Shown here one piece after another: positions 1-64,000 of a stretch of 64,000 nucleotides of DNA. This DNA comes from Blasia pusilla (taxonomy: Eukaryota), in assembly GCA_050084515.1 (NCBI GenBank), contig CM114271.1, forward strand, positions 42,036,001-42,100,000, in the 5' to 3' direction. Position numbers and translations under genes: made by a program. Under the pieces are notes generated by a model, which saw only the letters and a program-made list of their open reading frames with translations, made no database searches and had not been told where the DNA came from. Position 1 is the stretch's first letter; the number at the start of each line of letters is the position of its first letter.

Positions 1-380
1 TCTATCCACTGGGCCATGGAATAATAGGAAAAGAATGGGTCTCTTCCATTATCACAAATATATGGCCATAAATACGCCCCATCATTGGTTTATGACCATC
101 ACACTCTCTCAACGGAATACTATTGGGAGAATCATAATAAACAACTTTTCATCTTCTACCAAAAAATCACCATTGGCCACAATAATCTCAATCTCTCTTT
201 CCTTCTCCTTTTGCCTTGTATTCCTCCTATTGAAATACTTCCTAAAAGCATTTGTGATAACCATGGCATGGACGCCTCCCTCAATTCTAAGATATTTCAT
301 TCCATCATAAAGTTTGTTGCAAAGCGTGTACTAGTAGAAATAAAAATTTGTCTCTTCATTGGGTTGGTAAGGGGCTAATA
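1..380 (-). pseudogene. Possible decayed Ty3/gypsy pol fragment (RNase H-integrase junction)
   Basis: The minus-strand ORF 109..300 (KYLR...DFLVEDEKLF) loosely resembles the linker before a gypsy integrase zinc finger. It is heavily degenerate. Confidence 0.3.
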
Positions 381-1815
381 TATCCATCTAGACATTAAAT
401 AGGAGGCTACTCTTTCTCGTCTCATGAATTTTTTTTAATCAATGTTGTATCCCGATCTCTTGATAAATCTATTAATCTTTCCATAGGTACTAGAAGTATA
501 TGTCTAAGCTCTGTCAGTTGTGGTAATCTAATGGTTCTTGCAACCTTTTCTAGTTCCCTTACTACCTCTGATTTTGTAAGCTTGTGTTCATTGAATTCTA
601 CCCTCTTGAATAGCAGTGTATCTTTTTCAATGATTCCTTTTGTCGATGATTGATAGAAAAAGAGTTACATAGTAGTGAATACATACATGTTATGCCTAAG
701 AGTTTTGCCCATTAACAAGAAAATCTAAGGGAGTGAAATTTCCCAAAATCTGAAGGTTCTTTCTACTTGACACTCTGGACAACATAACATATGTCAAACC
801 AAAATTGAAAGCATGCTTCAAGACAACCAAACATGACTTTCAAAGTGTACCTTGTGTGTAACTTAGAGTAAGGTGCTATATATGGAATACAAATTTGTGT
901 TGACAAAACTTTGGAACGAGCTCACTATGAACTAGTACATATTCATACTACGAGAGCCTAATCTTGTTATGCAAAGTAGTATTACTTGAAGAGTGCACAA
1001 AAGAACTCATGCTTAGGAAATGTAACTCTATATACTCGCAAGGATATTCTTTCATATACAAAGATGGAGAAAAAGATAATCTAGTACTAATTGTAGAGCA
1101 AATCCAATTGTCATTAGAGGAATAAAAAAGTAAACCTTTTGATTAATAATGAAATAAGCCAAAATGTATTAATTAAACAAGAAGGTATGACTAACCTTAA
1201 GTTGTTGCCTAAATTTTTGGGATGACATTCACTCCTATTGTAGGTGGGAAATTTCCGCAACATGAATTGTGATGAATGCCAACCATCGAAATAAAAATTT
1301 AAGTCATTGTGGGGTATTACCTACCTTTCCCATAATTTATAAAAGTGACCATGGTCTAAAGGAACAAATAGATTCACAGTTCTTGCTTGAGAATATATGA
1401 GGAAAAGGAAAAGAATACAAGGGTGTTGTTTGACAAATTGAGTAGAGGCTTGCAAACATAATTATATAAATGAATGTTGACAACACATAATCTATGGTTG
1501 TTTAATGATCCTTGTTGCACTACAAAAAAACACTTACGAGAAGTGAAGACACAAGAACATTGAAGTTATGTCTGTCATAATCTTACTCTCGAGAGAATGT
1601 TATCAACTGATAAGTTTTTTTGCTTTTAAGAGAAATTTAGGTAGAGGGTCACTTCCACATTGAAATCGTGACATAATAGACTAAGAAAATATAGAGAGAT
1701 GAACCTACCAAGTGGATTGCAAGTGGCAAAAAACTACTAAGATAAATATAAAATGCGTGATAAAGGCCAAAATTTTTGAAAAGCCCCTACTAATTTTCCA
1801 ATATGAATTCATAAA

Positions 1816-2132
1816 CAAGGTTGCATGTGGACAAAGTCCGTGTCCATGGACATGTCCGTCCAATGGAAAGACTTGTCCGTATGGGCCCCACCTTTCCTTT
1901 CTTCCTCATTCCCCTTACTTGCCTCCGTGTTCCATACTCCTCCATTTCTTCCTCCCTCCACTTCAACCTCCACTCCCTCCTCCCTCATTACTCCTCTCAT
2001 CCTTGTCTTGTCTTCCATCATGGACTAAAAGTGTGGATCCCACCTCTTGGAACCCATGTCCAAGGACATGTCCAGACTTGTTGGTCCATGTCCGTCCTAA
2101 GGAAGGACTTGTCCGATTTTTGTGCAACCATG
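1816..2132 (+). mobile_element. hAT-type MITE (317 bp)
   Basis: Ends CAAGGTTGCA...TGCAACCATG form a TIR. A perfect 8-bp TSD TTCATAAA lies at 1808-1815 and 2133-2140. Near-identical to the copy at 34312-34627. Confidence 0.92.
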
Positions 2133-2829
2133 TTCATAAAGAAGTTCCCTCTTATTCATGTAGAACAATAGGGAAGGAATAGCAAGTCTACCTCTAATGG
2201 AGCTAATCGTGGCTATACTAAATCATAACCCACAATTTTGGGTTAATGGATAACTGTGGTGAGGAAAGGAGAAACCCATAAGGAGGCAAACAATCTACAA
2301 TAAAAGAAATTCCTCTATTGACTTTATATTGTAGTAAAAAGTAATAAATCCTTTTGAGTCTGCACAAGCGATACATTAAGAAATAAGGAATCAATTGATT
2401 ATAATCAGAAGCTATCCGAATGGAATAAGAAAAACCATAGCGATAGAGATGAAACCCCCACTTTACTAAAATAAAATAAAACAAATATTGCGTAGAAAGT
2501 TAAATCACATTTGCTAATACAAAATTGAGTTCTTTGTGGTAAGGTAGTATAAGAAGTAATGGTCTTACTGTTGGAACTAAATGTATTCTCCGTGGACTAT
2601 GCAATTGCTACGGCAAAAACTGTAGCACAATCCAAAGTATCCAATCCACCACGCTAGGTTGAGAGTCAATGCATGACTCTTCATACAGAGCGAGTGTAGA
2701 ATATATTCGTCACTCAATATAAAGCAAGTGTGGAACAAAGACGTTATCCCAAATACCGTACACAAAATGAAGACACTACTAGACACGTAGTAGGGTAGGT
2801 ATAACTCTATTTTTTGGGTTCAGATAATA

Positions 2830-4039
2830 TCTATACTATAATTTGCGGAGTGGTTCTAACATGGTGACACCCGTAGAACAAAACACGTGTCATAAAAAAC
2901 CCTACAAACCCTATGAGTATTTCAAGAGGGGGCATATATGGTGGATAAATTCTTCCATTTGCGGAGTGGTTCTAACATGGTGATACCCTTAAAACACGAC
3001 ACGTATCATCAAAAACCCTACAAACCCTATGTGTATTTCAAGAGGGTGCGTATATGCACGGAGCGCATGCATCGCAAGGTCCGCCATGGGCACTAACTAC
3101 TATCTATATGACGTCAAAGTGTCCAAGATGCCATAGGAGTAGATGGCTTCACTATCAAATACGCACCTTGAGCATTTTAGCTTTCGATGGTCACAGACCT
3201 TAACTTCAAGCACCAAGTTTTTCAGAAGTATATTTAGTAGAAAAACCTAAAGGATCGACTTGTATCATCTTTAACGTTAGTTACCAAACAAAATAAGTAC
3301 AGATTATGTCAACCCCTCTAGCTAATTTTGCAAGACTGCACTCAAAACGTATGTGTGGCCAACCCCCAATGCGTTCCACAAATTAAGGTGAGTAGGGTAC
3401 ATAACCAATTGACTATTGCTGACCATATTAAATATAATCCATCCTATAATACCTAAACACTTATTTCCCATCACAACGAACATTTTGATGGCCAAGGAGA
3501 AAAATTAATTCCCTTAGTCATTGTAAATATTAAAAATCCTTAATAAGTAAAAACTATTCCAAATTAAGAGAAAATTGGTTTGGCCCCTCATAATTTAGGG
3601 TTGAATTTATTTTAGTAGAAACCTTGATAGATATGGAAGTGGAGCAGCGCTTAGAATCGTTTAAAAGTAAATGGAAGAATAGAAGAATCTCGGTCAAATA
3701 TATTTTGCTGAACAACGTTTCATATCCTAAGATCTCCTCTTCAATGTTTTCCTACGCAAACCTCTCTAGATCCTCAAATATATGGGTATTGCTGCTCAAT
3801 CCGATTGTGCTACCAAAGGAGGTTACCATGTGACCACACAAATCTATATTGTTATGGGAGAGTGCCTTCTTTGATTTGCAAACACTTCTATACAAGAAAA
3901 TGTTTCACATGCTATGGGAAGCAAGAAAAAAATGAGTTTGTGTGCAACATCATGAGTCTCTTCCCTTCACCGGTTACACAATAGAAATACTCTTCAAAAA
4001 CTTTTGTATTTCCCGTGCATCGCACGGGCACCTTACCGG
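2830..4039 (+). mobile_element. Non-autonomous Helitron
   Basis: 5' TC start (A|TCTATACTATAATTTG). 3' hairpin CCCGTGC-ATC-GCACGGG (4012-4028) is followed by CCGG|T, a degenerate CTRR. Inserted between A and T. Internal ~117-bp tandem duplication at 2841-3057. Confidence 0.65.
3640..3960 (-). pseudogene. Ty1/copia integrase fragment (decayed)
   Basis: The minus strand shows a CxxC-like pre-integrase remnant and a 'QQN...ALLH' stretch resembling copia PQQNGxAER...RxLL. Many stops and frameshifts. Confidence 0.4.
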
Positions 4040-5069
4040 TGTTACAATATGAGAATGAAACAAGTAAAAAATTCACATGACCTTAATTATATAATTAGGG
4101 TTATCGTAAGAAACATGGATCCCAACACTTCAACTTCATCCGGAAACTCACGTCAAAATATACAATCGAACACCCGGATAACCCTCTACTTCATCAACCC
4201 AATAGAACTTGGGCAGTGACTATGACATATGAGGTGTATGGATGATTTTTTTAGAACAGTAAGATTCATGAATGAATGAGATAGGAGAGGTGATTTTGGA
4301 ACCTTTACGTGACAAGCTAAGGAGGAGATATAGGGAAAATCCATAGTAAAGTTCGAGGATGAACGCAAGTTTGAGGATACACGGTTTTTCCTCTCCGGTC
4401 TTACTAAACTACCTGGCCTTTTCCCCTTCATAACTCAAAGAAGTAATAAATATAGCATTAACATTTTGAGCACACAAAATGGAAAGCAAGTACTCCACGT
4501 TACTCACACTTTTATTCGGTCGGTCAGGGTAAATGCGAGACCAAGCGAACAATTAGTGGTACATTGGAATGAAGGCAGCGATTTTGGGCGGGGACGGCGG
4601 GAGGCATGGACGGGGACGGCGGGAGGAAGGACGGAGGGCGTAGGGGACGAAAAGAGACGTGCTACATGTCGAAACGGAGAGCGTGACGAGAGCTTCGTTT
4701 TGATCCGGACCTTGCTGCATGGCGTGAAGTATTTTTATTTTTATTCATCTTTTTAGAATTCGGTTCATATTAGGGTTCCAAATGTGAATATTAGGGCTTA
4801 GCTTATTGTCATTTGGAGAAATTTCCCAAGGTAACGTCCTCTATTCACCCACCCTTCCCCTCCTTTCCCAAGTCCTTTCTTGTTTGTCGTATTTGTCGTA
4901 TGTGCTTCTCATTTTGGTTCGATTCATGTTTGTATTTGTTACCCTCCCGCACATACACTTTTCTTCTCATCTATTTTATCTCAAGGGCCCATGATCTTTT
5001 CACACTCTTAGCAACTCTACGTATTCATGAGTTTATTTTTGGGAGGGGTTGGGACTAGAAGTCCTAGGT

Positions 5070-8000
5070 GATGTCGGTAGGTGAGAGTTTATGTTAGAGG
5101 GAGCATTACCGTGGACGGAAGAGAGTGGTTTGCCAGGACCGCTCGTTCGAATGGGGATGATAGGATTTGTTATTGACGGGGATTGTCGACGATTTTATTG
5201 GAGGGGGTCCATGTCCTCTTCTTGGTGAGTTGCATCCATGCCTCGACCGCATCGGCTCCCGTGTGGGGACCCGTGGGTCGTCTAGTCGGGATACTAAATG
5301 CCCATGTTGTCCCGAATTCTTCACTCGCTCAGAATTCGGAACCACTTAGCGGCTAAACATCCCGACTTTGATAGATTTGGATGGGTGGTCCCTCCCGTTG
5401 ACCATGGATGCTCTCCGGTGCTTCCCGCATCATCGCCCCTCCCGAGGCATGGGAGTGGTTGAGGTCCCACAAGGGTAAAGCATTATAGGTCTCTTTGAGA
5501 CCCGTTTTCCCTGCCCGAGGTTGTTTCATAGGATCCCCATGCTATTCGGGACGACTCTCCACGCATTCCTCCTTCCTCGCTAGGATCGCCCTTGATCCTA
5601 TGGATGAGCTCTCTTGGTACCTACTACTTCTCCTTCCACGATGGTGTCTTCGTTACACTCGGGAGGAAGGTCCGGTCATAGAGAGGTTATAGCACGCCCG
5701 AGACGCTTTCGAGGAGGTGATTGGGAGTCTCTGCAGAGTGAGTTTGTGGCATTCGCCAGAGGTAGTAGTTCACCTGGTTTTCGGCGGACGATCCTGGAGC
5801 AGCCAGGTTGCGGCGATGTAGGACATGGGGATGAGCCTGTGAGTACTTGCGAAGCCTGACGTGCTCTTTGCCCGATGGACATGGCTCCTTCTTCAGCTGT
5901 TACCATCGATGCCCTCCGGAGGCTACATCCTCGTCCATCGGTTGACATTCCAGCTTTTGCACGTGACTTCCACCCTGACACGGCTATATGCCTTGACCCA
6001 TCCCTCTTTGCACGGGCACTCGGACGTTCTCCGAGGATTGCGGCCGGAGGTTTGTCTGGTATGATGTACGAACACCTTCGTGATTGCTTTCCTTCCGAGG
6101 ACACCGCTAGCGGCTTCTCCGAGTTGCTCCAGGTTGCCTCTCACCTAGCTCAGGGGAGAGTGCCAACAGCAGTGGCCCAAGTATTAGGGGCGGGGCGACT
6201 TTTGGCGTTGTCAAAGGAGGGTGGTGGTATCCGTCCGATTGCCATAGGTGAGGTGCTCTCACGGTTGGTGAGTCATACTCTCGCTTTGCAATTCCGTGAG
6301 GCTTTCAGTCCACATCCGAGTCCGCATCGTTTGGAGTTGCCACGCCACCGGATGTGAGACGGTTGCCTTAGGTTTGAGGGCTTGTCTAGATGTACATCCG
6401 AGTGGGTGGTTCTCAAGTGGACGTGGAGAACGCCTTCAACTCAGTATCTCGGGCTACTATATTCACAGAGTTGAGGACCTTGGCCCCATGGCGAGCCTCA
6501 TTTCCACCATGGTCGCCCTCTATTTCCACCATGGTCGATTCGAGGAGGAGGTCACGGTCTTGGAGTCCGCACAGGGACTCGTCGGGGTGACCCTCTTGGT
6601 GGCGCGTTGCTTGCTGTGGCTCATTTCCGAGCGGTTCTTTCTATGGTGGAGGCTTTCTCGGGTTGCATATTCCCTTCATTTGGCAGATGATACTCATATT
6701 GTTGGTCCAGAGATCTGGTTGTCCCTGCATTCAAGCACTTTTCAAAGACAGTTGGCTTGGCACGTGTCGGCCTGGCGGTGAAGGTGGGGAAGTGCAAGGC
6801 TTGGTCTCCATCAGGCCTACGTGATGATCTACATTTACCCGACGGCTTCTTGCGACTGTCGGAGGGCTTTGAGTCTTGGGAGTACCGCTGGGAGCCAGGA
6901 CTTTGTATCGACTTTCGTGGGCGGCTCTTACCGAGGATCTTCTCCACGTTGATGATCTTACGAGGATTGGTGACCCTCAAGTCGCCTTCGGCATTCTCTC
7001 TTCTTGTTTTGCTCGTGAGACCTGGTTACCTCACTAGAACTGTCTGGACATCTAGTCACCTTTCTTCCCTATATAGATCCTTTGATAGGAAGCTCATGCG
7101 GGTGTTTGGGGATCTTCTAGGACCCGGCTCCTTAGAGTGCCCCATGGGGAGTTAGCTCAGAGACAGGCCTCTTGGCCGATTTCTTTTGGTGAGTAGGTCT
7201 TATCTCGACCGAGTTAGTGGCGCCCTCCGCTTTTTTTTAGGGAGTTGGGCCACAGTGGCACCCCCCCTTTGCTCCCGATTTTTGGTTAGAGATAGACCGC
7301 TCCTTCTACACTACGTCTCCTGTGTCGAGGATGGCTCTTTCCCACTTCAGTCTTCACTCACACTTGTAGAGATTCCTTCGAGTTGAGGCGAGCCGTTCTC
7401 CTACTTTCTCCTCCTTAGTTACCTCCGGTCGGGCCTGGGCTCCAATCTTCCTTGATGGAAGCCCACTTTGAGGCAGTTTTTAGAGGCACTATGTCCGACG
7501 GGAATATCCCCATGGAGGTTAGGGCCCGATTCGCTCTTGCTCCGGAAAGGGGCAGGCTCATGGGTAGGGGCGCGCCCTTCTCCAGCTTTCCGATCGCACC
7601 ACTTACCTATACCACAGCGATGCGGTTCCTCTTGGGCCTCCCCCAACCATCGGTGGTTGGTTTGACACACTGCGAGTGTCGCCGGAGCCTGGATCCACTT
7701 GGTGTGCATTTGGCACGCTGTCCAGTTGGGGGTGAGAGGATAGCCACTCACGATGCAGTGCGGGATATCATGTTCAGTATTGCTCGGGAGAGTGGCTTCC
7801 ATGTGCAGAGAGAGAGGCACTACTCCATGCGGGATTCCCTCATTCGTGCCGATCTCTACATGACACGTGAGGCTGAGGTGGTTGTGGCGGACGTGGTAGT
7901 CACAGATCCTACGCGGGAGGCAGTGCGAGCCCAAGTGGTGGCCCAAGGGCGAATGCTACAAGGAGCGGCGGCGGCGGCGGTGAAGAAGACACATATCTAC

Positions 8001-8420
8001 AGTCGACTACACGAGGGACACATCTTCATCCCCCTGGCCATAGAGATGTATGGGGCTATGGGGGAGAGGTTCGACTCGTTCCTTACGGACTGCGCCCATC
8101 ATCTCCACTCGAGAAATGGGTTGTCCTTAGCTACTGCGATTCATTGACAGGCGCTGGTCTCCATAGCGTTGGAGCGTGCCAGGCTAATGGGATTTTGCGG
8201 CGGGCTCAGGTGTGGGGGGCGCCGGCGCTAGAGGCCCACTTAGTAGTAGTCATAGCTCTCTTGTTGTTGCTGATATTGTCTCTGCTGTTGGTGAGTTTCG
8301 TCGTTAGGGGGGGGAATGCCCCCTTCTTCCTTTTCTGGTCGTGTTGTGGCCTTCAGGTTTTGACTCTTTGAGTCCCCCTCTTTTGTACTTCCGATGGGTT
8401 TTCCATCACTTGTTTTTATC
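5070..8420 (+). mobile_element. CRE-clade (RLE-type) non-LTR retrotransposon, frameshifted
   Basis: N-terminal C2H2 (CPCCP...THLAAKH across a frameshift). RT motifs LLALSKEGGGIRPIAIGE, VDVENAFNSVSR, GDPL and LADDTHIVG. Zn knuckle CEC...HLARC, then restriction-like endonuclease RADL...ADVVVTDP...KKTHIY...FIPLAIEMYG. No APE domain. Confidence 0.88.
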
Positions 8421-8913
8421 GAAGTCCATCTTTATTTCTACATCGATCCAAGGAGTACTTACACCCTCTACCGTAGCCCAATCTTCAATCCCAAACGATT
8501 ATCCAACTGCCGTCAGACGCGAGATCGTGTACCGGTCACCGATATCTCGGTCACCGGATACGGGCAACTGTCAGTGAGCGGAGGGAAAACGGTGTTAAGT
8601 TCCTCCGTCAGCGCGGAAGGGTGCACAGTGGGAATTGAGACTCGCGTTACTTGCTGTGCCTCTTTTCCCTCCGTCACAGTGGAAAGTTCGTGGGAGTCGG
8701 CGCTCCTACTCCGACGTCATTATCTCCGTCAGTGCAGAAGGTGCTCCGGAGGGGACACTATCATTACAAAATTGTCCGGTACGTGCTTTTTGTCCTTTCC
8801 AGAAATTAGGCTCGTTCCGTAACGACATATTACCAATTAACTACATGGTACACACAAGCCATGTATAGTTTATATCTACTCATGGAAGAATACTGAACCA
8901 CATTGGCTTTTTC

Positions 8914-9440
8914 TCACCGGATCCTACGCGGGAGGCGGTGCGAGCCCAAGTGGTAGCACAAGGGAGATTGCTACAGGGAGCGACGGCGGCGGTCAAGAAT
9001 ACCCACATCTACAGTCGATTTCATGACGGACATCGATTTATCCCCTAGCCATTGAGATGTACGGGGCGATGGGAGAGAGGTTTGACTCGTTTCTTACGGA
9101 TTGCGCCCATCATCTCCAGTCGAGAAATGGGTTGTCCTTAGCCACTGCGATACTTTATTGTAGGCAACAGGTCTCCATAACTTTGCAGCGCGCCCAGGAA
9201 AATGGGCTTCTGCGGCGGGCTCAGGCGGTTGGAGACACCAATGCTAGAGGCCCACTTAGTAGTAGTCATAGTTCTGTAGGTGTTGCTGATATTGTCTGTG
9301 CTGTTGGTGATTGTGGTCGTTAGGGGGGAAGGCCCCCTTCTTTCTGCTTGGGGCCAATTTTGGCCTCTTGAGGTCTTCCTTTTTGGCTCTCTTTGCCCCC
9401 TCATTTGTATCGTGATGGGTTCCCCATCCTTCTTTATACA
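8914..9440 (+). mobile_element. Second, 5'-truncated copy of the CRE-like element (endonuclease C-terminus + 3' UTR)
   Basis: Colinear with 7900-8420 (TDPTREAVRAQVV...MYGAMGERFDSFLTDCAHHL) and has the same 3' terminal hairpin. Confidence 0.9.
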
Positions 9441-10149
9441 TATTTTATAACTCGAACTTTCTCATAGAACTTTCAAGGTAGTAGGCAATTTCATCATTCC
9501 GGCCGGTTTTTTTTTAATAAAAAAAATCCAGTTTTCACGTCGAGAATTTGCCTAAAAATTCAGATTTTAATAGGAAATCACAATTAATTATTCAATTTTT
9601 TCCCCTTTTTTATTATTGAATAATAAAATAGTAACATGATTTTGAAGCTATGCAGGCCACAAGTGTTCCTTCATCCCGACCCACTCGAACAACCAGGGCA
9701 CGAAAAAGCTCGTGGGGAGGACCCGTTTGGCATGTTTGTCCCATGAACGGAAAAGTCCATTTTTGTACTACCTTGCACCTTTAACATAATGTTGAACATT
9801 CGTAGGATTAGATCTTGTCACTTGTAGGACACAATAAGGCACTTACGGAACATAATGTGATTAGTCGTAGGCTAAAATTTGATCAGTCTTAAGAAAAAAA
9901 AATGATTGCTTGTATACTTGGCTTTATCAAGAACCCACCCGCCCTTTAGCCTATTTAGATCATTCATTGATAAAAATGCAAGAAACTTTTCTTCTACGCT
10001 GTAGATTAAACAAGTTCAAATATCTAGCTCTTTCCGTGTTTCTAAAGACTCTCTAACCAATTTAATTTTTGTTTGCTTCATGGTGTTATTCGTATTGAGG
10101 GAAAAATTCTATGCAAAAAATTACGTCTCGCCTAGCTACATCCAACCTA

Positions 10150-12300
10150 TCCCTATTTTCTGTCCTAGAAGTTAAACTCGTGAATTATGGAAAATAGGAA
10201 CTTGTCATTGTATCCCCTATTATATTGAACCAAGCTATGGAAATATTTTTTGGGGACTTCATTCAACTTGGAAAGAATTTTATCCATTCTCGCCAATCAA
10301 AATACTCTCCTTATAGGATCTTCTTCAACCACCATTACAATTATTGTAGATTCTTCTAGATCGGCTAGATTTTCAACTCTGTTTCTCCGAGGACCGATGT
10401 ATATTGGCCAAAAGTTCCCACATCTCTTTCCATTATTTTATCATCCAATGAAGTGGGACCCAACATATCTAGGATCATAATACGCTGATGAACATGAATT
10501 TTATTCGAATGCCATTTCCACAATTCACTCCACATTCCCGTTTGTAAATGATCATTCAAGATCTCTCGCTGATATTGAAAAAATGTTTCCCACCATTTAT
10601 TTTGGAAGATCTTAATAAAAAAAATTCCCAACTTCAATTGCTTCTCTGTATTCATGTAAATTTTCCCTATAATACCCAAAGAAATCATGTCCATCTTTCC
10701 TTTCCTTCAAACCTTTAAAAGGAATTTGTGTTGATGATCACATGATGGTTCCTGTTGGAACAAGATTCAAGAAAGGAAGGCCTTCTCCCCAAGAAAAAAT
10801 TGTAGATAATTTCTTCCCCCATATCAATATAGCACCATCTTGAACTTTCTTGATTTGGAATTGCCTTTAGAACTTCAAGTCTTATAAGTCTTTGATTGGA
10901 GAAGTTGGACAATCCAACAAAAACTCTTGAAATCACATGTCTCTTTCACAAAAGTGATTAGAGGTTTGGGGGAATAGGAACATACAATAATCTTTTCCGA
11001 TAAATTCAAAAAGTAGGCATTTTTGTAACGAAGATGTCGGTAGTAGCAACTGAATATTTGATCAATCTGATCATGAGTATGTCTAACCATGAGAAACCAA
11101 ACTTTCATTTTTTGGGACATTTCTTTCTTCACCAACACATTAAGATAAAATTGATAAATACTTTTTTTTTTTTGCAAGTAAATACTTATTTTTATTCTCA
11201 CGGGTAGTGTTGTCAAGCTCCAAGTATAGGATAGAGGAAGATTACCTTACTATTCTCCAATAATATTATCCAAAATTGTGATGGTCAAATTTTTATCATT
11301 TTGAATATTGGGGCAATTCAAAGAAACCCTTAACGTTAACTTCTAGTTGAAGATAAGATTTATACATCCAACCACATGTTCCGATATGAAATACTTGTCA
11401 TCCATTACATTGCAATCGAACGAAATACATCAATTCATTTTTGTAATCTATCCCATTGATAACAACTCCAACATACTTTCCTCACAAATTGAAATATTTC
11501 TTGCGATGTTCAACAAGTTTCTCCCTTTCTTTTGTCAAGTGATTTTGGTGCAAGGTTGCACACGGAAAAAGTCTGTATCTGTAGACTTATGTCCGTCCCT
11601 ATGGTACGGTCATGTAGACCACATACATGTTCAATCCTTATCCCGCACCCTTACTCCAAGCCCACACATATTCCTACCACCCAAGCATGTGCAAGAGACC
11701 TAGATACCCAAAAAACCTCAGAGGCAAACCTATTTGGCATGTCCAGATATCTCAATCCCATGGATGGACAAGTCCATTCTCGCACAACCTTGTTTCAATG
11801 TGTAGCCAAATCCAACATGTATGTTTTGCTAAATCACACTTTTTCATTAATTATTTGCAAGTAGCTTAGAAAACTTCTCTCATAAAAGAGTCATAATTGA
11901 TAATTGTTTCTATTTGAAATTTTGGGGCTATAAACGAAATAGAAACCAATTATCTATTATGAGAGGAGGTTCTTAAACTACTTGCAACTAATTTATGATT
12001 GAGTGTTTATCCTTCTACCATTTCTCTCCTTCCCCTACATCTCTAATCGCCACACATGATCAAAAAAGTGATTGATTGTAGGACTATTTTATCCTCTCTA
12101 CAAATATCGAAAGGTGAGCTATACCTTAAATTGATCAGTTGCATGAGCTTCCAAGCAAGATGTGTATATCTCCTTCGGAAACCTTTCCTATCACAACTCC
12201 CAAAAGTGATCCGTCTTAGGACATTTAGGGTTGAGGGTTGTGGTGCATGTGGTTGATCACGCCTCCCTCCAAACTTCTCTCCACTATTCAAACGAACTAT
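10150..12300 (-). pseudogene. Probable L1-type LINE ORF2 relic
   Basis: AT-rich, stop-riddled minus-strand fragments with Trp-rich C-terminal-like stretches and a degenerate YLG-like motif near 11230. Interrupted by a MITE. Confidence 0.35.
11551..11792 (+). mobile_element. hAT-type MITE, older related subfamily
   Basis: Ends CAAGGTTGCAC...CACAACCTTG. Its 5' part matches the element starting at 33670. Degenerate 8-bp TSD TTTTGGTG/TTTCAATG. Confidence 0.7.
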
Positions 12301-12599
12301 ATGTCATTTAAATGGTTTTTTGGGGATGTAAGAAATAATTACACACTCGACGCTCCATTTGTACGATGAAAAACATGGTTGGGTAAAAATTTCTTGAATA
12401 ATCCAAAGAATCGTCAAAGCTGTATTCAGAGCCTGAAGAACCAATCAAAGAAACAATAGATATCTTTGTACGACATTGTATAAATTAAAGAAAATTTCCT
12501 TTCTTCCCTCTACGCGATGTGTGAAAAATAACATTTTGATTTGGTTATTTATATGAATGACTGAATTTTATGATTTATAAAATTGCTAAAAAATATTGA

Positions 12600-13310
12600 C
12601 TGATGGGATACGACTCTCACACTCACACATCATTATGGAGAAATAATTTTGCAATGAGAGAATGAGTGGGGGCTAGTCCTCTTCTTAATTATATAACGTA
12701 TCTATAGAAAATCCTAAACCTAACCCTATATAACCCTAATTAGAGTCTCAAGTTATATTGATTATGGTTCATTAACCCTAGTTGAGATAATCATGCTTAA
12801 CCAACTAACTAAGATTAAGCTCTCTACTTCTTGTAAGTATCAAATACAATAATTTGTATGTCCGATGAGATTGATTATAACTCAATCTTCAATACTTTCC
12901 CTCAAGCTTATATTGATATCTCCAACACCTCATTCATTTCTAAACATCTCAAACTTATCTTTAGACAATGTCTTTGTTAAGATATCAAAAATTTATTGTT
13001 GTATACTGATATGCATAATATCAATTTCTCTTGCAAGCACTTTCTCTCTAATAAAGTGCTAGTGCATCTCTACATGCTTTGTTCAAGCATTAAATATAGG
13101 ATTATTAGCAAGCTTGATGATACTAACATTATTTGCATATATTGCAGTAGGTCTTAAGTTACAAACATCAATCTCAACAAGTAATTGATGAAGCCACAAT
13201 CCTTGTTGATTGTGTAACAACTAAAGAAATGCACCATTGTAGATATTCCTACTAGAGAAGGTGTATGCATAGTTAGGAAAAGCCAGCAGAAATCTTACTG
13301 TAGGCTAGGT
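12600..13310 (-). mobile_element. Ty1/copia 3' remnant (RNase H end, PPT, start of 3' LTR)
   Basis: The minus strand reads like copia RNase H 'TKHVEMH*HFIREKV...DILTKTL', followed by the purine tract TGAGGGAAAG and a TG LTR start near 12891. The far LTR boundary is approximate. Confidence 0.7.
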
Positions 13311-13319
13311 TTCCCTATT

Positions 13320-15960
13320 GACATGAAAATGATCAAGATCCCATTCATCCATCCACAAAGGATGCGTTGGACATGCTTTAGACCATCCTACAATCATCAA
13401 AATATTATACAATACCATCCTTTAGTTCTCCTGCTTTGGGGAACACACATGAACATTCAACGTGTCACAAACACCAATTGCTCCTTCTATCTTATCAAAT
13501 ATGCATTAAAGTCAGAGCCTACACATTCCCTAGCTATTGAAACAAAAACTGCTAAGTACCTTGATCTAGAGAGCATAGATGAAGTTAGACCAAAGCTTGT
13601 ATTATGAGTTTTCCTCAACCGTTCAATTTTCGCAACAGAAGCAACGTTAGCATCCATGTAGATATCTATAATATTCAGATCCTAATGTGTCAAATATATT
13701 GATTAAGAACCTCCCTCACGCCGCACTTTGTTAACAAGAATTCTTCAATACCTTGCATCCACCTTGTTGAACTCTATTCTAGCAGACCATCTTCTTTCAA
13801 AGATTTTTCTTTCACACATTATTGCACAAGTTATGAAATTTATAAGAAACCTCCTAAGAAATACCCACACGCACTTGTAGGAATTGATTCTCTTGGAAAT
13901 AATATTTATTCTATATCCACACTTATCAAGTTCATAGAGTTCCACCCCTTACACCAATGGAATGAGTTCTTCTATAGCCTGCTCGTAGAGCACATTCCAT
14001 TTAGATCGGGGCAATCCCTTGTTTTTTCTACTTCCCCTCAATGGACATTTCTTCATGAATATCTACATCGAGACATAGTGAAAGATATAGATTCTATTAC
14101 AACACTGATACACAATCATGTTCTTCAAAACCTATGGATTAGTGTCCATATTGCAGAAATATTATCTAAATGTATAGATATTTTATGCATAGTGTTTGAT
14201 AGTGGTATCAATTCATTTCTCATAGATGCTACCCCCATTCCTCAACCACTTCATCACAACACTGATACTCACATCTAGCAACTAGATGAGAGTGTACTAA
14301 ATGCACAACAACACAACCTATTCAAATATATGCAAGACGTTTGCTCTAGGTTATTCTTACTATAAGGGGCTCCAAGTTCGGGAAAAATATTCTTTGTTAA
14401 TTTTAGGTGTAGGTATTGGAAAAACAAAAGGCTACTCTTTGCTATTTGCTGCTACTATAGATATTCCGGCGCTCCGTCTCCATGCATATGCTAGAATAGT
14501 CCACAATGCATTTGGCATTCCACTTCGTGCGAACATACCTTTCACACATGGTGCGTTTGATGCTTACATTAAGCTAGCGCTACAACAAGCAAATGTTATT
14601 GTTATAGATGCTATATCTATATTCACTCCCTCTTTGCCTATTGATGGAAAGGATATCCAAAATCTTTGATATGCATACAGTGGAGAACGAATGATGATCC
14701 ATGATGTGATTAGAGAGGAGGTTACACCAGTGGCTTGTAATGCATAGTATAAACTTGGGCAAGAGTAGCTGCGTATCCTACCTTCTACTACATAAGCAAC
14801 CTCTTCTTGAAGAAACGATCTCGTTACGTTTTTAGGTGGCTTTAATATATTGGGTGATGACATTGATATGATGGTTGATGATCCAATAGGTTCTAACTTG
14901 GTGTGTGAAGGTGCACATACTTAAGGGTCCATGATCGATGCCATAACAAGAATCAAGGAGGTAAGTTATGCAGTGAGACATGCTATCAGTGGATTTATTT
15001 CTTTTGCAATGGAAGTATTTCGGCACTTACATATGTCTTTTGATACTTTCTTGAAAATATGTGATTATAGCCATAAGGCTCAACCAAAGCAAACCATGTT
15101 ATGAAATAGCCCTTTCTCTAATACATTGGTTTTACTTGTAAATGCCACAAATGGCTATCTCCTAACTGTAGTCATAAATTTGAGATTTTTTTGCTACAAA
15201 TGTTACTTGCTATCTTCCCCATTGCTCAATGCAATTCAAAATCTTGAGTTAATGACATCCATGAGATACTCTGAGCACTCTGATTACCTCATGCTTCTCA
15301 CTACACTTAGATCCTCACTACCCACACAAGCTGCAATTCATACTTGCATAAAAGATTTTTTTCTTGATGAATCACAAGCTTTAGAATTTAATAGACATGA
15401 TACAATGATAGTGTGTTGACATCGTAGGTATGTCCAGGTATTTAAGACCATATGTGCATTAATTACTTTTGTAGGGATAGCTACTAATGCACCTTCAATC
15501 CAGAATTGACATTTTGGTTAGTAGATGATGATTCCCATTAGTTACAATATATTTCCATTGGGTGTCTTGTCATGCTAACTTCTAACATCAATCTTTCAAT
15601 TCAAGTTGTAAATGGCTCCCATGCCACTATTTCAACAGTGCACTATAGTGACTAGGACATACATTCCATAACAATTAGAATAACTTCCTCAGGTCACTTT
15701 GTCAGAGTCACAAGGTCCAACTTCTATACACTAAGATATGCATCTGGTTACAAGTATTTCAAAAAAATATTTCCACTAACTCTTGGATATACCATGACAC
15801 AACATAAGAGCCAAGGACTCCTTGTAAATTCTTGTTATTTGCTAGCAATAAAGCCAGCATTTGTTGTTGGTTTGGTTTATGTCATGCTTTCTCGAGTTTT
15901 TACTAGAAAATAGTTACGCATACTTGGTCACGTATCTGCCGACGATTTTGTGACAATTGG
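13320..15960 (+). pseudogene. Decayed Helitron RepHel (PIF1-family helicase)
   Basis: YHPLVLLLWGTHMNIQ...YLIKYALKSE linker, Walker A GAPSSGK (~14366), VIVIDAISI, LxSMRYSE...LR, VMLTSNIN...VNG, FPLTLGYTMTQHKSQG and LVYVMLSRV. These are PIF1 motifs in order, broken by stops and frameshifts. Confidence 0.82.
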
Positions 15961-15987
15961 CTAGCAAAAGTAGTCCCCTTGCCACTT

Positions 15988-16585
15988 TGTCACGTCTTTT
16001 AGCATAGATCGGTGAGATCTAGTAGAGCGCCTTCGCGAGTAGTGGAGGACAAGCTCAGGAGATCGAAGATGACCTGTTGAGGCCTCGGGAAACTTGAGAG
16101 AGCAGGTTTCCCCTTCGTTTCGGCTCATTTGGAGCCATATAGAGAAACTTACTATTTTAGGTAAGTACCATTTTGAGTATATGGTCAACTTTATATTTTT
16201 GGTAAGTGGCCCTTGACCTCCTACATCAGGTCAAGAGCCAATGAGGTGACTTGGGAGCATAGGTTACCATGGAGAGAGTTTGGGAGAGGGGAGGGGTATA
16301 CCTCAAAGAGAGAGAGTTTGAGAGCTCACACTCTTTTTTTGTTGAACCTCTTGGCATGAGGCAACGGAACTATGGTCTTGCTTGCCTTGTGTGTGTAACC
16401 CAAGCCTCTCAATAGGAGAGTGGGTTTGGTTTGACATTGAGAGAGACATGTGAGAGTGCACACATTTGAGAGCTATGGTGTTGAGAGGGATTGGATCTTG
16501 ATTTAATTAGAGATATTTTGATACTTCTTGTCTCGTTGTTTGGATGCCATGAGTTAGCATGGGATCATATGTGTGTTTGGTGACA
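15988..16585 (+). mobile_element. Solo LTR
   Basis: TGTCAC...GTGACA inverted termini. Clearly homologous to the LTR fragment at 35791-36107 and 48451 onward. No TSD seen. Confidence 0.65.
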
Positions 16586-18914
16586 GCGATGTATGTTGTG
16601 TAGCGATGTGTATGCGCACGACAACTTTCGTTCAACTTCTCCATTGTGCAGATGTCTACCAACGACAACACTTCCAGGACTAGAGGTAAGAAACCAGCAA
16701 GGAGTACACACCAACTCCAACACTCATCATCTACATCTCATTGAATCTACGATCTCCAATCAGATTCTCCCTAGCAAAAACACTCTATAGGACCAGCCTC
16801 TCAGCCTCAGGTGATTCCCTACAATACTGTCCAATGTATTCCATCTATCTTCCATTTTTCTCTATCTAACTACTTGATAGGTCCTTGCAAGTTACATGGA
16901 CTTCACCAATATGATACTCAATGACCTTCGGAGCATTATTACCGCCCAAAAAATTCAGGCTATCATAACCCAAGGAAAAGCTTGGGATGAGAAATTAATG
17001 AGCACCAACAAAGATGCCCTTCCACAAGTGAGCACACTCAATTATGTCTTTTACAATGCATTTGAGTACAAATTCAAAAGCATTCCTTTTTTACTATTTT
17101 CTTCTTTAATGTCTTTACAGGAGTCCAAAATCGAAGGAGGCTTTGTCCTATAAGAAGATCGATTTCAAAGAAACTTCACTAACAAGGTCCTAAGCTAGGC
17201 TCGGCTAGTGTCGGCATTCTTTGTAAAGTCTGTCGACAGAATTTGAGAATTTGTGAAAGGATTTGAACTTGAACGGGAAGAAAACCGATGAGAAAAATCT
17301 AGTGATCGGAAACGAGCTGCCCGGTTAGAAATTGGCGGCAATTTTGAGGAAATTGTTCAAGAGAGACCAGTAATATTTCCGAATTAAATATCCAGACCTC
17401 CTATATTTTCCGGGTAAGAATGAATTTTCCGGGCAGCGCCATACGTCTTTCCATGGGACTAGGGTTGGTACTAGGTAATAGGTACGTTAAGGTACCTTAA
17501 CTAGCATTTAAAGCTTATCTAAACCGAGCATCCGACTAAATTCTTGCCGGAGACTTCCAGGGGAGAACGGAAACTTGCCGAGCATTCTTGTATGCACCGG
17601 CTATAACTGGAACATGAGAAAATTCGACGGGAACAACCGAGTAAACGAGTGATTGCTTTTAGAGAATACCTAGAGGGTTACCCATGCGCATGCATAAAAT
17701 ACTATCGGAGCACTGGTCCTAAGGCAATAGGCTATTTGTAATGGCCTCCGGCGGCATCTGCCTTCATCAACTTGGATCCTTCCGACACCAATTCTTGCCT
17801 TTCCACATGATCATTAATTTGACAACTCCGAAACCTCATACTTGCTTACTGGAATGAAGCTTGCTCATTCCAACGGTGAACATTCCTGAGTTCACACGGA
17901 ATTTACGAATAAATCAAGGTAATTAATGAAGGAAGAAGTTGTAAACGTGGATGCATGTGACCACCGCTTCCAGACTTCCAGTTCGCTCGCGGAATCTACC
18001 GAAATACAGTGTCATAACGCTGTCTGACCAGAAGTTGACGTAAACTTCATTAATCTGTTGTGATTCCATCTCCCTCCGTAACTTGATGACTGGATTCAGT
18101 CATCGTCGCATTTACATCGACTGGTTTTCAGTTACCGCCTCCGTCAATACGGCCACGGGAACTGGGCATGTCCCAAAAGTCACGTGAAGCGGTGCGCTTG
18201 ACTTCACCAACATTCGGACAGTAAATCATTTCAAACGAAATTTCAAAGAATTATAGTAAAATACCAAAATACGTTTTAAATATTATAAAAATCCATTATT
18301 TGATTCACAGAGTAAATGACAGCTATAAACAGGAAAATCATTAAAGAAGGAACTTAGTGTGTCAGTCACCTTTGGAATAGTTTTTTGTCACCTAGGGAGC
18401 TTCTTACGTCGAAGAACTCACGTAGCAAAAGAAAGGATCGCATGCGGCGCCGTGCGCGTGTGGTTTTTTCAATTCGAGGCTACGGAGGCGTCTCACTCTG
18501 ACAGGATGGATAAGAATAAACGTGAATACGCGAGGTGCAAAAACGCTGCTTTCTTGGAAAACCCAAATGCTGTCATGATTGCAAACTGGACAACGCTTTC
18601 GAAAGCCATAGATAGTCGCGGCCATGCGTTTAAGGCCGCGTAGACTAGGCCTTAGGTGCAGGCGGTTCGGCACGGGACTAGGGTCGGAAATACCGGCAGC
18701 GGATATCGACTTTCAAGGACGGACGGACGGACGGATGGAGTTTCGGATGGACGGACGGACCCCAGACGGAAGGACGTATGGACGGACGGAATAAATTCCG
18801 TCCGTGTAGTTTTCCGTTCTATATCACACTCCGTCCGTTCGTAATTCCGTTCCGTATCGCAGTCCGTCCCCTCACCCATACTCTCCCGCCATCCCGTTTT
18901 GAAAAAACAAATTT

Positions 18915-19045
18915 ACCATGCGGATTAGCAAATGCTTCAGAACCGCTCTTCGTGTTAGGGTGGGTTCACCATGCGGATTAGCAAATGCATCAGTACCGCT
19001 GTTCGTGTTAGGGTGGGTTTACCATGTGGATTAGCAAATCCTTCA
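18915..19045. repeat. 53-bp tandem repeat (~2.5 copies) in the MULE left subterminal region
   Basis: ACCATG(C/T)GGATTAGCAAAT recurs at 18915, 18968 and 19021. Confidence 0.85.
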
Positions 19046-19841
19046 GAGGAAGATAGGATTAGCGAGGATCAGACAGGGAGGTTCGGGAAGGTTGGATGAG
19101 TGAGGATTAAGAATCAATTTTCGGACTAAGAAGAGCCTTCGTCGATCAGGGATTGGATGTTCCGAAATGTTCGGGCATTGGATCCGAATAGCTGCGTGTT
19201 TGGATTAGCTAAACGTAGAAGAAAAAACCATAGTCTGACGGATAAAAAGGCTCCAATTTGTTTGGCTCCAAGCTGAACATTCTACTTGAGTACGTTTGAT
19301 ACTATTATTAGTGGCGATTAAGAATCATTTTCGGATTAAGAAGATTTCGGATTCCTAAACGTTCGGGCATTGGATTAGCTGCGTGTTTGGATTAGTTAAA
19401 CGTAGAAAATAAAACCAGAGTTTCTTCGAGCTTTTGACGGATAAAGAAGGCTCCCATCTGTTCGGTCTTGCAGAGCTTAATGAGTGAACCTCAACCTGAG
19501 TACGGTTTATACTATGATTTGAAAGGTATGTATCTCTCGCCTCAAATTTGTTTTTGTAGTAAAGCAGGTGGTTTCTCGTTCTGCCCTTTGTTTGATCAGA
19601 AGAAGTCTTCCCTTAAACCTGAGTTTATGTATTTGAAAGCATGCTGTACCTCACTGCTAGGGTTTCACTGATATATGAATGATACTAAGTATCACTAAGT
19701 AATCCCTATGCATGCTTCGTGTGTTTTTGGTAATTATGAGGAAATCTGCATGTCCGAACACAGACCTCATTGTGTTCTTCTTTTCTTCTTGTGATTGGCA
19801 GCTTCTCAAAGCCCTCGCAAATCTGTATCCACTCTGTCACC

Positions 19842-22800
19842 ATGGTGAAATACACAAAATATTCCACTACATTACAATGTGATACTATCCAAACCCCACC
19901 GCCTGGTCCTTTTTTAAGAGAACACCTCATTTGGTATGGTGACCGAAAGGAGGCATGGATTCCTGCTGAAAGGGTACATGACTTCATCCGTGGTGAAGAA
20001 TATAGACGGCATTATCAGACTACTTTCCGAATCAGCAAGACTGATAAATCAGGACACAAGAATCTTACCATTCGATATTGGTGCGCATATGGACCGCATG
20101 ATTGTAGGGGTTCGGTTTGGACATCTTTGCCCAACGAGGTCTTTGACCCTAACATTCGTCGCATAGGGGGCAAGGGTAGCAGGCTAGAAAACCAGAGCAC
20201 ACGCTTTGGACTATCTCAAGGACGCGGATGCCAATTTCACTTCGCTGTAGTCTATCCAACAGATCGTGCTGGTTTCTGTATGATAAGGCATCTTCATTCA
20301 AACCATGTGGACAAGGAAGGTCGGATATGCCATGGTGACTTGGATAAGACAGCAGATATTGCAAATGCAATTGTCGCCCCGAAACTAAGTTTGCACTGCA
20401 GGGATTTTGTAGAGCGCTTGTTACGAGTGAATGTAAGCCCCAAGAATATCATGAAAGAGCATAGGAGGTGGATTCGCGTACACATCCGTGAAAACCCCAA
20501 TCAGAAACATGCATGGGGTTAGGGACGCCATGCTCAAGCATCAAGACATACTAAATATTAAGCATTCTATGCGAAGGCGAGAAGGGGGATATGACGGAAC
20601 CGATGACGCTACTGCAATTCATCACTGGGTACAAGCACATCTTGAGAATGTAATTTACTATAGGGAGGCTATTTCCAAGTTGAACCAGTCCTTTTGCCTT
20701 GTACTTTCCACACCTTGGATGCTCCAGAATCTCTTAGAGCTAGGGAACGGCGGGGCCATCTCCATGGACGCAACCCATGGCACAAACACCTACGAGGTTA
20801 GTTGGCCTTGATCCTATCATTATTGTAGAATTGATGGAGCCATGGAGCAAGGAACCGGAAATGGTCCTACTTAAGGACTGTTTGAAATGTTGGATGTTTT
20901 GAACTTAGTGTAAAGTGTCTTCAAAGAATACATGATTCAAATGTGTGATTTCCACTACTTTCATTGGACATTATAGGTGAGTCAATGCGTTTATCTTCAT
21001 TGGTAACCATTCCCTTTTGTGCGATTTTTCTTACTTACACCCTGGTGCCTGTTTTCATTTGTCTTCTCTTCTGAACATTATGTTATGTGTGTTCACAGTA
21101 TCAATTATTCACATTTCTGGGTTTTGATAAGTTCCAGGATGGCATGCCATTGGTATGGGCAATCCTACAACGACATCAACACGAAGATCTGGTAGAGACC
21201 TTGTCCCAAATCAAGGACTGGGCACAGAGGAATATACACTCGAGCTTGCAAGATACAGAGGCAAATGAATGGAAGCCTTCATGCTTCATTGTGGATGATT
21301 CGAAAGAGGAACAATCTGCTATCCGAAATGTATTTCCAGGTGTCCGTATTGACCTCTACCTATGGCATGTTCGCAAGAACTGGTTAAAGAATCTGCATCA
21401 ACAAGTGCGTTGTCCAATTACGAAAGCGGACATGAACAGAGACTTGGGTGGTGTAATGTACTCACGTGATGAAGGTATATCATCAACCACCCTGATAGTA
21501 CACTTACATGCTTTTCTCTTTCCCTGGATGGTTTCCTCCACATACCGCTCAGTGACTAATAAATAATTTGCATATGCCATTGCAGATCCCATCGACGCCT
21601 CCTATCGGTTCATGCGCAAGTGGGTTGGATCAAAACGACACTTTGTGAAGTACTATGGAAGCTACTGGCATCCAAAAATTTTGAACTGGGCCAAGGGATA
21701 CCGCAAGCACGCAAGGTCCAACCAAGATACGAACGCTGCAATCGAAAGGTGGCACCACACTCTAAAAATGCACCTAGCGTCCAGCATGCCCACCAAGCCA
21801 ACAAGAAAACTGATATGGCTTGTGCAAATGCTCACTGGTGAAATAGAAGATTTCTTCTGGTACCTAGGCTTCTTGAAACGAGAAGGCATGGTGAGAAACA
21901 AGGCCATACAAAAAGTCATGCTCATGGCAATTAAAAGGGCAAATGACATACCGGATAATCATGTCACATTTGATTTGGTAGATGGGAGGAAATGTGCGAA
22001 GGTGAAAAGTATTTCAAATAGAGATGTTTGGCATGATGTGGTCGACTACGATACAAGAGATGTTGTTTGTACATGTCCTCGTGCCAACGAAGGGTTCACT
22101 TGTAAACATCAGTTCTGTCTTCATACCCGTCTTTGATGTGATTCAGGGTCTTTACATCAGATTTCAGCAAGCTGAATTCCATCTGTTTTAACACACTCCG
22201 TCTGCAGGTAAAATGTCTTCTCCTCTATGGCCACACAGAAGTTCAGTTGTTGTCTTGCTTAGGAACTCGCTTTGGAAGAGAGTGGGTGGGTTTGAAAATT
22301 TGGTGCAAGAGCCACACAAGGATGAATTACATGAAAAAGATCAGGAAGACGAAGATGGAGATATTGGGCATGAGGGACAAGACCATGTGCTTGCTGAACC
22401 TACAAGAAGAGATTCGCCACCAAAAACCACCACCAAGGATGTTCGAGACATCATGGAGAAATGCCTAAACGCTACCCTTGGGGTTCCATTCTCAAATATG
22501 CTCCTAGAACACTTGTTTCAACTAGTGCACAAGGATTTAGATTCAGTTTTGAACCTCAAGGCCAGGGTAGAGACTAACACTCACGTTGAAGGTAATGCTA
22601 ATGACATTGCCACACACTTTCCTGAGCCGTTTGTGGGGAATGAACCACAGAACCGTGGCCTGCGTAGGCGCCTGAATTGGCTAGACCGCTTGCATTTAAA
22701 ACGAAGGTCTCGTGATCCTGTTAGAACTCAGCCGAGTTTCGAAGAGCACCAAGTGGAATCCTTCCACAGAGTGAGGAAAACTAAGTTTTTGAACATGGAG

Positions 22801-23094
22801 GCAGAAATGGAAGGGTCGGCATGTATTAGTTTGGACCTGGTGGCTCTATTGAGCCAAGTTGATGAGAACCCGTCCCATGGCTAAAACGCAGATTCCCAAT
22901 GGCCTTTGGTAAACAGCACACCTCATAGTACATACAGGTCTGCCGGTGTCTCAAAGAGGACAAAAGTGGACATTATGCTTGATAGCCTTGCTGATTCATC
23001 TATTCCATTAGATTGTAAATTACACCCTGGAGCTATAGGAGAAACCAATGACGCCCTAATTATCTTGGACTCTCAAGAAGAAACTCTTGTGTGA
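19842..23094 (+). pseudogene. MULE-family transposase with SWIM finger (multi-exon, a few frameshifts)
   Basis: Exons ~19842-20796, 21099-21474, 21586-~22112 and 22208 onward, with GT-AG introns (third donor damaged). Catalytic motifs MDATHGTN, FIVDD, YLWH (CxxH position) and TNAAIERWH. SWIM CTCP...CKH. Confidence 0.88.
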
Positions 23095-23899
23095 AAGCCA
23101 ATTGAATCTCCTTTAATACTGTGAAGTAAAGCGTTGTAACGTCCTTGTAACACGAAGTAGGAGGTGTTACACGCGAACACATGATATACAGTGTTCTGCA
23201 TGTTTTTAAATCGAACACCTGAAAACATGTGTTCATCCCTTATTATGTTGTGCATTCTTGAATAAAACCTTTTGAATCAAGTTTGGTTTCTACCGCGATG
23301 GCAGCTCTGACAAGATCCCATTCGGATCCCGTTGCCATTTTTGAATCTCATTTATGCACTTCTCAAGTCGGTCGGGCACGCATACCGCGCACGCGCACCA
23401 TTCCACATCGGAGGCTTAACCACGTACAGGGGGGCGCAGCTATAGTGCGTCGTGTTCCACGCCGTAGAGGCAAAACACCGCCACTTTCATCATAAAGAGA
23501 TTCCTCTAAACTAGTTGTAACTAAAGAAGATAGGCTTGACTAGAAAAAAACGCTTTGGACACGCTCCCAACCCTACCCTCGAGCCATGTCCCTCTTCGTA
23601 AAGTTTTAGCGGCGTCGACCCTACCACAGCTAACTTAGTTGACCCTAAATTCGTCGCTAAAATAATCATGTGAAACGAATAGCCGTTAAATAATGTTGAA
23701 GTGCAACAATGACTTGTCTATAATACTCGTATGCGGTGATATGTAGTGAAACAAAGCATATGCAAGATGAACATCGCAGCTCCAGTGTTCATCTTGTTGA
23801 ACACCTCACAAACAGTGTTCCAAGTCCATGGATATGTACTAGGCCATGTTTAGAACCTCAACAAGTATAGAAGACCATCAGTTACAAACCAAACATACA

Positions 23900-26800
23900 C
23901 ATTTAGATTGTGGACAGGAGTGGCTTCAGTTGGTTGAATGCGATAAGTGTGTGAAAATGTCGAGACAGAAACAGATTGTCGACACGAGTTGCCTGAAAGG
24001 GTTGAATGCGATAAGCCATAGAAAATGTCACCCATACATTGGGAACAACACATATCACATTATGCACTTCGACTTTTCATAAAAAAGGCAATTGCAGAGT
24101 ACAAGTGTGATTTCTTAAGTTACATCTAACCCTGTGGCAACCCGGGAGGAAAGGGATTGGCACACAGAAAAAGAGTGTCGACAGAAACAGATTTTCGACA
24201 GGAGTTGCCTGAAAGGGTTGAATGCGATAAGCCATAGAAAATGTCACCCATACATTGGGAACAACACATATCACATTATGCACTTCGACTTTTCATAAAA
24301 AAGGAAATTGTAGAGTACAAGTGTGATTTCTTAAGTTACATCTAACCCTGTGGCAACCCGGGAGGAAAGGGATTGGCACATTGAAAAAAAGAGTGTCGTG
24401 TAAAAGCAGTTGTCGACAGGAGTTGCCTGAAAGGGTTGAATGCGATAAGCCATAGAAAATGTCACCCATACATTGGGAACAACACATATCACATTATGCA
24501 CTTCGACTTTTCATAAAAAAGGCAATTGCAGAGTACATGTGGGATTTCTTAAGTTACATCTAACCCTATGGCAACCCGGGAGGAAAGGGATTGGCACACA
24601 GAAAAAGAGTGTCGACAGAAACAGATTGTCGACAGGAGTTGCCTGAAAGGGTTGAATGCGATAAGCCATAGAAAATGTCACCCATACATTGGGAACAACA
24701 CATATCACAATATGCACTTCGACTTTTCATAAAAAAGGCAATTGTAGAGTACAAGTGTGATTTCTTAAGTTATATCTAACCCTGTGGCAACCTGGGAGGA
24801 AAGGGATTGGCACACAGAAAAAGAGTGTCGACAGAAACAGATTGTCGACAGGAGTTGCCTGAAAGGGTTGAATGCGATAAGCCATAGAAAATGTCACCCA
24901 TACATTGGGAACAACACATATCACATTATGCACTTCGACTTTTCATAAAAAAGGCAATTGCAGAGTACAAGTGGGATTTCTTAAGTTACATCTAACCCTG
25001 TGGCAACCCGGGAGGAAAGGGATTGGCACATAGAAAAAGAGTGTCGACAGAAACAGATTGTCGACAGGAGTTGCCTGAAAGGGTTGAATGCGATAAGCCA
25101 TAGAAAATGTCACCCATACATTGGGAACAACACATATCACAATATGCACTTCGACTTTTCATAAAAAAGGCAATTGTAGAGTACATGTGGGATTTCTTAA
25201 GTTACATCTAACCCTGGGGCAACCGGGGGGGGAATTAGCATAGAACATTTCCATCCTTCCCTCATTGCCATCATACATCCCGCATTTGCACAGAACAAAT
25301 CAACAACCTCACCTTTAGGACATGCCAACATAAATTGCATAAATACAAGGACACCGTCATTGCAAGAGACTGAAATAAGATTGTCTAACCTGTTTTAGCT
25401 TCATGTTGTAGTGCTCAAGGAAGGTTTGCAAAACTGACAAACTCTAGCAGCCGCCATAGATAAGGAACAAAATTGTCCGACCGATAGCCTCTGTTGGGGT
25501 GTTCAATGCAAAACTGCAAAACCTGAAGCAGCCGCCGTCCATCAATAAATTCAAAGCATTCCATGGCACATAAGTAGGCCATAGGTTCATCCTCAAAGAT
25601 AGTAAAAATTTTATACAGAGTCTGCACAATTCCCAACAGCCGGCTATCTATCACACAATGTACCAACACATGTAAATTTAAACTCTTGAGTAGGTTCAAA
25701 ATATCTCTATAGTCTATCAAAATTGTGAAAGAAGTTTTAGAGGCATATTGTCTTGGTTCATGTCATTACATGATGAGGCTGCAACTCTAATGTCGCCCCG
25801 CAAGAGCAATGCTCGATGACAAAGTTTCCATTTCTAACGCATCCAATGCCGGAGTCGAGAAAAGGGGCAGCGGAGTAGAATGAAAGTCTCCGCCATCCAC
25901 ATCAGCATGCTGGTCTTCACTTGGCACCGCTACCTCCCGCTGCACCGCTACCTCCCGCTGTATGTGTCCAACTCCACCCACCTAATTACCAGCTGAAGTG
26001 TTTGAGCCCTAAATTAGCATTGGACAGAAACGAATTTGAAGATCATCAATCTACTTAACATTAATTTTTGAAAGGGATGGAACACAACCTGGTCACTTCC
26101 GCTAAGCACGCCATCATTGTCCAAGTTCACAACAACCGCTACAGGGTGTCCATCTCCCGTCGGCGCCTGCTAAAAAGCCACATGAATGTGTGAGGCAAGT
26201 ACAACTCTTCCAGAAAAAATAAATATCTCAAAGGGTTTAGTATAGGAATGTTCTGTACCTACAATCCCGTCTCTAAGTCCGTCTTCTTCTTCATTTTGGC
26301 CAGCATGATCCTTCTCCTCCTTTTCAAGGACTCTTTAGTTCTCCCGGTAGGATACTTGGATCTCACAATAGGCTCACCCTACACCACCACTTGGTCTGGG
26401 CTAGGCGACAAACGGTATCCACGGGATGCTTGGCCTGCACTGGATACTACCGGATGAAGGCGAGGAGATCTCCTGGTATCACGCGTGACCCTGGAAGATC
26501 TCTCCATGGTGGGCCTACCGGATCTAGAGGTGGGTCTTAGATTCCGTGGGTGCACACTGTTAGAGTCAATTGGCTGTTCTGAAAATACAGGCTCTACGTC
26601 AGGCCGCCCCAACCTCTCCTCCATCCTCTGTGTTCCTGCAAAATCTGGAGATCTATGACCATCATCTAGCGAGTCTGAGTCACTGGAGTCCACAATCTCC
26701 ATATCCACACCGCCCTGCACACATGTTCACCAAATGACCAATCATCTGAAATGCACAAGAGTAGAAAGCATGCATAGAATGTACAAACTTAGCCTAATTT

Positions 26801-28279
26801 CAATGGAGAGGGATAATTCAAGGACTAGAATGAAAGGACAAGATTTGTACCCTGGACACAGCATCAGCATGGCTGCAGCCAAGTCCATCCACATACATAC
26901 GTGTCACTTTCTCTCTCATTTTTGCTAATATAAACGGTTTTTTGGCCTCTTTCCAAACCCGGTAATTATACTTGAACCAAGGGACAAAGTATTGCTCGCT
27001 GAATAACGAGGCATGCCGGTGCGCTCTGCGCATCCCATCTAATACTGCAAGAGACTGCTCCACCTGTTGTTTTCTAGTCTCTAAACCTGCATCCTATCGA
27101 AAAGGTTCTTGCCTATCCATCATCCACACAGCAGATAAGTGGTGGAATGCAACTCGACATCTCCAATATGTCGCACGATGTACCCTATCAGCAGGTACGT
27201 GGGAAGGGAGAAGCTTATGACCGGCCTCTATCCATCCCCTCACTATGGTTGTAGGGCGCACCAAAGCAATCTCCAATTCCTCCCTGGCCTTCTCAAACTC
27301 CTACACCTTGGCTAAGCATGTCCATGAGGTTTGCTGGAATTCTGCAATACGATGAGCTTCAAATGCAATCAGCAGATTAGTAAGTGCAGGCATGGGGACA
27401 TACGGCCCGGCAGCCCTTGTGGCATGGTCTTTGGCTTTGTTGAGGATAGCATTCTTCTTCTGCCGCTTCCGGTTAGCCCAACGTTGCAAGACTGTGCCTC
27501 TAAGTCTGACATTGGCATCAGAAGGATGTGTGTGAGTCCCTGCATAGAAGCGTGTGTGTGAGTCCCTGCATGGAAATCTGCAGTATGACAGAGATTCTGA
27601 CCCTTAAGCAAAACCAAGCAATTACATGAGCAAAACCAGGCAAGTACATGAGCAAAACCAGGCAAGTACATGAGCAAAACCAGGCAAGTACATGAGCAAA
27701 ACTAGGCAATTACATGAGCAAAACCAGGCAAGTACATGAGCAAAACCAGGGAATTACATGAGCTAAACCAGGGATTCAATCACATAGTGGACCCACTCTT
27801 ACCCTCATCTTCCTCGTCATCTTCTATGCCTTGAAAATCAACATCTAACTTCTTCTTCCCTATGATACGAGGTGTTCCAGGCACTGGCCTAAGCCAGTGC
27901 GAAGCAAGGTGGGAGTTGAAAGCTTCCGGCATGCGGAAAAATTCAATGCACTTGGAGCACAAGCAAACGTCTTTCGCTTGTGCTCTCTCGAAAGCAATAG
28001 TGGACCCACTCCCTTTGGATCCCTCCACAGTGATGTTTGGTAAGCCTGCTTTTGAGAGGGGGGTGGGCTTTTGCCCATAAACGCAGCAAACATGTTTAGA
28101 GGCTCAAGGTAGGAAAGCTCTTTCTCCACGTCTCCCTTGTAAAATGGGCCCCATGTAACAACATTATCAACCATACAAGTAAGCATAAAATAGTTACCTT
28201 GGTCATTGAAAGACAACATGCACATGATGGGATGTGATTTCTCAGGTGGAATTTTATTCTCCCGGATGAGAGCATACAC
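23900..28279 (-). CDS. Putative multi-exon accessory gene of the MULE, with a C2H2-like finger; function unknown
   Basis: Chain of minus-strand ORF blocks (28279-27780, 27489-26818, 26720-26379, 25981-25787, 25720-25415) separated by intron-like gaps. Contains CSKC...FNSHLASH. Convergent with the transposase. Exon boundaries not fully resolved and may be disrupted. Confidence 0.5.
23960..25225. repeat. 216-bp tandem array, ~6 near-identical units (exon+intron on minus strand)
   Basis: GAAAATGTCACCCATAC at 24021, 24237, 24455, 24671, 24887 and 25103. Confidence 0.97.
27608..27772. repeat. 22-bp minisatellite (~7 copies) in a probable intron
   Basis: CATGAGCAAAACCAGGCAA(G/T)TA repeated. Confidence 0.92.
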
Positions 28280-28397
28280 ATATTAGGTGTAGGCTTATGT
28301 GATAACTAGTAAATATGAAACTAAATAAAACGTGAAGAGCTAGACGCAAGGCAATGAAAATTCGCCATTCGGAATACCAGTATTCGTAGGACGTGTC

Positions 28398-28720
28398 CAT
28401 GACCGCCCAAACAACCCATCTAAAAAGTAGAAAGAGAAGCTTATGACCGCCAAGCTCAAGTCGTCTACAAGGTAGACGTGAGGCTTGCCCATCACCGCCC
28501 AAACAAGTCGTCTAAAAGGTAGACGACTGACTTGCCCATCACCGCCCAAACCCGTCGTCTAAAAGATAGACGACTGGCTTGCCCATCACCGCCCAAACCC
28601 GTCGTCTAAAAGATAGACGACTGGCTTGCCCATCACCGCCCAAGCCCGTCGTCTAAAAGATAGACGACTGGCTTGCCCATCACCGCCCAAGCCCGTCGTC
28701 TAAAAGATAGACGTGGGGCT
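28398..28720. repeat. 47-bp tandem repeat with internal 8-bp hairpin
   Basis: Unit GCCCATCACCGCCCAAACCCGTCGTCTAAAAGATAGACGACTGGCTT. About 5 good copies plus 2 degenerate ones. Confidence 0.92.
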
Positions 28721-28938
28721 TGTCATGATTCTCAGCTTACATGAATACTATCCCTATATTGAAGTGGTATATGTAGGTACTTTGGTATATGGTTTACGAC
28801 AAGAACTAGGCCTCAAAAAATAAACACAAACCCTAAATCTCCTAAACATTCCCTAGGATTTCAAGATGCAGAAGATTATCCTCCACCTGCAAGAAGATGA
28901 GTCAAGCACACCTCATTAGTCACTTAGTTGAATTCGGT

Positions 28939-30336
28939 CTACGAAGGAACACAACTTGTATGACGAAAGAGGATGAACACACATGCACTATGTGTTAAGA
29001 GCTTACCCCGAGCTAAATTCATAATGGCCAATGAGCTGATAACTTCGGATAAATCCACATGTTGGTCCTTTTCGAAGTGTAGTTGATCATCAATGTCAGT
29101 CTGGTCGATAAGGTAAACCCTTTTAGGAGTGACCCCAATCACCCAATCGGCTATCTGTTGTGATGCCTCCATTAGATTCTTGATGTCTTGAATCTTGTGG
29201 GCTGTCACCTTACCTCCCTCGTCACCAACTACAACAAACTCAGTGTTTCCTCTTTTCTGGAAATAGGAGTGAAACCAAACGTGATTTCCAACCAACCGTG
29301 CTTTCGGACTGAAAGCCACGTGGTACATAGCATCCCTAGCTGCCTGTTCTATGCAATGGTATGTATCTAGAGGGAACCCTAGAATGATCCAATCATCCAA
29401 ATAACTACTGGATAGTAGGTGTGTGCGTTTGCAAATAATATCTTCCAGATAGAAATCAGGGCATGAGTTTGTATGAATGATGGGGCTTACCCATGTTTCA
29501 ACCGACCCTTGATTGCCAAACAGGAAACGTGTAACATTTTCTGGTTTACTAACTAGCATATTCAAAGTCTGCATCCCATTTGCATCTAAGAAGTGGACAT
29601 TATTGGACATGATGCAAAACGAAGTACACTACAAGCCCTACAACTGAGGCAAATTCACATTCAAGACCTAGGTGGACGGTAGTGGCAGATTTGACAGCAA
29701 CAAGGAATTTGAACGCTTATGTGCTCCCCTGCAAAGAATTGCAAATGCTGGTAAGGAACTTGATCTGTGTGAGCCATATTTCTACATCAGGAAGACATAT
29801 TCATACCTACATCAAATATTTGGCTTTCTCTGGTCAGTTGGATCTGAGTGGAGATATCCTCTAAATATGCCTAGTATTTGTGCAGCAGAGATAGAAGGTC
29901 AACCCACTGGTAAACATATAATGAGACGGAGTCTGAATGACTATTTACCTTGTGTCTGTGCTCAAAGAAGTTCCACACGATGTACAATAGGCGACACGAT
30001 GGTTTGTATGGGCGCTGAAGAGAACAAAGACAGAAAACGTTCAGGTTTTCTTCTCACTAAAATAATTCATGACAGGGCAGCACAACCAAGATTTGCATCA
30101 TGCGCCCTACATTACTTGGGCAACTGAAAGTATTCATTCAAAGACGATTAAGTCGATATATCCCTCAAAACCGCATGTTTAGTAACCAGTTCAAACAAAG
30201 TTTGTATACTGCAAATAGATTCAAATATATTTCCATTTCCTGAAAAGTTGCCACACGTTGTACAATAGGCGACACGATGGAGATGTATGAACACCTGGAA
30301 AAATACAGAAACACCAACCTGGTAATTGTCGAACAA
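28939..30336 (-). CDS. Putative second accessory gene region of the MULE (223-aa ORF plus upstream exons with duplicated HRVAYCTxCG)
   Basis: Open 223-codon frame at 28939..29610. A 30-bp duplicated motif encoding HRVAYCT(T/S)CG lies at ~29973-30002 and ~30251-30280. Confidence 0.4.
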
Positions 30337-31879
30337 AGTTAGAAAGAGGAGAGAAGAGAAGAGAAGAGAACGGGCTCCTTAATTTAGTTCAACCTTTTCA
30401 CTAAAACTCGGTCTTCGTAGACCGCTGCACATTCCCTCTATCATGCTCAAGATTTATGACCGTCATCGTCGTGACGACAACGGCTGAGGTGATGTGCAAA
30501 GCGAAGTCGTGAAGTATAGAGAAATTCGAAGAAACGAAGTTTCTCGATCCCGCTTACATTTCACGGTTTCTAAGGAACTTTAGGTCCGACACTTTGGACC
30601 TAAAGTTGATGTCCGAACCTAAAGTATCACTACTTATCACTTTGGATCTCCTTATGCTCACTCTACCACAAACAGACTGCATGACTAGTAAGTTGAGGAA
30701 TTGGTGAGTTTGTGCTATGATATATCGAGAACAGAAATGGCTACAATTGAGGTTTGTAATTCATGCCATGTTTATCATGCATAGATCAATACTTTAGAGC
30801 AGAACTAGAATGCAGCGTGCATTGGGATGAAGTTGTTAATGACAGACCTAATCATCATGATCGCAAAGCATGTGCATGCCTTTCCTCGCGTCGGGGACAA
30901 GCAACGTAGAATTAGAAATGAAGCAAATTGAAGTAAAGCTTCTTAGATGCAGTTGCTATACACAGATCTGGACTTCCTGATTGTTGCTCAAGAAAGCCTT
31001 GAAGATGCTAGGGACCAGCCAAGTAGAAGTTCGCTGTTTCAGTGTTCATCTTGTTGAACACCTCACAAACAGTGTTCCAAGTCCATGGATATGTACTAGG
31101 CCATGTTTGGAAAAACAGAAACATCAACAAATCGAACGAGTGCACCCCTAAGGTAAAGTGTTGTAACATATCATGACCAATCATGAATTTGGAGTCTTTT
31201 GCTTCTATTCAATTGACTACTGGATAGGAGTGGGAGGAAAGAGTGAAAGTACTCATTTTCCCCAAAGAATAAATGGCAACCCAACGATAAGTAGGTTTTC
31301 TAGACAAGATCAAGAAAAAGAACAATCATCGATGCAAATGGAACCTCATGTAAGGCGAGAGACTTGGCGTTTGCATCGATTGTTCTTACAATGAAAACAG
31401 TGAAATGCATAGTATTGCTGGTATGTTAGGTGTTGTACCGAAGAATTTTGGGTTTGTAAACGCACATCAAAATCTCACCCATGCTAAGATAGAGCGACAC
31501 GACGACGACGACCGTCCTATACTCATGTTCATCGGGGAGAAGACGAAGGCACAAAGTGGAGAAAATTTGACTTTCAAAAGACTATCCAGGCAGCAAAAAA
31601 CGAGGACACCTATGGTCTTTTGAACGGAAAGTGGACTCCGAAATCTTGCCGATAATTACGTTAATATCACATCGCTCCAAATGTATATCAGTCGCTTATC
31701 AAAAAAGGAAGCAGTTAATCCACTTTGTGTAATCTACCATCTTCCTACTCTAATGTACTCAGGTAACAAGCCGCTTGGAGGCGGGGATATTGTCTCCAAC
31801 TTACACTCCAAATTATCCCGTAGGAACCGTTCAATGCTCAAAAGTACATTTCCTTAAACGCATGGCCGCGGCTATCTAT

Positions 31880-32450
31880 GGCTTTTGTCTTTGTCAGATC
31901 GAACAATTTTGGGTGCATCTTTGAAGTTCATCCTATGTATAACAAAGAAGCTTGAGAGGCGAAGGAGGATGAAGATGAAGACAACAACAATGGTACCACA
32001 AAGAAAGACAAACTTAGCATCAAGAAGAGAGGACTTCGTTCTGAAGCTCGAGCATAGTTTGCTACTACAGCGGATTTGGACATGGAGTTGCTTAGTCCCC
32101 TTCAGCAGCAGCGTATGAAGTATAAGCAAAGAAAACGGACCCTTCAGGGTCGGGAAGAGAGTGTAAGTCATGCATGGCTTTGAGTTTCAGAAAGGAGTTG
32201 ACATTGGAGATATGTCGATGTATTTCCTTTTTACTAAATGGAGGGGTCAATTCTCGGAGATGAAAGGATGCGGGTGCAAGCTTGTCCATAAAACTCTGCA
32301 AACTCGACAAATATGCCCACAATTCTCTGCAAATTTGATCTCACAGTGGCTTCATTTCTCTTCCTCACAAATAAAGTTCCGGACTGTAATGCATATTGCC
32401 CGTGACTTCTATGGCTCACGGTGTGACTCCCTAAGGACATAGAACACCGG
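31880..32450 (-). CDS. Putative further accessory ORF fragment near the right TIR
   Basis: Overlapping minus-strand ORFs 32092..32322 and 31872..32171 downstream of the right subterminal repeats. No recognisable domain. Confidence 0.25.
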
Positions 32451-32619
32451 CTAGTGAAATTCTTAAGTGTACTAAGAGAAGAGAATCAGCAACCTCATAA
32501 ACGGATGTCAATGTTGCTGGTGCTCGGGTCCAGAGATTCGATTGAATGACTGAGCGGCTGATCAAAGAAAAGAGGAGAAGAAAAGAGAATAGAAGAGAAA
32601 CACCAACCTCATAGGCCCG

Positions 32620-32960
32620 GAAGGCGATTTGTGGCAGAAGAAAGCTCTCCAGGCGGATTTGCGGATTTGTGGCAGGCCGAAACGAAGCTCTCAAGGCGGA
32701 TATGCGGATTTGTGGCAGGCCGAAACGAAGCTCTCCAGACGGATTTGCGGATTTGTGGCAGGCCGGGACGAAGCCCTCAAGTCAATCGTTGGGACCAATT
32801 CTGAAGTGATAGCGCATACAGCGAAGACCGAAAAACCTCAGCAAACCGAAAAGACGCACTGCATCGAAATAACGCAGCAGATCGCGGCGTAAACGCAAGC
32901 TCTCAAGGCGTATTTGCGCATTTGTGGCAGGCCGGGACGAAGCCCTCAAGTCGATCGTTG
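32620..32960. repeat. ~43-bp subterminal tandem repeat of the MULE right end
   Basis: GGATTTGCGGATTTGTGGCAGGCCG...GAAGC recurs about 5 times. Confidence 0.85.
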
Positions 32961-33884
32961 GGACCGAATAGACGCAGCAGACCCAAAAAATGCAGCAGAC
33001 CAAAAACACGCAGTAGACTGAAAAACGCAGCAGACTGGGTTTCGGGTTTGGCGTTCGGAGGTGAGGGTTCCGTCCGCTCCACCCCGCCGTCCGCTCCGCT
33101 CCGCCGTTCGTCCGTCCATCCGTGAGCTCATCCGTCCATCCGTCCAGCCGTCCGTCCGTCTGTCTGTCCGTCCGTCCACCCGTCCGTCCTCTGTCGGACT
33201 CCGTCCGCTGCCGGTATTACCGACCCTAATCCCGTGCCGAACAGCCTGCGCCTAAGGCCTAATCTACGCGGCCTTAAACGCATGGCCGCAGCTATCTATT
33301 TCTTTGGCCCTACCATTTCGAAAAGTTGAAAATGCAACAAATCTGTGATTTTCCAAGGTTTTGTTGTTTACATCGAGAAAGAGTATGTCTCGAATGTAAT
33401 AAAATATAAACATAGTCTATACCATAGAAACTAAATCATACGGAAATAACTTTTCGTTTTCTTATAGAAATTTTGTTAAGAGCATGAAGAAAGTAAAAAG
33501 TAGTCGTAAGGGGTAAAGAGTTTATAATTAAAGAAAAATAGATCGAAAATCGAAAATATGAAAAAAAATTAAATAAGAAAAAAGAGAGATAATTAGGCAA
33601 GCTATAAACATATCAGATTCAGACACCAATGGTTGTCGTCTGCAAATGGATGAGACCATGAGTGGTCTTCAAGGTTGCACATGGAAAAAGTCAATGTCTG
33701 CGTACTTATGTCCGTCCCTAAGACAAACACGTCCGTGCGGGCCTGGGTACCCGAGCCTGCCTCACCTATAAGGTAAACCCGCGTTCGGTAGCCCGCACCC
33801 ATTTTGTAACATGTACTAGGCCCGCACATGGCTCGCATTGGGCGGGTTTAAGGCTCGCGCAGTGCCCTTAAGGCGGGGTTAGGC

Positions 33885-34192
33885 CCTAGTTGCACAAAAA
33901 CGAACATGGACGGACAAGTCTGAACATGTCCACTAACATAGATTGCAAGAAGTGGGGCCCATATTTATAGTTCATGATGGAAGGCACAACAAGGTGAGTG
34001 GAGCAATAAGGAGGAAGGAAGTGGAGGTGGAGGAAGGAAGAAATAAAAAAGTATGGAACACAAAGGCAAGTCGGGGGAATGAGAAAGAAGAGGAAGGTGA
34101 GGCCTATATGAACAAGTCCTTGGATAGGTTTGATGTAAGTCCACAGAAATGGACATGTCTACGGATGCAGACTTTATCAACATGCAACCTTG
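33885..34192 (-). mobile_element. Nested hAT-type MITE, inverted
   Basis: Reverse-complement homolog of 1816-2132, ending TGCAACCTTG. TSD is degenerate (GGTTAGGC/GCTCAAGC). Confidence 0.8.
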
Positions 34193-34311
34193 GCTCAAGC
34201 TTGTATAGGGGCCCGCAACTCAGCCCGCAGTGTGTTGCTGGCTTGAGCCCACCCTGAAGGAGGGCCTAACTCACTTTACCATGGGTTGGTGTAGGCCGCG
34301 TGTGGGCTAGG

Positions 34312-34627
34312 CAAGGTTGCATGTGGCAAAATTCTATGTCCGTGGACATGTCCATGTCTGTCCTATGGAAGGACTTGTCCGTATGGGCCTCACCTTTCTC
34401 TTCTTTCTTATTCGCTTTACTTGCCTTTGTGTTCCATACTCCCCCATTTCTTCCTCCCTCCACCTCCACTCCCTCCTCCCTCATTGCTCCTCTCATCCTT
34501 GCCTTGCCTTCAATCATGGACTAAAGTTGTGGGCCCCATCTCTTAAAACCCATGTCCATGGACATATCCAAACTTGTCCGTCGATGTCCGTCCTAAGGAA
34601 GGAATTGTCCATTTTTTTGCAACCATG
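34312..34627 (+). mobile_element. Nested hAT-type MITE
   Basis: CAAGGTTGCA...TGCAACCATG with a perfect TSD GGGCTAGG at 34304-34311 and 34628-34635. Confidence 0.92.
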
Positions 34628-35790
34628 GGGCTAGGCAAGGGCTAAGAGCCCGCACTCCCGTTTGATTCGTGCCCTACTAGGCTGCCAAGCATGCATCCGT
34701 TTGCATGTCATGTGCATTTCTGTGCAACCTTGGTGGTCTTCATCCACTTTGGCTCCATGTATCAAAGTCATCGCTTTTGCATTTTATAATACCTTCTATA
34801 GACATTTATGATAATAAGTAATGAAAACAAAGAGAGAATGTCTAGAAGAAGGGACATTTTGTTTCTCAAGTGAAAGGTGAGTACATGTTTTGAGAAAACT
34901 ATTGAAAGACAAGTACCCAAATACTGTAAGTGTAGAAGGAATAAAGCCATGGATAGCATGGTTCATCGTCCATATAACTGAACTCATTGATCCTTGCCTC
35001 CTACCCCAAATTCTTTTCCATGCAACTCAACATTCCAAGTTAAAATGTGTAGGACGAAAAACCACTATATCTCCTAAGAGAAAAAAAGAAATTCCGATCC
35101 AATTATAGATCAGCTGGAAAATAGATGGTTCCTTGCATTGTTGAAGGTAGAACAACTTATTAATCTTGACTAGTGTTGTACCTTGAACTTAGAAGTACAA
35201 GCCATTGATTATATCTCTTCTCTAATCATATTATGTGAAATTATTCATTCTCTTCCATGTAGGCATCAAAGAAACTGGATACCTTTCCAATTCACCACGC
35301 CACATGTAAAGTATGCAACATCTATATGAGAGTTACGCCCAAGACGTAACTCTCTTATCTAAACATACTTTAAAAGAAAAAAAAGAAAGAATTAGAGGAT
35401 TCGTAAAAATCTCCTCTCTTGTGCTTATACATAAATGTAGATCATATAAGTAAGTGTCTAAAGTTTCCTTAGAGATAATGATTGAAATAAATTTTCTAAT
35501 CCGAAGTCTTGAAGATAAGCTCTTGAAGTCCAAGAAGTTCTTACATATTCAATTGGCCAAATGTAAGTATGAACTTTTGATCTGCTTTTATAGCAATTCG
35601 AAGAAGAGAAGAAGAATATTTCAATTTTATTGGAATGATTGATCTTCCATCCCTTAAGATCAATTTATCTCCTTGAAGGAACCTTTAAATCCCAACTTAT
35701 AATAGATATGACCAATTAAAACCCAATTTCCCAAAAAATCCAATGATATAGTGATTGTTAAGGAATTTCCATACCTTTAAAAGAAATAGG

Positions 35791-36107
35791 TGTAACATCT
35801 TTTAGGACGGGTCGACAAGTATGTGTAGGGCGCCTTCGAGAAGATCAGACTATAGCCTCAAGAGCCTAGGTCAAGGATGATTGGCTAAGGCCTATGATGA
35901 CATGAGAGAGTAAGTTTTAGGGTTTATTTGGAGCTATATTTAGGAACTTACTATTTTGGGTAAGTTCTTAAGTTCCTATTAAGAACATAGTGGACTTTCC
36001 ACCATAGTACTTTGACCCCCTATAGTAAGTGAAGAACCGAGGAAATAACCCACAAGAACAAGTCATCGGAGAGAGAGTTTAGGAGAGGGAAGGTGTATAC
36101 CGAGAGA
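35791..36107 (+). mobile_element. 5' part of an LTR (same family as 15988-16585), continues at 48451
   Basis: Starts TGTAACATCTTTTAG after a purine run. Shares GGAGCTATAT..ACTTACTATTTT.GGTAAGT and GAGAGAGTTT.GGAGAGGG blocks with the solo LTR. Confidence 0.7.
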
Positions 36108-37171
36108 CTGTACTCATTAAGTAGTGCACGTCGTAGCCTTGCGACCATAGACCCCGCGCCCTGGTTGGACGGTGCTTGAGACTGGGATGGGTGTAGAGAG
36201 AGAAGCAAGTGAAGAAGGTACCATATGAGAGGAGGGAGACACTCTCATATAGTGTGAGTGCTGACCAAACAACGTGTTTGTGCGGAGCTTCCAAGTGTCA
36301 ACCAAGAAACTCTTCACCACACAATCTACTTTACCTGATTGGGATCCCCAATAGACATTACTTACCAGTGTAGCGGCTTTGGGCAATGAATCAAGGCTAC
36401 TGAATGTGTTGAACAATTTTGGTGCTACCAGCTTAGCAATATCAACATATGCTCTTGCTCGGTGTGTTGTGAATTTTGCGCAGGAGACCAAGTAATGACT
36501 AGAGGTTTCGTCCCCATCGTCACACAAGGCGCAAGAGTTTAGTTGTGTTCCTATCCCGCTTTTCTTATGGTTCAAGGGATTGCCCGTCTTGAACTTGAAC
36601 TTGAGCCGGGTTCCCAAGCAAGGGGTTCCCCGCAAATAGTTCTTGATTCGCCATCTCGGGATATACCGTCAAAAGAGAGAGGTCGACATTTTCATGGCTT
36701 CCTCCATCTTTATTCTGCTTTGTGAGCGTTTGCCCACCGCTTTGGTTATGGTATCCACGAATGCTTTCTCATCTTGCTCCCCACATTCAGGCCTGTTGGG
36801 AGCTTGGATGCTTGCACAATCTCTTGAACCTTTTTGTCCAAGATTTGGCCCGCTTTTACGGGTCTTCTTTGGGTCAGTTTTCCCCATCACCTCTTTAGGA
36901 TAGCGATGGGAGTCCATTGTCTCCAACGCCTCCGCCATTTCAACTTGGCGATGCCACGTCTATCCTCCAAGGGTTCCACACCTAGTTCTGATCTCACACC
37001 AACGCGGGCTGTTCGTGATGAAGTTGACATCATACCCCGAAACGCCTTCAGGTGCACAGCTTCAAGCCTATCCCTTTGTTTGGTGTTGGCATCCCACACT
37101 GCTGCCCCGTATTCCAGCGAGGGACGAATGGTATGCAAAATGACACAGCGCTTTACTTCTGATGTGATGTC
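36108..37171 (-). mobile_element. LINE 3' half (RT thumb + C-terminal CCHC; L2/RTEX-like)
   Basis: VKRCVILHTIRPSLEYGAAVW...GVRSELG...KLKW, then RLKFKFKTG...CALC...HYLVSC. Confidence 0.85.
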
Positions 37172-40100
37172 CCCCCTCCGACTCTCTTAAAACTACGACC
37201 AACACATAGTACATATGCTTACAAGGGAAATACCTTTTGCCACTTGTCTCTCTTTGGACAAAGTCATCACATGAACATGTGCGAAAGCAACAGATGTGCA
37301 CCACATACACCCCTGTGACACTTGAATTTATAGTGTTGTTCCTGACCCAATACATCCTTCCTATTCCATTGCCTCTCAGGACATCTTTTGTGGCGATGAT
37401 CTCCATTTTTGCCTCCCAAGCTGATGCAATTCGCTTTGCTCTCTCCACTCTTGGCCTACACATTCTGTTTCTCTTCACCCCATTTCTAGACTCAAACAGA
37501 AATAGTGGATTGAGATCATCCACCTTCTCCGGGTACATGTTGACATGAATCTTGGGTTGAATACGAAATGCGAAGGTCTCTCTGATGCAAACATGCTCCA
37601 AACTTCCTCCGTCTACAAGTCTGAAACCGGCACTTGTAAGATTTTCCACTTCGTCTTGAGTGCAGTTCGTACCTGCGGCGATGGGCCAAATCGTGGGGGT
37701 ATTCCCCGGAGCTCCAATGGTAGCCGGATAAGACTTCCGGAAAGCACAAGATTCATTTGGGCAGAAGAACTACTTCAATTGATCCCCGGTCCTCGTGAAA
37801 CGATCAAAGGTTTTGAGTCCCCAAAACCCAGGCAGTGGTCGTCCAATCCTTGTACAGTTCTTATTTAGGAAAGTGCCGCATGCTCTCCTAATACCATCAG
37901 ATCCTGCCCTGCAAGTGGGTCCACATGCTAGGTTGCTCCGAGATATATGCCACCGTTTTAGGTTGCAATCCACCTCCATTACCGGAATCCCATATTGTTG
38001 AACCATCCCACCGACCGGATGTTGCGAACTTCCAGCAACGGAGGGCTTTTGAAATAAAAAATTCATTGATTTTGGAGAAGTTACTCCATCAAGGATTTGG
38101 GAGCGGTCCGGGGTCCCCGAATACCTAGGCGGCGTAATTCCTCATCCAAATCAATCAGCGGATTCGTTCCTCGATGCTACCTCTTCACCTGCCTGAAGTC
38201 AAGATACTTATCTGGTCTCCACGGCTCGGACTGCTCTACCACCATCTGTATGGGACGTATTGAAACCCACCCATGAATATCCCCACCAATGTGTATGTCT
38301 TGCTCCATGGGAGTTCCTGCTACGCACCGGTTGAAGGCTTCCACATAGAGTTTTTCATCACCAGATCTCACAGCCGCCTTGACATAGAGCTTGTAGATCG
38401 AAGGCCCCCTTCCTTTTGTTATGCCTTTTGTGAGGAAGATATGGGATGCTGCAGACTGTAGTATTGCTCTTGCCTGGTCTTGTTGGCATGCCTGCATAAG
38501 TGAAATTCGTTGGCATGCTTGTGACGACCTCCAGGAGGAATGAACACTTTCTGCTCCACTTGTGTTGGGGCAGGGGGCATTTTCATGAATGTTCAATCCC
38601 TACAACGACGGCAATGTTAGAAGGGAACGAAAATAGCTCAGAAGTCAAAGAAATAAGCTACCTGTCAGAACCAGACGGGTTGCAAGGCCGAGGCATCCCA
38701 TGAATGACTCTGCGACCCGTCGGGTCCCGACGTGTTGCAACACCCAAGAAACACCTACTACAACCCGTCCGATTCCGACGAGTTGCAAAAACCTTTGGCC
38801 ACTCCGGGCTGGAAGATCCAAGTGCAAGTCATCCGAAACCCATCCGGGTCAAACTATTTGCAAGCCTTGTATACATGCAACTTGCATACTTGTATACGGG
38901 TTGCACCAAAATTCTGGATGCAACCCGTTGGTTTCCGACTGGTTGCACACTCAAGCAACCCATCCGTTTCCAACGGGTGCACACTCGGGCAACCCGTTGC
39001 ATCCGAAAAATTGCTTGGTTTCTTTGGTTTGAAATCCCTATAGTTCCCACGCTTCTCAACTTGAGCTGCAACTTTTCAAACAATTCTCAACGTGAGCTTG
39101 ACAAGACGAAATAGTGAACTCACCCGGCCGCATGAGGTTCCCCATTGTCTCATACGTACAATCCACCAACTCAACCAAGAGCACAACTCTTTGTACTTCC
39201 CCTCAATTGCATGCTTCCTCCACCACCCATGAAGTTATTCTTGGCATTCCATGGCATGTTTCAAGGTTTTGCTGTCCTTGCAGCGTTGGAGTAAAGTGAC
39301 ATGCTCTGTCCTCTTATTCTCCTTGATGCAAGATTTGGTGTACCGGGTCACAGACTGTTGCCAATGGAAAGCATCCGACCTTTCCCTCTCCGGTTGAACC
39401 TCTCTACCCAGAACACTTCCCTGATAGCAATCCACCCAGGTTGTGCATTGTCCGCCAGGAACCCATAAATTTCCGGAGGTGGCCTTTTGTTTTCCTTCAT
39501 CACCTCCAATAAGAGTAACCAGTACATCTTCAAACTACCAACGTCTTCTGCTTTTACTTCATAGACAAATATAGCTTTGAGTCCCTTCTCCACATGGTCA
39601 TAAACGTGAGCACCCATTGTCAACCATCCGTTCAGCACTGTGTAGCAAATATCAAAGCTTATCCAACTGCCGTAAAGATCTTCCTCTTCCCTCATTCGAT
39701 CTATAAGATCGAGGGCACTCGACGGACTTGTGGTTGACATTTTGAAGACATAGGCCCTGGATCCCTGGCCTCCCTGGCCCATGAATTGCCATCTCTGAAT
39801 GAATGGAAATGTGGAGTTGGCCTTGATTCTGGCAATGACATCCATTTCGGCCGTCTTTCCATCCAGTACCCGTATTTGACGCAACAAATTCCGAAGCATT
39901 CAGGATTAGCGAGAAATGCGAGATTTTCCCATAGTTGTTTCTCCTCAGCAACTGTGATCTCGCCATGTCTAGGGATTCCAAGAAATTGTTCACAAATTTG
40001 TGATGTTGTTGTGAGCTTGATCACTCCGGGCTTTGAACCCGGAGAATTTCTGTAGACCTCGCCAACTTTCTTTGCCACATCCTCCTTGATGTGTCTCTGA

Positions 40101-41126
40101 ATTGCATCGGTCACAGGATGAGTGTGGGAGCCAACCCCAGCCTTGTGTACTCTGACGTGGAGCCCAAGTCGTGGACAATGAAAAATATGTATGCAGAACA
40201 CGCTCCAACGCAGAAGGGGGATGCCTGACAATGAGGACATCGATGGCCTCCCGGCGGTATGGTGGCACCAACCTCATATGGAGTTTCTGCATTCTTGGGG
40301 GGGAATTGCGACATATTGACTCGCCCGTTGCGCTCTAGTACAAGCATGCTTGACTTCTACACTCCAAGGCTCCAACGGATTTTCGGCGGGAGACAATCCA
40401 AGGACCATCTCGAATTGAAGCACTAGTCCGTTGAAGCCTGCACCATCGATGACAATCAGACTTTCTGTCCACACCCTTCAAGCGTCCTCCATCTTTCTTT
40501 TGAGCAGGAGCAGCAAGTGGAGGCAACTCAAAAATGCAATTACCATTGTACGTGGGCGGCAGCTCATCGACAAGAATGTGCTTGAACATTTTTAAGGCTA
40601 GAGACGATAGCAAACTATTGCCTGATACTCGCAAGAGGAACGAGTAGGCGGACAAAGGGCCCGGTTGGTGTCCGACAGATCCACTGAGGTTGACAACATC
40701 CGGAATATCTTCAAGAAGTACAACATTGTTACGAGCGTGTGAAGTTGGAGTCAAAGCCGGATCTACTGAGCTAAGAGTTGCAAACATAGAGCTCGGCGCA
40801 CTAGGAAATTCTCGACCGTCTACTTGGGAAACAAAGGAATTGAGGGGCAAGCCGTTAACTCTATATTGACCATTTGCTAGAGGTAGGAGATTCCATACTT
40901 TACGGTCTGCAATCACTGGCTAGACTGTCTCACCTATTATGTCCTCCGTACCATCCATCCTAACATCCTTGGATACAAAGATGGTTCCAATTTGGAGAAG
41001 AAATCGAACTGAGAGAAAATTTTCATCCACTGCTATGAAAGACTCATGAGCTTGCGGTCGAACGATTTCTGATTGAGGAAGGGCCGCTAGATGACTGCCA
41101 CAAGTGAGCTTCACATAATTATCCAT
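37172..41126 (-). pseudogene. Second, distinct MULE-type DDE transposase with C-terminal SWIM (frameshifted, 3'-truncated)
   Basis: Cys/His N-terminal region (...HTHPV). Core WISFD, FLADNA, DAFHW and TSGAESVH. SWIM CSCDDF...CKHMYYV. Probable intron at ~38600-39110. Confidence 0.75.
38657..39014. repeat. Intronic array (~9 units) of palindrome TGCAACCCGTCGG-N3-CCGACGGGTTGCA
   Basis: Units near 38657, 38711, 38759, 38876, 38919, 38956 and 38989, plus degenerate ones. Confidence 0.85.
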
Positions 41127-41281
41127 TCGTAGAAGATTCCACGAGAGGAGACAGAGAATTGTTATGAGAATGAGAATGTTTAATTTATAGTGAATAGAGA
41201 CTCAGATTCTCCTGACAAAATTTGACTGCCAAGATGAAGTTTGGTAGGTTAAAATGTCTGACACAATGGATTCAATTTTGT

Positions 41282-42220
41282 TGCAACCTGTCGGAGTCAG
41301 GTGGGTTGCAGAATTTGGGATTCAAAGACGTTGGTTGCGAAGCATGCACTTCTTTTTTTTGGAACCTGTCGGAGTCCGTTGGGTTGGTACCCCCTTCTTG
41401 CCGACTAAAGGTCTTTTGAGTCGATTTTGCTAGCATCAAACACAAGATATCGCTTGCATATGCTAAGGCAACCAATCCTTGGGGACTTTTGCAGGATTGT
41501 CAAACTCAGGGTAGATCTTATGACCCGTCGGATTGCAATGGGTTGCCTCGAAACTATGCGTTGTCGCATTGTTACCCGAGGGATAGAAAAGCGTGCAACC
41601 TGTCGATAACCGACGGGTTGCCCTGGTACCTTGCCTATTAACCCAAGATAAGTTAAGCGTGCAACCCGTCGGCTTTGGACGGGTTGCACGCTTCTGCCTC
41701 ACCTTGTAACGCTAACATGAAGGAAGCGTGCAACCCGTCGATCTCCGACGAGTTGCACGGGTGCCGTGCCTTCTTGCCCGAAGATGGCGAAGGCGCGCAA
41801 CCCATCGGCCTTAGATGGGTTGCGCAATTGCCTCACCTTGTAAAACTTACATTAAGGAAGCGTGCAACCCGTCGACCTCAGACGGGTTGCGCAAGTGCCT
41901 CGCCTTGTAGCGCTTACATGAAGGAAGCATGCAACCTGTCGGCCTCCAACGAGTTGCACGGGAAGCCCGCCTTGTTATCCCAAGATGAGGGAAGCGTGCA
42001 ACCCACCGAATCCGACGGGTTGCACGGGTACCTCGCATTCTTGTCCAAAGACGTCATAGGCGCGCAACCTGTCGGTCTCTGACGGGTTGCATGGGAACCT
42101 TGTGTTCTTGTCCGAAGACGGAGGAGGCGCGCAACCTGTCGGTCTCTGACGGTTTGCCATGAGGACGGATGCCTTGAACCCTCAAGAAGCGTGCAACCTG
42201 TCGAAGCCTTTGGGTTGGTG
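41282..42220. repeat. Regularly spaced array (~13 units) of a ~34-bp palindrome with ~33-bp variable linkers
   Basis: GCGTGCAACCCGTCG...GACGGGTTGCACG at ~41591, 41657, 41726, 41793, 41860, 41927, 41994, 42060, 42127 and 42189 (period ~67), plus degenerate units at 41282, 41361 and 41521. Confidence 0.92.
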
Positions 42221-42305
42221 TTTTTCACATCCAGACTTCCATAACGGCCGGCACGTCGTCGTTGGAAGGACGATGCGACCCAACGGTAAGCCCAACGGCT
42301 CGAAA

Positions 42306-42314
42306 AGTATAAAT
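42306..42314 (+). promoter_or_regulatory. Candidate TATA box for the plus-strand accessory ORF
   Basis: GTATAAATA lies right after the palindrome array and ~270 bp before ATG 42578. Confidence 0.4.
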
Positions 42315-42577
42315 AGGGGAAGGTTCGCTCATTTCCGGTTTTTCGTTTCGCGATCTCAATTGCTCTTCCGCATAGCAGCTGACCAGATACCAAGGGATGC
42401 TTTACACGGTGACTCATCGTGAGACGATTCGAGCAAACGATCGCGAGATGATTAGAGCTACTCATCAAGATGACTCATCGCGACATCAGCAAGGTGACTC
42501 ATCAAGGCGATTCCTCGAGCCAATTCATCGTGCATAGAGAGCAATTTCCTTGTCCATAGGAGGCATTTTCAGGAACA

Positions 42578-43445
42578 ATGACGAGGAAAAAATCTCAAGC
42601 AAACAAGGCTGGGAGCTTCACTCCCTAGTCCATGAGGACTCCTCCGTCACCATCTCCAGGGCCTCAGTCCGCCAATGAGATAAGGCAGCAAGAAATCGAG
42701 GAGCGGGAAAGGGAAGCAGAGATGCACAAGCATGAGCTTCTTGCAAAACGTGTAAATGAGGCGCTCGAAAAACAGAACGCAGAGGCTGAGGCGTCGCAGG
42801 CCTTGAAGAAAAGGATGGCCGACGAAAAGCGTGAAAAGAAGCGTCTAGATGCGTTGGTGAGGAGAGCAGAATTGGCAAAAGCTCGGAGGGAAAAAGCAAT
42901 TGCCATTGAAGAAAGCCCTGCCTGTCCAACCGAAAGTGTTGAGATGCAGGAAATGTCCCCGATGAAGTCCGGGGACACAATCAATATAGCGGAAACGGCC
43001 GAAGTTCAAGTGACGGACGATGAGGTCATGAAGACCGCCAGCGTGGAGATGGTGGACATCGCTCAAGAAGCATGAGAGCGGTCATCCTTGTCTCTAAGCC
43101 CGGCGGAAGAAATCGACCTCTATCGGATCGACGAGTTTCCAGTGGACTTGCCAACTGCTATCCCAGATCAATTGGCTGGCCAAGACACCGACCCAATCTT
43201 CGAGCGGGTAAGAGAGGATCTGTGTTCTTTGAATTATGTGAAGGCCCATGTTGCAATTCATTGGCAATTCAATGTAGCTTATTGACCTCGTCCCCGTTGT
43301 GACAGATGGTAAAGCAGATGGCACTGATGGAGGGCCAAACGCCCCAAGAATTCCACTTTTCTGATTGCGAACAATGGAGTACGTCCGCGAAATTCAGTGT
43401 GACGAGGATATTGCGAAGCTAAAACAATCGGCAGCGACAGTGTAA
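42578..43445 (+). pseudogene. Coiled-coil accessory ORF, divergent from the second transposase
   Basis: One frame runs from ATG 42578 through 42632..43075 and 43088..43285, broken only by single stop codons. E/K/R-rich coiled coil. The 3' end is approximate. Confidence 0.6.
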
Positions 43446-44188
43446 TGTCTAAGTGTTTCTTATTTACAGTTAATTGTAGAGTTCGATCCCCAAGAGGATC
43501 ATTGTTGGATGAAAAGAGAGTATAAGGTGATGATTATGTTGTAAAAGGGTAATTGATTATGTAATTCAATTGTAGTATTCCAGTATCAGCTTCCGATCCT
43601 TCTTAGTACCTATGTTTTCTTCTTCAATTCTCTCGAGTGGAGTTTAAAGGACGCTCAGGCAATTTTTTCTCTCATCATCTCGGAACCTCACAGAGACCTC
43701 AAGAATAAAGCTGGCTTCTCCTACTTTCGGAACTCAATCTGTCGGGGCAGGTTACTCTCTGTCAAACAGATTTCATACAACTTTATATTGATTATTCCAT
43801 TGATGAGAAAGGATCGTCTGATTCACTCTTCACTCGGCAGATCCAAAAAGAATGTTCAGACATAAGCATCGCACATCAGAATGAATGAATGAATGCTTTA
43901 CTACTCCATCAAGAATTGGAAGACTTCAAAGTATCTACAAGCTCGAGAGGGTATAACTCTCTTGCTCGGACCATTCCTACAGCATAAGGACGTCATGAGC
44001 GAATGATGCTAATAGCTTCTGTCCTGTTTCTTAAATATTCTCGAGGGTAGGATCGCTTCTATGATCCGAAGCGTTCTTGATGAAGGGTGTGTCTTTTCAA
44101 TATCTGTAACTACCTAGATCTATGGTTCTCTTAGCTTTTCCTACGATCCCTATGAATCCGCGGTACAAAACTGTCCTAACTACCAATT

Positions 44189-44542
44189 TGATACAAAGGG
44201 TCGCGCCCTTTCCTAGTCTAATTGTTTAAACTATGTGTCGATGCAAATCTCAATCATGCTGAGCTTCGCTGCGCTAAATTTCCGGAGGACGAAGTTCTTC
44301 CTTCTTCTTCGTGCTTCGTGCTTCGCTCTTCGTGCTTCGCTGAGCTTTTATACTTCTTTACAGCTTTTGATTCTCCTCTAAAGCAAATCCTTGATCTTGA
44401 TCTCTCTGCCTTGTCTTCGGAGCTTGGTGATTCACTTATTCTTCTTCATAATAATAGATAATCATAATCAAAATCATAATATACAAGAGTCTTCGTTGAA
44501 TAAAAAGATATATTCTTCAAGATTACAAAATTGTGGGTATCA
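44189..44542 (-). mobile_element. LTR (354 bp) of a non-chromoviral Ty3/gypsy element
   Basis: TGATAC...GTATCA inverted termini. On the minus strand it is preceded by PPT GAGGGAGGGGG and followed by AATTGGTAG (PBS-like). Confidence 0.8.
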
Positions 44543-44712
44543 CATACCCCCTCCCTCAAATGTGAGCCGCCCCGGCGAACACTTCATGATGTATCTGCTA
44601 TCTCCATAAATGTGTCGTCTAAATTATGAAATTCAGGGGTAGGCACCAAACGGCCATGAATCGTAGAAGGTTTGTTGATAATGTTAGGGGTATGATTGCG
44701 CATTCTTTCTCG

Positions 44713-46204
44713 CTACTTGTTAACAACTAAGTGACTCCCGAGGACCTCATTCTGGACTAAGACATCAGATGGAGTGAATGCTGGTAATTCTTCAAGAGTA
44801 ATGGAAAGAGTGGGTACTACTTCTGGAAGAGATTTAGTATGATTGTCGAATTGGCGCTTCCAATGTTTGTTGATGTAGTCGATTTCCTCTTTCATCTGCT
44901 CTTCGAAGTTCTTGCTTGCTTCGTCGACCAGTTCTTTGACATCGTCCGGATCCATCTGGGCTTCGTTGAGTAGCTTCTGCTCTGCCTCCAAGACTGCGAT
45001 CCTCCCGGTAGCCTCCGTCCACTGTGCTAGTAAGTCTTTGTTCGCTTCTTGATGTTCTTGAAGCGGCCAAGACTCAAAGATCTTTCGGATCGACAACTTC
45101 TTGAATTCGGTTTGAACCTGCTGTATCTGATGTCGATACTTGTCAAGGAGGTGCGAAGCGTCCTTGATCTGCGAAACTAACTGATCCGCCCCACATTCGA
45201 GGTTAAGCGCCAAACTTTCCCATTGGCATGCGTTGCGTGCCAGACTAACACCGACCAAGTCGCTCCGAGTTTTGCGGGCGTGGTGCGCGTTTCTTCGAGT
45301 TCCTGGTTCCGTGATTTGCGATTCATTTCGCTCCTCGACGCCATGCCGTGGTCTCGGCGAAGATTGGGCTCTGCAATTGAGGTGGTGCAAGCCTTCTAAA
45401 TAATCGTCCACGGACGCCGTATCCTCGAGTTGAAGAACCCGCTGGAGTTGGTTCATGACGGGAACTGCCAATTGCAAGAACCACATCATGTCGTCTGCCG
45501 TTTGCGACATGAGACGAAGCGTAGGTTGATGATCCCTTGCCCGCGGGGTCTCGTCGGAATCCTCCTGCATGACAGGTTCTGGGTCCGGGGGTGATTCAAA
45601 ATTGACCCGGCCTCGCTTTGGCGAGGCATTTCGTTGATAGCCGTCTTTCTTCAAAGCCGGTGTGCGGATGTTCCGAGGTGCTTCGGAGGGCGGGGTGACT
45701 TCGCGGCTACCCCTGGTACTAGTTGCGCCTTTCCGTGGTAGTCGGACGGGGTCACTTACGACGCCTAACGCCTCCTCTGCGGTCAATTCACCTTGTGAAT
45801 ATAAAGGTGAATCAAGAAAGGAGAGAGGAAGGACTTCGTGCTTGGATGAAGCACGCCCACCATTCCTCGATGCGTGCCCGCCCACAAAGCAGCAAAGTCA
45901 ACTCCTGGGGCTTCGGGGTCAAGGTGTTGATTCCAGATGATGTAGCACATCTTCAAGATCTTGTTCGCCGATAGTAAGAACGAGCGGATAAAATAGGTCA
46001 TCGATGTTTGCAAAATCGACCAAAGACGGGCGGAGAGAGTGAAGCCTTGTAGCCGTTTTCGCCAGCGCCAGGCGTGATACACGAAAGTGCTAAAAGATCT
46101 TCATGTTTGACGAGCAACTCCGTGTCATACTCGTACTCGGGCGCGGCCGAGAGCGAATAGGTTGCTCTCGCCGTCCGCCGTCGGTGTTGAAATGAGCTCG
46201 ACAT
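44713..46204 (-). CDS. Extra ORF between integrase and PPT (390-aa open part, coiled coil; probably ~500 aa with two frameshifts)
   Basis: Open frame 44713..45885 with overlapping upstream frames 45783..46082 and 45998..46207. Same sense as pol. Confidence 0.65.
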
Positions 46205-46849
46205 CAAGACCCTTCTTTCAAAATTTGGCGATCAGAGACGCCGGCTTAAGCTTGCCAGGAGTTTCGTGATGTTAGAGTCCGCTTGGCTTGAAAGAAAGTT
46301 GCCAACGATCGCTCCTCCGGTGCTTCGATCAGCCGGTGATGTTTTTTGACCGTCGGCATCGCCGCCCGAGAATGGGTGTGGCGTCTTCGCGAGGCATGTT
46401 GCTAGGTTGATCTCGATGGACACCGCGCTTTGGCCTACTACGCAACCGTGGTGATCCGTCCATGAAAATACCCGCTGGGTACGCCAGATCGCTCTTATAG
46501 TCCGCTCCCCCGTCCGTTCTTGGTCGGGCGCCGAGGTCAGAATAACAAGAAAGTGGGCGCTTGCGGCCGCCACGCCCCTTCCTATCTTCCTCGCGCTCGC
46601 CGCTTCGCGAAGCATGGGCCGTCTGGAACCTCGGTGCTTCGCTACTGCCAAGCTAACTCTTGATATTTTGAACTTCGTAGCCGCTACTGCCGGGCATCAG
46701 ATATCTTCGTGCCTCGTCGAACCTCGCTGAAGCACAAGATATCTTCTATGCCTCGTAATCTTTGAAACGGTATATCTTCTATGCCTCGTAACGCACGGGC
46801 GTTCGCCTACCCCCTTCCTCATGTTTGATCATCCTCAAGTTCGGGCTCA

Positions 46850-48056
46850 TAATACCGGCCAAGACATGCATTCCGTTGACTCGCGTGGGCAAAGGATTCT
46901 CCCGTAAGGTTTCTAATTGAGGGATCCATTATCATAGATGGCCAATACCGGTAGGGTCCCATCCAATTTAATTTTAATTTTCCGGGAACTTTAGTCGGTT
47001 ATCATACAATAGCACTAAGTCGCCAACATTGATAGATTGTGGCCGGAGATGTCGATCGTAACGTTTCTTACGTTCTTTTTGCACTTGGGTTGTCCGTCGT
47101 AACGCGAGCATGCGTGCTTCTTCCAACTCCACTAGAGTCTCATTCCTGTGTTCGATAACTTCGTCCGCAGCTTCCGTTCTTGTGCCCTCCAATACCCGGT
47201 AAGTGGGCAACGCCCATTGAATAGGTGTTAAGGGATGTACGCCATACGTCAAGAAGAACGGGGTGTAGTTTGTCGTCACCTTCTCAGCTATTCGGTACGC
47301 CCATAAGGCTGGGGCAATTTTTGTGTCCCAATCATAGGAATAGGTTACCGTTAATCGATTCAATATTCGGCAAATGAGGCCGTTCGATTTTTCCGTCAAC
47401 CCGTTGGCTTTAGGGTTGTAGGGAGTGGTTTTCGATGCTTAATGAGAAAGTGGGAAGTGAGAGACTCAATAGTCTGGTTCGGAAGTCGTCCCGGTCACCG
47501 ACTAGTTCCAACGGACGACCATAACGCGTGATAATCATCTCGTATAAAAACTTAGCCATGCTTTCACATGTCATCTTTCCGCGTGGCTACCGCTTCAACC
47601 ATCTTAGTACAATAGTCCGTGGCGATAAGAATATACTTCCGCCGGGTTTGGCGAGTGGCCTGGGAGATAGGGCCTACGAAGTCAATGCCCCATTTTTCAA
47701 AGGGAGCTAGGGGCATGATGGGGACCAAAGGCCACCGTAGTCGCTGTGGGTCGACTGCCGCCTTTTGACAGGCATCACAACTCCGAATAAAATTACCTTC
47801 GTCTTTGTACATAGTCGGCCACCAATATCGTGCGGCCAAAATTTTCTTCACGGTATTTTTTACCGCATAGTGTCCACCGGAATTAGCCATATGCAGAGCT
47901 GTGATGACCTGGGGAACCTCTTCAGCTTCCAAGCATCTTCGATGCTCTTCATCAGCACCTAATTTGAATAAGACCCCTTGACAGAGCTCGTAAGGGCCTA
48001 TCCGATGTAAAAAAACTGCGCGTTCTTCCGCTGTCATCGGGGCAGGAAGTCGCAGA
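46850..48056 (-). pseudogene. Ty3/gypsy integrase (Athila/Tat-like lineage)
   Basis: HMANSGGH...YWWPTM...CDACQ (HHCC), FEKWGIDFVGP, ATDYCTKMVEA, NGLTEKSN, ALWAYR, TPFFLTYG and a GPY motif. Frameshifts near 47400-47560. Confidence 0.92.
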
Positions 48057-48445
48057 GTCATGTAGGAATCTGGACAGACCGTTCACCTTCTTGTGGCCTT
48101 TCTCAGTAGTCTTCTTGATGTGTGCATCCCATATGCAATCTTCCGAGAATTCTATGCCCAGATAGATGTAGGTAGCCACATGGGGGATCTCTTGGTCACC
48201 CCAAAGACCACTTTGTTGGTCTTGGTCCTCCTCCTTGCCATTGAAAATCATCACACCGCACTTCAGGACATTTGCCTCCATGCCCCACATGTCACACCAG
48301 ATTTTGGTCAGGGAGATCATCTCTTGGAGTTTCTCTCCTGTTTCCTCGAGGCCACCAAAGTCATCAGCAAACATGAGGGCAAAAATAGAGTTGTTGCCCA
48401 CCCGTATGCCTAGTCCACTATCCTCCATTTCTTCCAATAGGGAAT

Positions 48446-48450
<5 letters not shown>
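48057..48450 (-). mobile_element. LINE 5' part (RT core), partner of 36108-37171
   Basis: ALMFADD...LQEMI...NVLKC...YIYLGI...KVNGLSRFLHD joins in frame to ITSEVKR at 37168. 5'-truncated at an (AG)14 run. Confidence 0.88.
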
Positions 48451-48478
<28 letters not shown>

Positions 48479-48510
48479 TTAATTCTCTCTTTGTTGAATC
48501 TCTTTTGAAT

Positions 48511-48845
48511 TTCATGTGGAAAAAGTCTGTGTCTGCAGACATATCCATGTTCGTGGACTTATGTAAATCCTAGGGAAAGATTTATCTATGTAGGCCCCAT
48601 CCCCCTCTTCTTTCTCTTCCCCTCTATTTTCTCTGTGATCTGGACTTTCTCATTTCTTTCTCCCTCCATCTCCACTCCCTCCCCCCTTATTAATTGCCTC
48701 GCCCGCTTGTGCATTGTCTAAGTTATCTTCCACCATGAGCTATAAGCATGGCACCACCTCTTGCAATGCATGTCCGTGCACATGTCCAAACTTGTACATC
48801 CATGTTTGTCCTAGGGATAGACTTGTCCATTTTTGTGCAACCATG
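48511..48845 (+). mobile_element. Partial hAT-type MITE (left TIR lost)
   Basis: Homologous to 1816-2132 and ends TTTTTGTGCAACCATG. Confidence 0.7.
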
Positions 48846-49559
48846 TGTATAATGCAAGAGCTTAAGTGTGTTTCCTGGTTTTGGATTTTGGTCATGGGAG
48901 TGTTCACGGGAATAAGAGCCATTGTTTGTTGCATTGGGTGTACAGATTGTTTTGTGTAGGAGAAAGTTGCGTGACAATACTGCGTGATTTTGAGTAGAAT
49001 TTAAATATGGGGATTATGTGTGCCATGCTAGGACTCTTGGGAGCACGCTGGAGTTCACTATTTTGTTTTGTGATAGTTTCAAATTTTGGTGTGGAAGAAA
49101 ATCAATGCAAAAGTGCTGCCACATTTTTCGTAGGAATTGAGGGAGTGGGTTGAACGATAGTCACCGCTAGTTCTAGATAGAAGGTTGAATAGAGAAGTAT
49201 ATTTCATAATTTTGTAAAGTGGGAAGTCAAGCATACTATCAAAAGAATGGTGCGTGATTTTGACATGTGAGCACGGAGTTGTGGCCATTTTTGTAGGTTG
49301 TGATAGCCATTGTGTGAGTGAAATTCCAAATTTCCTTGAGTAACTCTTTTTTTCATGTCTAGAGAAGTAAAAAATATCTATTTAGTATTAAATTATTTTT
49401 CTATTGAAGGCATAATGAAGTGGGAAACAAATATTTGGGTGAGTTTGACCCTCATGTTGAGGGGATACTTTAGGAAAAGTCCAAGTTGGGGTAGATTTAG
49501 GGGAGAATGGATATTTTGAAGGGGCCATTTTAGTTTAAAAAAAGATACAGAGAGTAGTA

Positions 49560-53891
<4,332 letters not shown>

Positions 53892-56067
53892 ATTTATCTT
53901 CGAGTAAGGGCGAACCTTTTGGTTGCGACAATCATTGCTGCAAGGTGAATTTTCCAATAAGTTCTCCTATTTAGTACATAATCACTACATACACTCTCCA
54001 ATCTCTCACGACGAGAATCATAAATGGTAGTGTCGAAACGATCACTTCTTCATAACATCTAACCTCAAAATTCCTAACTATGAAGTCCTTGTAAAGTACT
54101 TAATGCTACACAAGAAAAATTATATAACTAGTATTAAATCCTACTCAAGCAGACTTATTTACATCTATAGATCACTATATAAGGATATACAAAGTACAAT
54201 CCCAAATTCTTTCGTACGTGACAATAAAAATTACCACCAAAGTTGGTGATTGCATGACCTGGTTCATGAATGCCTTTCCAAAATGATAGACTAGATAATG
54301 AGTAAACCAATGCTTATCTACAAAGAGAACATTTAAATGGTATGTGTTAAGAAAAGAAAATTGGGAACGACTCGTCCCCTATCCATGATTAACAGACATC
54401 AACCTTGATTCTATCCCTACCCATGATTAACAAACATCTTCTGTTCTCCTCAAGAATGGTTTTTGGTGGCGTCGCTCTCTCAAGAGGGATAATCCATTCT
54501 CATTAAAAAATTAACATATCCAAATCCATCCACTATCCCTAGAATAACAAGAACTTCCCTAAGATGAGAAGTCTCTCCAAACAATCATCTCCACACATAT
54601 TAGACTCTCGAAAACTCTTGAAGAATAGACTATGGTCAAGTTACTTTCCCAATATGAGTAATCCATTCTCATTGGAAGAGCAAACAAAGCCAATGCCAAC
54701 CACTCAAAAGTAACAAGATAAACTCAAGAAATAAAGTCGTAGGTGATTAACCCTTGAAGATCCTTTATTTTTATATACTCACAAGGAATCCACAAGAGTA
54801 CAAAATATGGCTAATTTTATCTTGTGCCACATGGTTTTCTTTCAAGGCTTAGCCAATCTCATTTTGACACAAGTAGATTACATGTAATCTTTTTCAAAAT
54901 ATCCTCCTAAACTCACTTTATATCTTTCAAATTATCCCAATTATCCTAACCACGAACCAAGACTATTTGAATTTTATTTTCCTTAATATACCAATCCACT
55001 CCTTTACGTTTATACTCCTATCTCTCATTTATTACTTCTTTTCTTAAAGTTGGCCCCGCACAAATAAAGTACCATAAACATGTTTAAACATTAAAAAAAA
55101 TTCTAAATTAAATACTTATAAAACTCTCTCTAACACTAATAAGATAAGAGTTTGCATAGGGAATTATTTTATCATCCGACAACGTGAGTCGAATTCAAGG
55201 ACTTAGATTTATAGTCTAAAATATGTAATTGGGCCATCAAGAATTTTACATATTTGATGTAGATGGTAAAATCAAGATTATGTGGGATGAATATTAAGGG
55301 AAGGAAGGAGATGGTAATTTGTAACAAAAATTTATTAGGTTGGACTGGAAGGTTCAAGAAAGAGAGTTGCTCCATAAAATAAATATAAGTTGGAACCACG
55401 TGAAAAGAGGGATCTATAGTGATAATATAGGTATCACCAACAATAGATGGAAATTGAAAAATTGAAATCCTTAAGCTTAGGCTTTAAGGTTATGAAATTA
55501 TATAATGAAAAGAAAAGGGCCATCTATGGTATCCCCTTAACATATGCTCGATGCTCATTAGACAAAAGTACATCCTTTGATAATAGCACGATGTTAATAG
55601 ATAATATGCACCTCCCTAGCATAGGAAAAATGCAAAGTTGGAAATGTGTACCTTTTCATCAAACAACATCAAAGGATAATTAAACTTCATTGTATAAGCA
55701 AGAGGGTTAATAAATTTTACTAATTACTTGTGTGTTTTGATTTTAATTATCTTCATTTCCATATAAGAAATCCAACTCATTCCCCTAAATTAAAATTTTA
55801 ATGGGGATCTGGCATACTAAAATTTTATATAGGCTTCAATGGGGCTAAAAAAAACATTTCAAAGGTTAGCATGAATGTTGCTTCAAGATGGGTATGTCTC
55901 TTTTTCACCTCATATAGAATTTACTCATAAAACTTCCTACATTTCATAAGATCTTTGTTCACACTAGGATACATACTAAATCTTGCCGTTGATCCAATTT
56001 TTGTAGGTACAAACCCTGTTGATAGTTTATTCTCAATGTTAATGTTGTTATACTAAACCACGATGTG

Positions 56068-56210
56068 TTCACTATTTTTATTTTTATTTTGTGACTTGGA
56101 TCCTCCTAAATGGACTTTTTTTTAATCTATATTCACTATTTTTATTTTATTTTTTGTGACTTGGATCCTCCTAAATGGACTTTTTTTTAATCTATATTCA
56201 CTATTTTTTT
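56068..56210. repeat. Short tandem duplication (~2 units, ~66 bp)
   Basis: TTCACTATTTTT...GTGACTTGGATCCTCCTAAATGGACTTTTTTTTAATCTATA occurs twice. Confidence 0.85.
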
Positions 56211-59200
56211 TTCACTAGTATAGATACTCTCCTAATCATGTTCTTATCATAACATCAATTATAATTTGTTCTCCTCTAGCCCTTGACTATTTCATACTCG
56301 GACATCAGTTCAATTTTATTTTCGTAAGCTACATCTTTTTTTCAAATTTTTTGATGAAAGTTATTTTTTCCTAAAATAGCAATCATCCATACTGATTTTT
56401 TAAGAGATTGAGGGAGAGAGAGAGAGAGGAGATGGAGAGTGTGTGCATGATTTTAGATTGCTTGATTTATTGAAGATATTTTGGTGCATGATCGTTTTTG
56501 TTCAAATGCCATGAGTGGATGTGATATCTTATATTTATGTGTCCATATTTTGTGACAAAAATATATGTTGTATAGAGATGTGTATGCGCAAAAATTAGTT
56601 TTGAAAAATCACGTTGGTTGGCTTAAAAAAAAACATGGTTGACACCGAATCATACGATGATCCTTCTAGTTTGAAAGGAATACTTTGCTTAACAATATAG
56701 ATAAAGTCCCTTTAAAAATATGATGGAAAATGTGGAAAAGTGATATTTCATTTTTCCAAGAAGGGAACGATGAATGAGGGAAATGAATACCATCAACCAA
56801 TCTATAATTTTAAGCATCCCTAGAACCATGAATGTAGGAGTTTCTCTTATGTAACCTCAACATCTATTCTCTTGGCTATCTACTTAGAAATGCAAGTTAT
56901 TTGAACTAATGTAGGGATTGGATATTTTTGAGGAGTGAGTAAGTGCAAGAGTTTCTAGTAAATTGAACATGCTTAAAAGTTTATCTAAAAAATGGAAAAT
57001 ATGGAATACCACCCATGTACCAAGTATGCCACAAATCTACCAAAAGTTCTATAAGTCCATCTCATAAATCTATATTAGCTCATCATTAAATTAAGAAACC
57101 ATTCAACATAAGACGCTTTAGTAAGCTTCCATGACTATGATAGTACTACATGTAGAGAGGCTGATAGCTCCTTCATCTGAATCCATCCATTTTTTTTGGC
57201 TAGAAATTGAGATGGACCATAAAATCCCTATTTATCCTTCTTGTATGCATTTGTGGAATTTTCTTATTTCCTATCCCCATAAGAATATTCTAGAAATTAG
57301 AGTAGTATGAATTTTCTTGATATAGTCAATCAATTACATTCATGCTTGTTAGAGCAATGGAGAAAAAATTATCCAAAACTTAAATATTATTATCATCCCT
57401 ACGTTTAACCCCAAATCAATTTGGGGTTCTCTCCTTGTTGTATCTCCTAACATATAACCTAAAATTATGTTGGGTGGATGTACTAAACTACGGAAACCTA
57501 GATGTGAAGATGTACTATCCCACTCACCTATCCTTTGTTTACCACCCCTACTTCTAACATCAAATTAATTTGGGTTTCTCTCCCCTTGGTCTATCTCTCA
57601 AGATGTCAAAAAAAATCATGCCAAGTGGATTTCTTGACATTTGGACCCTAGATGTGAAAGATATACTACCCAACTAGGCCCACTCTCCTATCCTTTTTAA
57701 CTAGTGAGAGTGCTTGTATGATGCATTTTCCCCCATTTTTAAACCCTAATCGTTATGTGCCTATTGCGTATGCACCTTGTTATTTGGCAATTTGGTTAGT
57801 CAAATTCGAAAACTTGAAAGTAACACAGAAAATTTTCTAAGGAAAAAAAATTCTACCACATGTTATGCACTTCATATCTCTCTTCATTTTTCTCCTTATG
57901 GATTTATAGAGGGATAAGAGAAGACACATTTTACCACTCTATTGACAATGAAGAGCGGAGGAGTACTCATGAGTTTGAGTGGGCTTGAAACACAAGTTGT
58001 GTAGCATAGATCAAACACAATCCACGTTATATGGTGTGTTTTGGGAGTTATAGGAATCATTTGAACTTAGTGAAAGAGATTTGAGTATACCCTTTCCAAA
58101 TTTATAACTTTCTCAATTAGAACTTGTACCTCTAAAGATATGAGGCTTGGAGTTACAACTCATAGATATAGTTAGAAAAGCTAGAAATAGTTTCAAGATG
58201 AAAATTAACAAGATTGATTCAGAAGTGGATGAAGGAGACTCAAGCTACAAAAAACTCACCTTCTCAGAAAATTGGCTCTTAACGTTCACAACTTCACAAC
58301 ATTGTAATCTTCACCCAACTTGTTTACAACAACTTCATGACCTCCGTGTCCTGTGGTCAACCTCCAAACCTCAAAATTGACCTCTTGTTCCTCCAATTTA
58401 GTTGGGGATACATTACCGTACATACCTTTTCTCGTACAACCAAACAATCACCTTACCTTATCTCATCTCATTGGCACCTCATGTGGATAATAAACATGTC
58501 AATTTTAGATCGGCTTTTTTGGAAGTTTTGTGGAAATTTGAGAACCTCCAATGTTAGAGGAGCAAATTTCCCTTGCTTTTAAGGAGGAACCACTAGAACC
58601 AACTCACTAAAAAAATGAGCAACACACTTACTAATTTTAAACCGACCTTTTATAAGAGTGAAATCCTTCAATATTGATCCAACATATGTATGAAATAAAC
58701 CATGTTCAAAATAGAATCAAATAATATCAGCAAATATAGGGCTACTTGATATTTTCCCTTACCTTTTCTTGAAGAGGAAACACGTGAATAATTTTGCAAT
58801 TGGCTTCACTTCTTAAGGTAGCCCATTCTTTCAAAAAAAATCCTTTCCTTATATTATAATATATATTTTTACTTATTTTTATCCTAAGTTAAAAGGGGCC
58901 AAATTATCGTTCTCATATCCTATAGGATGTAACCTCGACCCATTTATATTATAATGGATGACTTCATATATATAATAAGACAAAATAATGGGATAATGAG
59001 AAAAAATAGCAACATGTTTAAATTTTGTTCTTTAAGTCATATTAGATGGGTAGAGAGAATGAATTTGAATGGAAGAAGAAAATAATTTTACATACTAATC
59101 AATAAATAAATCAATTTATATTATAATGAATGATCCTAAGTGTATAATAAGAAAAAATGGAATTTTTTTCTCTTAACTCATATTTGATGGGAAGGGAAAG

Positions 59201-61929
59201 TAAATTTTAGATAGGGAGTTAGTGGATATTTTCTTTTAATTTTATGGAAAAATGAAATTATTTATAGGAGTAGGATATCATTTAAATTTTAATTGTGGAG
59301 TGGAATTACTTAGAAGAATGGAAAGCTATTACTCTTCTTAGATGTAAGATAATAAAATTTATTTTTATTTATAATTTTTTAAATAAAAAAATGCTTATGC
59401 ACGTTACATATTTTGGAAAAATAAAATAGAATGAAAAAGAAATCATTTCATTAATTAATATTAATTTATAGTTTAATTAGTAGATGTTATTTTGATAAGA
59501 AGGGAAAATTAAGTATTGTTCAAATTTGCATGGAGGAGTGAAATGATTTAAGAACGAAATAATTTTATTCTTTCCAATTTTAAAATAATTAAATTTTGAA
59601 ATAAAAAATATTTCTAAATTATTATTTTTATTTTCGTACGAAAACGGATCAAACATCAGTTTTGGATTTCACGTAAGGCTTTCATTAAAGGGACGGAGGT
59701 AATGCTTAAAAAGTTGCTAATGTAGTATTACCTCTGTCCCTTCAAGGACGGAAACATTGTGCTCAGCTTAGTAACAGAATTTCTACTTTCAGTTTTCACC
59801 CTGGAGGGCGTGTCGGGCGGGAGACACAGGCACCAGTGATGAATCCAAGGTTAGCTAGGGTATCGGGACACTAACATGGATCTGCCACCCAAGGATCGTG
59901 GTATGCTGGCGGAGACACGGGACTCTGGAGAGTGGAGAGATTGGAGGAGATAATGGGGTCATGCGAGTCATTTAAGGAGAACACGTGTTATGTCCTCCGT
60001 CGTTGCCCACAGCGGCGGAGATGGGGTGGCTGTCCGTATTCCTGGTGGACGGGAAGGAACGGGATGGGGGGAGTCCCGGGGCACTGATGGGGAAGGGTCC
60101 GAAAGGTGGGATTATCCCACACAAACTGAGCCGAGCGGACTCACGGAGTGCCTCAACTCTGGAGTCAAATTGGATGACCCGTGTAGGACGTGGAGGTGTG
60201 TCCATCCGTCTTGGTGGTGGATGGAGTCAGAGTGGTGACATCGAGTTATCCTACGCTGGCTGGCTGGCTGGCTATGGTCAGATGAATCATGGAAGAGTAG
60301 TGGCGTGACTGCAGTCAGTTAACTGGATGACTGACGTAAGGACAGAGCCGTGCCTCCGTTTACACTGCCATTACAAGTGGCGCGCGTTCCGTCACCATAT
60401 CGGCGATTCAAACTGTTACCAAGCCTAAGGGGCTCGAAGCTAGGGTTATACCTCTACTTACTAGATCGGGACAGACTGCCTCGGGACAGGTGGCCATGGC
60501 AGAAGAGTGGAGGGAGTGTGAAGTATGGAGGCAGGCAGTCAGTCTGACTGACGGAGGACGTGTGAACTTGTGCGACTTTAGGGTCGGCATCCGTCCGCGT
60601 TTCAGGTGGACGGAATATAGGCGATTTGAAACATGTTCGGGGAGACCCCGCAAGAGTGGAACGGACACGAGAGCTGTCAGCTTCTGAGGCGTAGAATGCG
60701 CTCAGAGCTGAAGAGTGGAAGGAATCGTGGAATGGCAGCCCCGAACATCAAGATAACTCGAAACCCACAGATAACTGCAGATTTAAGAGAGTTCGTGCGG
60801 AATTTCAGGCGAGGTAAGGAACAAATAAGAGGTTTAGTAGGAATCGGAAGAAGGCCAAAATTCATTTACCATTCTCACTACTGCACATCTTTGATTTGCT
60901 CATTGATGAATGCTTTCAGAGAACTGTCTTGATCATGTGTCACGAGTGAAGTCTTCTTCTCTCTCTGAGTCTCGGCGTAGTCAACCATCCTTTCCCTCTG
61001 ATCGGCAGTCACCTTTCGCTCTCCTGCGCGCCTACGGCTTCTGGAACTGCAGCTTTTCCGCAATGATTTTGTTCGTCATTACAGCGTATTACCAATAGCT
61101 TGAAGTCACCTGGTGACCTCTTTTCCCGGTAATTACTGCCCTTTAACACGGAGTGGTGATACGAGCGAGGGTAGGCGATTGTTTTCTCATTCGAAAGTCG
61201 CACGCAGTCTTGTGGAATGCTTGATTAGATTCCTAATCTGTAGTGTGATTAGCCGGAGGTTTCCGTCTTGAACGAGAACTTGGGCCATCCGTCGGTGAGC
61301 TAGAGCTGCAAGTCCAGATGCAATTGGTCGGGGATAGACTGGATTTCTTAAGCCGTGCGGTGAAATCGTCCACATAATAGAATATTGCTCGTAATCGCCT
61401 TGGTGTTTCCGGGCCTCAATCCAGACGTATGATAATGGCAGCAGATTGTCATGGACCTAGGAAACCTTGTTCGTCGGACAGGTTTTGACCCCATCCCCTT
61501 CCTCCTTAGAAATCCCTCAGATGCTCGGTATGGAGTACACCTAGTGAACCTTGTGTGGTGGTCGCTCTTTCGACCAGTAAGTCGCGATACTGCGAGACGC
61601 TGGAGGATGAATGACATCCAAAACACTCGGAACGCGCACCAGATTTCGTAGGTGACATTACTATCGGTTGCAGTCATCTTGCCTCGTTCCTTCGATTGAA
61701 GCAACTTCTTCAATCGTGGCAGGAGCGTTTCCCTCACTATCCTGGAATTGTTAGTCGGTGACAGAGACAGCAGATTGTCGTGTTCGAGTGAGCATACGAT
61801 CCCTTGACCGCCATGTCCTGTAGGAATGTGTGAAATACTACTCTGAGCTGAAGTTGTTGGATTCTGGCCTCCTGGTGTTCCAATTATTGTTGTGGTATTC
61901 GCGTCGGCGGAGCTTATCGTGAATTGAGA

Positions 61930-63360
61930 ATGACAGAAGCTCTGCCCGCCGGACGAGGCCATTACACGTCGCGTGAAGGGCAATTCTTTGCTATTTTCAA
62001 CCAGGAGAAGGGAAAGAAAGTAAGATTTGAAGGTGGTGGCAGGAACAGCCCTCAGCAGCACGAATTAGCAACAACTGAGACGTCACGGTTTTCATTTCAG
62101 AAGGATAAGAATACGGGTGAGCTCCCAACGTTTGGCGAGCATCCACTTTCGATCCAGAAGGACCAGGGCGCTGTGCAGGAGAGCGAGGAGATACGACTGA
62201 AGGGCAAGCTGAGGTGGTTGTTCGAACAGGACCGAATGTTTTGGGAGTCCAACGACATTAAAATTTCCCGTGAGGGCTCAGAAGTGTTCTCTCCCAAACC
62301 AAAATGTCTACCGTTCGAGAACATTGTACGTGGGAGCAAAGCGCGCGAGTCCAAGAAGAGCAACGCCTCCAACGTCTCACAACAATCAGCAGCAGCGGCA
62401 GCAGCAGCAGACCTCAGGAGGACTGCATCGTTCGAAAAGTTGGCCGTTGATCACAGGCTGGGAGAGTCCAGCCATGTCAAGGTGCCGGGAGAAGAAATGC
62501 CGCAAGTGCATCCAACAAACAAGAGGTTTGTTTCCACTAACAAGCAGTGGGAGTCCAACCAAAACAAGGTCAGGGACTCGAGCCATGCGAACGTGCCGCG
62601 AGGTGAAACTCCTGAATTCGATCCCTTGAAGAAGTTCTCCTCTTCCAACAAGAACAGGGAGCTGAAGAACGCGAAGATTTCGAGGGAGGGAGGCTCCAGC
62701 ATCGATCAGTCGGTGGATTTGCACGTGAAAATTAACACAGCGAAGCTGCAAGACGATTTCTGTAGTGCCGATCAGTCGAAGAAGCCGCAGGCTTCCGTTA
62801 AAGTTCACTGGGATTACAGCAAAACCAAAGTTCCAAAGGACGAAAGCGCAACACTCGTAGAAGTGACTGATCACGCAAGGAAGCTGCTTTCTATAACGTC
62901 GCGGTCGGAGTCCAAGAATGCGAAACTGGCACCTGACACAAGCTTCCGATTTCAATTGAAATCCTCACCCGCACGTCCAGTTTATAAATTCCCCGACTTC
63001 CAACATGCTTCCGAGAATGACAGTCGTGACTTCCGCGGGAGGGAGACAGATATGTCTCAACTAGATCTTGGTGGGGAAGAATACTTCACCGACTACGAGG
63101 ACGCGCTGAATTCACGGCATTCGAGCGAGCTCTCGTTTTCTGGAGACAGCGATGATCAAGCGAAAGGTTACTCCACTCCCAGGGAATCGGAGAACGTGGA
63201 AGAGCTCAGGGAACAAGCGGCTTTTCTGAAAGCCAAATGCGATCTGCTTTCTAAAGAGAAGGACGTCGCAGTTCGCAAGTGGAAACGCGGCTGTGTCGAA
63301 ATTGACCAGGCAGCGCAGATGGCCCAAGCACTACGATCCTCAATAGAGACTCTTCTGGAG
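61930..63360 (+). CDS. Probable host gene, large first coding exon; low-complexity Ser/Lys-rich protein entering a coiled coil
   Basis: Uninterrupted ~477 codons from ATG 61930 to a phase-0 donor GAG|GTATGG. CpG is retained and there are no TE motifs. Confidence 0.75.
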
Positions 63361-63866
63361 GTATGGGAAGTTCGCTCACAACACCGGATTTCATTTTTCT
63401 TCCGTCGGTCTGGTTGTCAACCATTCAATTTCTTTTTATAATATTTCTCGGAGCCTGACTGGACGTGACAACTGATTTCCATCTCGAGTCTCCGGGAAGA
63501 CAAGCAACGTCACCGTAAGTACTCGGTTGTACGATCACTATGCGTATGACCTGCTTGCTTATTGATCGAAACGGATAGTCAGGTCAGAATTGCGACCAAG
63601 TTCCAAGTTTTCAGGGAAAAAGTAATATTCATCTGAAAATTATGGGTGAGGGTCTCTTACATTGTCAAACGGCCATTGTAGATTTATAATTGCAATTCCA
63701 GATCTTAAGATGTCCTGGTTGTCGTCAGGAATCTCTCGAACCGAGGCCATTTTCCGAGAACATCGTTGTTTTGGATTTTGACTCTTGGATGCCGAGGTTC
63801 GGAAGAAATGCTCTCCTCAGAATGACTCTAAGATAGTGCTGTGTGGTCGATGGTCGTCTTGAGCAG

Positions 63867-64000
63867 GTCAGTGTTAAAGATCCAAATGCTGTTCTTAAAA
63901 CTAAACACACCAGTCTCGAGGAGCACACGCAAGCGCTTAAAGCGCGAATGGAGAAGTTACGCAAGAGAAATGAGGAAGGTGCCAGAAAGCATCTGGAGAC
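63867..64000 (+). CDS. Next exon of the same host gene (coiled coil), runs off the window
   Basis: Acceptor GAGCAG|GTC, in phase 0, reading VSVKDPNAVLKTKHTSLEEHTQALKARMEKLRKRNEE. Confidence 0.65.

Follow-up and report, generated by a model that had tools for sequence, protein, structure and literature searches.

Among the described systems closest to the locus reported here, MuDR/Mutator of maize is an element of about 4.9 kb with long terminal inverted repeats (TIRs), a DDE transposase with a PF10551 core, two convergent genes and repeat-rich subterminal regions, and forms a multi-copy family with decayed members. A simple MULE insertion is expected to carry a target-site duplication of 8-11 bp. 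MULE transposases have also become host genes, a theme found in FHY3/FAR1-FRS, which share with Jittery-like MULEs the order WRKY-GCM1-type finger, MULE core and SWIM, and in MUSTANG (MUG), a set of MULE-derived conserved plant genes. Babu et al. (2006) describe an insert-containing WRKY-GCM1 family with a finger carrying a long basic insert between its two cysteines, a MULE core and SWIM (PMC1702500); according to PMC4948706, FRS represents an angiosperm-era exaptation and MUG is angiosperm-specific, with 0 and 0 members in Physcomitrella. Domain databases also hold a conserved SWIM family without a flag for transposon origin, the land-plant 'zinc ion binding / SWIM-type domain' family (Hevea P0037, Nelumbo P0158, Marchantia MPTK1_8g13000).

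In the window analysed, a stretch of 64,000 nucleotides from Blasia pusilla, positions 18602-33305 are very likely an old, inactivated copy of a moderately repeated MULE transposon that is kin of the land-plant SWIM gene clade (Table 1). The element shares with MuDR its long TIRs, type of transposase, convergent gene pair, repeat-rich ends and membership of a multi-copy family with decayed members, but is far longer. A 9-bp target-site duplication was not found, the N-terminal domain of its protein is by its look of the insert-containing type and not a MuDR-type (HxC) finger, and nothing similar to its second gene was detected, which leaves no ground for a link to mudrB. Sequencing runs under the same (coded) species label, each containing at most 45% of the words sampled from a 5-kb query, were aligned to the window: a DNA run (X15), two RNA runs (X18 and X19) and a set of contigs (X2).

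Table 1. Coordinates of the element and its parts, as positions in the window
Feature	Position	Strand	Description	Source
Left terminal inverted repeat	18602-18703		102 nt; 91% complementary to 33204-33305	
Left subterminal repeats	18717-19047		GGAC array, 33-nt and 53-nt tandem units	Tandem Repeats Finder
Transposase exon 1	19842-20796	+	N-terminal Cys/His domain and first catalytic Asp; ORFs in two frames	
Intron 1	20797-21098	+	GT..AG read in sequence; alignments of homologues skip from 20793 to 21099	
Transposase exon 2	21099-21474	+	MULE core, second catalytic Asp (FIVDDS)	
Intron 2	21475-21585	+	111 nt, GT..AG, phase 1	
Transposase exon 3	21586-22112	+	Catalytic Glu (AIERWH) and SWIM finger CTCPRANEGFTCKHQ	
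Intron 3	22113-22207	+	Mutated donor, TT not GT	
Last transposase exon	22208-22884	+	Probable frameshift between 22276 and 22282; stop codon 22882-22884	
Tandem array	23964-25228		216-nt unit, 5.8 copies; lies between the convergent gene pair	Tandem Repeats Finder
Second gene	25169-29610	-	Multi-exon, spliced, transcribed; convergent with the transposase gene	
47-nt tandem array	28460-28713		Within the second gene	Tandem Repeats Finder
Piecewise-transcribed stretch	31109-32162		Transcripts continue differently elsewhere	RNA loose ends 31109, 31854, 32162; joint 31152>31961
Internal copy of TIR tip	31852-31885		34 nt, right-end orientation; 97% complementary to 18602-18635; RNA reads part from the window sequence at 31854	
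Right subterminal repeats	32642-33189		43-nt and 18-nt units, CCGT array	Tandem Repeats Finder
Right terminal inverted repeat	33204-33305		102 nt; pairs with 18602-18703	

An earlier note, made from the letters of this DNA, had proposed a TIR-bounded element of MULE type, and the 102-nt, 91% complementary TIRs together with the Pfam MULE match bear this out. Its TIRs of 96 bp, called at 18608 and 33299, do exist, and each arm extends 6 nt further outward. An inverted-repeat search of the window separates the arms by 14,500 nt, and a 27-nt core of the repeat occurs there exactly 2 times, against 0.00 expected from 100 shuffles. The two 4-nt arrays just inside the TIRs mirror one another. The right end of the element is not simple, because of the extra TIR tip near it. 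No target-site duplication was found when the flanks were compared for both candidate right ends (18601/33306 and 18601/31886), and shifted termini around TTTCGAAAG gave nothing convincing. Old age, a misplaced terminus or recombination between copies may account for the missing duplication.

A rival reading is a composite structure, in which the TIRs would come from two insertions, through ectopic recombination between copies or a truncated neighbour, so that 18602-33305 would never have moved as a single unit and the gene-carrying element would truly end on the right at the tip at 31885; this appears rather less likely than a single element. It is consistent with the missing duplication, with TIRs that are only 91% alike and with the likeness of the tips to the left one, which is 97% for the internal tip, while 4 of the first 16 positions differ in the outer right tip. 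In addition, an X2 contig stops 2 nt past 31885, and depth is lower to the right. Against it, the internal site has no more than 34 nt of TIR, a target-site duplication is missing for that end as well, and the subterminal arrays are mirrored at the outer ends. An X2 contig with a depth of 13.5 extends from within the tip into 31886-32229, and the junction itself may therefore be multi-copy.

Between the TIRs of the element so delimited, the intron-containing MULE-SWIM gene proposed earlier was confirmed by a PF10551 match, a SWIM motif and spliced RNA reads. Its open reading frames lie on the + strand at 19740-20522, 20455-20811, 21075-21566, 21567-22136 and 22142/22192-22884, and contain all the blocks that had been quoted from it (IPAERVHDFIRGE, YWCAYGPHD, RGCQFHF, HVDKEG..CHG..D and APKLS). 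The Pfam MULE model PF10551 matches 21075-21566 with an E value of 8.5e-10 and 39.4 bits (cut-off 27.6), and the RNaseH-like PF21056 gives a secondary match to the core (E 4.9e-4) under its Pfam cut-off. All DDE positions are present, as had been stated: D, D and E stand in MDATHG, FIVDDS and AIERWH of the conceptual protein and its alignments. After the core comes the SWIM pattern CxC..CxH (CTCPRANEGFTCKHQ), whose columns are invariant in 120/120 angiosperm relatives; the Pfam SWIM model stayed below threshold on the window piece. Excision of intron 2 is documented by the RNA joint 21472>21584 (cut +2), with 9 reads in X18, 7 in X19 and 0 in the DNA run. No joint for intron 1 is among the 15 of 48 joints listed.

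The copy in the window is an inactivated pseudogene, neither a functional gene nor an autonomous element. A private 1-nt insertion at 20519/20520 breaks the frame of exon 1, across which homologue P0003 aligns straight (tblastn). The extra base is absent from 27 of 31 DNA reads, from all 24 RNA reads (8/8 and 16/16) and from the X2 contig. A 55-nt intron at 20468-20522 was rejected as the cause of the frame change, since homologues align through it and the reads show a 1-nt difference. At the mutated donor of intron 3 (22113) no in-phase GT is present in this copy, while CATCAG-GT stands there in the loose ends of X2 contigs that derive from other copies. A second frameshift near 22276-22282 is probable from the alignment of P0002, whose residues 582-614 fall on 22178-22276 and residues 617-799 on 22282-22839 in different frames. 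The first two lesions do not occur in other copies.

The transposon family is multi-copy and still transcribed. DNA depth in X15 is about 6-15 times higher in the interior (17.6-40.7 over 19404-23009, 14.3-32.8 over 25414-29620) than in the flanks, where three bins gave 4.6, 1.3 and 2.3. Only 102 of 2620 aligned reads are at least 99% alike to the window, most being 90-95% alike. Over the right subterminal region the X15 depth is only 5.5, about twice that of the flanks, which implies that fewer copies share the right end at a likeness of at least 90%. X2 depth is 6-13 in the bins with the element ends and 2-3 in the flanks. Spliced RNA reads are found on both strands, and the orientation of the splice sites agrees with the strand of the reads.

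These data bear on whether the gene could be a domesticated host paralogue that happens to lie between two inverted repeats unrelated to it, or that these captured passively. Liverworts do have conserved, host-like paralogues with this architecture, and the absence of a target-site duplication would fit. However, the raised depth over both genes, reads mostly 90-95% alike, as for diverged repeat copies, the frameshifts and dead donor site of this copy and its long branch outside the conserved clade (see below) make such an origin highly improbable.

Besides the transposase gene, the transposon contains a second gene whose first exon holds an open reading frame of 201 codons, the gene's frame being discontinuous in this copy. 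Its introns (28887-29006, 27540-27802 and 26715-26850, minus strand) have canonical GT..AG borders. RNA reads, their first mate lying on the + strand, cover it to a depth of up to 52-61, and its expression is above that of the transposase gene; DNA depth (14-33) is similar for the two. In RNA reads, 207 nt (28525-28731, array included) are swapped for 39 other letters: the joint 28524>28732, with the 39 letters between, is found in 23 + 27 RNA reads. The first exon has no match in PHROGs, and its single-sequence AlphaFold model was unusable (pLDDT 36). Its identification as a glutamine synthetase fragment was discarded, the best ESM Atlas score being 0.87, below the 0.9 level. The several cargo genes of the earlier note reduce to one second spliced gene plus transcribed fragments, and no captured host gene passes the Pfam threshold, none of 20 cargo ORF translations scanned, the second gene included, exceeding a curated cut-off. 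As leads only, a weak Hop2/TBPIP-like piece (PF07106) lies in 31624-31857 (E 0.0021, 18.4 bits, under the 22.8 cut-off), and Bc2l-C_N reaches at best 21.1 bits, under its cut-off of 27, among the cargo ORFs.

The N-terminal domain of the transposase, about 200 residues long and without a Pfam model, is probably a WRKY-GCM1 zinc finger of the insert type, as judged from the weak structural matches of a model (pLDDT 86.9, pTM 0.80). Fingers of this type (FAR1 / Aft2) have a four-stranded fold, Cys..Cys..His..His/Cys ligands and a basic insert of 20-70 residues separating the cysteines. The top VIA structural match of this model is Aft2-DNA (Z 5.9 over 101 residues, rmsd 4.8), followed by several WRKY domains (Z 4.3-4.6) and GCM (Z 3.6), every Z being below 8. 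The best Foldseek match is WRKY18 (E 0.04, probability 0.92-0.96), and none in the PDB had an E value of 0.001 or better. The conserved ligand columns include C81 and C130, with 48 residues between them, and five Cys/His columns are kept in 119/120 angiosperm proteins. FAR1 (PF03101) matched neither the window protein nor any of the 8/8 relatives scanned.

Among named proteins, the closest come from the liverworts Riccia sorocarpa and Calypogeia fissa, with 41-44% identity and E values of 1e-33 to 9e-40. The resemblance to an angiosperm-wide SWIM family, pointed out in the earlier note, is significant and extends over the whole length. With tblastn, Hevea P0037 matches the window at 1.2e-26 in the N-terminal part and 5.6e-20 in the core. 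With phmmer, the N-terminal domain alone matches five representatives of the angiosperm family at 1e-9 to 2e-5 and retrieves only 88 representatives from a library of 1.84 billion proteins. The quoted blocks proved to be conserved columns of this alignment. The window protein and the land-plant family have in common every N-terminal block, the DDE positions, the SWIM finger and the five Cys/His columns, with collinearity over about 650 residues. Identity of the window protein to conserved-family members is 27-35%, and that within the family is 60-87% among eudicots (among the matches listed). The family is not confined to angiosperms as had been supposed: orthologues occur in ferns and liverworts, with 86% identity for Riccia/Marchantia and 75% for Calypogeia, so that any domestication would predate the split between liverworts and vascular plants.

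In a tree of proteins retrieved with the family's own N-terminal domain, unrooted and with no outgroup, the window protein lies inside a transposon-like clade of 11 rows (SH-aLRT 100), outside the conserved clade of 27 rows on the opposite side (96), which holds liverwort, fern and angiosperm genes. The family genes are conserved with short branches (0.02-0.19 in liverworts against 0.91 for the window protein), whereas the window protein is multi-copy, TIR-flanked and broken. For most rows of its clade, mobility was deduced from how diverged and how numerous the copies are, and not from TIRs. The fast-evolving, multi-copy liverwort clade appears, within this unrooted tree, as sister to the slowly evolving land-plant gene clade, and the transposase is the closest mobile-looking relative of the conserved family found here. 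Of the earlier proposal of a mobile relative of the family's ancestor, the adjoining of the two clades stands; the tree gives a sister-group relationship, not a direction.

Pfam MULE scores fall from 47-51 bits in the transposon-like proteins to 28 in the conserved Marchantia gene and to values below threshold, or no match, in angiosperms. None of the 120/120 matches listed (best 120 of 657) has a precomputed Pfam domain, nor did two angiosperm members have one above threshold when rescanned. The DDE residues are nevertheless kept in angiosperm group A (D in 113/120, D in 118/120, E in 120/120). The 120 of 657 matches listed contain no Arabidopsis protein; among them, those from Salix, Capsicum, Cucumis and Euphorbia are labelled 'zinc ion binding', as is AT4G13970 (PMC6265505). 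From this shared annotation label, the angiosperm family probably includes At4g13970 and At1g60560.

It seems unlikely that the similarity reflects shared MULE ancestry only, as for FRS and MUSTANG, with no special relationship, in which case outgroups would regroup the conserved clade. The unrooted tree and its limited choice of proteins leave room for this, and MULE clusters from arthropods, fungi and rotifers are among the neighbours that a language model gives for Hevea P0037 (0.94-0.96). Against it, the N-terminal domain is shared block for block and retrieved few representatives from the protein library searched, and the MULE scores fall stepwise from the transposon-like to the conserved proteins.

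On the transposon reading, the family unit has TIRs of about 100 nt, subterminal regions rich in repeats and a pair of convergent genes, the transposase having the order N-terminal Cys/His domain, DDE RNase-H-like MULE core and SWIM finger. Intact members would make the transposase, whose putative DNA-binding finger may recognise the TIR or the subterminal repeats and whose DDE core would cut and paste the element, catalysis and present-day mobility being putative. The broken copy in the window could at most be moved in trans.

The conserved relatives differ from FRS in their presence in liverworts and ferns and in keeping the DDE triad in most members, and are set apart from MUG by its published description. 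Animal ZSWIM1/ZSWIM3 (PF21056) match the core more weakly (2e-7 for Riccia relatives), and their N-terminal domains belong to different families. At4g13970 and At1g60560 are absent, as transposon-derived genes, from the searchable literature (one unrelated mention each); supplements may contain them, as may a gene list that Hoen and Bureau are said to have compiled in 2015. The Marchantia and Riccia gene names have no mention in the searchable literature, supplements aside, and the present family has none in the available parts of PMC4948706, PMC5715367, PMC6446971 and PMC1702500.

The element itself is ordinary, a decayed MULE copy; its value is that of a bridge to the SWIM family, since liverwort transposon-like proteins match MULE and share an unmodelled N-terminal domain with angiosperm proteins that lack Pfam MULE. 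Tentatively, at less than even confidence and from sequence comparison, the liverwort-type MULE may be the surviving mobile lineage from which the land-plant SWIM family was domesticated before liverworts and vascular plants separated. If so, the domesticated set would take in genes of the Marchantia Mp8g13000 type, genes of ferns and two groups of angiosperm paralogues (probably At4g13970 and At1g60560), and the domestication would be older than those of FRS and MUSTANG. With the DDE triad and every zinc ligand retained in the host genes, catalytic cutting or binding of DNA may persist in them, beyond a role as transcription factors. The bridge offers a concrete, testable origin for a gene family that is uncharacterised, is conserved in plants as far apart as liverworts and eudicots and has apparently kept its catalytic residues.

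The protein encoded by the TIR-bounded element at 18602-33305 lies outside the conserved land-plant family of SWIM-type or zinc ion binding genes and is the nearest transposon-like relative of that family found here. All blocks of the transposase quoted in the earlier note occur on plus-strand ORF pieces, and its statement that all DDE positions are present is correct: MDATHG, FIVDDS and AIERWH are found in the conceptual protein of the window copy, as is the SWIM CxC..CxH motif. Pfam places the MULE core within 21075-21566 (E 8.5e-10), with a weaker match of the transposase core to the ZSWIM1-3 RNaseH-like model. The gene model (Table) is based on homologue alignments and sequence inspection; the conceptual protein has 706 residues, with an X at the break, and is read to 22468, the end of the frame entered at 22208.

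The inverted arms, 18602-18703 and 33204-33305, are 102 nt long and 91% complementary in a repeat search of 17500-34500. The 96-nt TIRs proposed earlier at 18608 and 33299 are therefore real, the arms reaching 6 nt further out in the inverted-repeat search. A search of all 64 kb for a 27-nt TIR core gave exactly two sites (0.00 expected, 100 shuffles), and mirrored GGAC/CCGT arrays with further short tandem units lie directly inside both TIRs. The outermost TIR tip recurs a third time, over 34 nt at 31852-31885, where it is in right-end orientation and 97% like the left tip. No target-site duplication was found with the right end set at either 33305 or 31885. By type the element is a MULE, although one that lacks a target-site duplication and is non-autonomous.

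Coordinates of the transposase gene model, introns of the second gene and DNA read depth (run X15, both mate columns summed)
Feature	Coordinates	Strand	Remark
Transposase exon 1	19842-20796	+	
Transposase intron 1	20797-21098	+	
Transposase exon 2	21099-21474	+	
Transposase intron 2	21475-21585	+	GT..AG, 9 + 7 spliced RNA reads
Transposase exon 3	21586-22112	+	
Transposase intron 3	22113-22207	+	donor TT in window copy
Transposase last exon	22208-22884	+	
Second-gene intron	28887-29006	-	canonical GT..AG, RNA joint
Second-gene intron	27540-27802	-	canonical GT..AG, RNA joint
Second-gene intron	26715-26850	-	canonical GT..AG, RNA joint
Three flank bins			depth 4.6, 1.3, 2.3
Transposase gene	19404-23009		depth 17.6-40.7
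Second gene	25414-29620		depth 14.3-32.8
Interval beyond second gene	29621-32625		depth 7.4-12.6
Right subterminal bin			depth 5.5

The window copy is broken in three places and is a dead copy. In exon 1, a one-base frame shift separates a conserved W from a conserved RD, and the alignment of the transposase homologue P0003 passes straight across it; the base at 20519 is missing in 27 of 31 DNA reads, in 8/8 and 16/16 RNA reads and in the single contig of run X2. The donor of intron 3 is GT in contigs from other copies. Finally, the alignment of the Riccia protein P0002 changes frame between its segments 22178-22276 and 22282-22839, which indicates a probable further frameshift in the last exon.

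Four public runs under a single coded species label were aligned to 17000-35000 at 90% likeness or more. One of them, the WGS run X15, behaves as DNA since no intron joint was seen there. Its depth (Table), together with the likeness of 2620 aligned reads (1489 at 90-95%, 1029 at 95-99% and only 102 at 99% or more), assigns the interior of the element to a family with roughly 6-15 diverged members; the ends are either repeated less than the interior or more diverged. At most 45% of the sampled words of a 5-kb query were present in any run, so that the sampled individuals may be without the exact window copy. In the two RNA runs, depth over the transposase region does not exceed 13.8, and first mates fall on the minus strand. 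Because all 24 RNA reads at 20519 keep the frame, these transcripts stem from other, better-preserved copies. An RNA joint from 21646 to 22523 (3 reads in X18, 12 in X19) skips 876 nt and lacks splice-site ends, which suggests transcribed family members with an internal deletion. The family of the window copy is transcribed and live-looking.

The earlier note also proposed several cargo genes. What stands is one second spliced gene, revealed by the reads, which is encoded on the minus strand between about 29610 and about 25169; Pfam gave nothing above threshold for 20 ORF translations from 23262-33216. Its RNA depth rises to 52-61, several-fold above that of the transposase gene, and since its DNA depth is like that of the transposase gene it belongs to the repeated unit. 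It is convergent with the transposase gene, an arrangement shared with the two genes of MuDR. Besides the three canonical introns, three more joints have intervening letters or non-canonical ends. Exon 1 is a 201-codon ORF (AlphaFold pLDDT 36), after which stop codons interrupt the frame in the window copy; one downstream ORF piece holds a CxxC..HxxxH pattern, and several 1-nt differences separate the window second gene from the reads. For the second gene, Pfam gave no family above threshold and PHROGs no match, and the best ESM Atlas score was 0.87. Internal tandem arrays occupy 23964-25228 (216-nt units), 27607-27772 (22-nt) and 28460-28713 (47-nt). The last of these seems to be an expansion particular to some copies, because RNA reads carry 39 other letters in place of the 207 nt of 28525-28731 that hold this array. 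Towards the right end, 31109-32162 has piecewise transcript matches that continue differently elsewhere, with loose ends at 31109, 31854 and 32162 and a joint from 31152 to 31961. The plus-strand ORF 31624-31857 within it matches the Hop2/TBPIP winged-helix model below the cut-off (E 0.0021; 18.4 bits, cut-off 22.8), and RNA reads follow the window up to 31854 and other sequence beyond; as a lead only, this ORF may derive from a meiotic host gene captured in part.

The surroundings of the element in the window are rich in transposable elements. At 33995-34495 (on to 35000) lies a separate high-copy, MITE-like repeat whose inverted arms measure 134 nt (83%) and enclose a further inverted pair of 53 nt. 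Its read depth reaches 29-49 in X15 and 266-591 in X2, compared with 2-3 for the flanks. Reverse-transcriptase ORFs lie on the minus strand at 47952-48569 and 50347-51276 (RVT_1 E 1e-24 and 4.5e-4). No clear host gene was seen among the 10 largest other window ORFs scanned.

The N-terminal 208 residues of the transposase match no Pfam model. Their AlphaFold model (pLDDT 86.9, pTM 0.80, 50-row alignment) gave nothing at E<=0.001 in Foldseek against the PDB, the four best rows being WRKY domains (E 0.04-0.15, probability 0.84-0.96). In a Foldseek-independent scan of 48,161 chains, the single chain with Z of at least 5 was DNA-bound Aft2 (Z 5.9, 101 residues, rmsd 4.8), followed by WRKY33, WRKY1 and another WRKY (Z 4.3-4.6) and by GCM and WRKY4 (3.6), with unrelated folds interspersed at Z 4.0-4.6. 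Babu et al. (2006, PMC1702500) describe an insert-containing WRKY-GCM1 family that includes Rcs1p/Aft2p and FAR1-like factors as well as related MULE transposases, with finger, transposase and SWIM as the typical order. In keeping with this family, two conserved cysteines, C81 and C130, are separated by 48 residues that include a basic stretch. On the predicted structure, the N-terminal domain is probably an insert-containing WRKY-GCM1 finger.

Among 5.8 billion proteins, all four named matches to this domain come from liverworts, namely Riccia sorocarpa (three proteins) and Calypogeia fissa (one), at 41-44% identity and E 7e-33 to 9e-40. Among 1.84 billion cluster representatives, 88 match at E<=0.001, 24 at <=1e-10 and 6 at <=1e-30. 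The weaker matches include P0032, P0037, P0038 and P0041 (E 1e-9 to 2e-8) and the angiosperm group B protein P0061 (E 2e-5); through P0037, from Hevea, similarity reaches the angiosperm SWIM-type family, as had been anticipated. A search with P0037 returned 657 proteins, of which the best 120 are eudicot-wide, including Nelumbo, Tetracentron and Proteaceae, at 61-87% identity. These 120 are usually named 'SWIM-type domain-containing', 'zinc ion binding' or 'uncharacterized protein LOC...', and none has a precomputed Pfam domain. Language-model neighbours of P0037, a lead only, are MULE and ZSWIM1/3 clusters. Further members were named with profile A1, built from 16 intermediate representatives: it found ferns (Ceratopteris, Adiantum) and a second group of angiosperm proteins, about 690 residues long (Cannabis, Melia, Syzygium). 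The conserved liverwort protein P0015 (Riccia R1sor_017425) shares 86% identity with Marchantia polymorpha MPTK1_8g13000 and 75% with a Calypogeia protein.

The Pfam MULE score declines stepwise, from 47-51 bits in the Riccia transposon-like proteins to 28.2 bits in the Marchantia conserved gene and to the angiosperms, where P0061 of group B reaches E 0.057 and neither P0215 of group B nor group A gives a match. The conserved host-like family (P0037 and P0092-P0209 from angiosperms, P0210 from Marchantia) carries no Pfam MULE annotation, and nearly all of its 120 angiosperm members retain the DDE triad and every zinc ligand. In a quick MAFFT alignment of 120 group A proteins, the first Asp is present in 113, the second in 118 and the Glu in all; the four SWIM ligands are complete in 120/120 and the five N-terminal Cys/His columns in 119/120. 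Outside group A, the first Asp column, at which misalignment is possible, holds His in 3/4 group B proteins, Asn in 2/4 ferns and His in 1/3 conserved liverwort proteins.

An unrooted tree, drawn at midpoint, was computed with IQ-TREE in quick mode (LG+C20+F+G4, 778 columns, 39 rows) from the conceptual protein of the window copy, 21 representatives picked by length from the 88, two more liverwort matches, five further proteins from the 120 angiosperm rows and 10 of 13 profile matches. The window protein groups with the transposon-like proteins of Riccia and Calypogeia and with unnamed representatives in a clade of 11 rows (SH-aLRT 100), where terminal branches are long and uneven (0.91 for the window protein). 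On the opposite side are 27 rows (SH-aLRT 96): the three conserved liverwort proteins, with branches of 0.02-0.19, ferns and the two angiosperm groups, in a branching order compatible with the species tree. Placement of P0022 and several other long rows is uncertain. The transposon-like lineage can thus be read, from this unrooted tree, as the sister of an old host-gene lineage, and from the MULE architecture we infer a direction from transposon to host gene.

The two angiosperm groups fit the expectation of two Arabidopsis paralogues. The link of At4g13970 to the conserved family is the shared label 'zinc ion binding' alone, carried by AT4G13970 (PMC6265505) and found among the names of the 120 listed matches. 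In the literature searched, At4g13970 and At1g60560 are each named in a single paper on an unrelated subject. The conserved family is absent from the searched passages of papers on MUG/FRS phylogeny, exapted-TE phenotypes and MULE diversity, and an earlier listing of it as transposon-derived is possible.

The features described in the earlier note are confirmed, and its reading of the element as a still-recognisable mobile relative is supported in part, the lineage forming a transposon-like clade beside a host-like one in the unrooted tree. The element is of an ordinary kind, a dead copy of a live-looking, transcribed family. In evolutionary terms it is a useful link to a land-plant gene family that is uncharacterised and retains the DDE residues.

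What the first reader, a model, noticed from the sequence alone, without database searches (positions are those of the whole stretch)
41282..42220. CRISPR-like architecture in a eukaryotic transposon: regularly spaced 34-bp CpG-rich palindromes between divergent transposase and accessory genes
Seen: ten consecutive palindromes at a ~67-bp period plus three degenerate ones, with ~33-bp linkers that vary more than the palindromes. The array lies between the minus-strand MULE transposase and a plus-strand TATA box with a coiled-coil ORF. CpGs persist here although the neighbouring ORF carries C>T-type stops. The linkers fall into related classes, so it is not a true CRISPR. Inference: a cis-array plus trans-factor module (VANC-like anti-silencing, or an autoregulatory operator array), or a source of structured small RNAs. 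This is the top candidate for an undescribed system in the window.
Basis: partly seen in the sequence, partly recalled or inferred. Interest (0 to 1): 0.85.

Follow-up and report, generated by a model that had tools for sequence, protein, structure and literature searches.

The report
Palindrome arrays inside a Mutator-like transposon
A very abundant, decayed DNA transposon carries clusters of one conserved 27-bp palindrome between its two genes and inside an intron of its transposase gene, which most likely are docking sites for a protein the transposon itself encodes, much like a system already known from Arabidopsis.

Summary
At 41283-42219 there are 13-14 copies of an 11-5-11 palindrome (GCAACCCGTCG N5 CGACGGGTTGC). 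Nine sit at a 66-69 bp period, and the linkers fall into two classes.

It lies in an intron that splits the catalytic domain of the minus-strand transposase gene.

- **Conservation:** palindrome arms are 86% alike, linkers 43%.
- **Structure:** there is no compensatory pairing, so the half-sites are conserved as sequence, not as a stem.
- **CpG:** observed/expected is 1.0-1.3 in the array and promoter, against 0.6 in the coding parts.
- **Same element:** whole-genome reads give the transposase and the plus-strand accessory ORF equal, very high depth, and unit numbers vary between copies.
- **Relative:** a 42%-identical transposase on a metagenome contig has three unrelated perfect palindromes in the homologous intron.

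Best reading (about 0.5): these are family-specific binding sites for an element-encoded dimeric DNA-binding protein, working as a cis-regulatory or anti-silencing array like VANDAL/VANC, En/Spm TnpA or the AtMu1 transposase. Binding, methylation and small RNAs are untested. The likeness to CRISPR is superficial. I rate it a new variant of a known kind.

The parts
41283..42219 (.). Main array: 13 anchored palindromes (11-5-11, consensus GCAACCCGTCG N5 CGACGGGTTGC). Nine regular units lie at 41595-42157 with a 66-69 bp period and two linker classes (134-bp higher-order repeat). Degenerate units lie at 41283, 41361, 41520 and 42193.
38657..38999 (.). Second cluster of the same palindrome: units at 38657, 38712, 38760, 38920 and 38955, a degenerate one near 38877 and a half-site at 38989. 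Spacing is 34-118 bp and the linkers are unrelated to those of the main array. It lies in the intron between the 'QWG' exon and the 'NTSGAESVHSS' exon of the transposase.
   Evidence: RNA depth is 0 in bin 38602-38868 in 3 of 3 RNA runs
37176..41126 (-). Decayed transposase gene with frameshifts and stops, cut at 37175 in this copy. Its pieces are: the N-terminal Cys/His-rich part (ORF 40335-40919), ORF 39701-40273, the DDE-like core (39348-39899), 39235-39534 (RERSDAFHW), 39124-39237 (WW..RQWG), then the intron, then 38177-38599 (NTSGAESVHSS) and 37068-37769 (CxCx15CxH, weak SWIM). The ATG at 41126 is only a candidate start.
38600..39123 (-). Putative intron. The donor is GTGAGT at 39123 (family consensus CAG|GTGAGT from the loose-end consensus). 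The acceptor is near 38600, before the exon that aligns with L001 1399-1662. It is homologous to the gap 1078-1399 of L001, which holds three different palindromes.
   Evidence: RNA reads at 39025-39108 show that the first ~100 nt are partly present in RNA, so the exact donor is uncertain.
41183..41189 (-). TATAAAT on the minus strand, 94 bp from the first palindrome and about 60 bp upstream of the candidate ATG at 41126.
   Evidence: read; its function is inferred
42308..42315 (+). TATAAATA on the plus strand, 89 bp from the last (degenerate) palindrome.
   Evidence: read; its function is inferred
42578..43206 (+). Accessory ORF, first exon: ATG at 42578, in-frame TAG at 42626 and TGA at 43073, a K/E-rich helical part, and a possible GTAAGA donor at 43207. 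No Pfam family, no homologue found. DNA depth equals that of the transposase.
42410..42503 (+). 5' leader of the accessory gene, holding 3 of the window's 4 exact TGACTCATC copies and a 13-bp tandem repeat. Other copies of the family differ here by a 51-52 bp replacement.
37175..37175 (.). Left break of this copy. 663 WGS reads continue leftward with a different sequence. To the left lies a LINE-like fragment (weak zf-RVT) with high RNA depth.
43440..43440 (.). Right break of this copy. 514 WGS reads continue rightward with a different sequence, and 398 more do so at 43337. Depth falls from about 1200-1490 to 480.

Best explanation
The palindromes are family-specific binding sites for a symmetric (dimeric) sequence-specific DNA-binding protein that the element encodes. 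That protein is either the Cys/His-rich N-terminal part of the transposase or the accessory protein. The sites are concentrated in the element's non-coding DNA, in two places. One is a roughly 940-bp divergent promoter region between two TATA boxes, driving the transposase leftward and the accessory gene rightward. The other is an intron inside the transposase catalytic domain. The arrays grow and shrink by tandem duplication. Occupancy would activate transcription or keep cognate copies free of silencing, as shown for VANC on VANDAL21, for TnpA on Spm and for the AtMu1 transposase.

Shown here: the architecture, the conservation pattern, the position in the family, CpG retention, and a different palindrome in the same intron of a relative.

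Inferred: that a protein binds, which protein it is, and what binding does.
For: 1. Half-sites are conserved while everything around them is not. Arms show 86% mean pairwise identity (94% at the 14 non-CpG columns), against 43% for linkers. Arms of class A and class B units are 86% alike, although their linkers are only 41.5% alike (9 units; the same pattern appears in the MAFFT columns).
2. The same palindrome sits in three unrelated sequence contexts: class-A linkers, class-B linkers and the intron cluster.
3. Pairing is no better than in column-preserving shuffles. Observed pairing is 69.2% against 70.3% shuffled, and 415 of 500 shuffles are at least as high. Only 8 cells changed on both sides, against 13.1 expected. 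So sequence is conserved, not a stem, as expected for a protein site.
4. A transposase 42% identical over 145 residues (metagenome contig L001) has three perfect 26-bp palindromes (TATTGCTAGCGCC|GGCGCTAGCAATA, 84-90 bp apart) in the gap between the same two exons. The position is kept and the sequence is replaced.
5. Whole-genome reads give equal depth to the transposase (about 1280-1570) and the accessory ORF (about 1220-1490). Joints show other copies with fewer or more units in both clusters, and the family continues beyond both ends of this copy, so the array is internal.
6. CpG observed/expected is 1.0-1.3 in the array and promoter, against 0.61-0.64 in the coding parts.
7. Two TATA boxes flank the array symmetrically, about 90 bp from each end.
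8. Precedent: VANC21 binds short motifs that form rapidly changing tandem repeats in introns and upstream of the transposase gene of VANDAL21 (PMC5735166, passages). The AtMu1c transposase alone binds and activates cognate copies (bioRxiv 10.64898/2026.08.24.746577, section 7).
Against: - No binding, methylation or small-RNA data were available.
- The conservation test is within one copy only. Only 40 of 1022 variant rows were shown, none of them in the array, so arms and linkers could not be compared across copies.
- Only one relative locus could be fetched, so the comparison rests on n = 1.
- Read depth over the array (about 330-610) is a quarter to 45% of the flanks. I attribute this to sequence and length variation, but it could mean that many copies lack this version of the array.
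- 30 of 56 arm differences from the consensus are C>T or G>A, and this copy carries an excess of such changes (A>G 145 and T>C 129 places, against C>T 48 and G>A 72). The sites have therefore been decaying, as in methylated, unprotected DNA.
- The accessory ORF has no recognisable DNA-binding or VANC domain.
- Internal tandem arrays are common in the neighbouring, unrelated MULE too, so an array by itself is not special.
Confidence: 0.5

Rival explanations
1. The array is a neutral internal minisatellite. A palindromic seed was amplified by slippage or unequal crossing-over, and the palindromes look conserved because of gene conversion or hairpin-templated repair. No trans-factor is involved.
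For: Unit numbers vary between copies in both clusters (joints). Tandem arrays are frequent in transposons of this window: element A has four, and one of them is made of 8-5-8 palindromes. The palindromes are decaying at C>T/G>A sites. No function was measured.
Against: Pure amplification predicts that arms and linkers diverge alike. Instead, arms are 86% alike between classes whose linkers are 41.5% alike. The palindrome recurs in the intron with unrelated flanks. A relative has a different palindrome in the homologous intron. Hairpin-templated correction would raise within-unit pairing above shuffles, and it does not.
Confidence: 0.2
2. The palindromes are transposase docking sites that serve transposition itself, as an internal enhancer of synapsis like the internal activation sequence of phage Mu (recalled), rather than serving transcription or anti-silencing.
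For: The same conservation evidence applies. Transposases commonly recognise repeated sites within their own element. The sites occur in two clusters 2.3 kb apart that flank the 5' half of the gene.
Against: The sites are internal, not subterminal. The family continues past 37175 and 43440, and no motif is visible in the 30-nt loose-end consensus sequences there. The position between two TATA boxes suits a promoter role. The element's true ends were not seen, so it is unknown whether they carry the motif.
Confidence: 0.1
3. The palindromes act as hairpins or cruciforms. Intronic or promoter hairpins could be processed into small RNAs, could influence splicing, or could act as DNA-level structures.
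For: Single units fold well as single strands, at -9 to -21 kcal/mol with z-scores from -3 to -8.7. The middle unit of L001 is a perfect 60-nt palindrome, at -34.9 kcal/mol with z = -13.5. One cluster lies in a transcribed intron.
Against: There is no covariation or excess pairing over shuffles. Only one unit (41797) has a matched double change. The outer six bases of each arm never vary in the 9 regular units, which a stem does not require. RNA-seq depth over the array is at most 1.8, and it is 0 over 38602-38868 in 3 of 3 runs. There is no Rfam match at E <= 1. Small-RNA libraries were not examined.
Confidence: 0.08
4. The sites are read by a host transcription factor. Many units contain CCGAC, the DRE/CRT core as I recall it, which would make the array a stress-responsive enhancer captured by the element.
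For: GTCGG/CCGAC occurs at the inner edge of many half-sites. The array lies between TATA boxes.
Against: The invariant part is the outer GCAACC/GGTTGC, not the CCGAC core. The relative L001 has an entirely different palindrome at the same place, which fits a co-evolving element-encoded reader better than a conserved host factor. The motif assignment is recalled and was not tested.
Confidence: 0.07

Closest known systems
VANDAL21/VANDAL6 and their VANC anti-silencing proteins in Arabidopsis (PMC5735166 and PMC10398659; passages read)
   Same: It is a Mutator-type element with a transposase and accessory gene(s). [quoted passage not shown] Repeat number changes quickly between copies, and related families carry different motifs.
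   Different: The motif here is a 27-bp two-fold symmetric site, not a 8-9 bp asymmetric one. The transposase is not recognised by Pfam MULE. The accessory ORF shows no DUF1985 or DUF287 in the part present. Binding and hypomethylation were not tested. The host has a much larger genome, and this 8-kb stretch takes about 0.5% of WGS reads (61,298 of 12,434,590).
En/Spm (CACTA) TnpA and its repeated 12-bp sites, and the AtMu1c transposase as an autonomous activator (bioRxiv 10.64898/2026.08.24.746577, abstract and section 7; the details of the 12-bp sites are recalled)
   Same: An element-encoded DNA-binding protein recognises reiterated sites in the element's own promoter region and switches cognate copies on.
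   Different: Those sites are terminal or subterminal. Here the arrays are internal, and one lies in an intron.
Short interrupted repeat cassettes (SIRC) of Arabidopsis (PMC10342631; abstract and sections 2.1 and 2.3 read)
   Same: These are interspaced short repeats (10-29 bp, some palindromic) with diverse spacers. They occur mostly inside transposons, including VANDAL elements, and give a CRISPR-like picture in a eukaryote.
   Different: SIRC is a descriptive class with 2-8 repeats and low-copy spacers. Here the spacers are themselves two repeat classes, and the repeat is a long perfect-type palindrome tied to one transposase family.
CRISPR arrays
   Same: Both have regularly spaced, partly palindromic repeats of about 30 bp with spacers of about 35-40 bp.
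   Different: The spacers are not unique acquired sequences. No cas genes were seen among the 28 ORFs of 36-49 kb scanned with Pfam. The context is a eukaryotic transposon with introns. The period of 67 comes from a 134-bp higher-order repeat.
IS256-family and Mutator-superfamily DDE transposases
   Same: The model shows an RNase H-like core. The best structural match is the IS256-family ISCth4 transposase (Z 5.4, 100 residues, rmsd 3.9). The motif order is D ... D ... (D/C)xxH ... ES.H, followed by a CxCxnCxH finger. ESM features point to MULE clusters (0.92).
   Different: There is no Pfam MULE hit for the window ORF or for any of 10 homologues scanned (0 of 10). hhalign against the window's own Pfam-positive MULE gives a probability of 1.7%.

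Membership tests
CRISPR array | Unique spacers of foreign origin between identical direct repeats | tested here: not met
   The linkers fall into two related classes that form a 134-bp higher-order repeat.
CRISPR array | Adjacent cas genes in a prokaryotic context | tested here: not met
   Pfam scans of 28 ORFs in 36-49 kb found only SWIM (weak), zf-RVT (weak), integrase and RT hits. The genes have spliceosomal-type introns.
VANDAL/VANC-type anti-silencing module | [quoted passage not shown] | tested here: met
   There are two clusters, one in the 5' intergenic region and one in an intron, and 33 of the 42 motif hits in the window fall in them.
VANDAL/VANC-type anti-silencing module | Repeat number and motif differ between copies and between related families | tested here: met
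   Joints in WGS reads show copies with more or fewer units. Relative L001 has a different palindrome at the homologous place. This rests on one relative only.
VANDAL/VANC-type anti-silencing module | Accessory protein with the VANC domains DUF1985 and DUF287 (PMC5735166, Fig. 5 legend) | tested here: not met
   There is no Pfam hit at E <= 10 for 42629-43075, and only a weak PHD-like hit for 43024-43302. The gene is cut at 43440 in this copy, so its downstream part was not seen.
VANDAL/VANC-type anti-silencing module | The protein binds the motif and causes local loss of DNA methylation | not testable with these tools
   The only indirect sign is CpG o/e of 1.0-1.3 in the array and promoter against 0.6 in the coding parts.
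Mutator superfamily (MULE) transposon | Transposase matches Pfam MULE (PF10551) | tested here: not met
   There are 0 families for ORF 39348-39899 at E <= 10, and 0 of 10 homologues have any Pfam hit.
Mutator superfamily (MULE) transposon | RNase H-like DDE core related to IS256/Mutator, followed by a zinc finger | tested here: inconclusive
   The AlphaFold model has pLDDT 78.5. The best VIA match is the ISCth4 (IS256 family) transposase at Z 5.4, below the usual noise ceiling, and Foldseek gives E = 0.088. ESM features give MULE at 0.92. SWIM scores E = 0.031, below the cut-off. hhalign gives a probability of 1.7%.
Mutator superfamily (MULE) transposon | Terminal inverted repeats and 9-11 bp target-site duplication (recalled) | not testable with these tools
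   Both ends of this copy are missing (loose ends at 37175 and 43440), and no own genome is held.
En/Spm-type subterminal transposase/TnpA site arrays | Sites lie in the subterminal regions next to the element's ends | tested here: not met
   High-copy family sequence runs from the array at least 4.1 kb to the left and 1.2 kb to the right, and continues in other copies.
SIRC (short interrupted repeat cassette) | Short (10-29 bp) direct repeats interrupted by diverse sequences, often inside transposons | tested here: met
   A 27-bp repeat is separated by roughly 40-bp linkers inside a transposon. This is a descriptive match only. SIRCs were defined with 2-8 repeats, and here there are 13.

The most novel reading that the evidence does not exclude
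A transposase lineage that Pfam does not recognise, present at very high copy number in a large genome, runs its own operator-and-regulator circuit. Long two-fold symmetric sites are read by an element-encoded dimer and are placed both in a divergent promoter and in a conserved intron that splits the catalytic domain. The sites are replaced wholesale between sister families as the reader protein changes. This would be an anti-silencing or auto-activation system that arose independently of VANC.
Probability: 0.3. Interest if true: 0.7.

Novelty: new variant of a known kind. Interest (0 to 1): 0.45.

Why it matters
If the palindromes are bound by an element-encoded protein, this would be a second, independently evolved case of the VANC/TnpA principle, in which a transposon carries a private cis-code that only its own protein reads. 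It would occur in a different transposase lineage and a much larger genome. Its long symmetric site would be easy to assay and could be reused as a sequence-specific epigenome tool. The conserved intron position with swapped motifs offers a natural experiment on how DNA-binding specificity and target sites change together. If they are not bound, the locus is one more internal minisatellite of a dead transposon.

Tried and rejected
- **Own-genome search:** no genome is held for this window.
- **Cluster members and source names of the homologues:** the database was switched off, so the taxa of the 112 homologues are unknown.
- **Whole-frame Pfam scan:** I scanned single ORFs instead.
- **Word-index homologue searches:** no hits for the DDE ORF among longer proteins or for the accessory ORF.
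- **Accessory ORF in the ESM Atlas:** best score 0.83, no family.
- **Similarity to element A:** no tblastn or blastn similarity between it and the 33.4-49.2 kb region. BLASTP of the two transposase cores found nothing.
- **PDB sequence search with the family profile:** nothing meaningful, best E = 0.041 to a designed protein.
- **Foldseek:** no match at E <= 0.001.
- **Relatives in genome contigs and viral contigs:** none found. With the 19-sequence alignment the metagenome scan could not start. With 5 sequences it gave one locus.
- **Pattern scan of viral contigs for the palindrome:** one isolated hit, L002, at chance level by my estimate and not followed up.
- **Read-through tails of homologue proteins after the QWG motif:** too short to show repeats (6 of 112 had the motif).
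- **Rfam:** 0 matches at E <= 1 in 37000-45000.
- **Sequencing runs:** no RNA holder was listed by the index.
- **Cross-copy, per-base comparison of arms and linkers from the laid reads:** not possible. Only 40 of 1022 'other letters' rows and 15 of 159 joints were printed, and no RNA splice joint was among them.
- **bZIP idea for the accessory protein:** considered because of the TGACTCATC repeats, then rejected by eye because there is no basic-region signature. Not tested.
- **Supplementary files of the papers:** not consulted. The supplementary figures of PMC5735166 on the repeat alignments might sharpen the comparison.
Full report
**1. The observation**

- Tandem Repeats Finder reports period-67 arrays at 41655-41957 and 41931-42157, and a period-134 repeat at 41589-41890.
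- The unit holds an 11-5-11 palindrome, GCAACCCGTCG N5 CGACGGGTTGC.
- With up to two mismatches the half-site occurs 42 times in the 64-kb window. Dinucleotide shuffles give 6.7 on average and 14 at most, and 0 of 100 shuffles reach 42.
- 23 of the 42 hits lie in 41283-42203.
- Anchoring on the left half-site gives 13 units. Nine regular units start between 41595 and 42131 and are 66-69 bp apart. Degenerate units lie at 41283, 41361, 41520 and 42193.
Unit 41661 has 16-bp arms.
- The linkers form two classes that alternate in part of the array, which explains the 134-bp period.
- A period of 67 bp is not a multiple of three, so the long ORFs across the array are by-products of the repeat.

**2.

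Ten further half-site hits form a second cluster at 38657-38999. It has five clear palindromes, a degenerate one and a lone half-site. The spacing is 34-118 bp, and the linkers are unrelated to those of the main array.

**3. The gene to the left**

The minus-strand ORFs from about 41.1 to 37.2 kb are pieces of one decayed gene. ORF 39348-39899 has 112 homologues at E <= 0.001 among 1.84 billion representative proteins. The best is at 2.6e-36 with 43% identity.

The family shares these motifs: FKMS..GSG.DL..RMQPGGDL..W.MFD, HVYD, GFMADxAxxxW.AVR, RER.D/C.FHW, WW and FW..R.RQWG. The other ORFs are colinear with homologues:
- 40335-40919 aligns with residues 13-108 of P0009 (E = 1e-10).
- 39701-40273, 39235-39534, 39076-39237 and 38177-38599 align in order with the metagenome contig L001.

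Evidence against a standard MULE assignment:
- Pfam does not recognise the family. There were no hits for the window ORFs apart from a sub-threshold SWIM (E = 0.031) at 37068-37769.
- None of 10 homologues scanned had any hit.

Evidence for a Mutator-superfamily assignment, all of it weak:
- ESM features place the core among MULE clusters (0.92, and ten of ten best named hits).
- The order of motifs fits (a D, a D, D/CxxH, then NTSGAESVHSS, then a CxCx15CxH finger).
- In an AlphaFold model (pLDDT 78.5), the best structural match is the IS256-family ISCth4 transposase. Its Z of only 5.4 is within the noise range the tool states. Foldseek gives E = 0.088.
- hhalign against the window's own Pfam-positive MULE aligned just the second-D motif, at 1.7% probability.

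I therefore call it a Mutator-like DDE transposase, probable but not shown.

**4. The second cluster lies in an intron that splits the catalytic domain**

- The exon ending ...RQWGTSCGR is followed by GTGAGT at 39123. The family consensus read from loose ends is CAG|GTGAGT.
- Six homologue proteins that contain the QWG motif run on into short, unconserved tails, five of them beginning LV(S/R). This is what a read-through GT(G/A)AGT donor gives.
- Protein similarity resumes at about 38596 with LNIHENAPCPNTSGAESVHSS (E = 1.7e-17 to L001).
- All palindromes of the cluster lie between these two points.
- RNA-seq depth is 0 in bin 38602-38868 in all three RNA runs, while neighbouring exon bins have 1-20.
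- One caveat: RNA reads at 39025-39108 show that the first ~100 nt after the donor are present in some RNA. The exact donor, or the extent of intron retention, is therefore open. No RNA splice joint was among the 15 of 159 joints printed.

**5. The relative**

The one related locus I could fetch is L001, a 2078-bp metagenome contig that is 42% identical over 145 residues. It has the same exon pair, with a gap from about 1078 (...WTQWGNYIRL|gtaatg) to about 1399.

In that gap lie three perfect 26-bp palindromes, TATTGCTAGCGCC|GGCGCTAGCAATA, spaced 84 and 90 bp apart. The middle one extends to a perfect 60-nt palindrome. Their sequence is unrelated to the window's palindrome. So the place and the kind of element are conserved while the sequence is replaced. 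This is one relative only. Scans of genome contigs and viral contigs found none.

**6. Conservation inside the array**

Over the nine regular units:

| Comparison | Mean pairwise identity |
|---|---|
| Arms, all 22 positions | 86% |
| Arms, 14 non-CpG positions | 94% |
| Linkers, 40 nt, ungapped | 43% |
| Linkers within class A | 59% |
| Linkers, class A against class B | 41.5% |
| Arms, class A against class B | 86% |

- The ungapped register understates linker identity where there are indels. The MAFFT columns show the same contrast: the outer GCAACC and GGTTGC are invariant in the nine units.
- Of 56 differences from the consensus in 18 palindromes, 30 are C>T or G>A. Two units that are out of register inflate the total.

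**7. Sequence or structure?**

I scored 17 nested pairs on the alignment of 18 palindromes.
- 69.2% of cells pair, against 70.3% in shuffles that keep column composition. 415 of 500 shuffles are at least as high.
- Changes on both sides are fewer than in shuffles (8 cells against 13.1).
- Sliding the partner drops pairing to 29-38%, which only says that the consensus is a palindrome.

So there is no sign that pairing itself is maintained. Two independently conserved half-sites are what a symmetric protein dimer would require. Single units do fold well as single strands, and there is no Rfam match.

**8. Position in the element, from reads**

I laid about 1% of a whole-genome run and three RNA runs of the same coded organism on 37000-45000, accepting reads at least 80% alike.
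- 61,298 of 12,434,590 DNA records mapped, so the family is very abundant.

Summed DNA depth along the stretch:

| Region | Depth |
|---|---|
| 37267-41004 (transposase) | about 1280-1570 |
| Two bins of the intron cluster | about 1000-1050 |
| 41005-41271 | about 950 |
| 41272-42606 (array, promoter, leader) | about 330-610 |
| 42607-43407 (accessory ORF) | about 1220-1490 |
| Further right | 480-200 |

- The equal depth of the two gene regions indicates one family.
- Joints show other copies in which units are skipped or added in both clusters. Examples are 38739>38897 (140 reads), 38741>38660 going back 82 (272 reads), 42090>42221 and 42159>42221. The last two also tie the array to the promoter region in other copies.
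- No loose-end pile of 295 or more reads appears at the array borders. The low depth there therefore looks like dispersed sequence and length variation rather than a sharp insertion. I cannot exclude that many copies carry a different version.
- Large loose-end piles at 37175 (663 reads), 43337 (398) and 43440 (514) show that this copy is broken there and that the family continues on both sides. The array is therefore internal, not subterminal.
- Most reads are 5-15% or more diverged from this copy: 230 at 99% or above, 8148 at 95-99%, 28515 at 90-95% and 24405 below 90%.
- Places where the window has A or T against G or C in the family (A>G 145, T>C 129) outnumber the reverse (C>T 48, G>A 72).

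**9. Promoter geometry, CpG and expression**

- Read directly from the sequence, a TATAAAT lies on the minus strand at 41189-41183, 94 bp from the first palindrome. A TATAAATA lies on the plus strand at 42308-42315, 89 bp from the last.
- The plus-strand ORF starts at 42578 and has in-frame stops at 42626 and 43073. It is K/E-rich and has no Pfam family, no Atlas neighbour above 0.83 and no homologue.
- CpG observed/expected is 1.0 in the array, 1.1 in the regular units, 1.31 in 42221-42577 and 0.87 in the intron cluster. It is 0.61-0.64 in the transposase parts and 0.73 for the window.
- RNA depth is low over the transposase exons. It comes mostly from pairs whose first mate lies on the plus strand, which fits a minus-strand RNA in a usual stranded library. 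It is at most 1.8 over the array and at most 1.9 over the accessory ORF.

**10. Reading**

The pattern fits best with binding sites for an element-encoded symmetric DNA-binding protein that regulates cognate copies. The pattern is:
- a long symmetric site conserved as sequence;
- the site reiterated in non-coding DNA of a transposon, both upstream of the transposase gene and in an intron;
- unit number changing between copies;
- a different site at the same place in a sister lineage;
- local CpG retention.

This is the logic shown experimentally for VANC on VANDAL21. There the protein localises to introns, intergenic and terminal non-coding regions, binds a 9-bp motif, and the motifs form fast-changing tandem repeats in introns and upstream of the transposase gene. 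Related families use different motifs (PMC5735166, passages; PMC10398659, passages).

A 2026 preprint reports that the AtMu1c transposase alone binds and activates cognate copies, and that Spm TnpA derives from a transposase (abstract and section 7).

The reader protein here cannot be told from sequence. The candidates are the Cys/His-rich N-terminus of the transposase and the accessory protein. I put this reading at about 0.5. The rivals are a neutral minisatellite (0.2), a transposition enhancer (0.1), hairpin or small-RNA function (0.08) and a host-factor enhancer (0.07).

**11. Comparison and novelty**

The CRISPR likeness is visual only. Interspaced repeats in plant transposons have been catalogued as SIRCs (PMC10342631).

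Membership in the VANC system proper fails on the accessory-protein domains, at least for the part of the gene present. Membership in Pfam MULE fails as well. 'Works like VANC/TnpA' remains the best functional analogy.

My two literature searches listed no description of palindrome arrays in a conserved transposase intron, but they were narrow. I rate the finding a new variant of a known kind. The architecture is well supported and the function is untested.

Noticed in passing
window 18602-33305: A separate 14.7-kb element with 102-nt terminal inverted repeats (91% complementary) and a Pfam-positive MULE transposase (21075-21566, E = 8.5e-10). It has no similarity to the element studied here. 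It carries four internal tandem arrays: 216 bp x6 at 23964-25345, 22 bp x7 at 27585-27794, 47 bp x5 at 28413-28722, and 43 bp at 32642-32965.
   Followed up: partly
window 28413-28722: The 47-bp array of that other MULE is also made of spaced palindromes (GTCGTCTA-AAAGA-TAGACGAC, 8-5-8). Its units share the 9-mer AACCCGTCG with the half-site studied here. Arrays of spaced palindromes may be a recurrent feature of this genome's MULEs.
   Followed up: partly
window 36117-37190 (minus): A LINE-like tail (weak zf-RVT, E = 0.01) abuts the break at 37175. RNA depth in 37000-37266 is 100-195 per direction in all three RNA runs, far above anything in the transposon, so this retroelement family is well expressed.
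   Followed up: no
window 46200-51300 (minus): LTR-retrotransposon pieces: integrase zinc-binding domain (47564-48082, E = 2.5e-14), a weak RT hit (47952-48569), and a strong RT hit at 50347-51276 (E = 1e-24). The 394-aa ORF at 44713-45897 has no family.
   Followed up: no
window 33900-34600 and 48510-48629; also 11551, 33670: MITE-like inverted-repeat structure (134-nt arms, 83% complementary), with related copies elsewhere in the window. One arm pairs with 48510-48629 (120 nt, 73%).
   Followed up: no
window 42410-42503: Three of the window's four exact TGACTCATC copies, plus a 13-bp tandem repeat, lie in the 5' leader of the accessory gene. Many other copies of the family replace 42507-42558 with a different ~20-nt stretch.
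   Followed up: partly
L001 1172-1231: A perfect 60-nt palindrome (28-bp arms, -34.9 kcal/mol as single-stranded DNA) is centred on the middle intron palindrome of the relative.
   Followed up: partly
window 38730/38978 with 41593-41621: WGS reads join the intron cluster to the main array on opposite strands (58 and 67 reads, but only 31-33 letters on the shorter side). This could be cross-mapping between palindromes, or real inversions or deletions between the two clusters in some copies.
   Followed up: no
proteins P0035 and P0099: Two homologues match the query in many separate stretches: 12 stretches in a 1534-aa protein and 4 in a 979-aa protein. They may be tandemly repeated or concatenated transposase fragments.
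   Followed up: no
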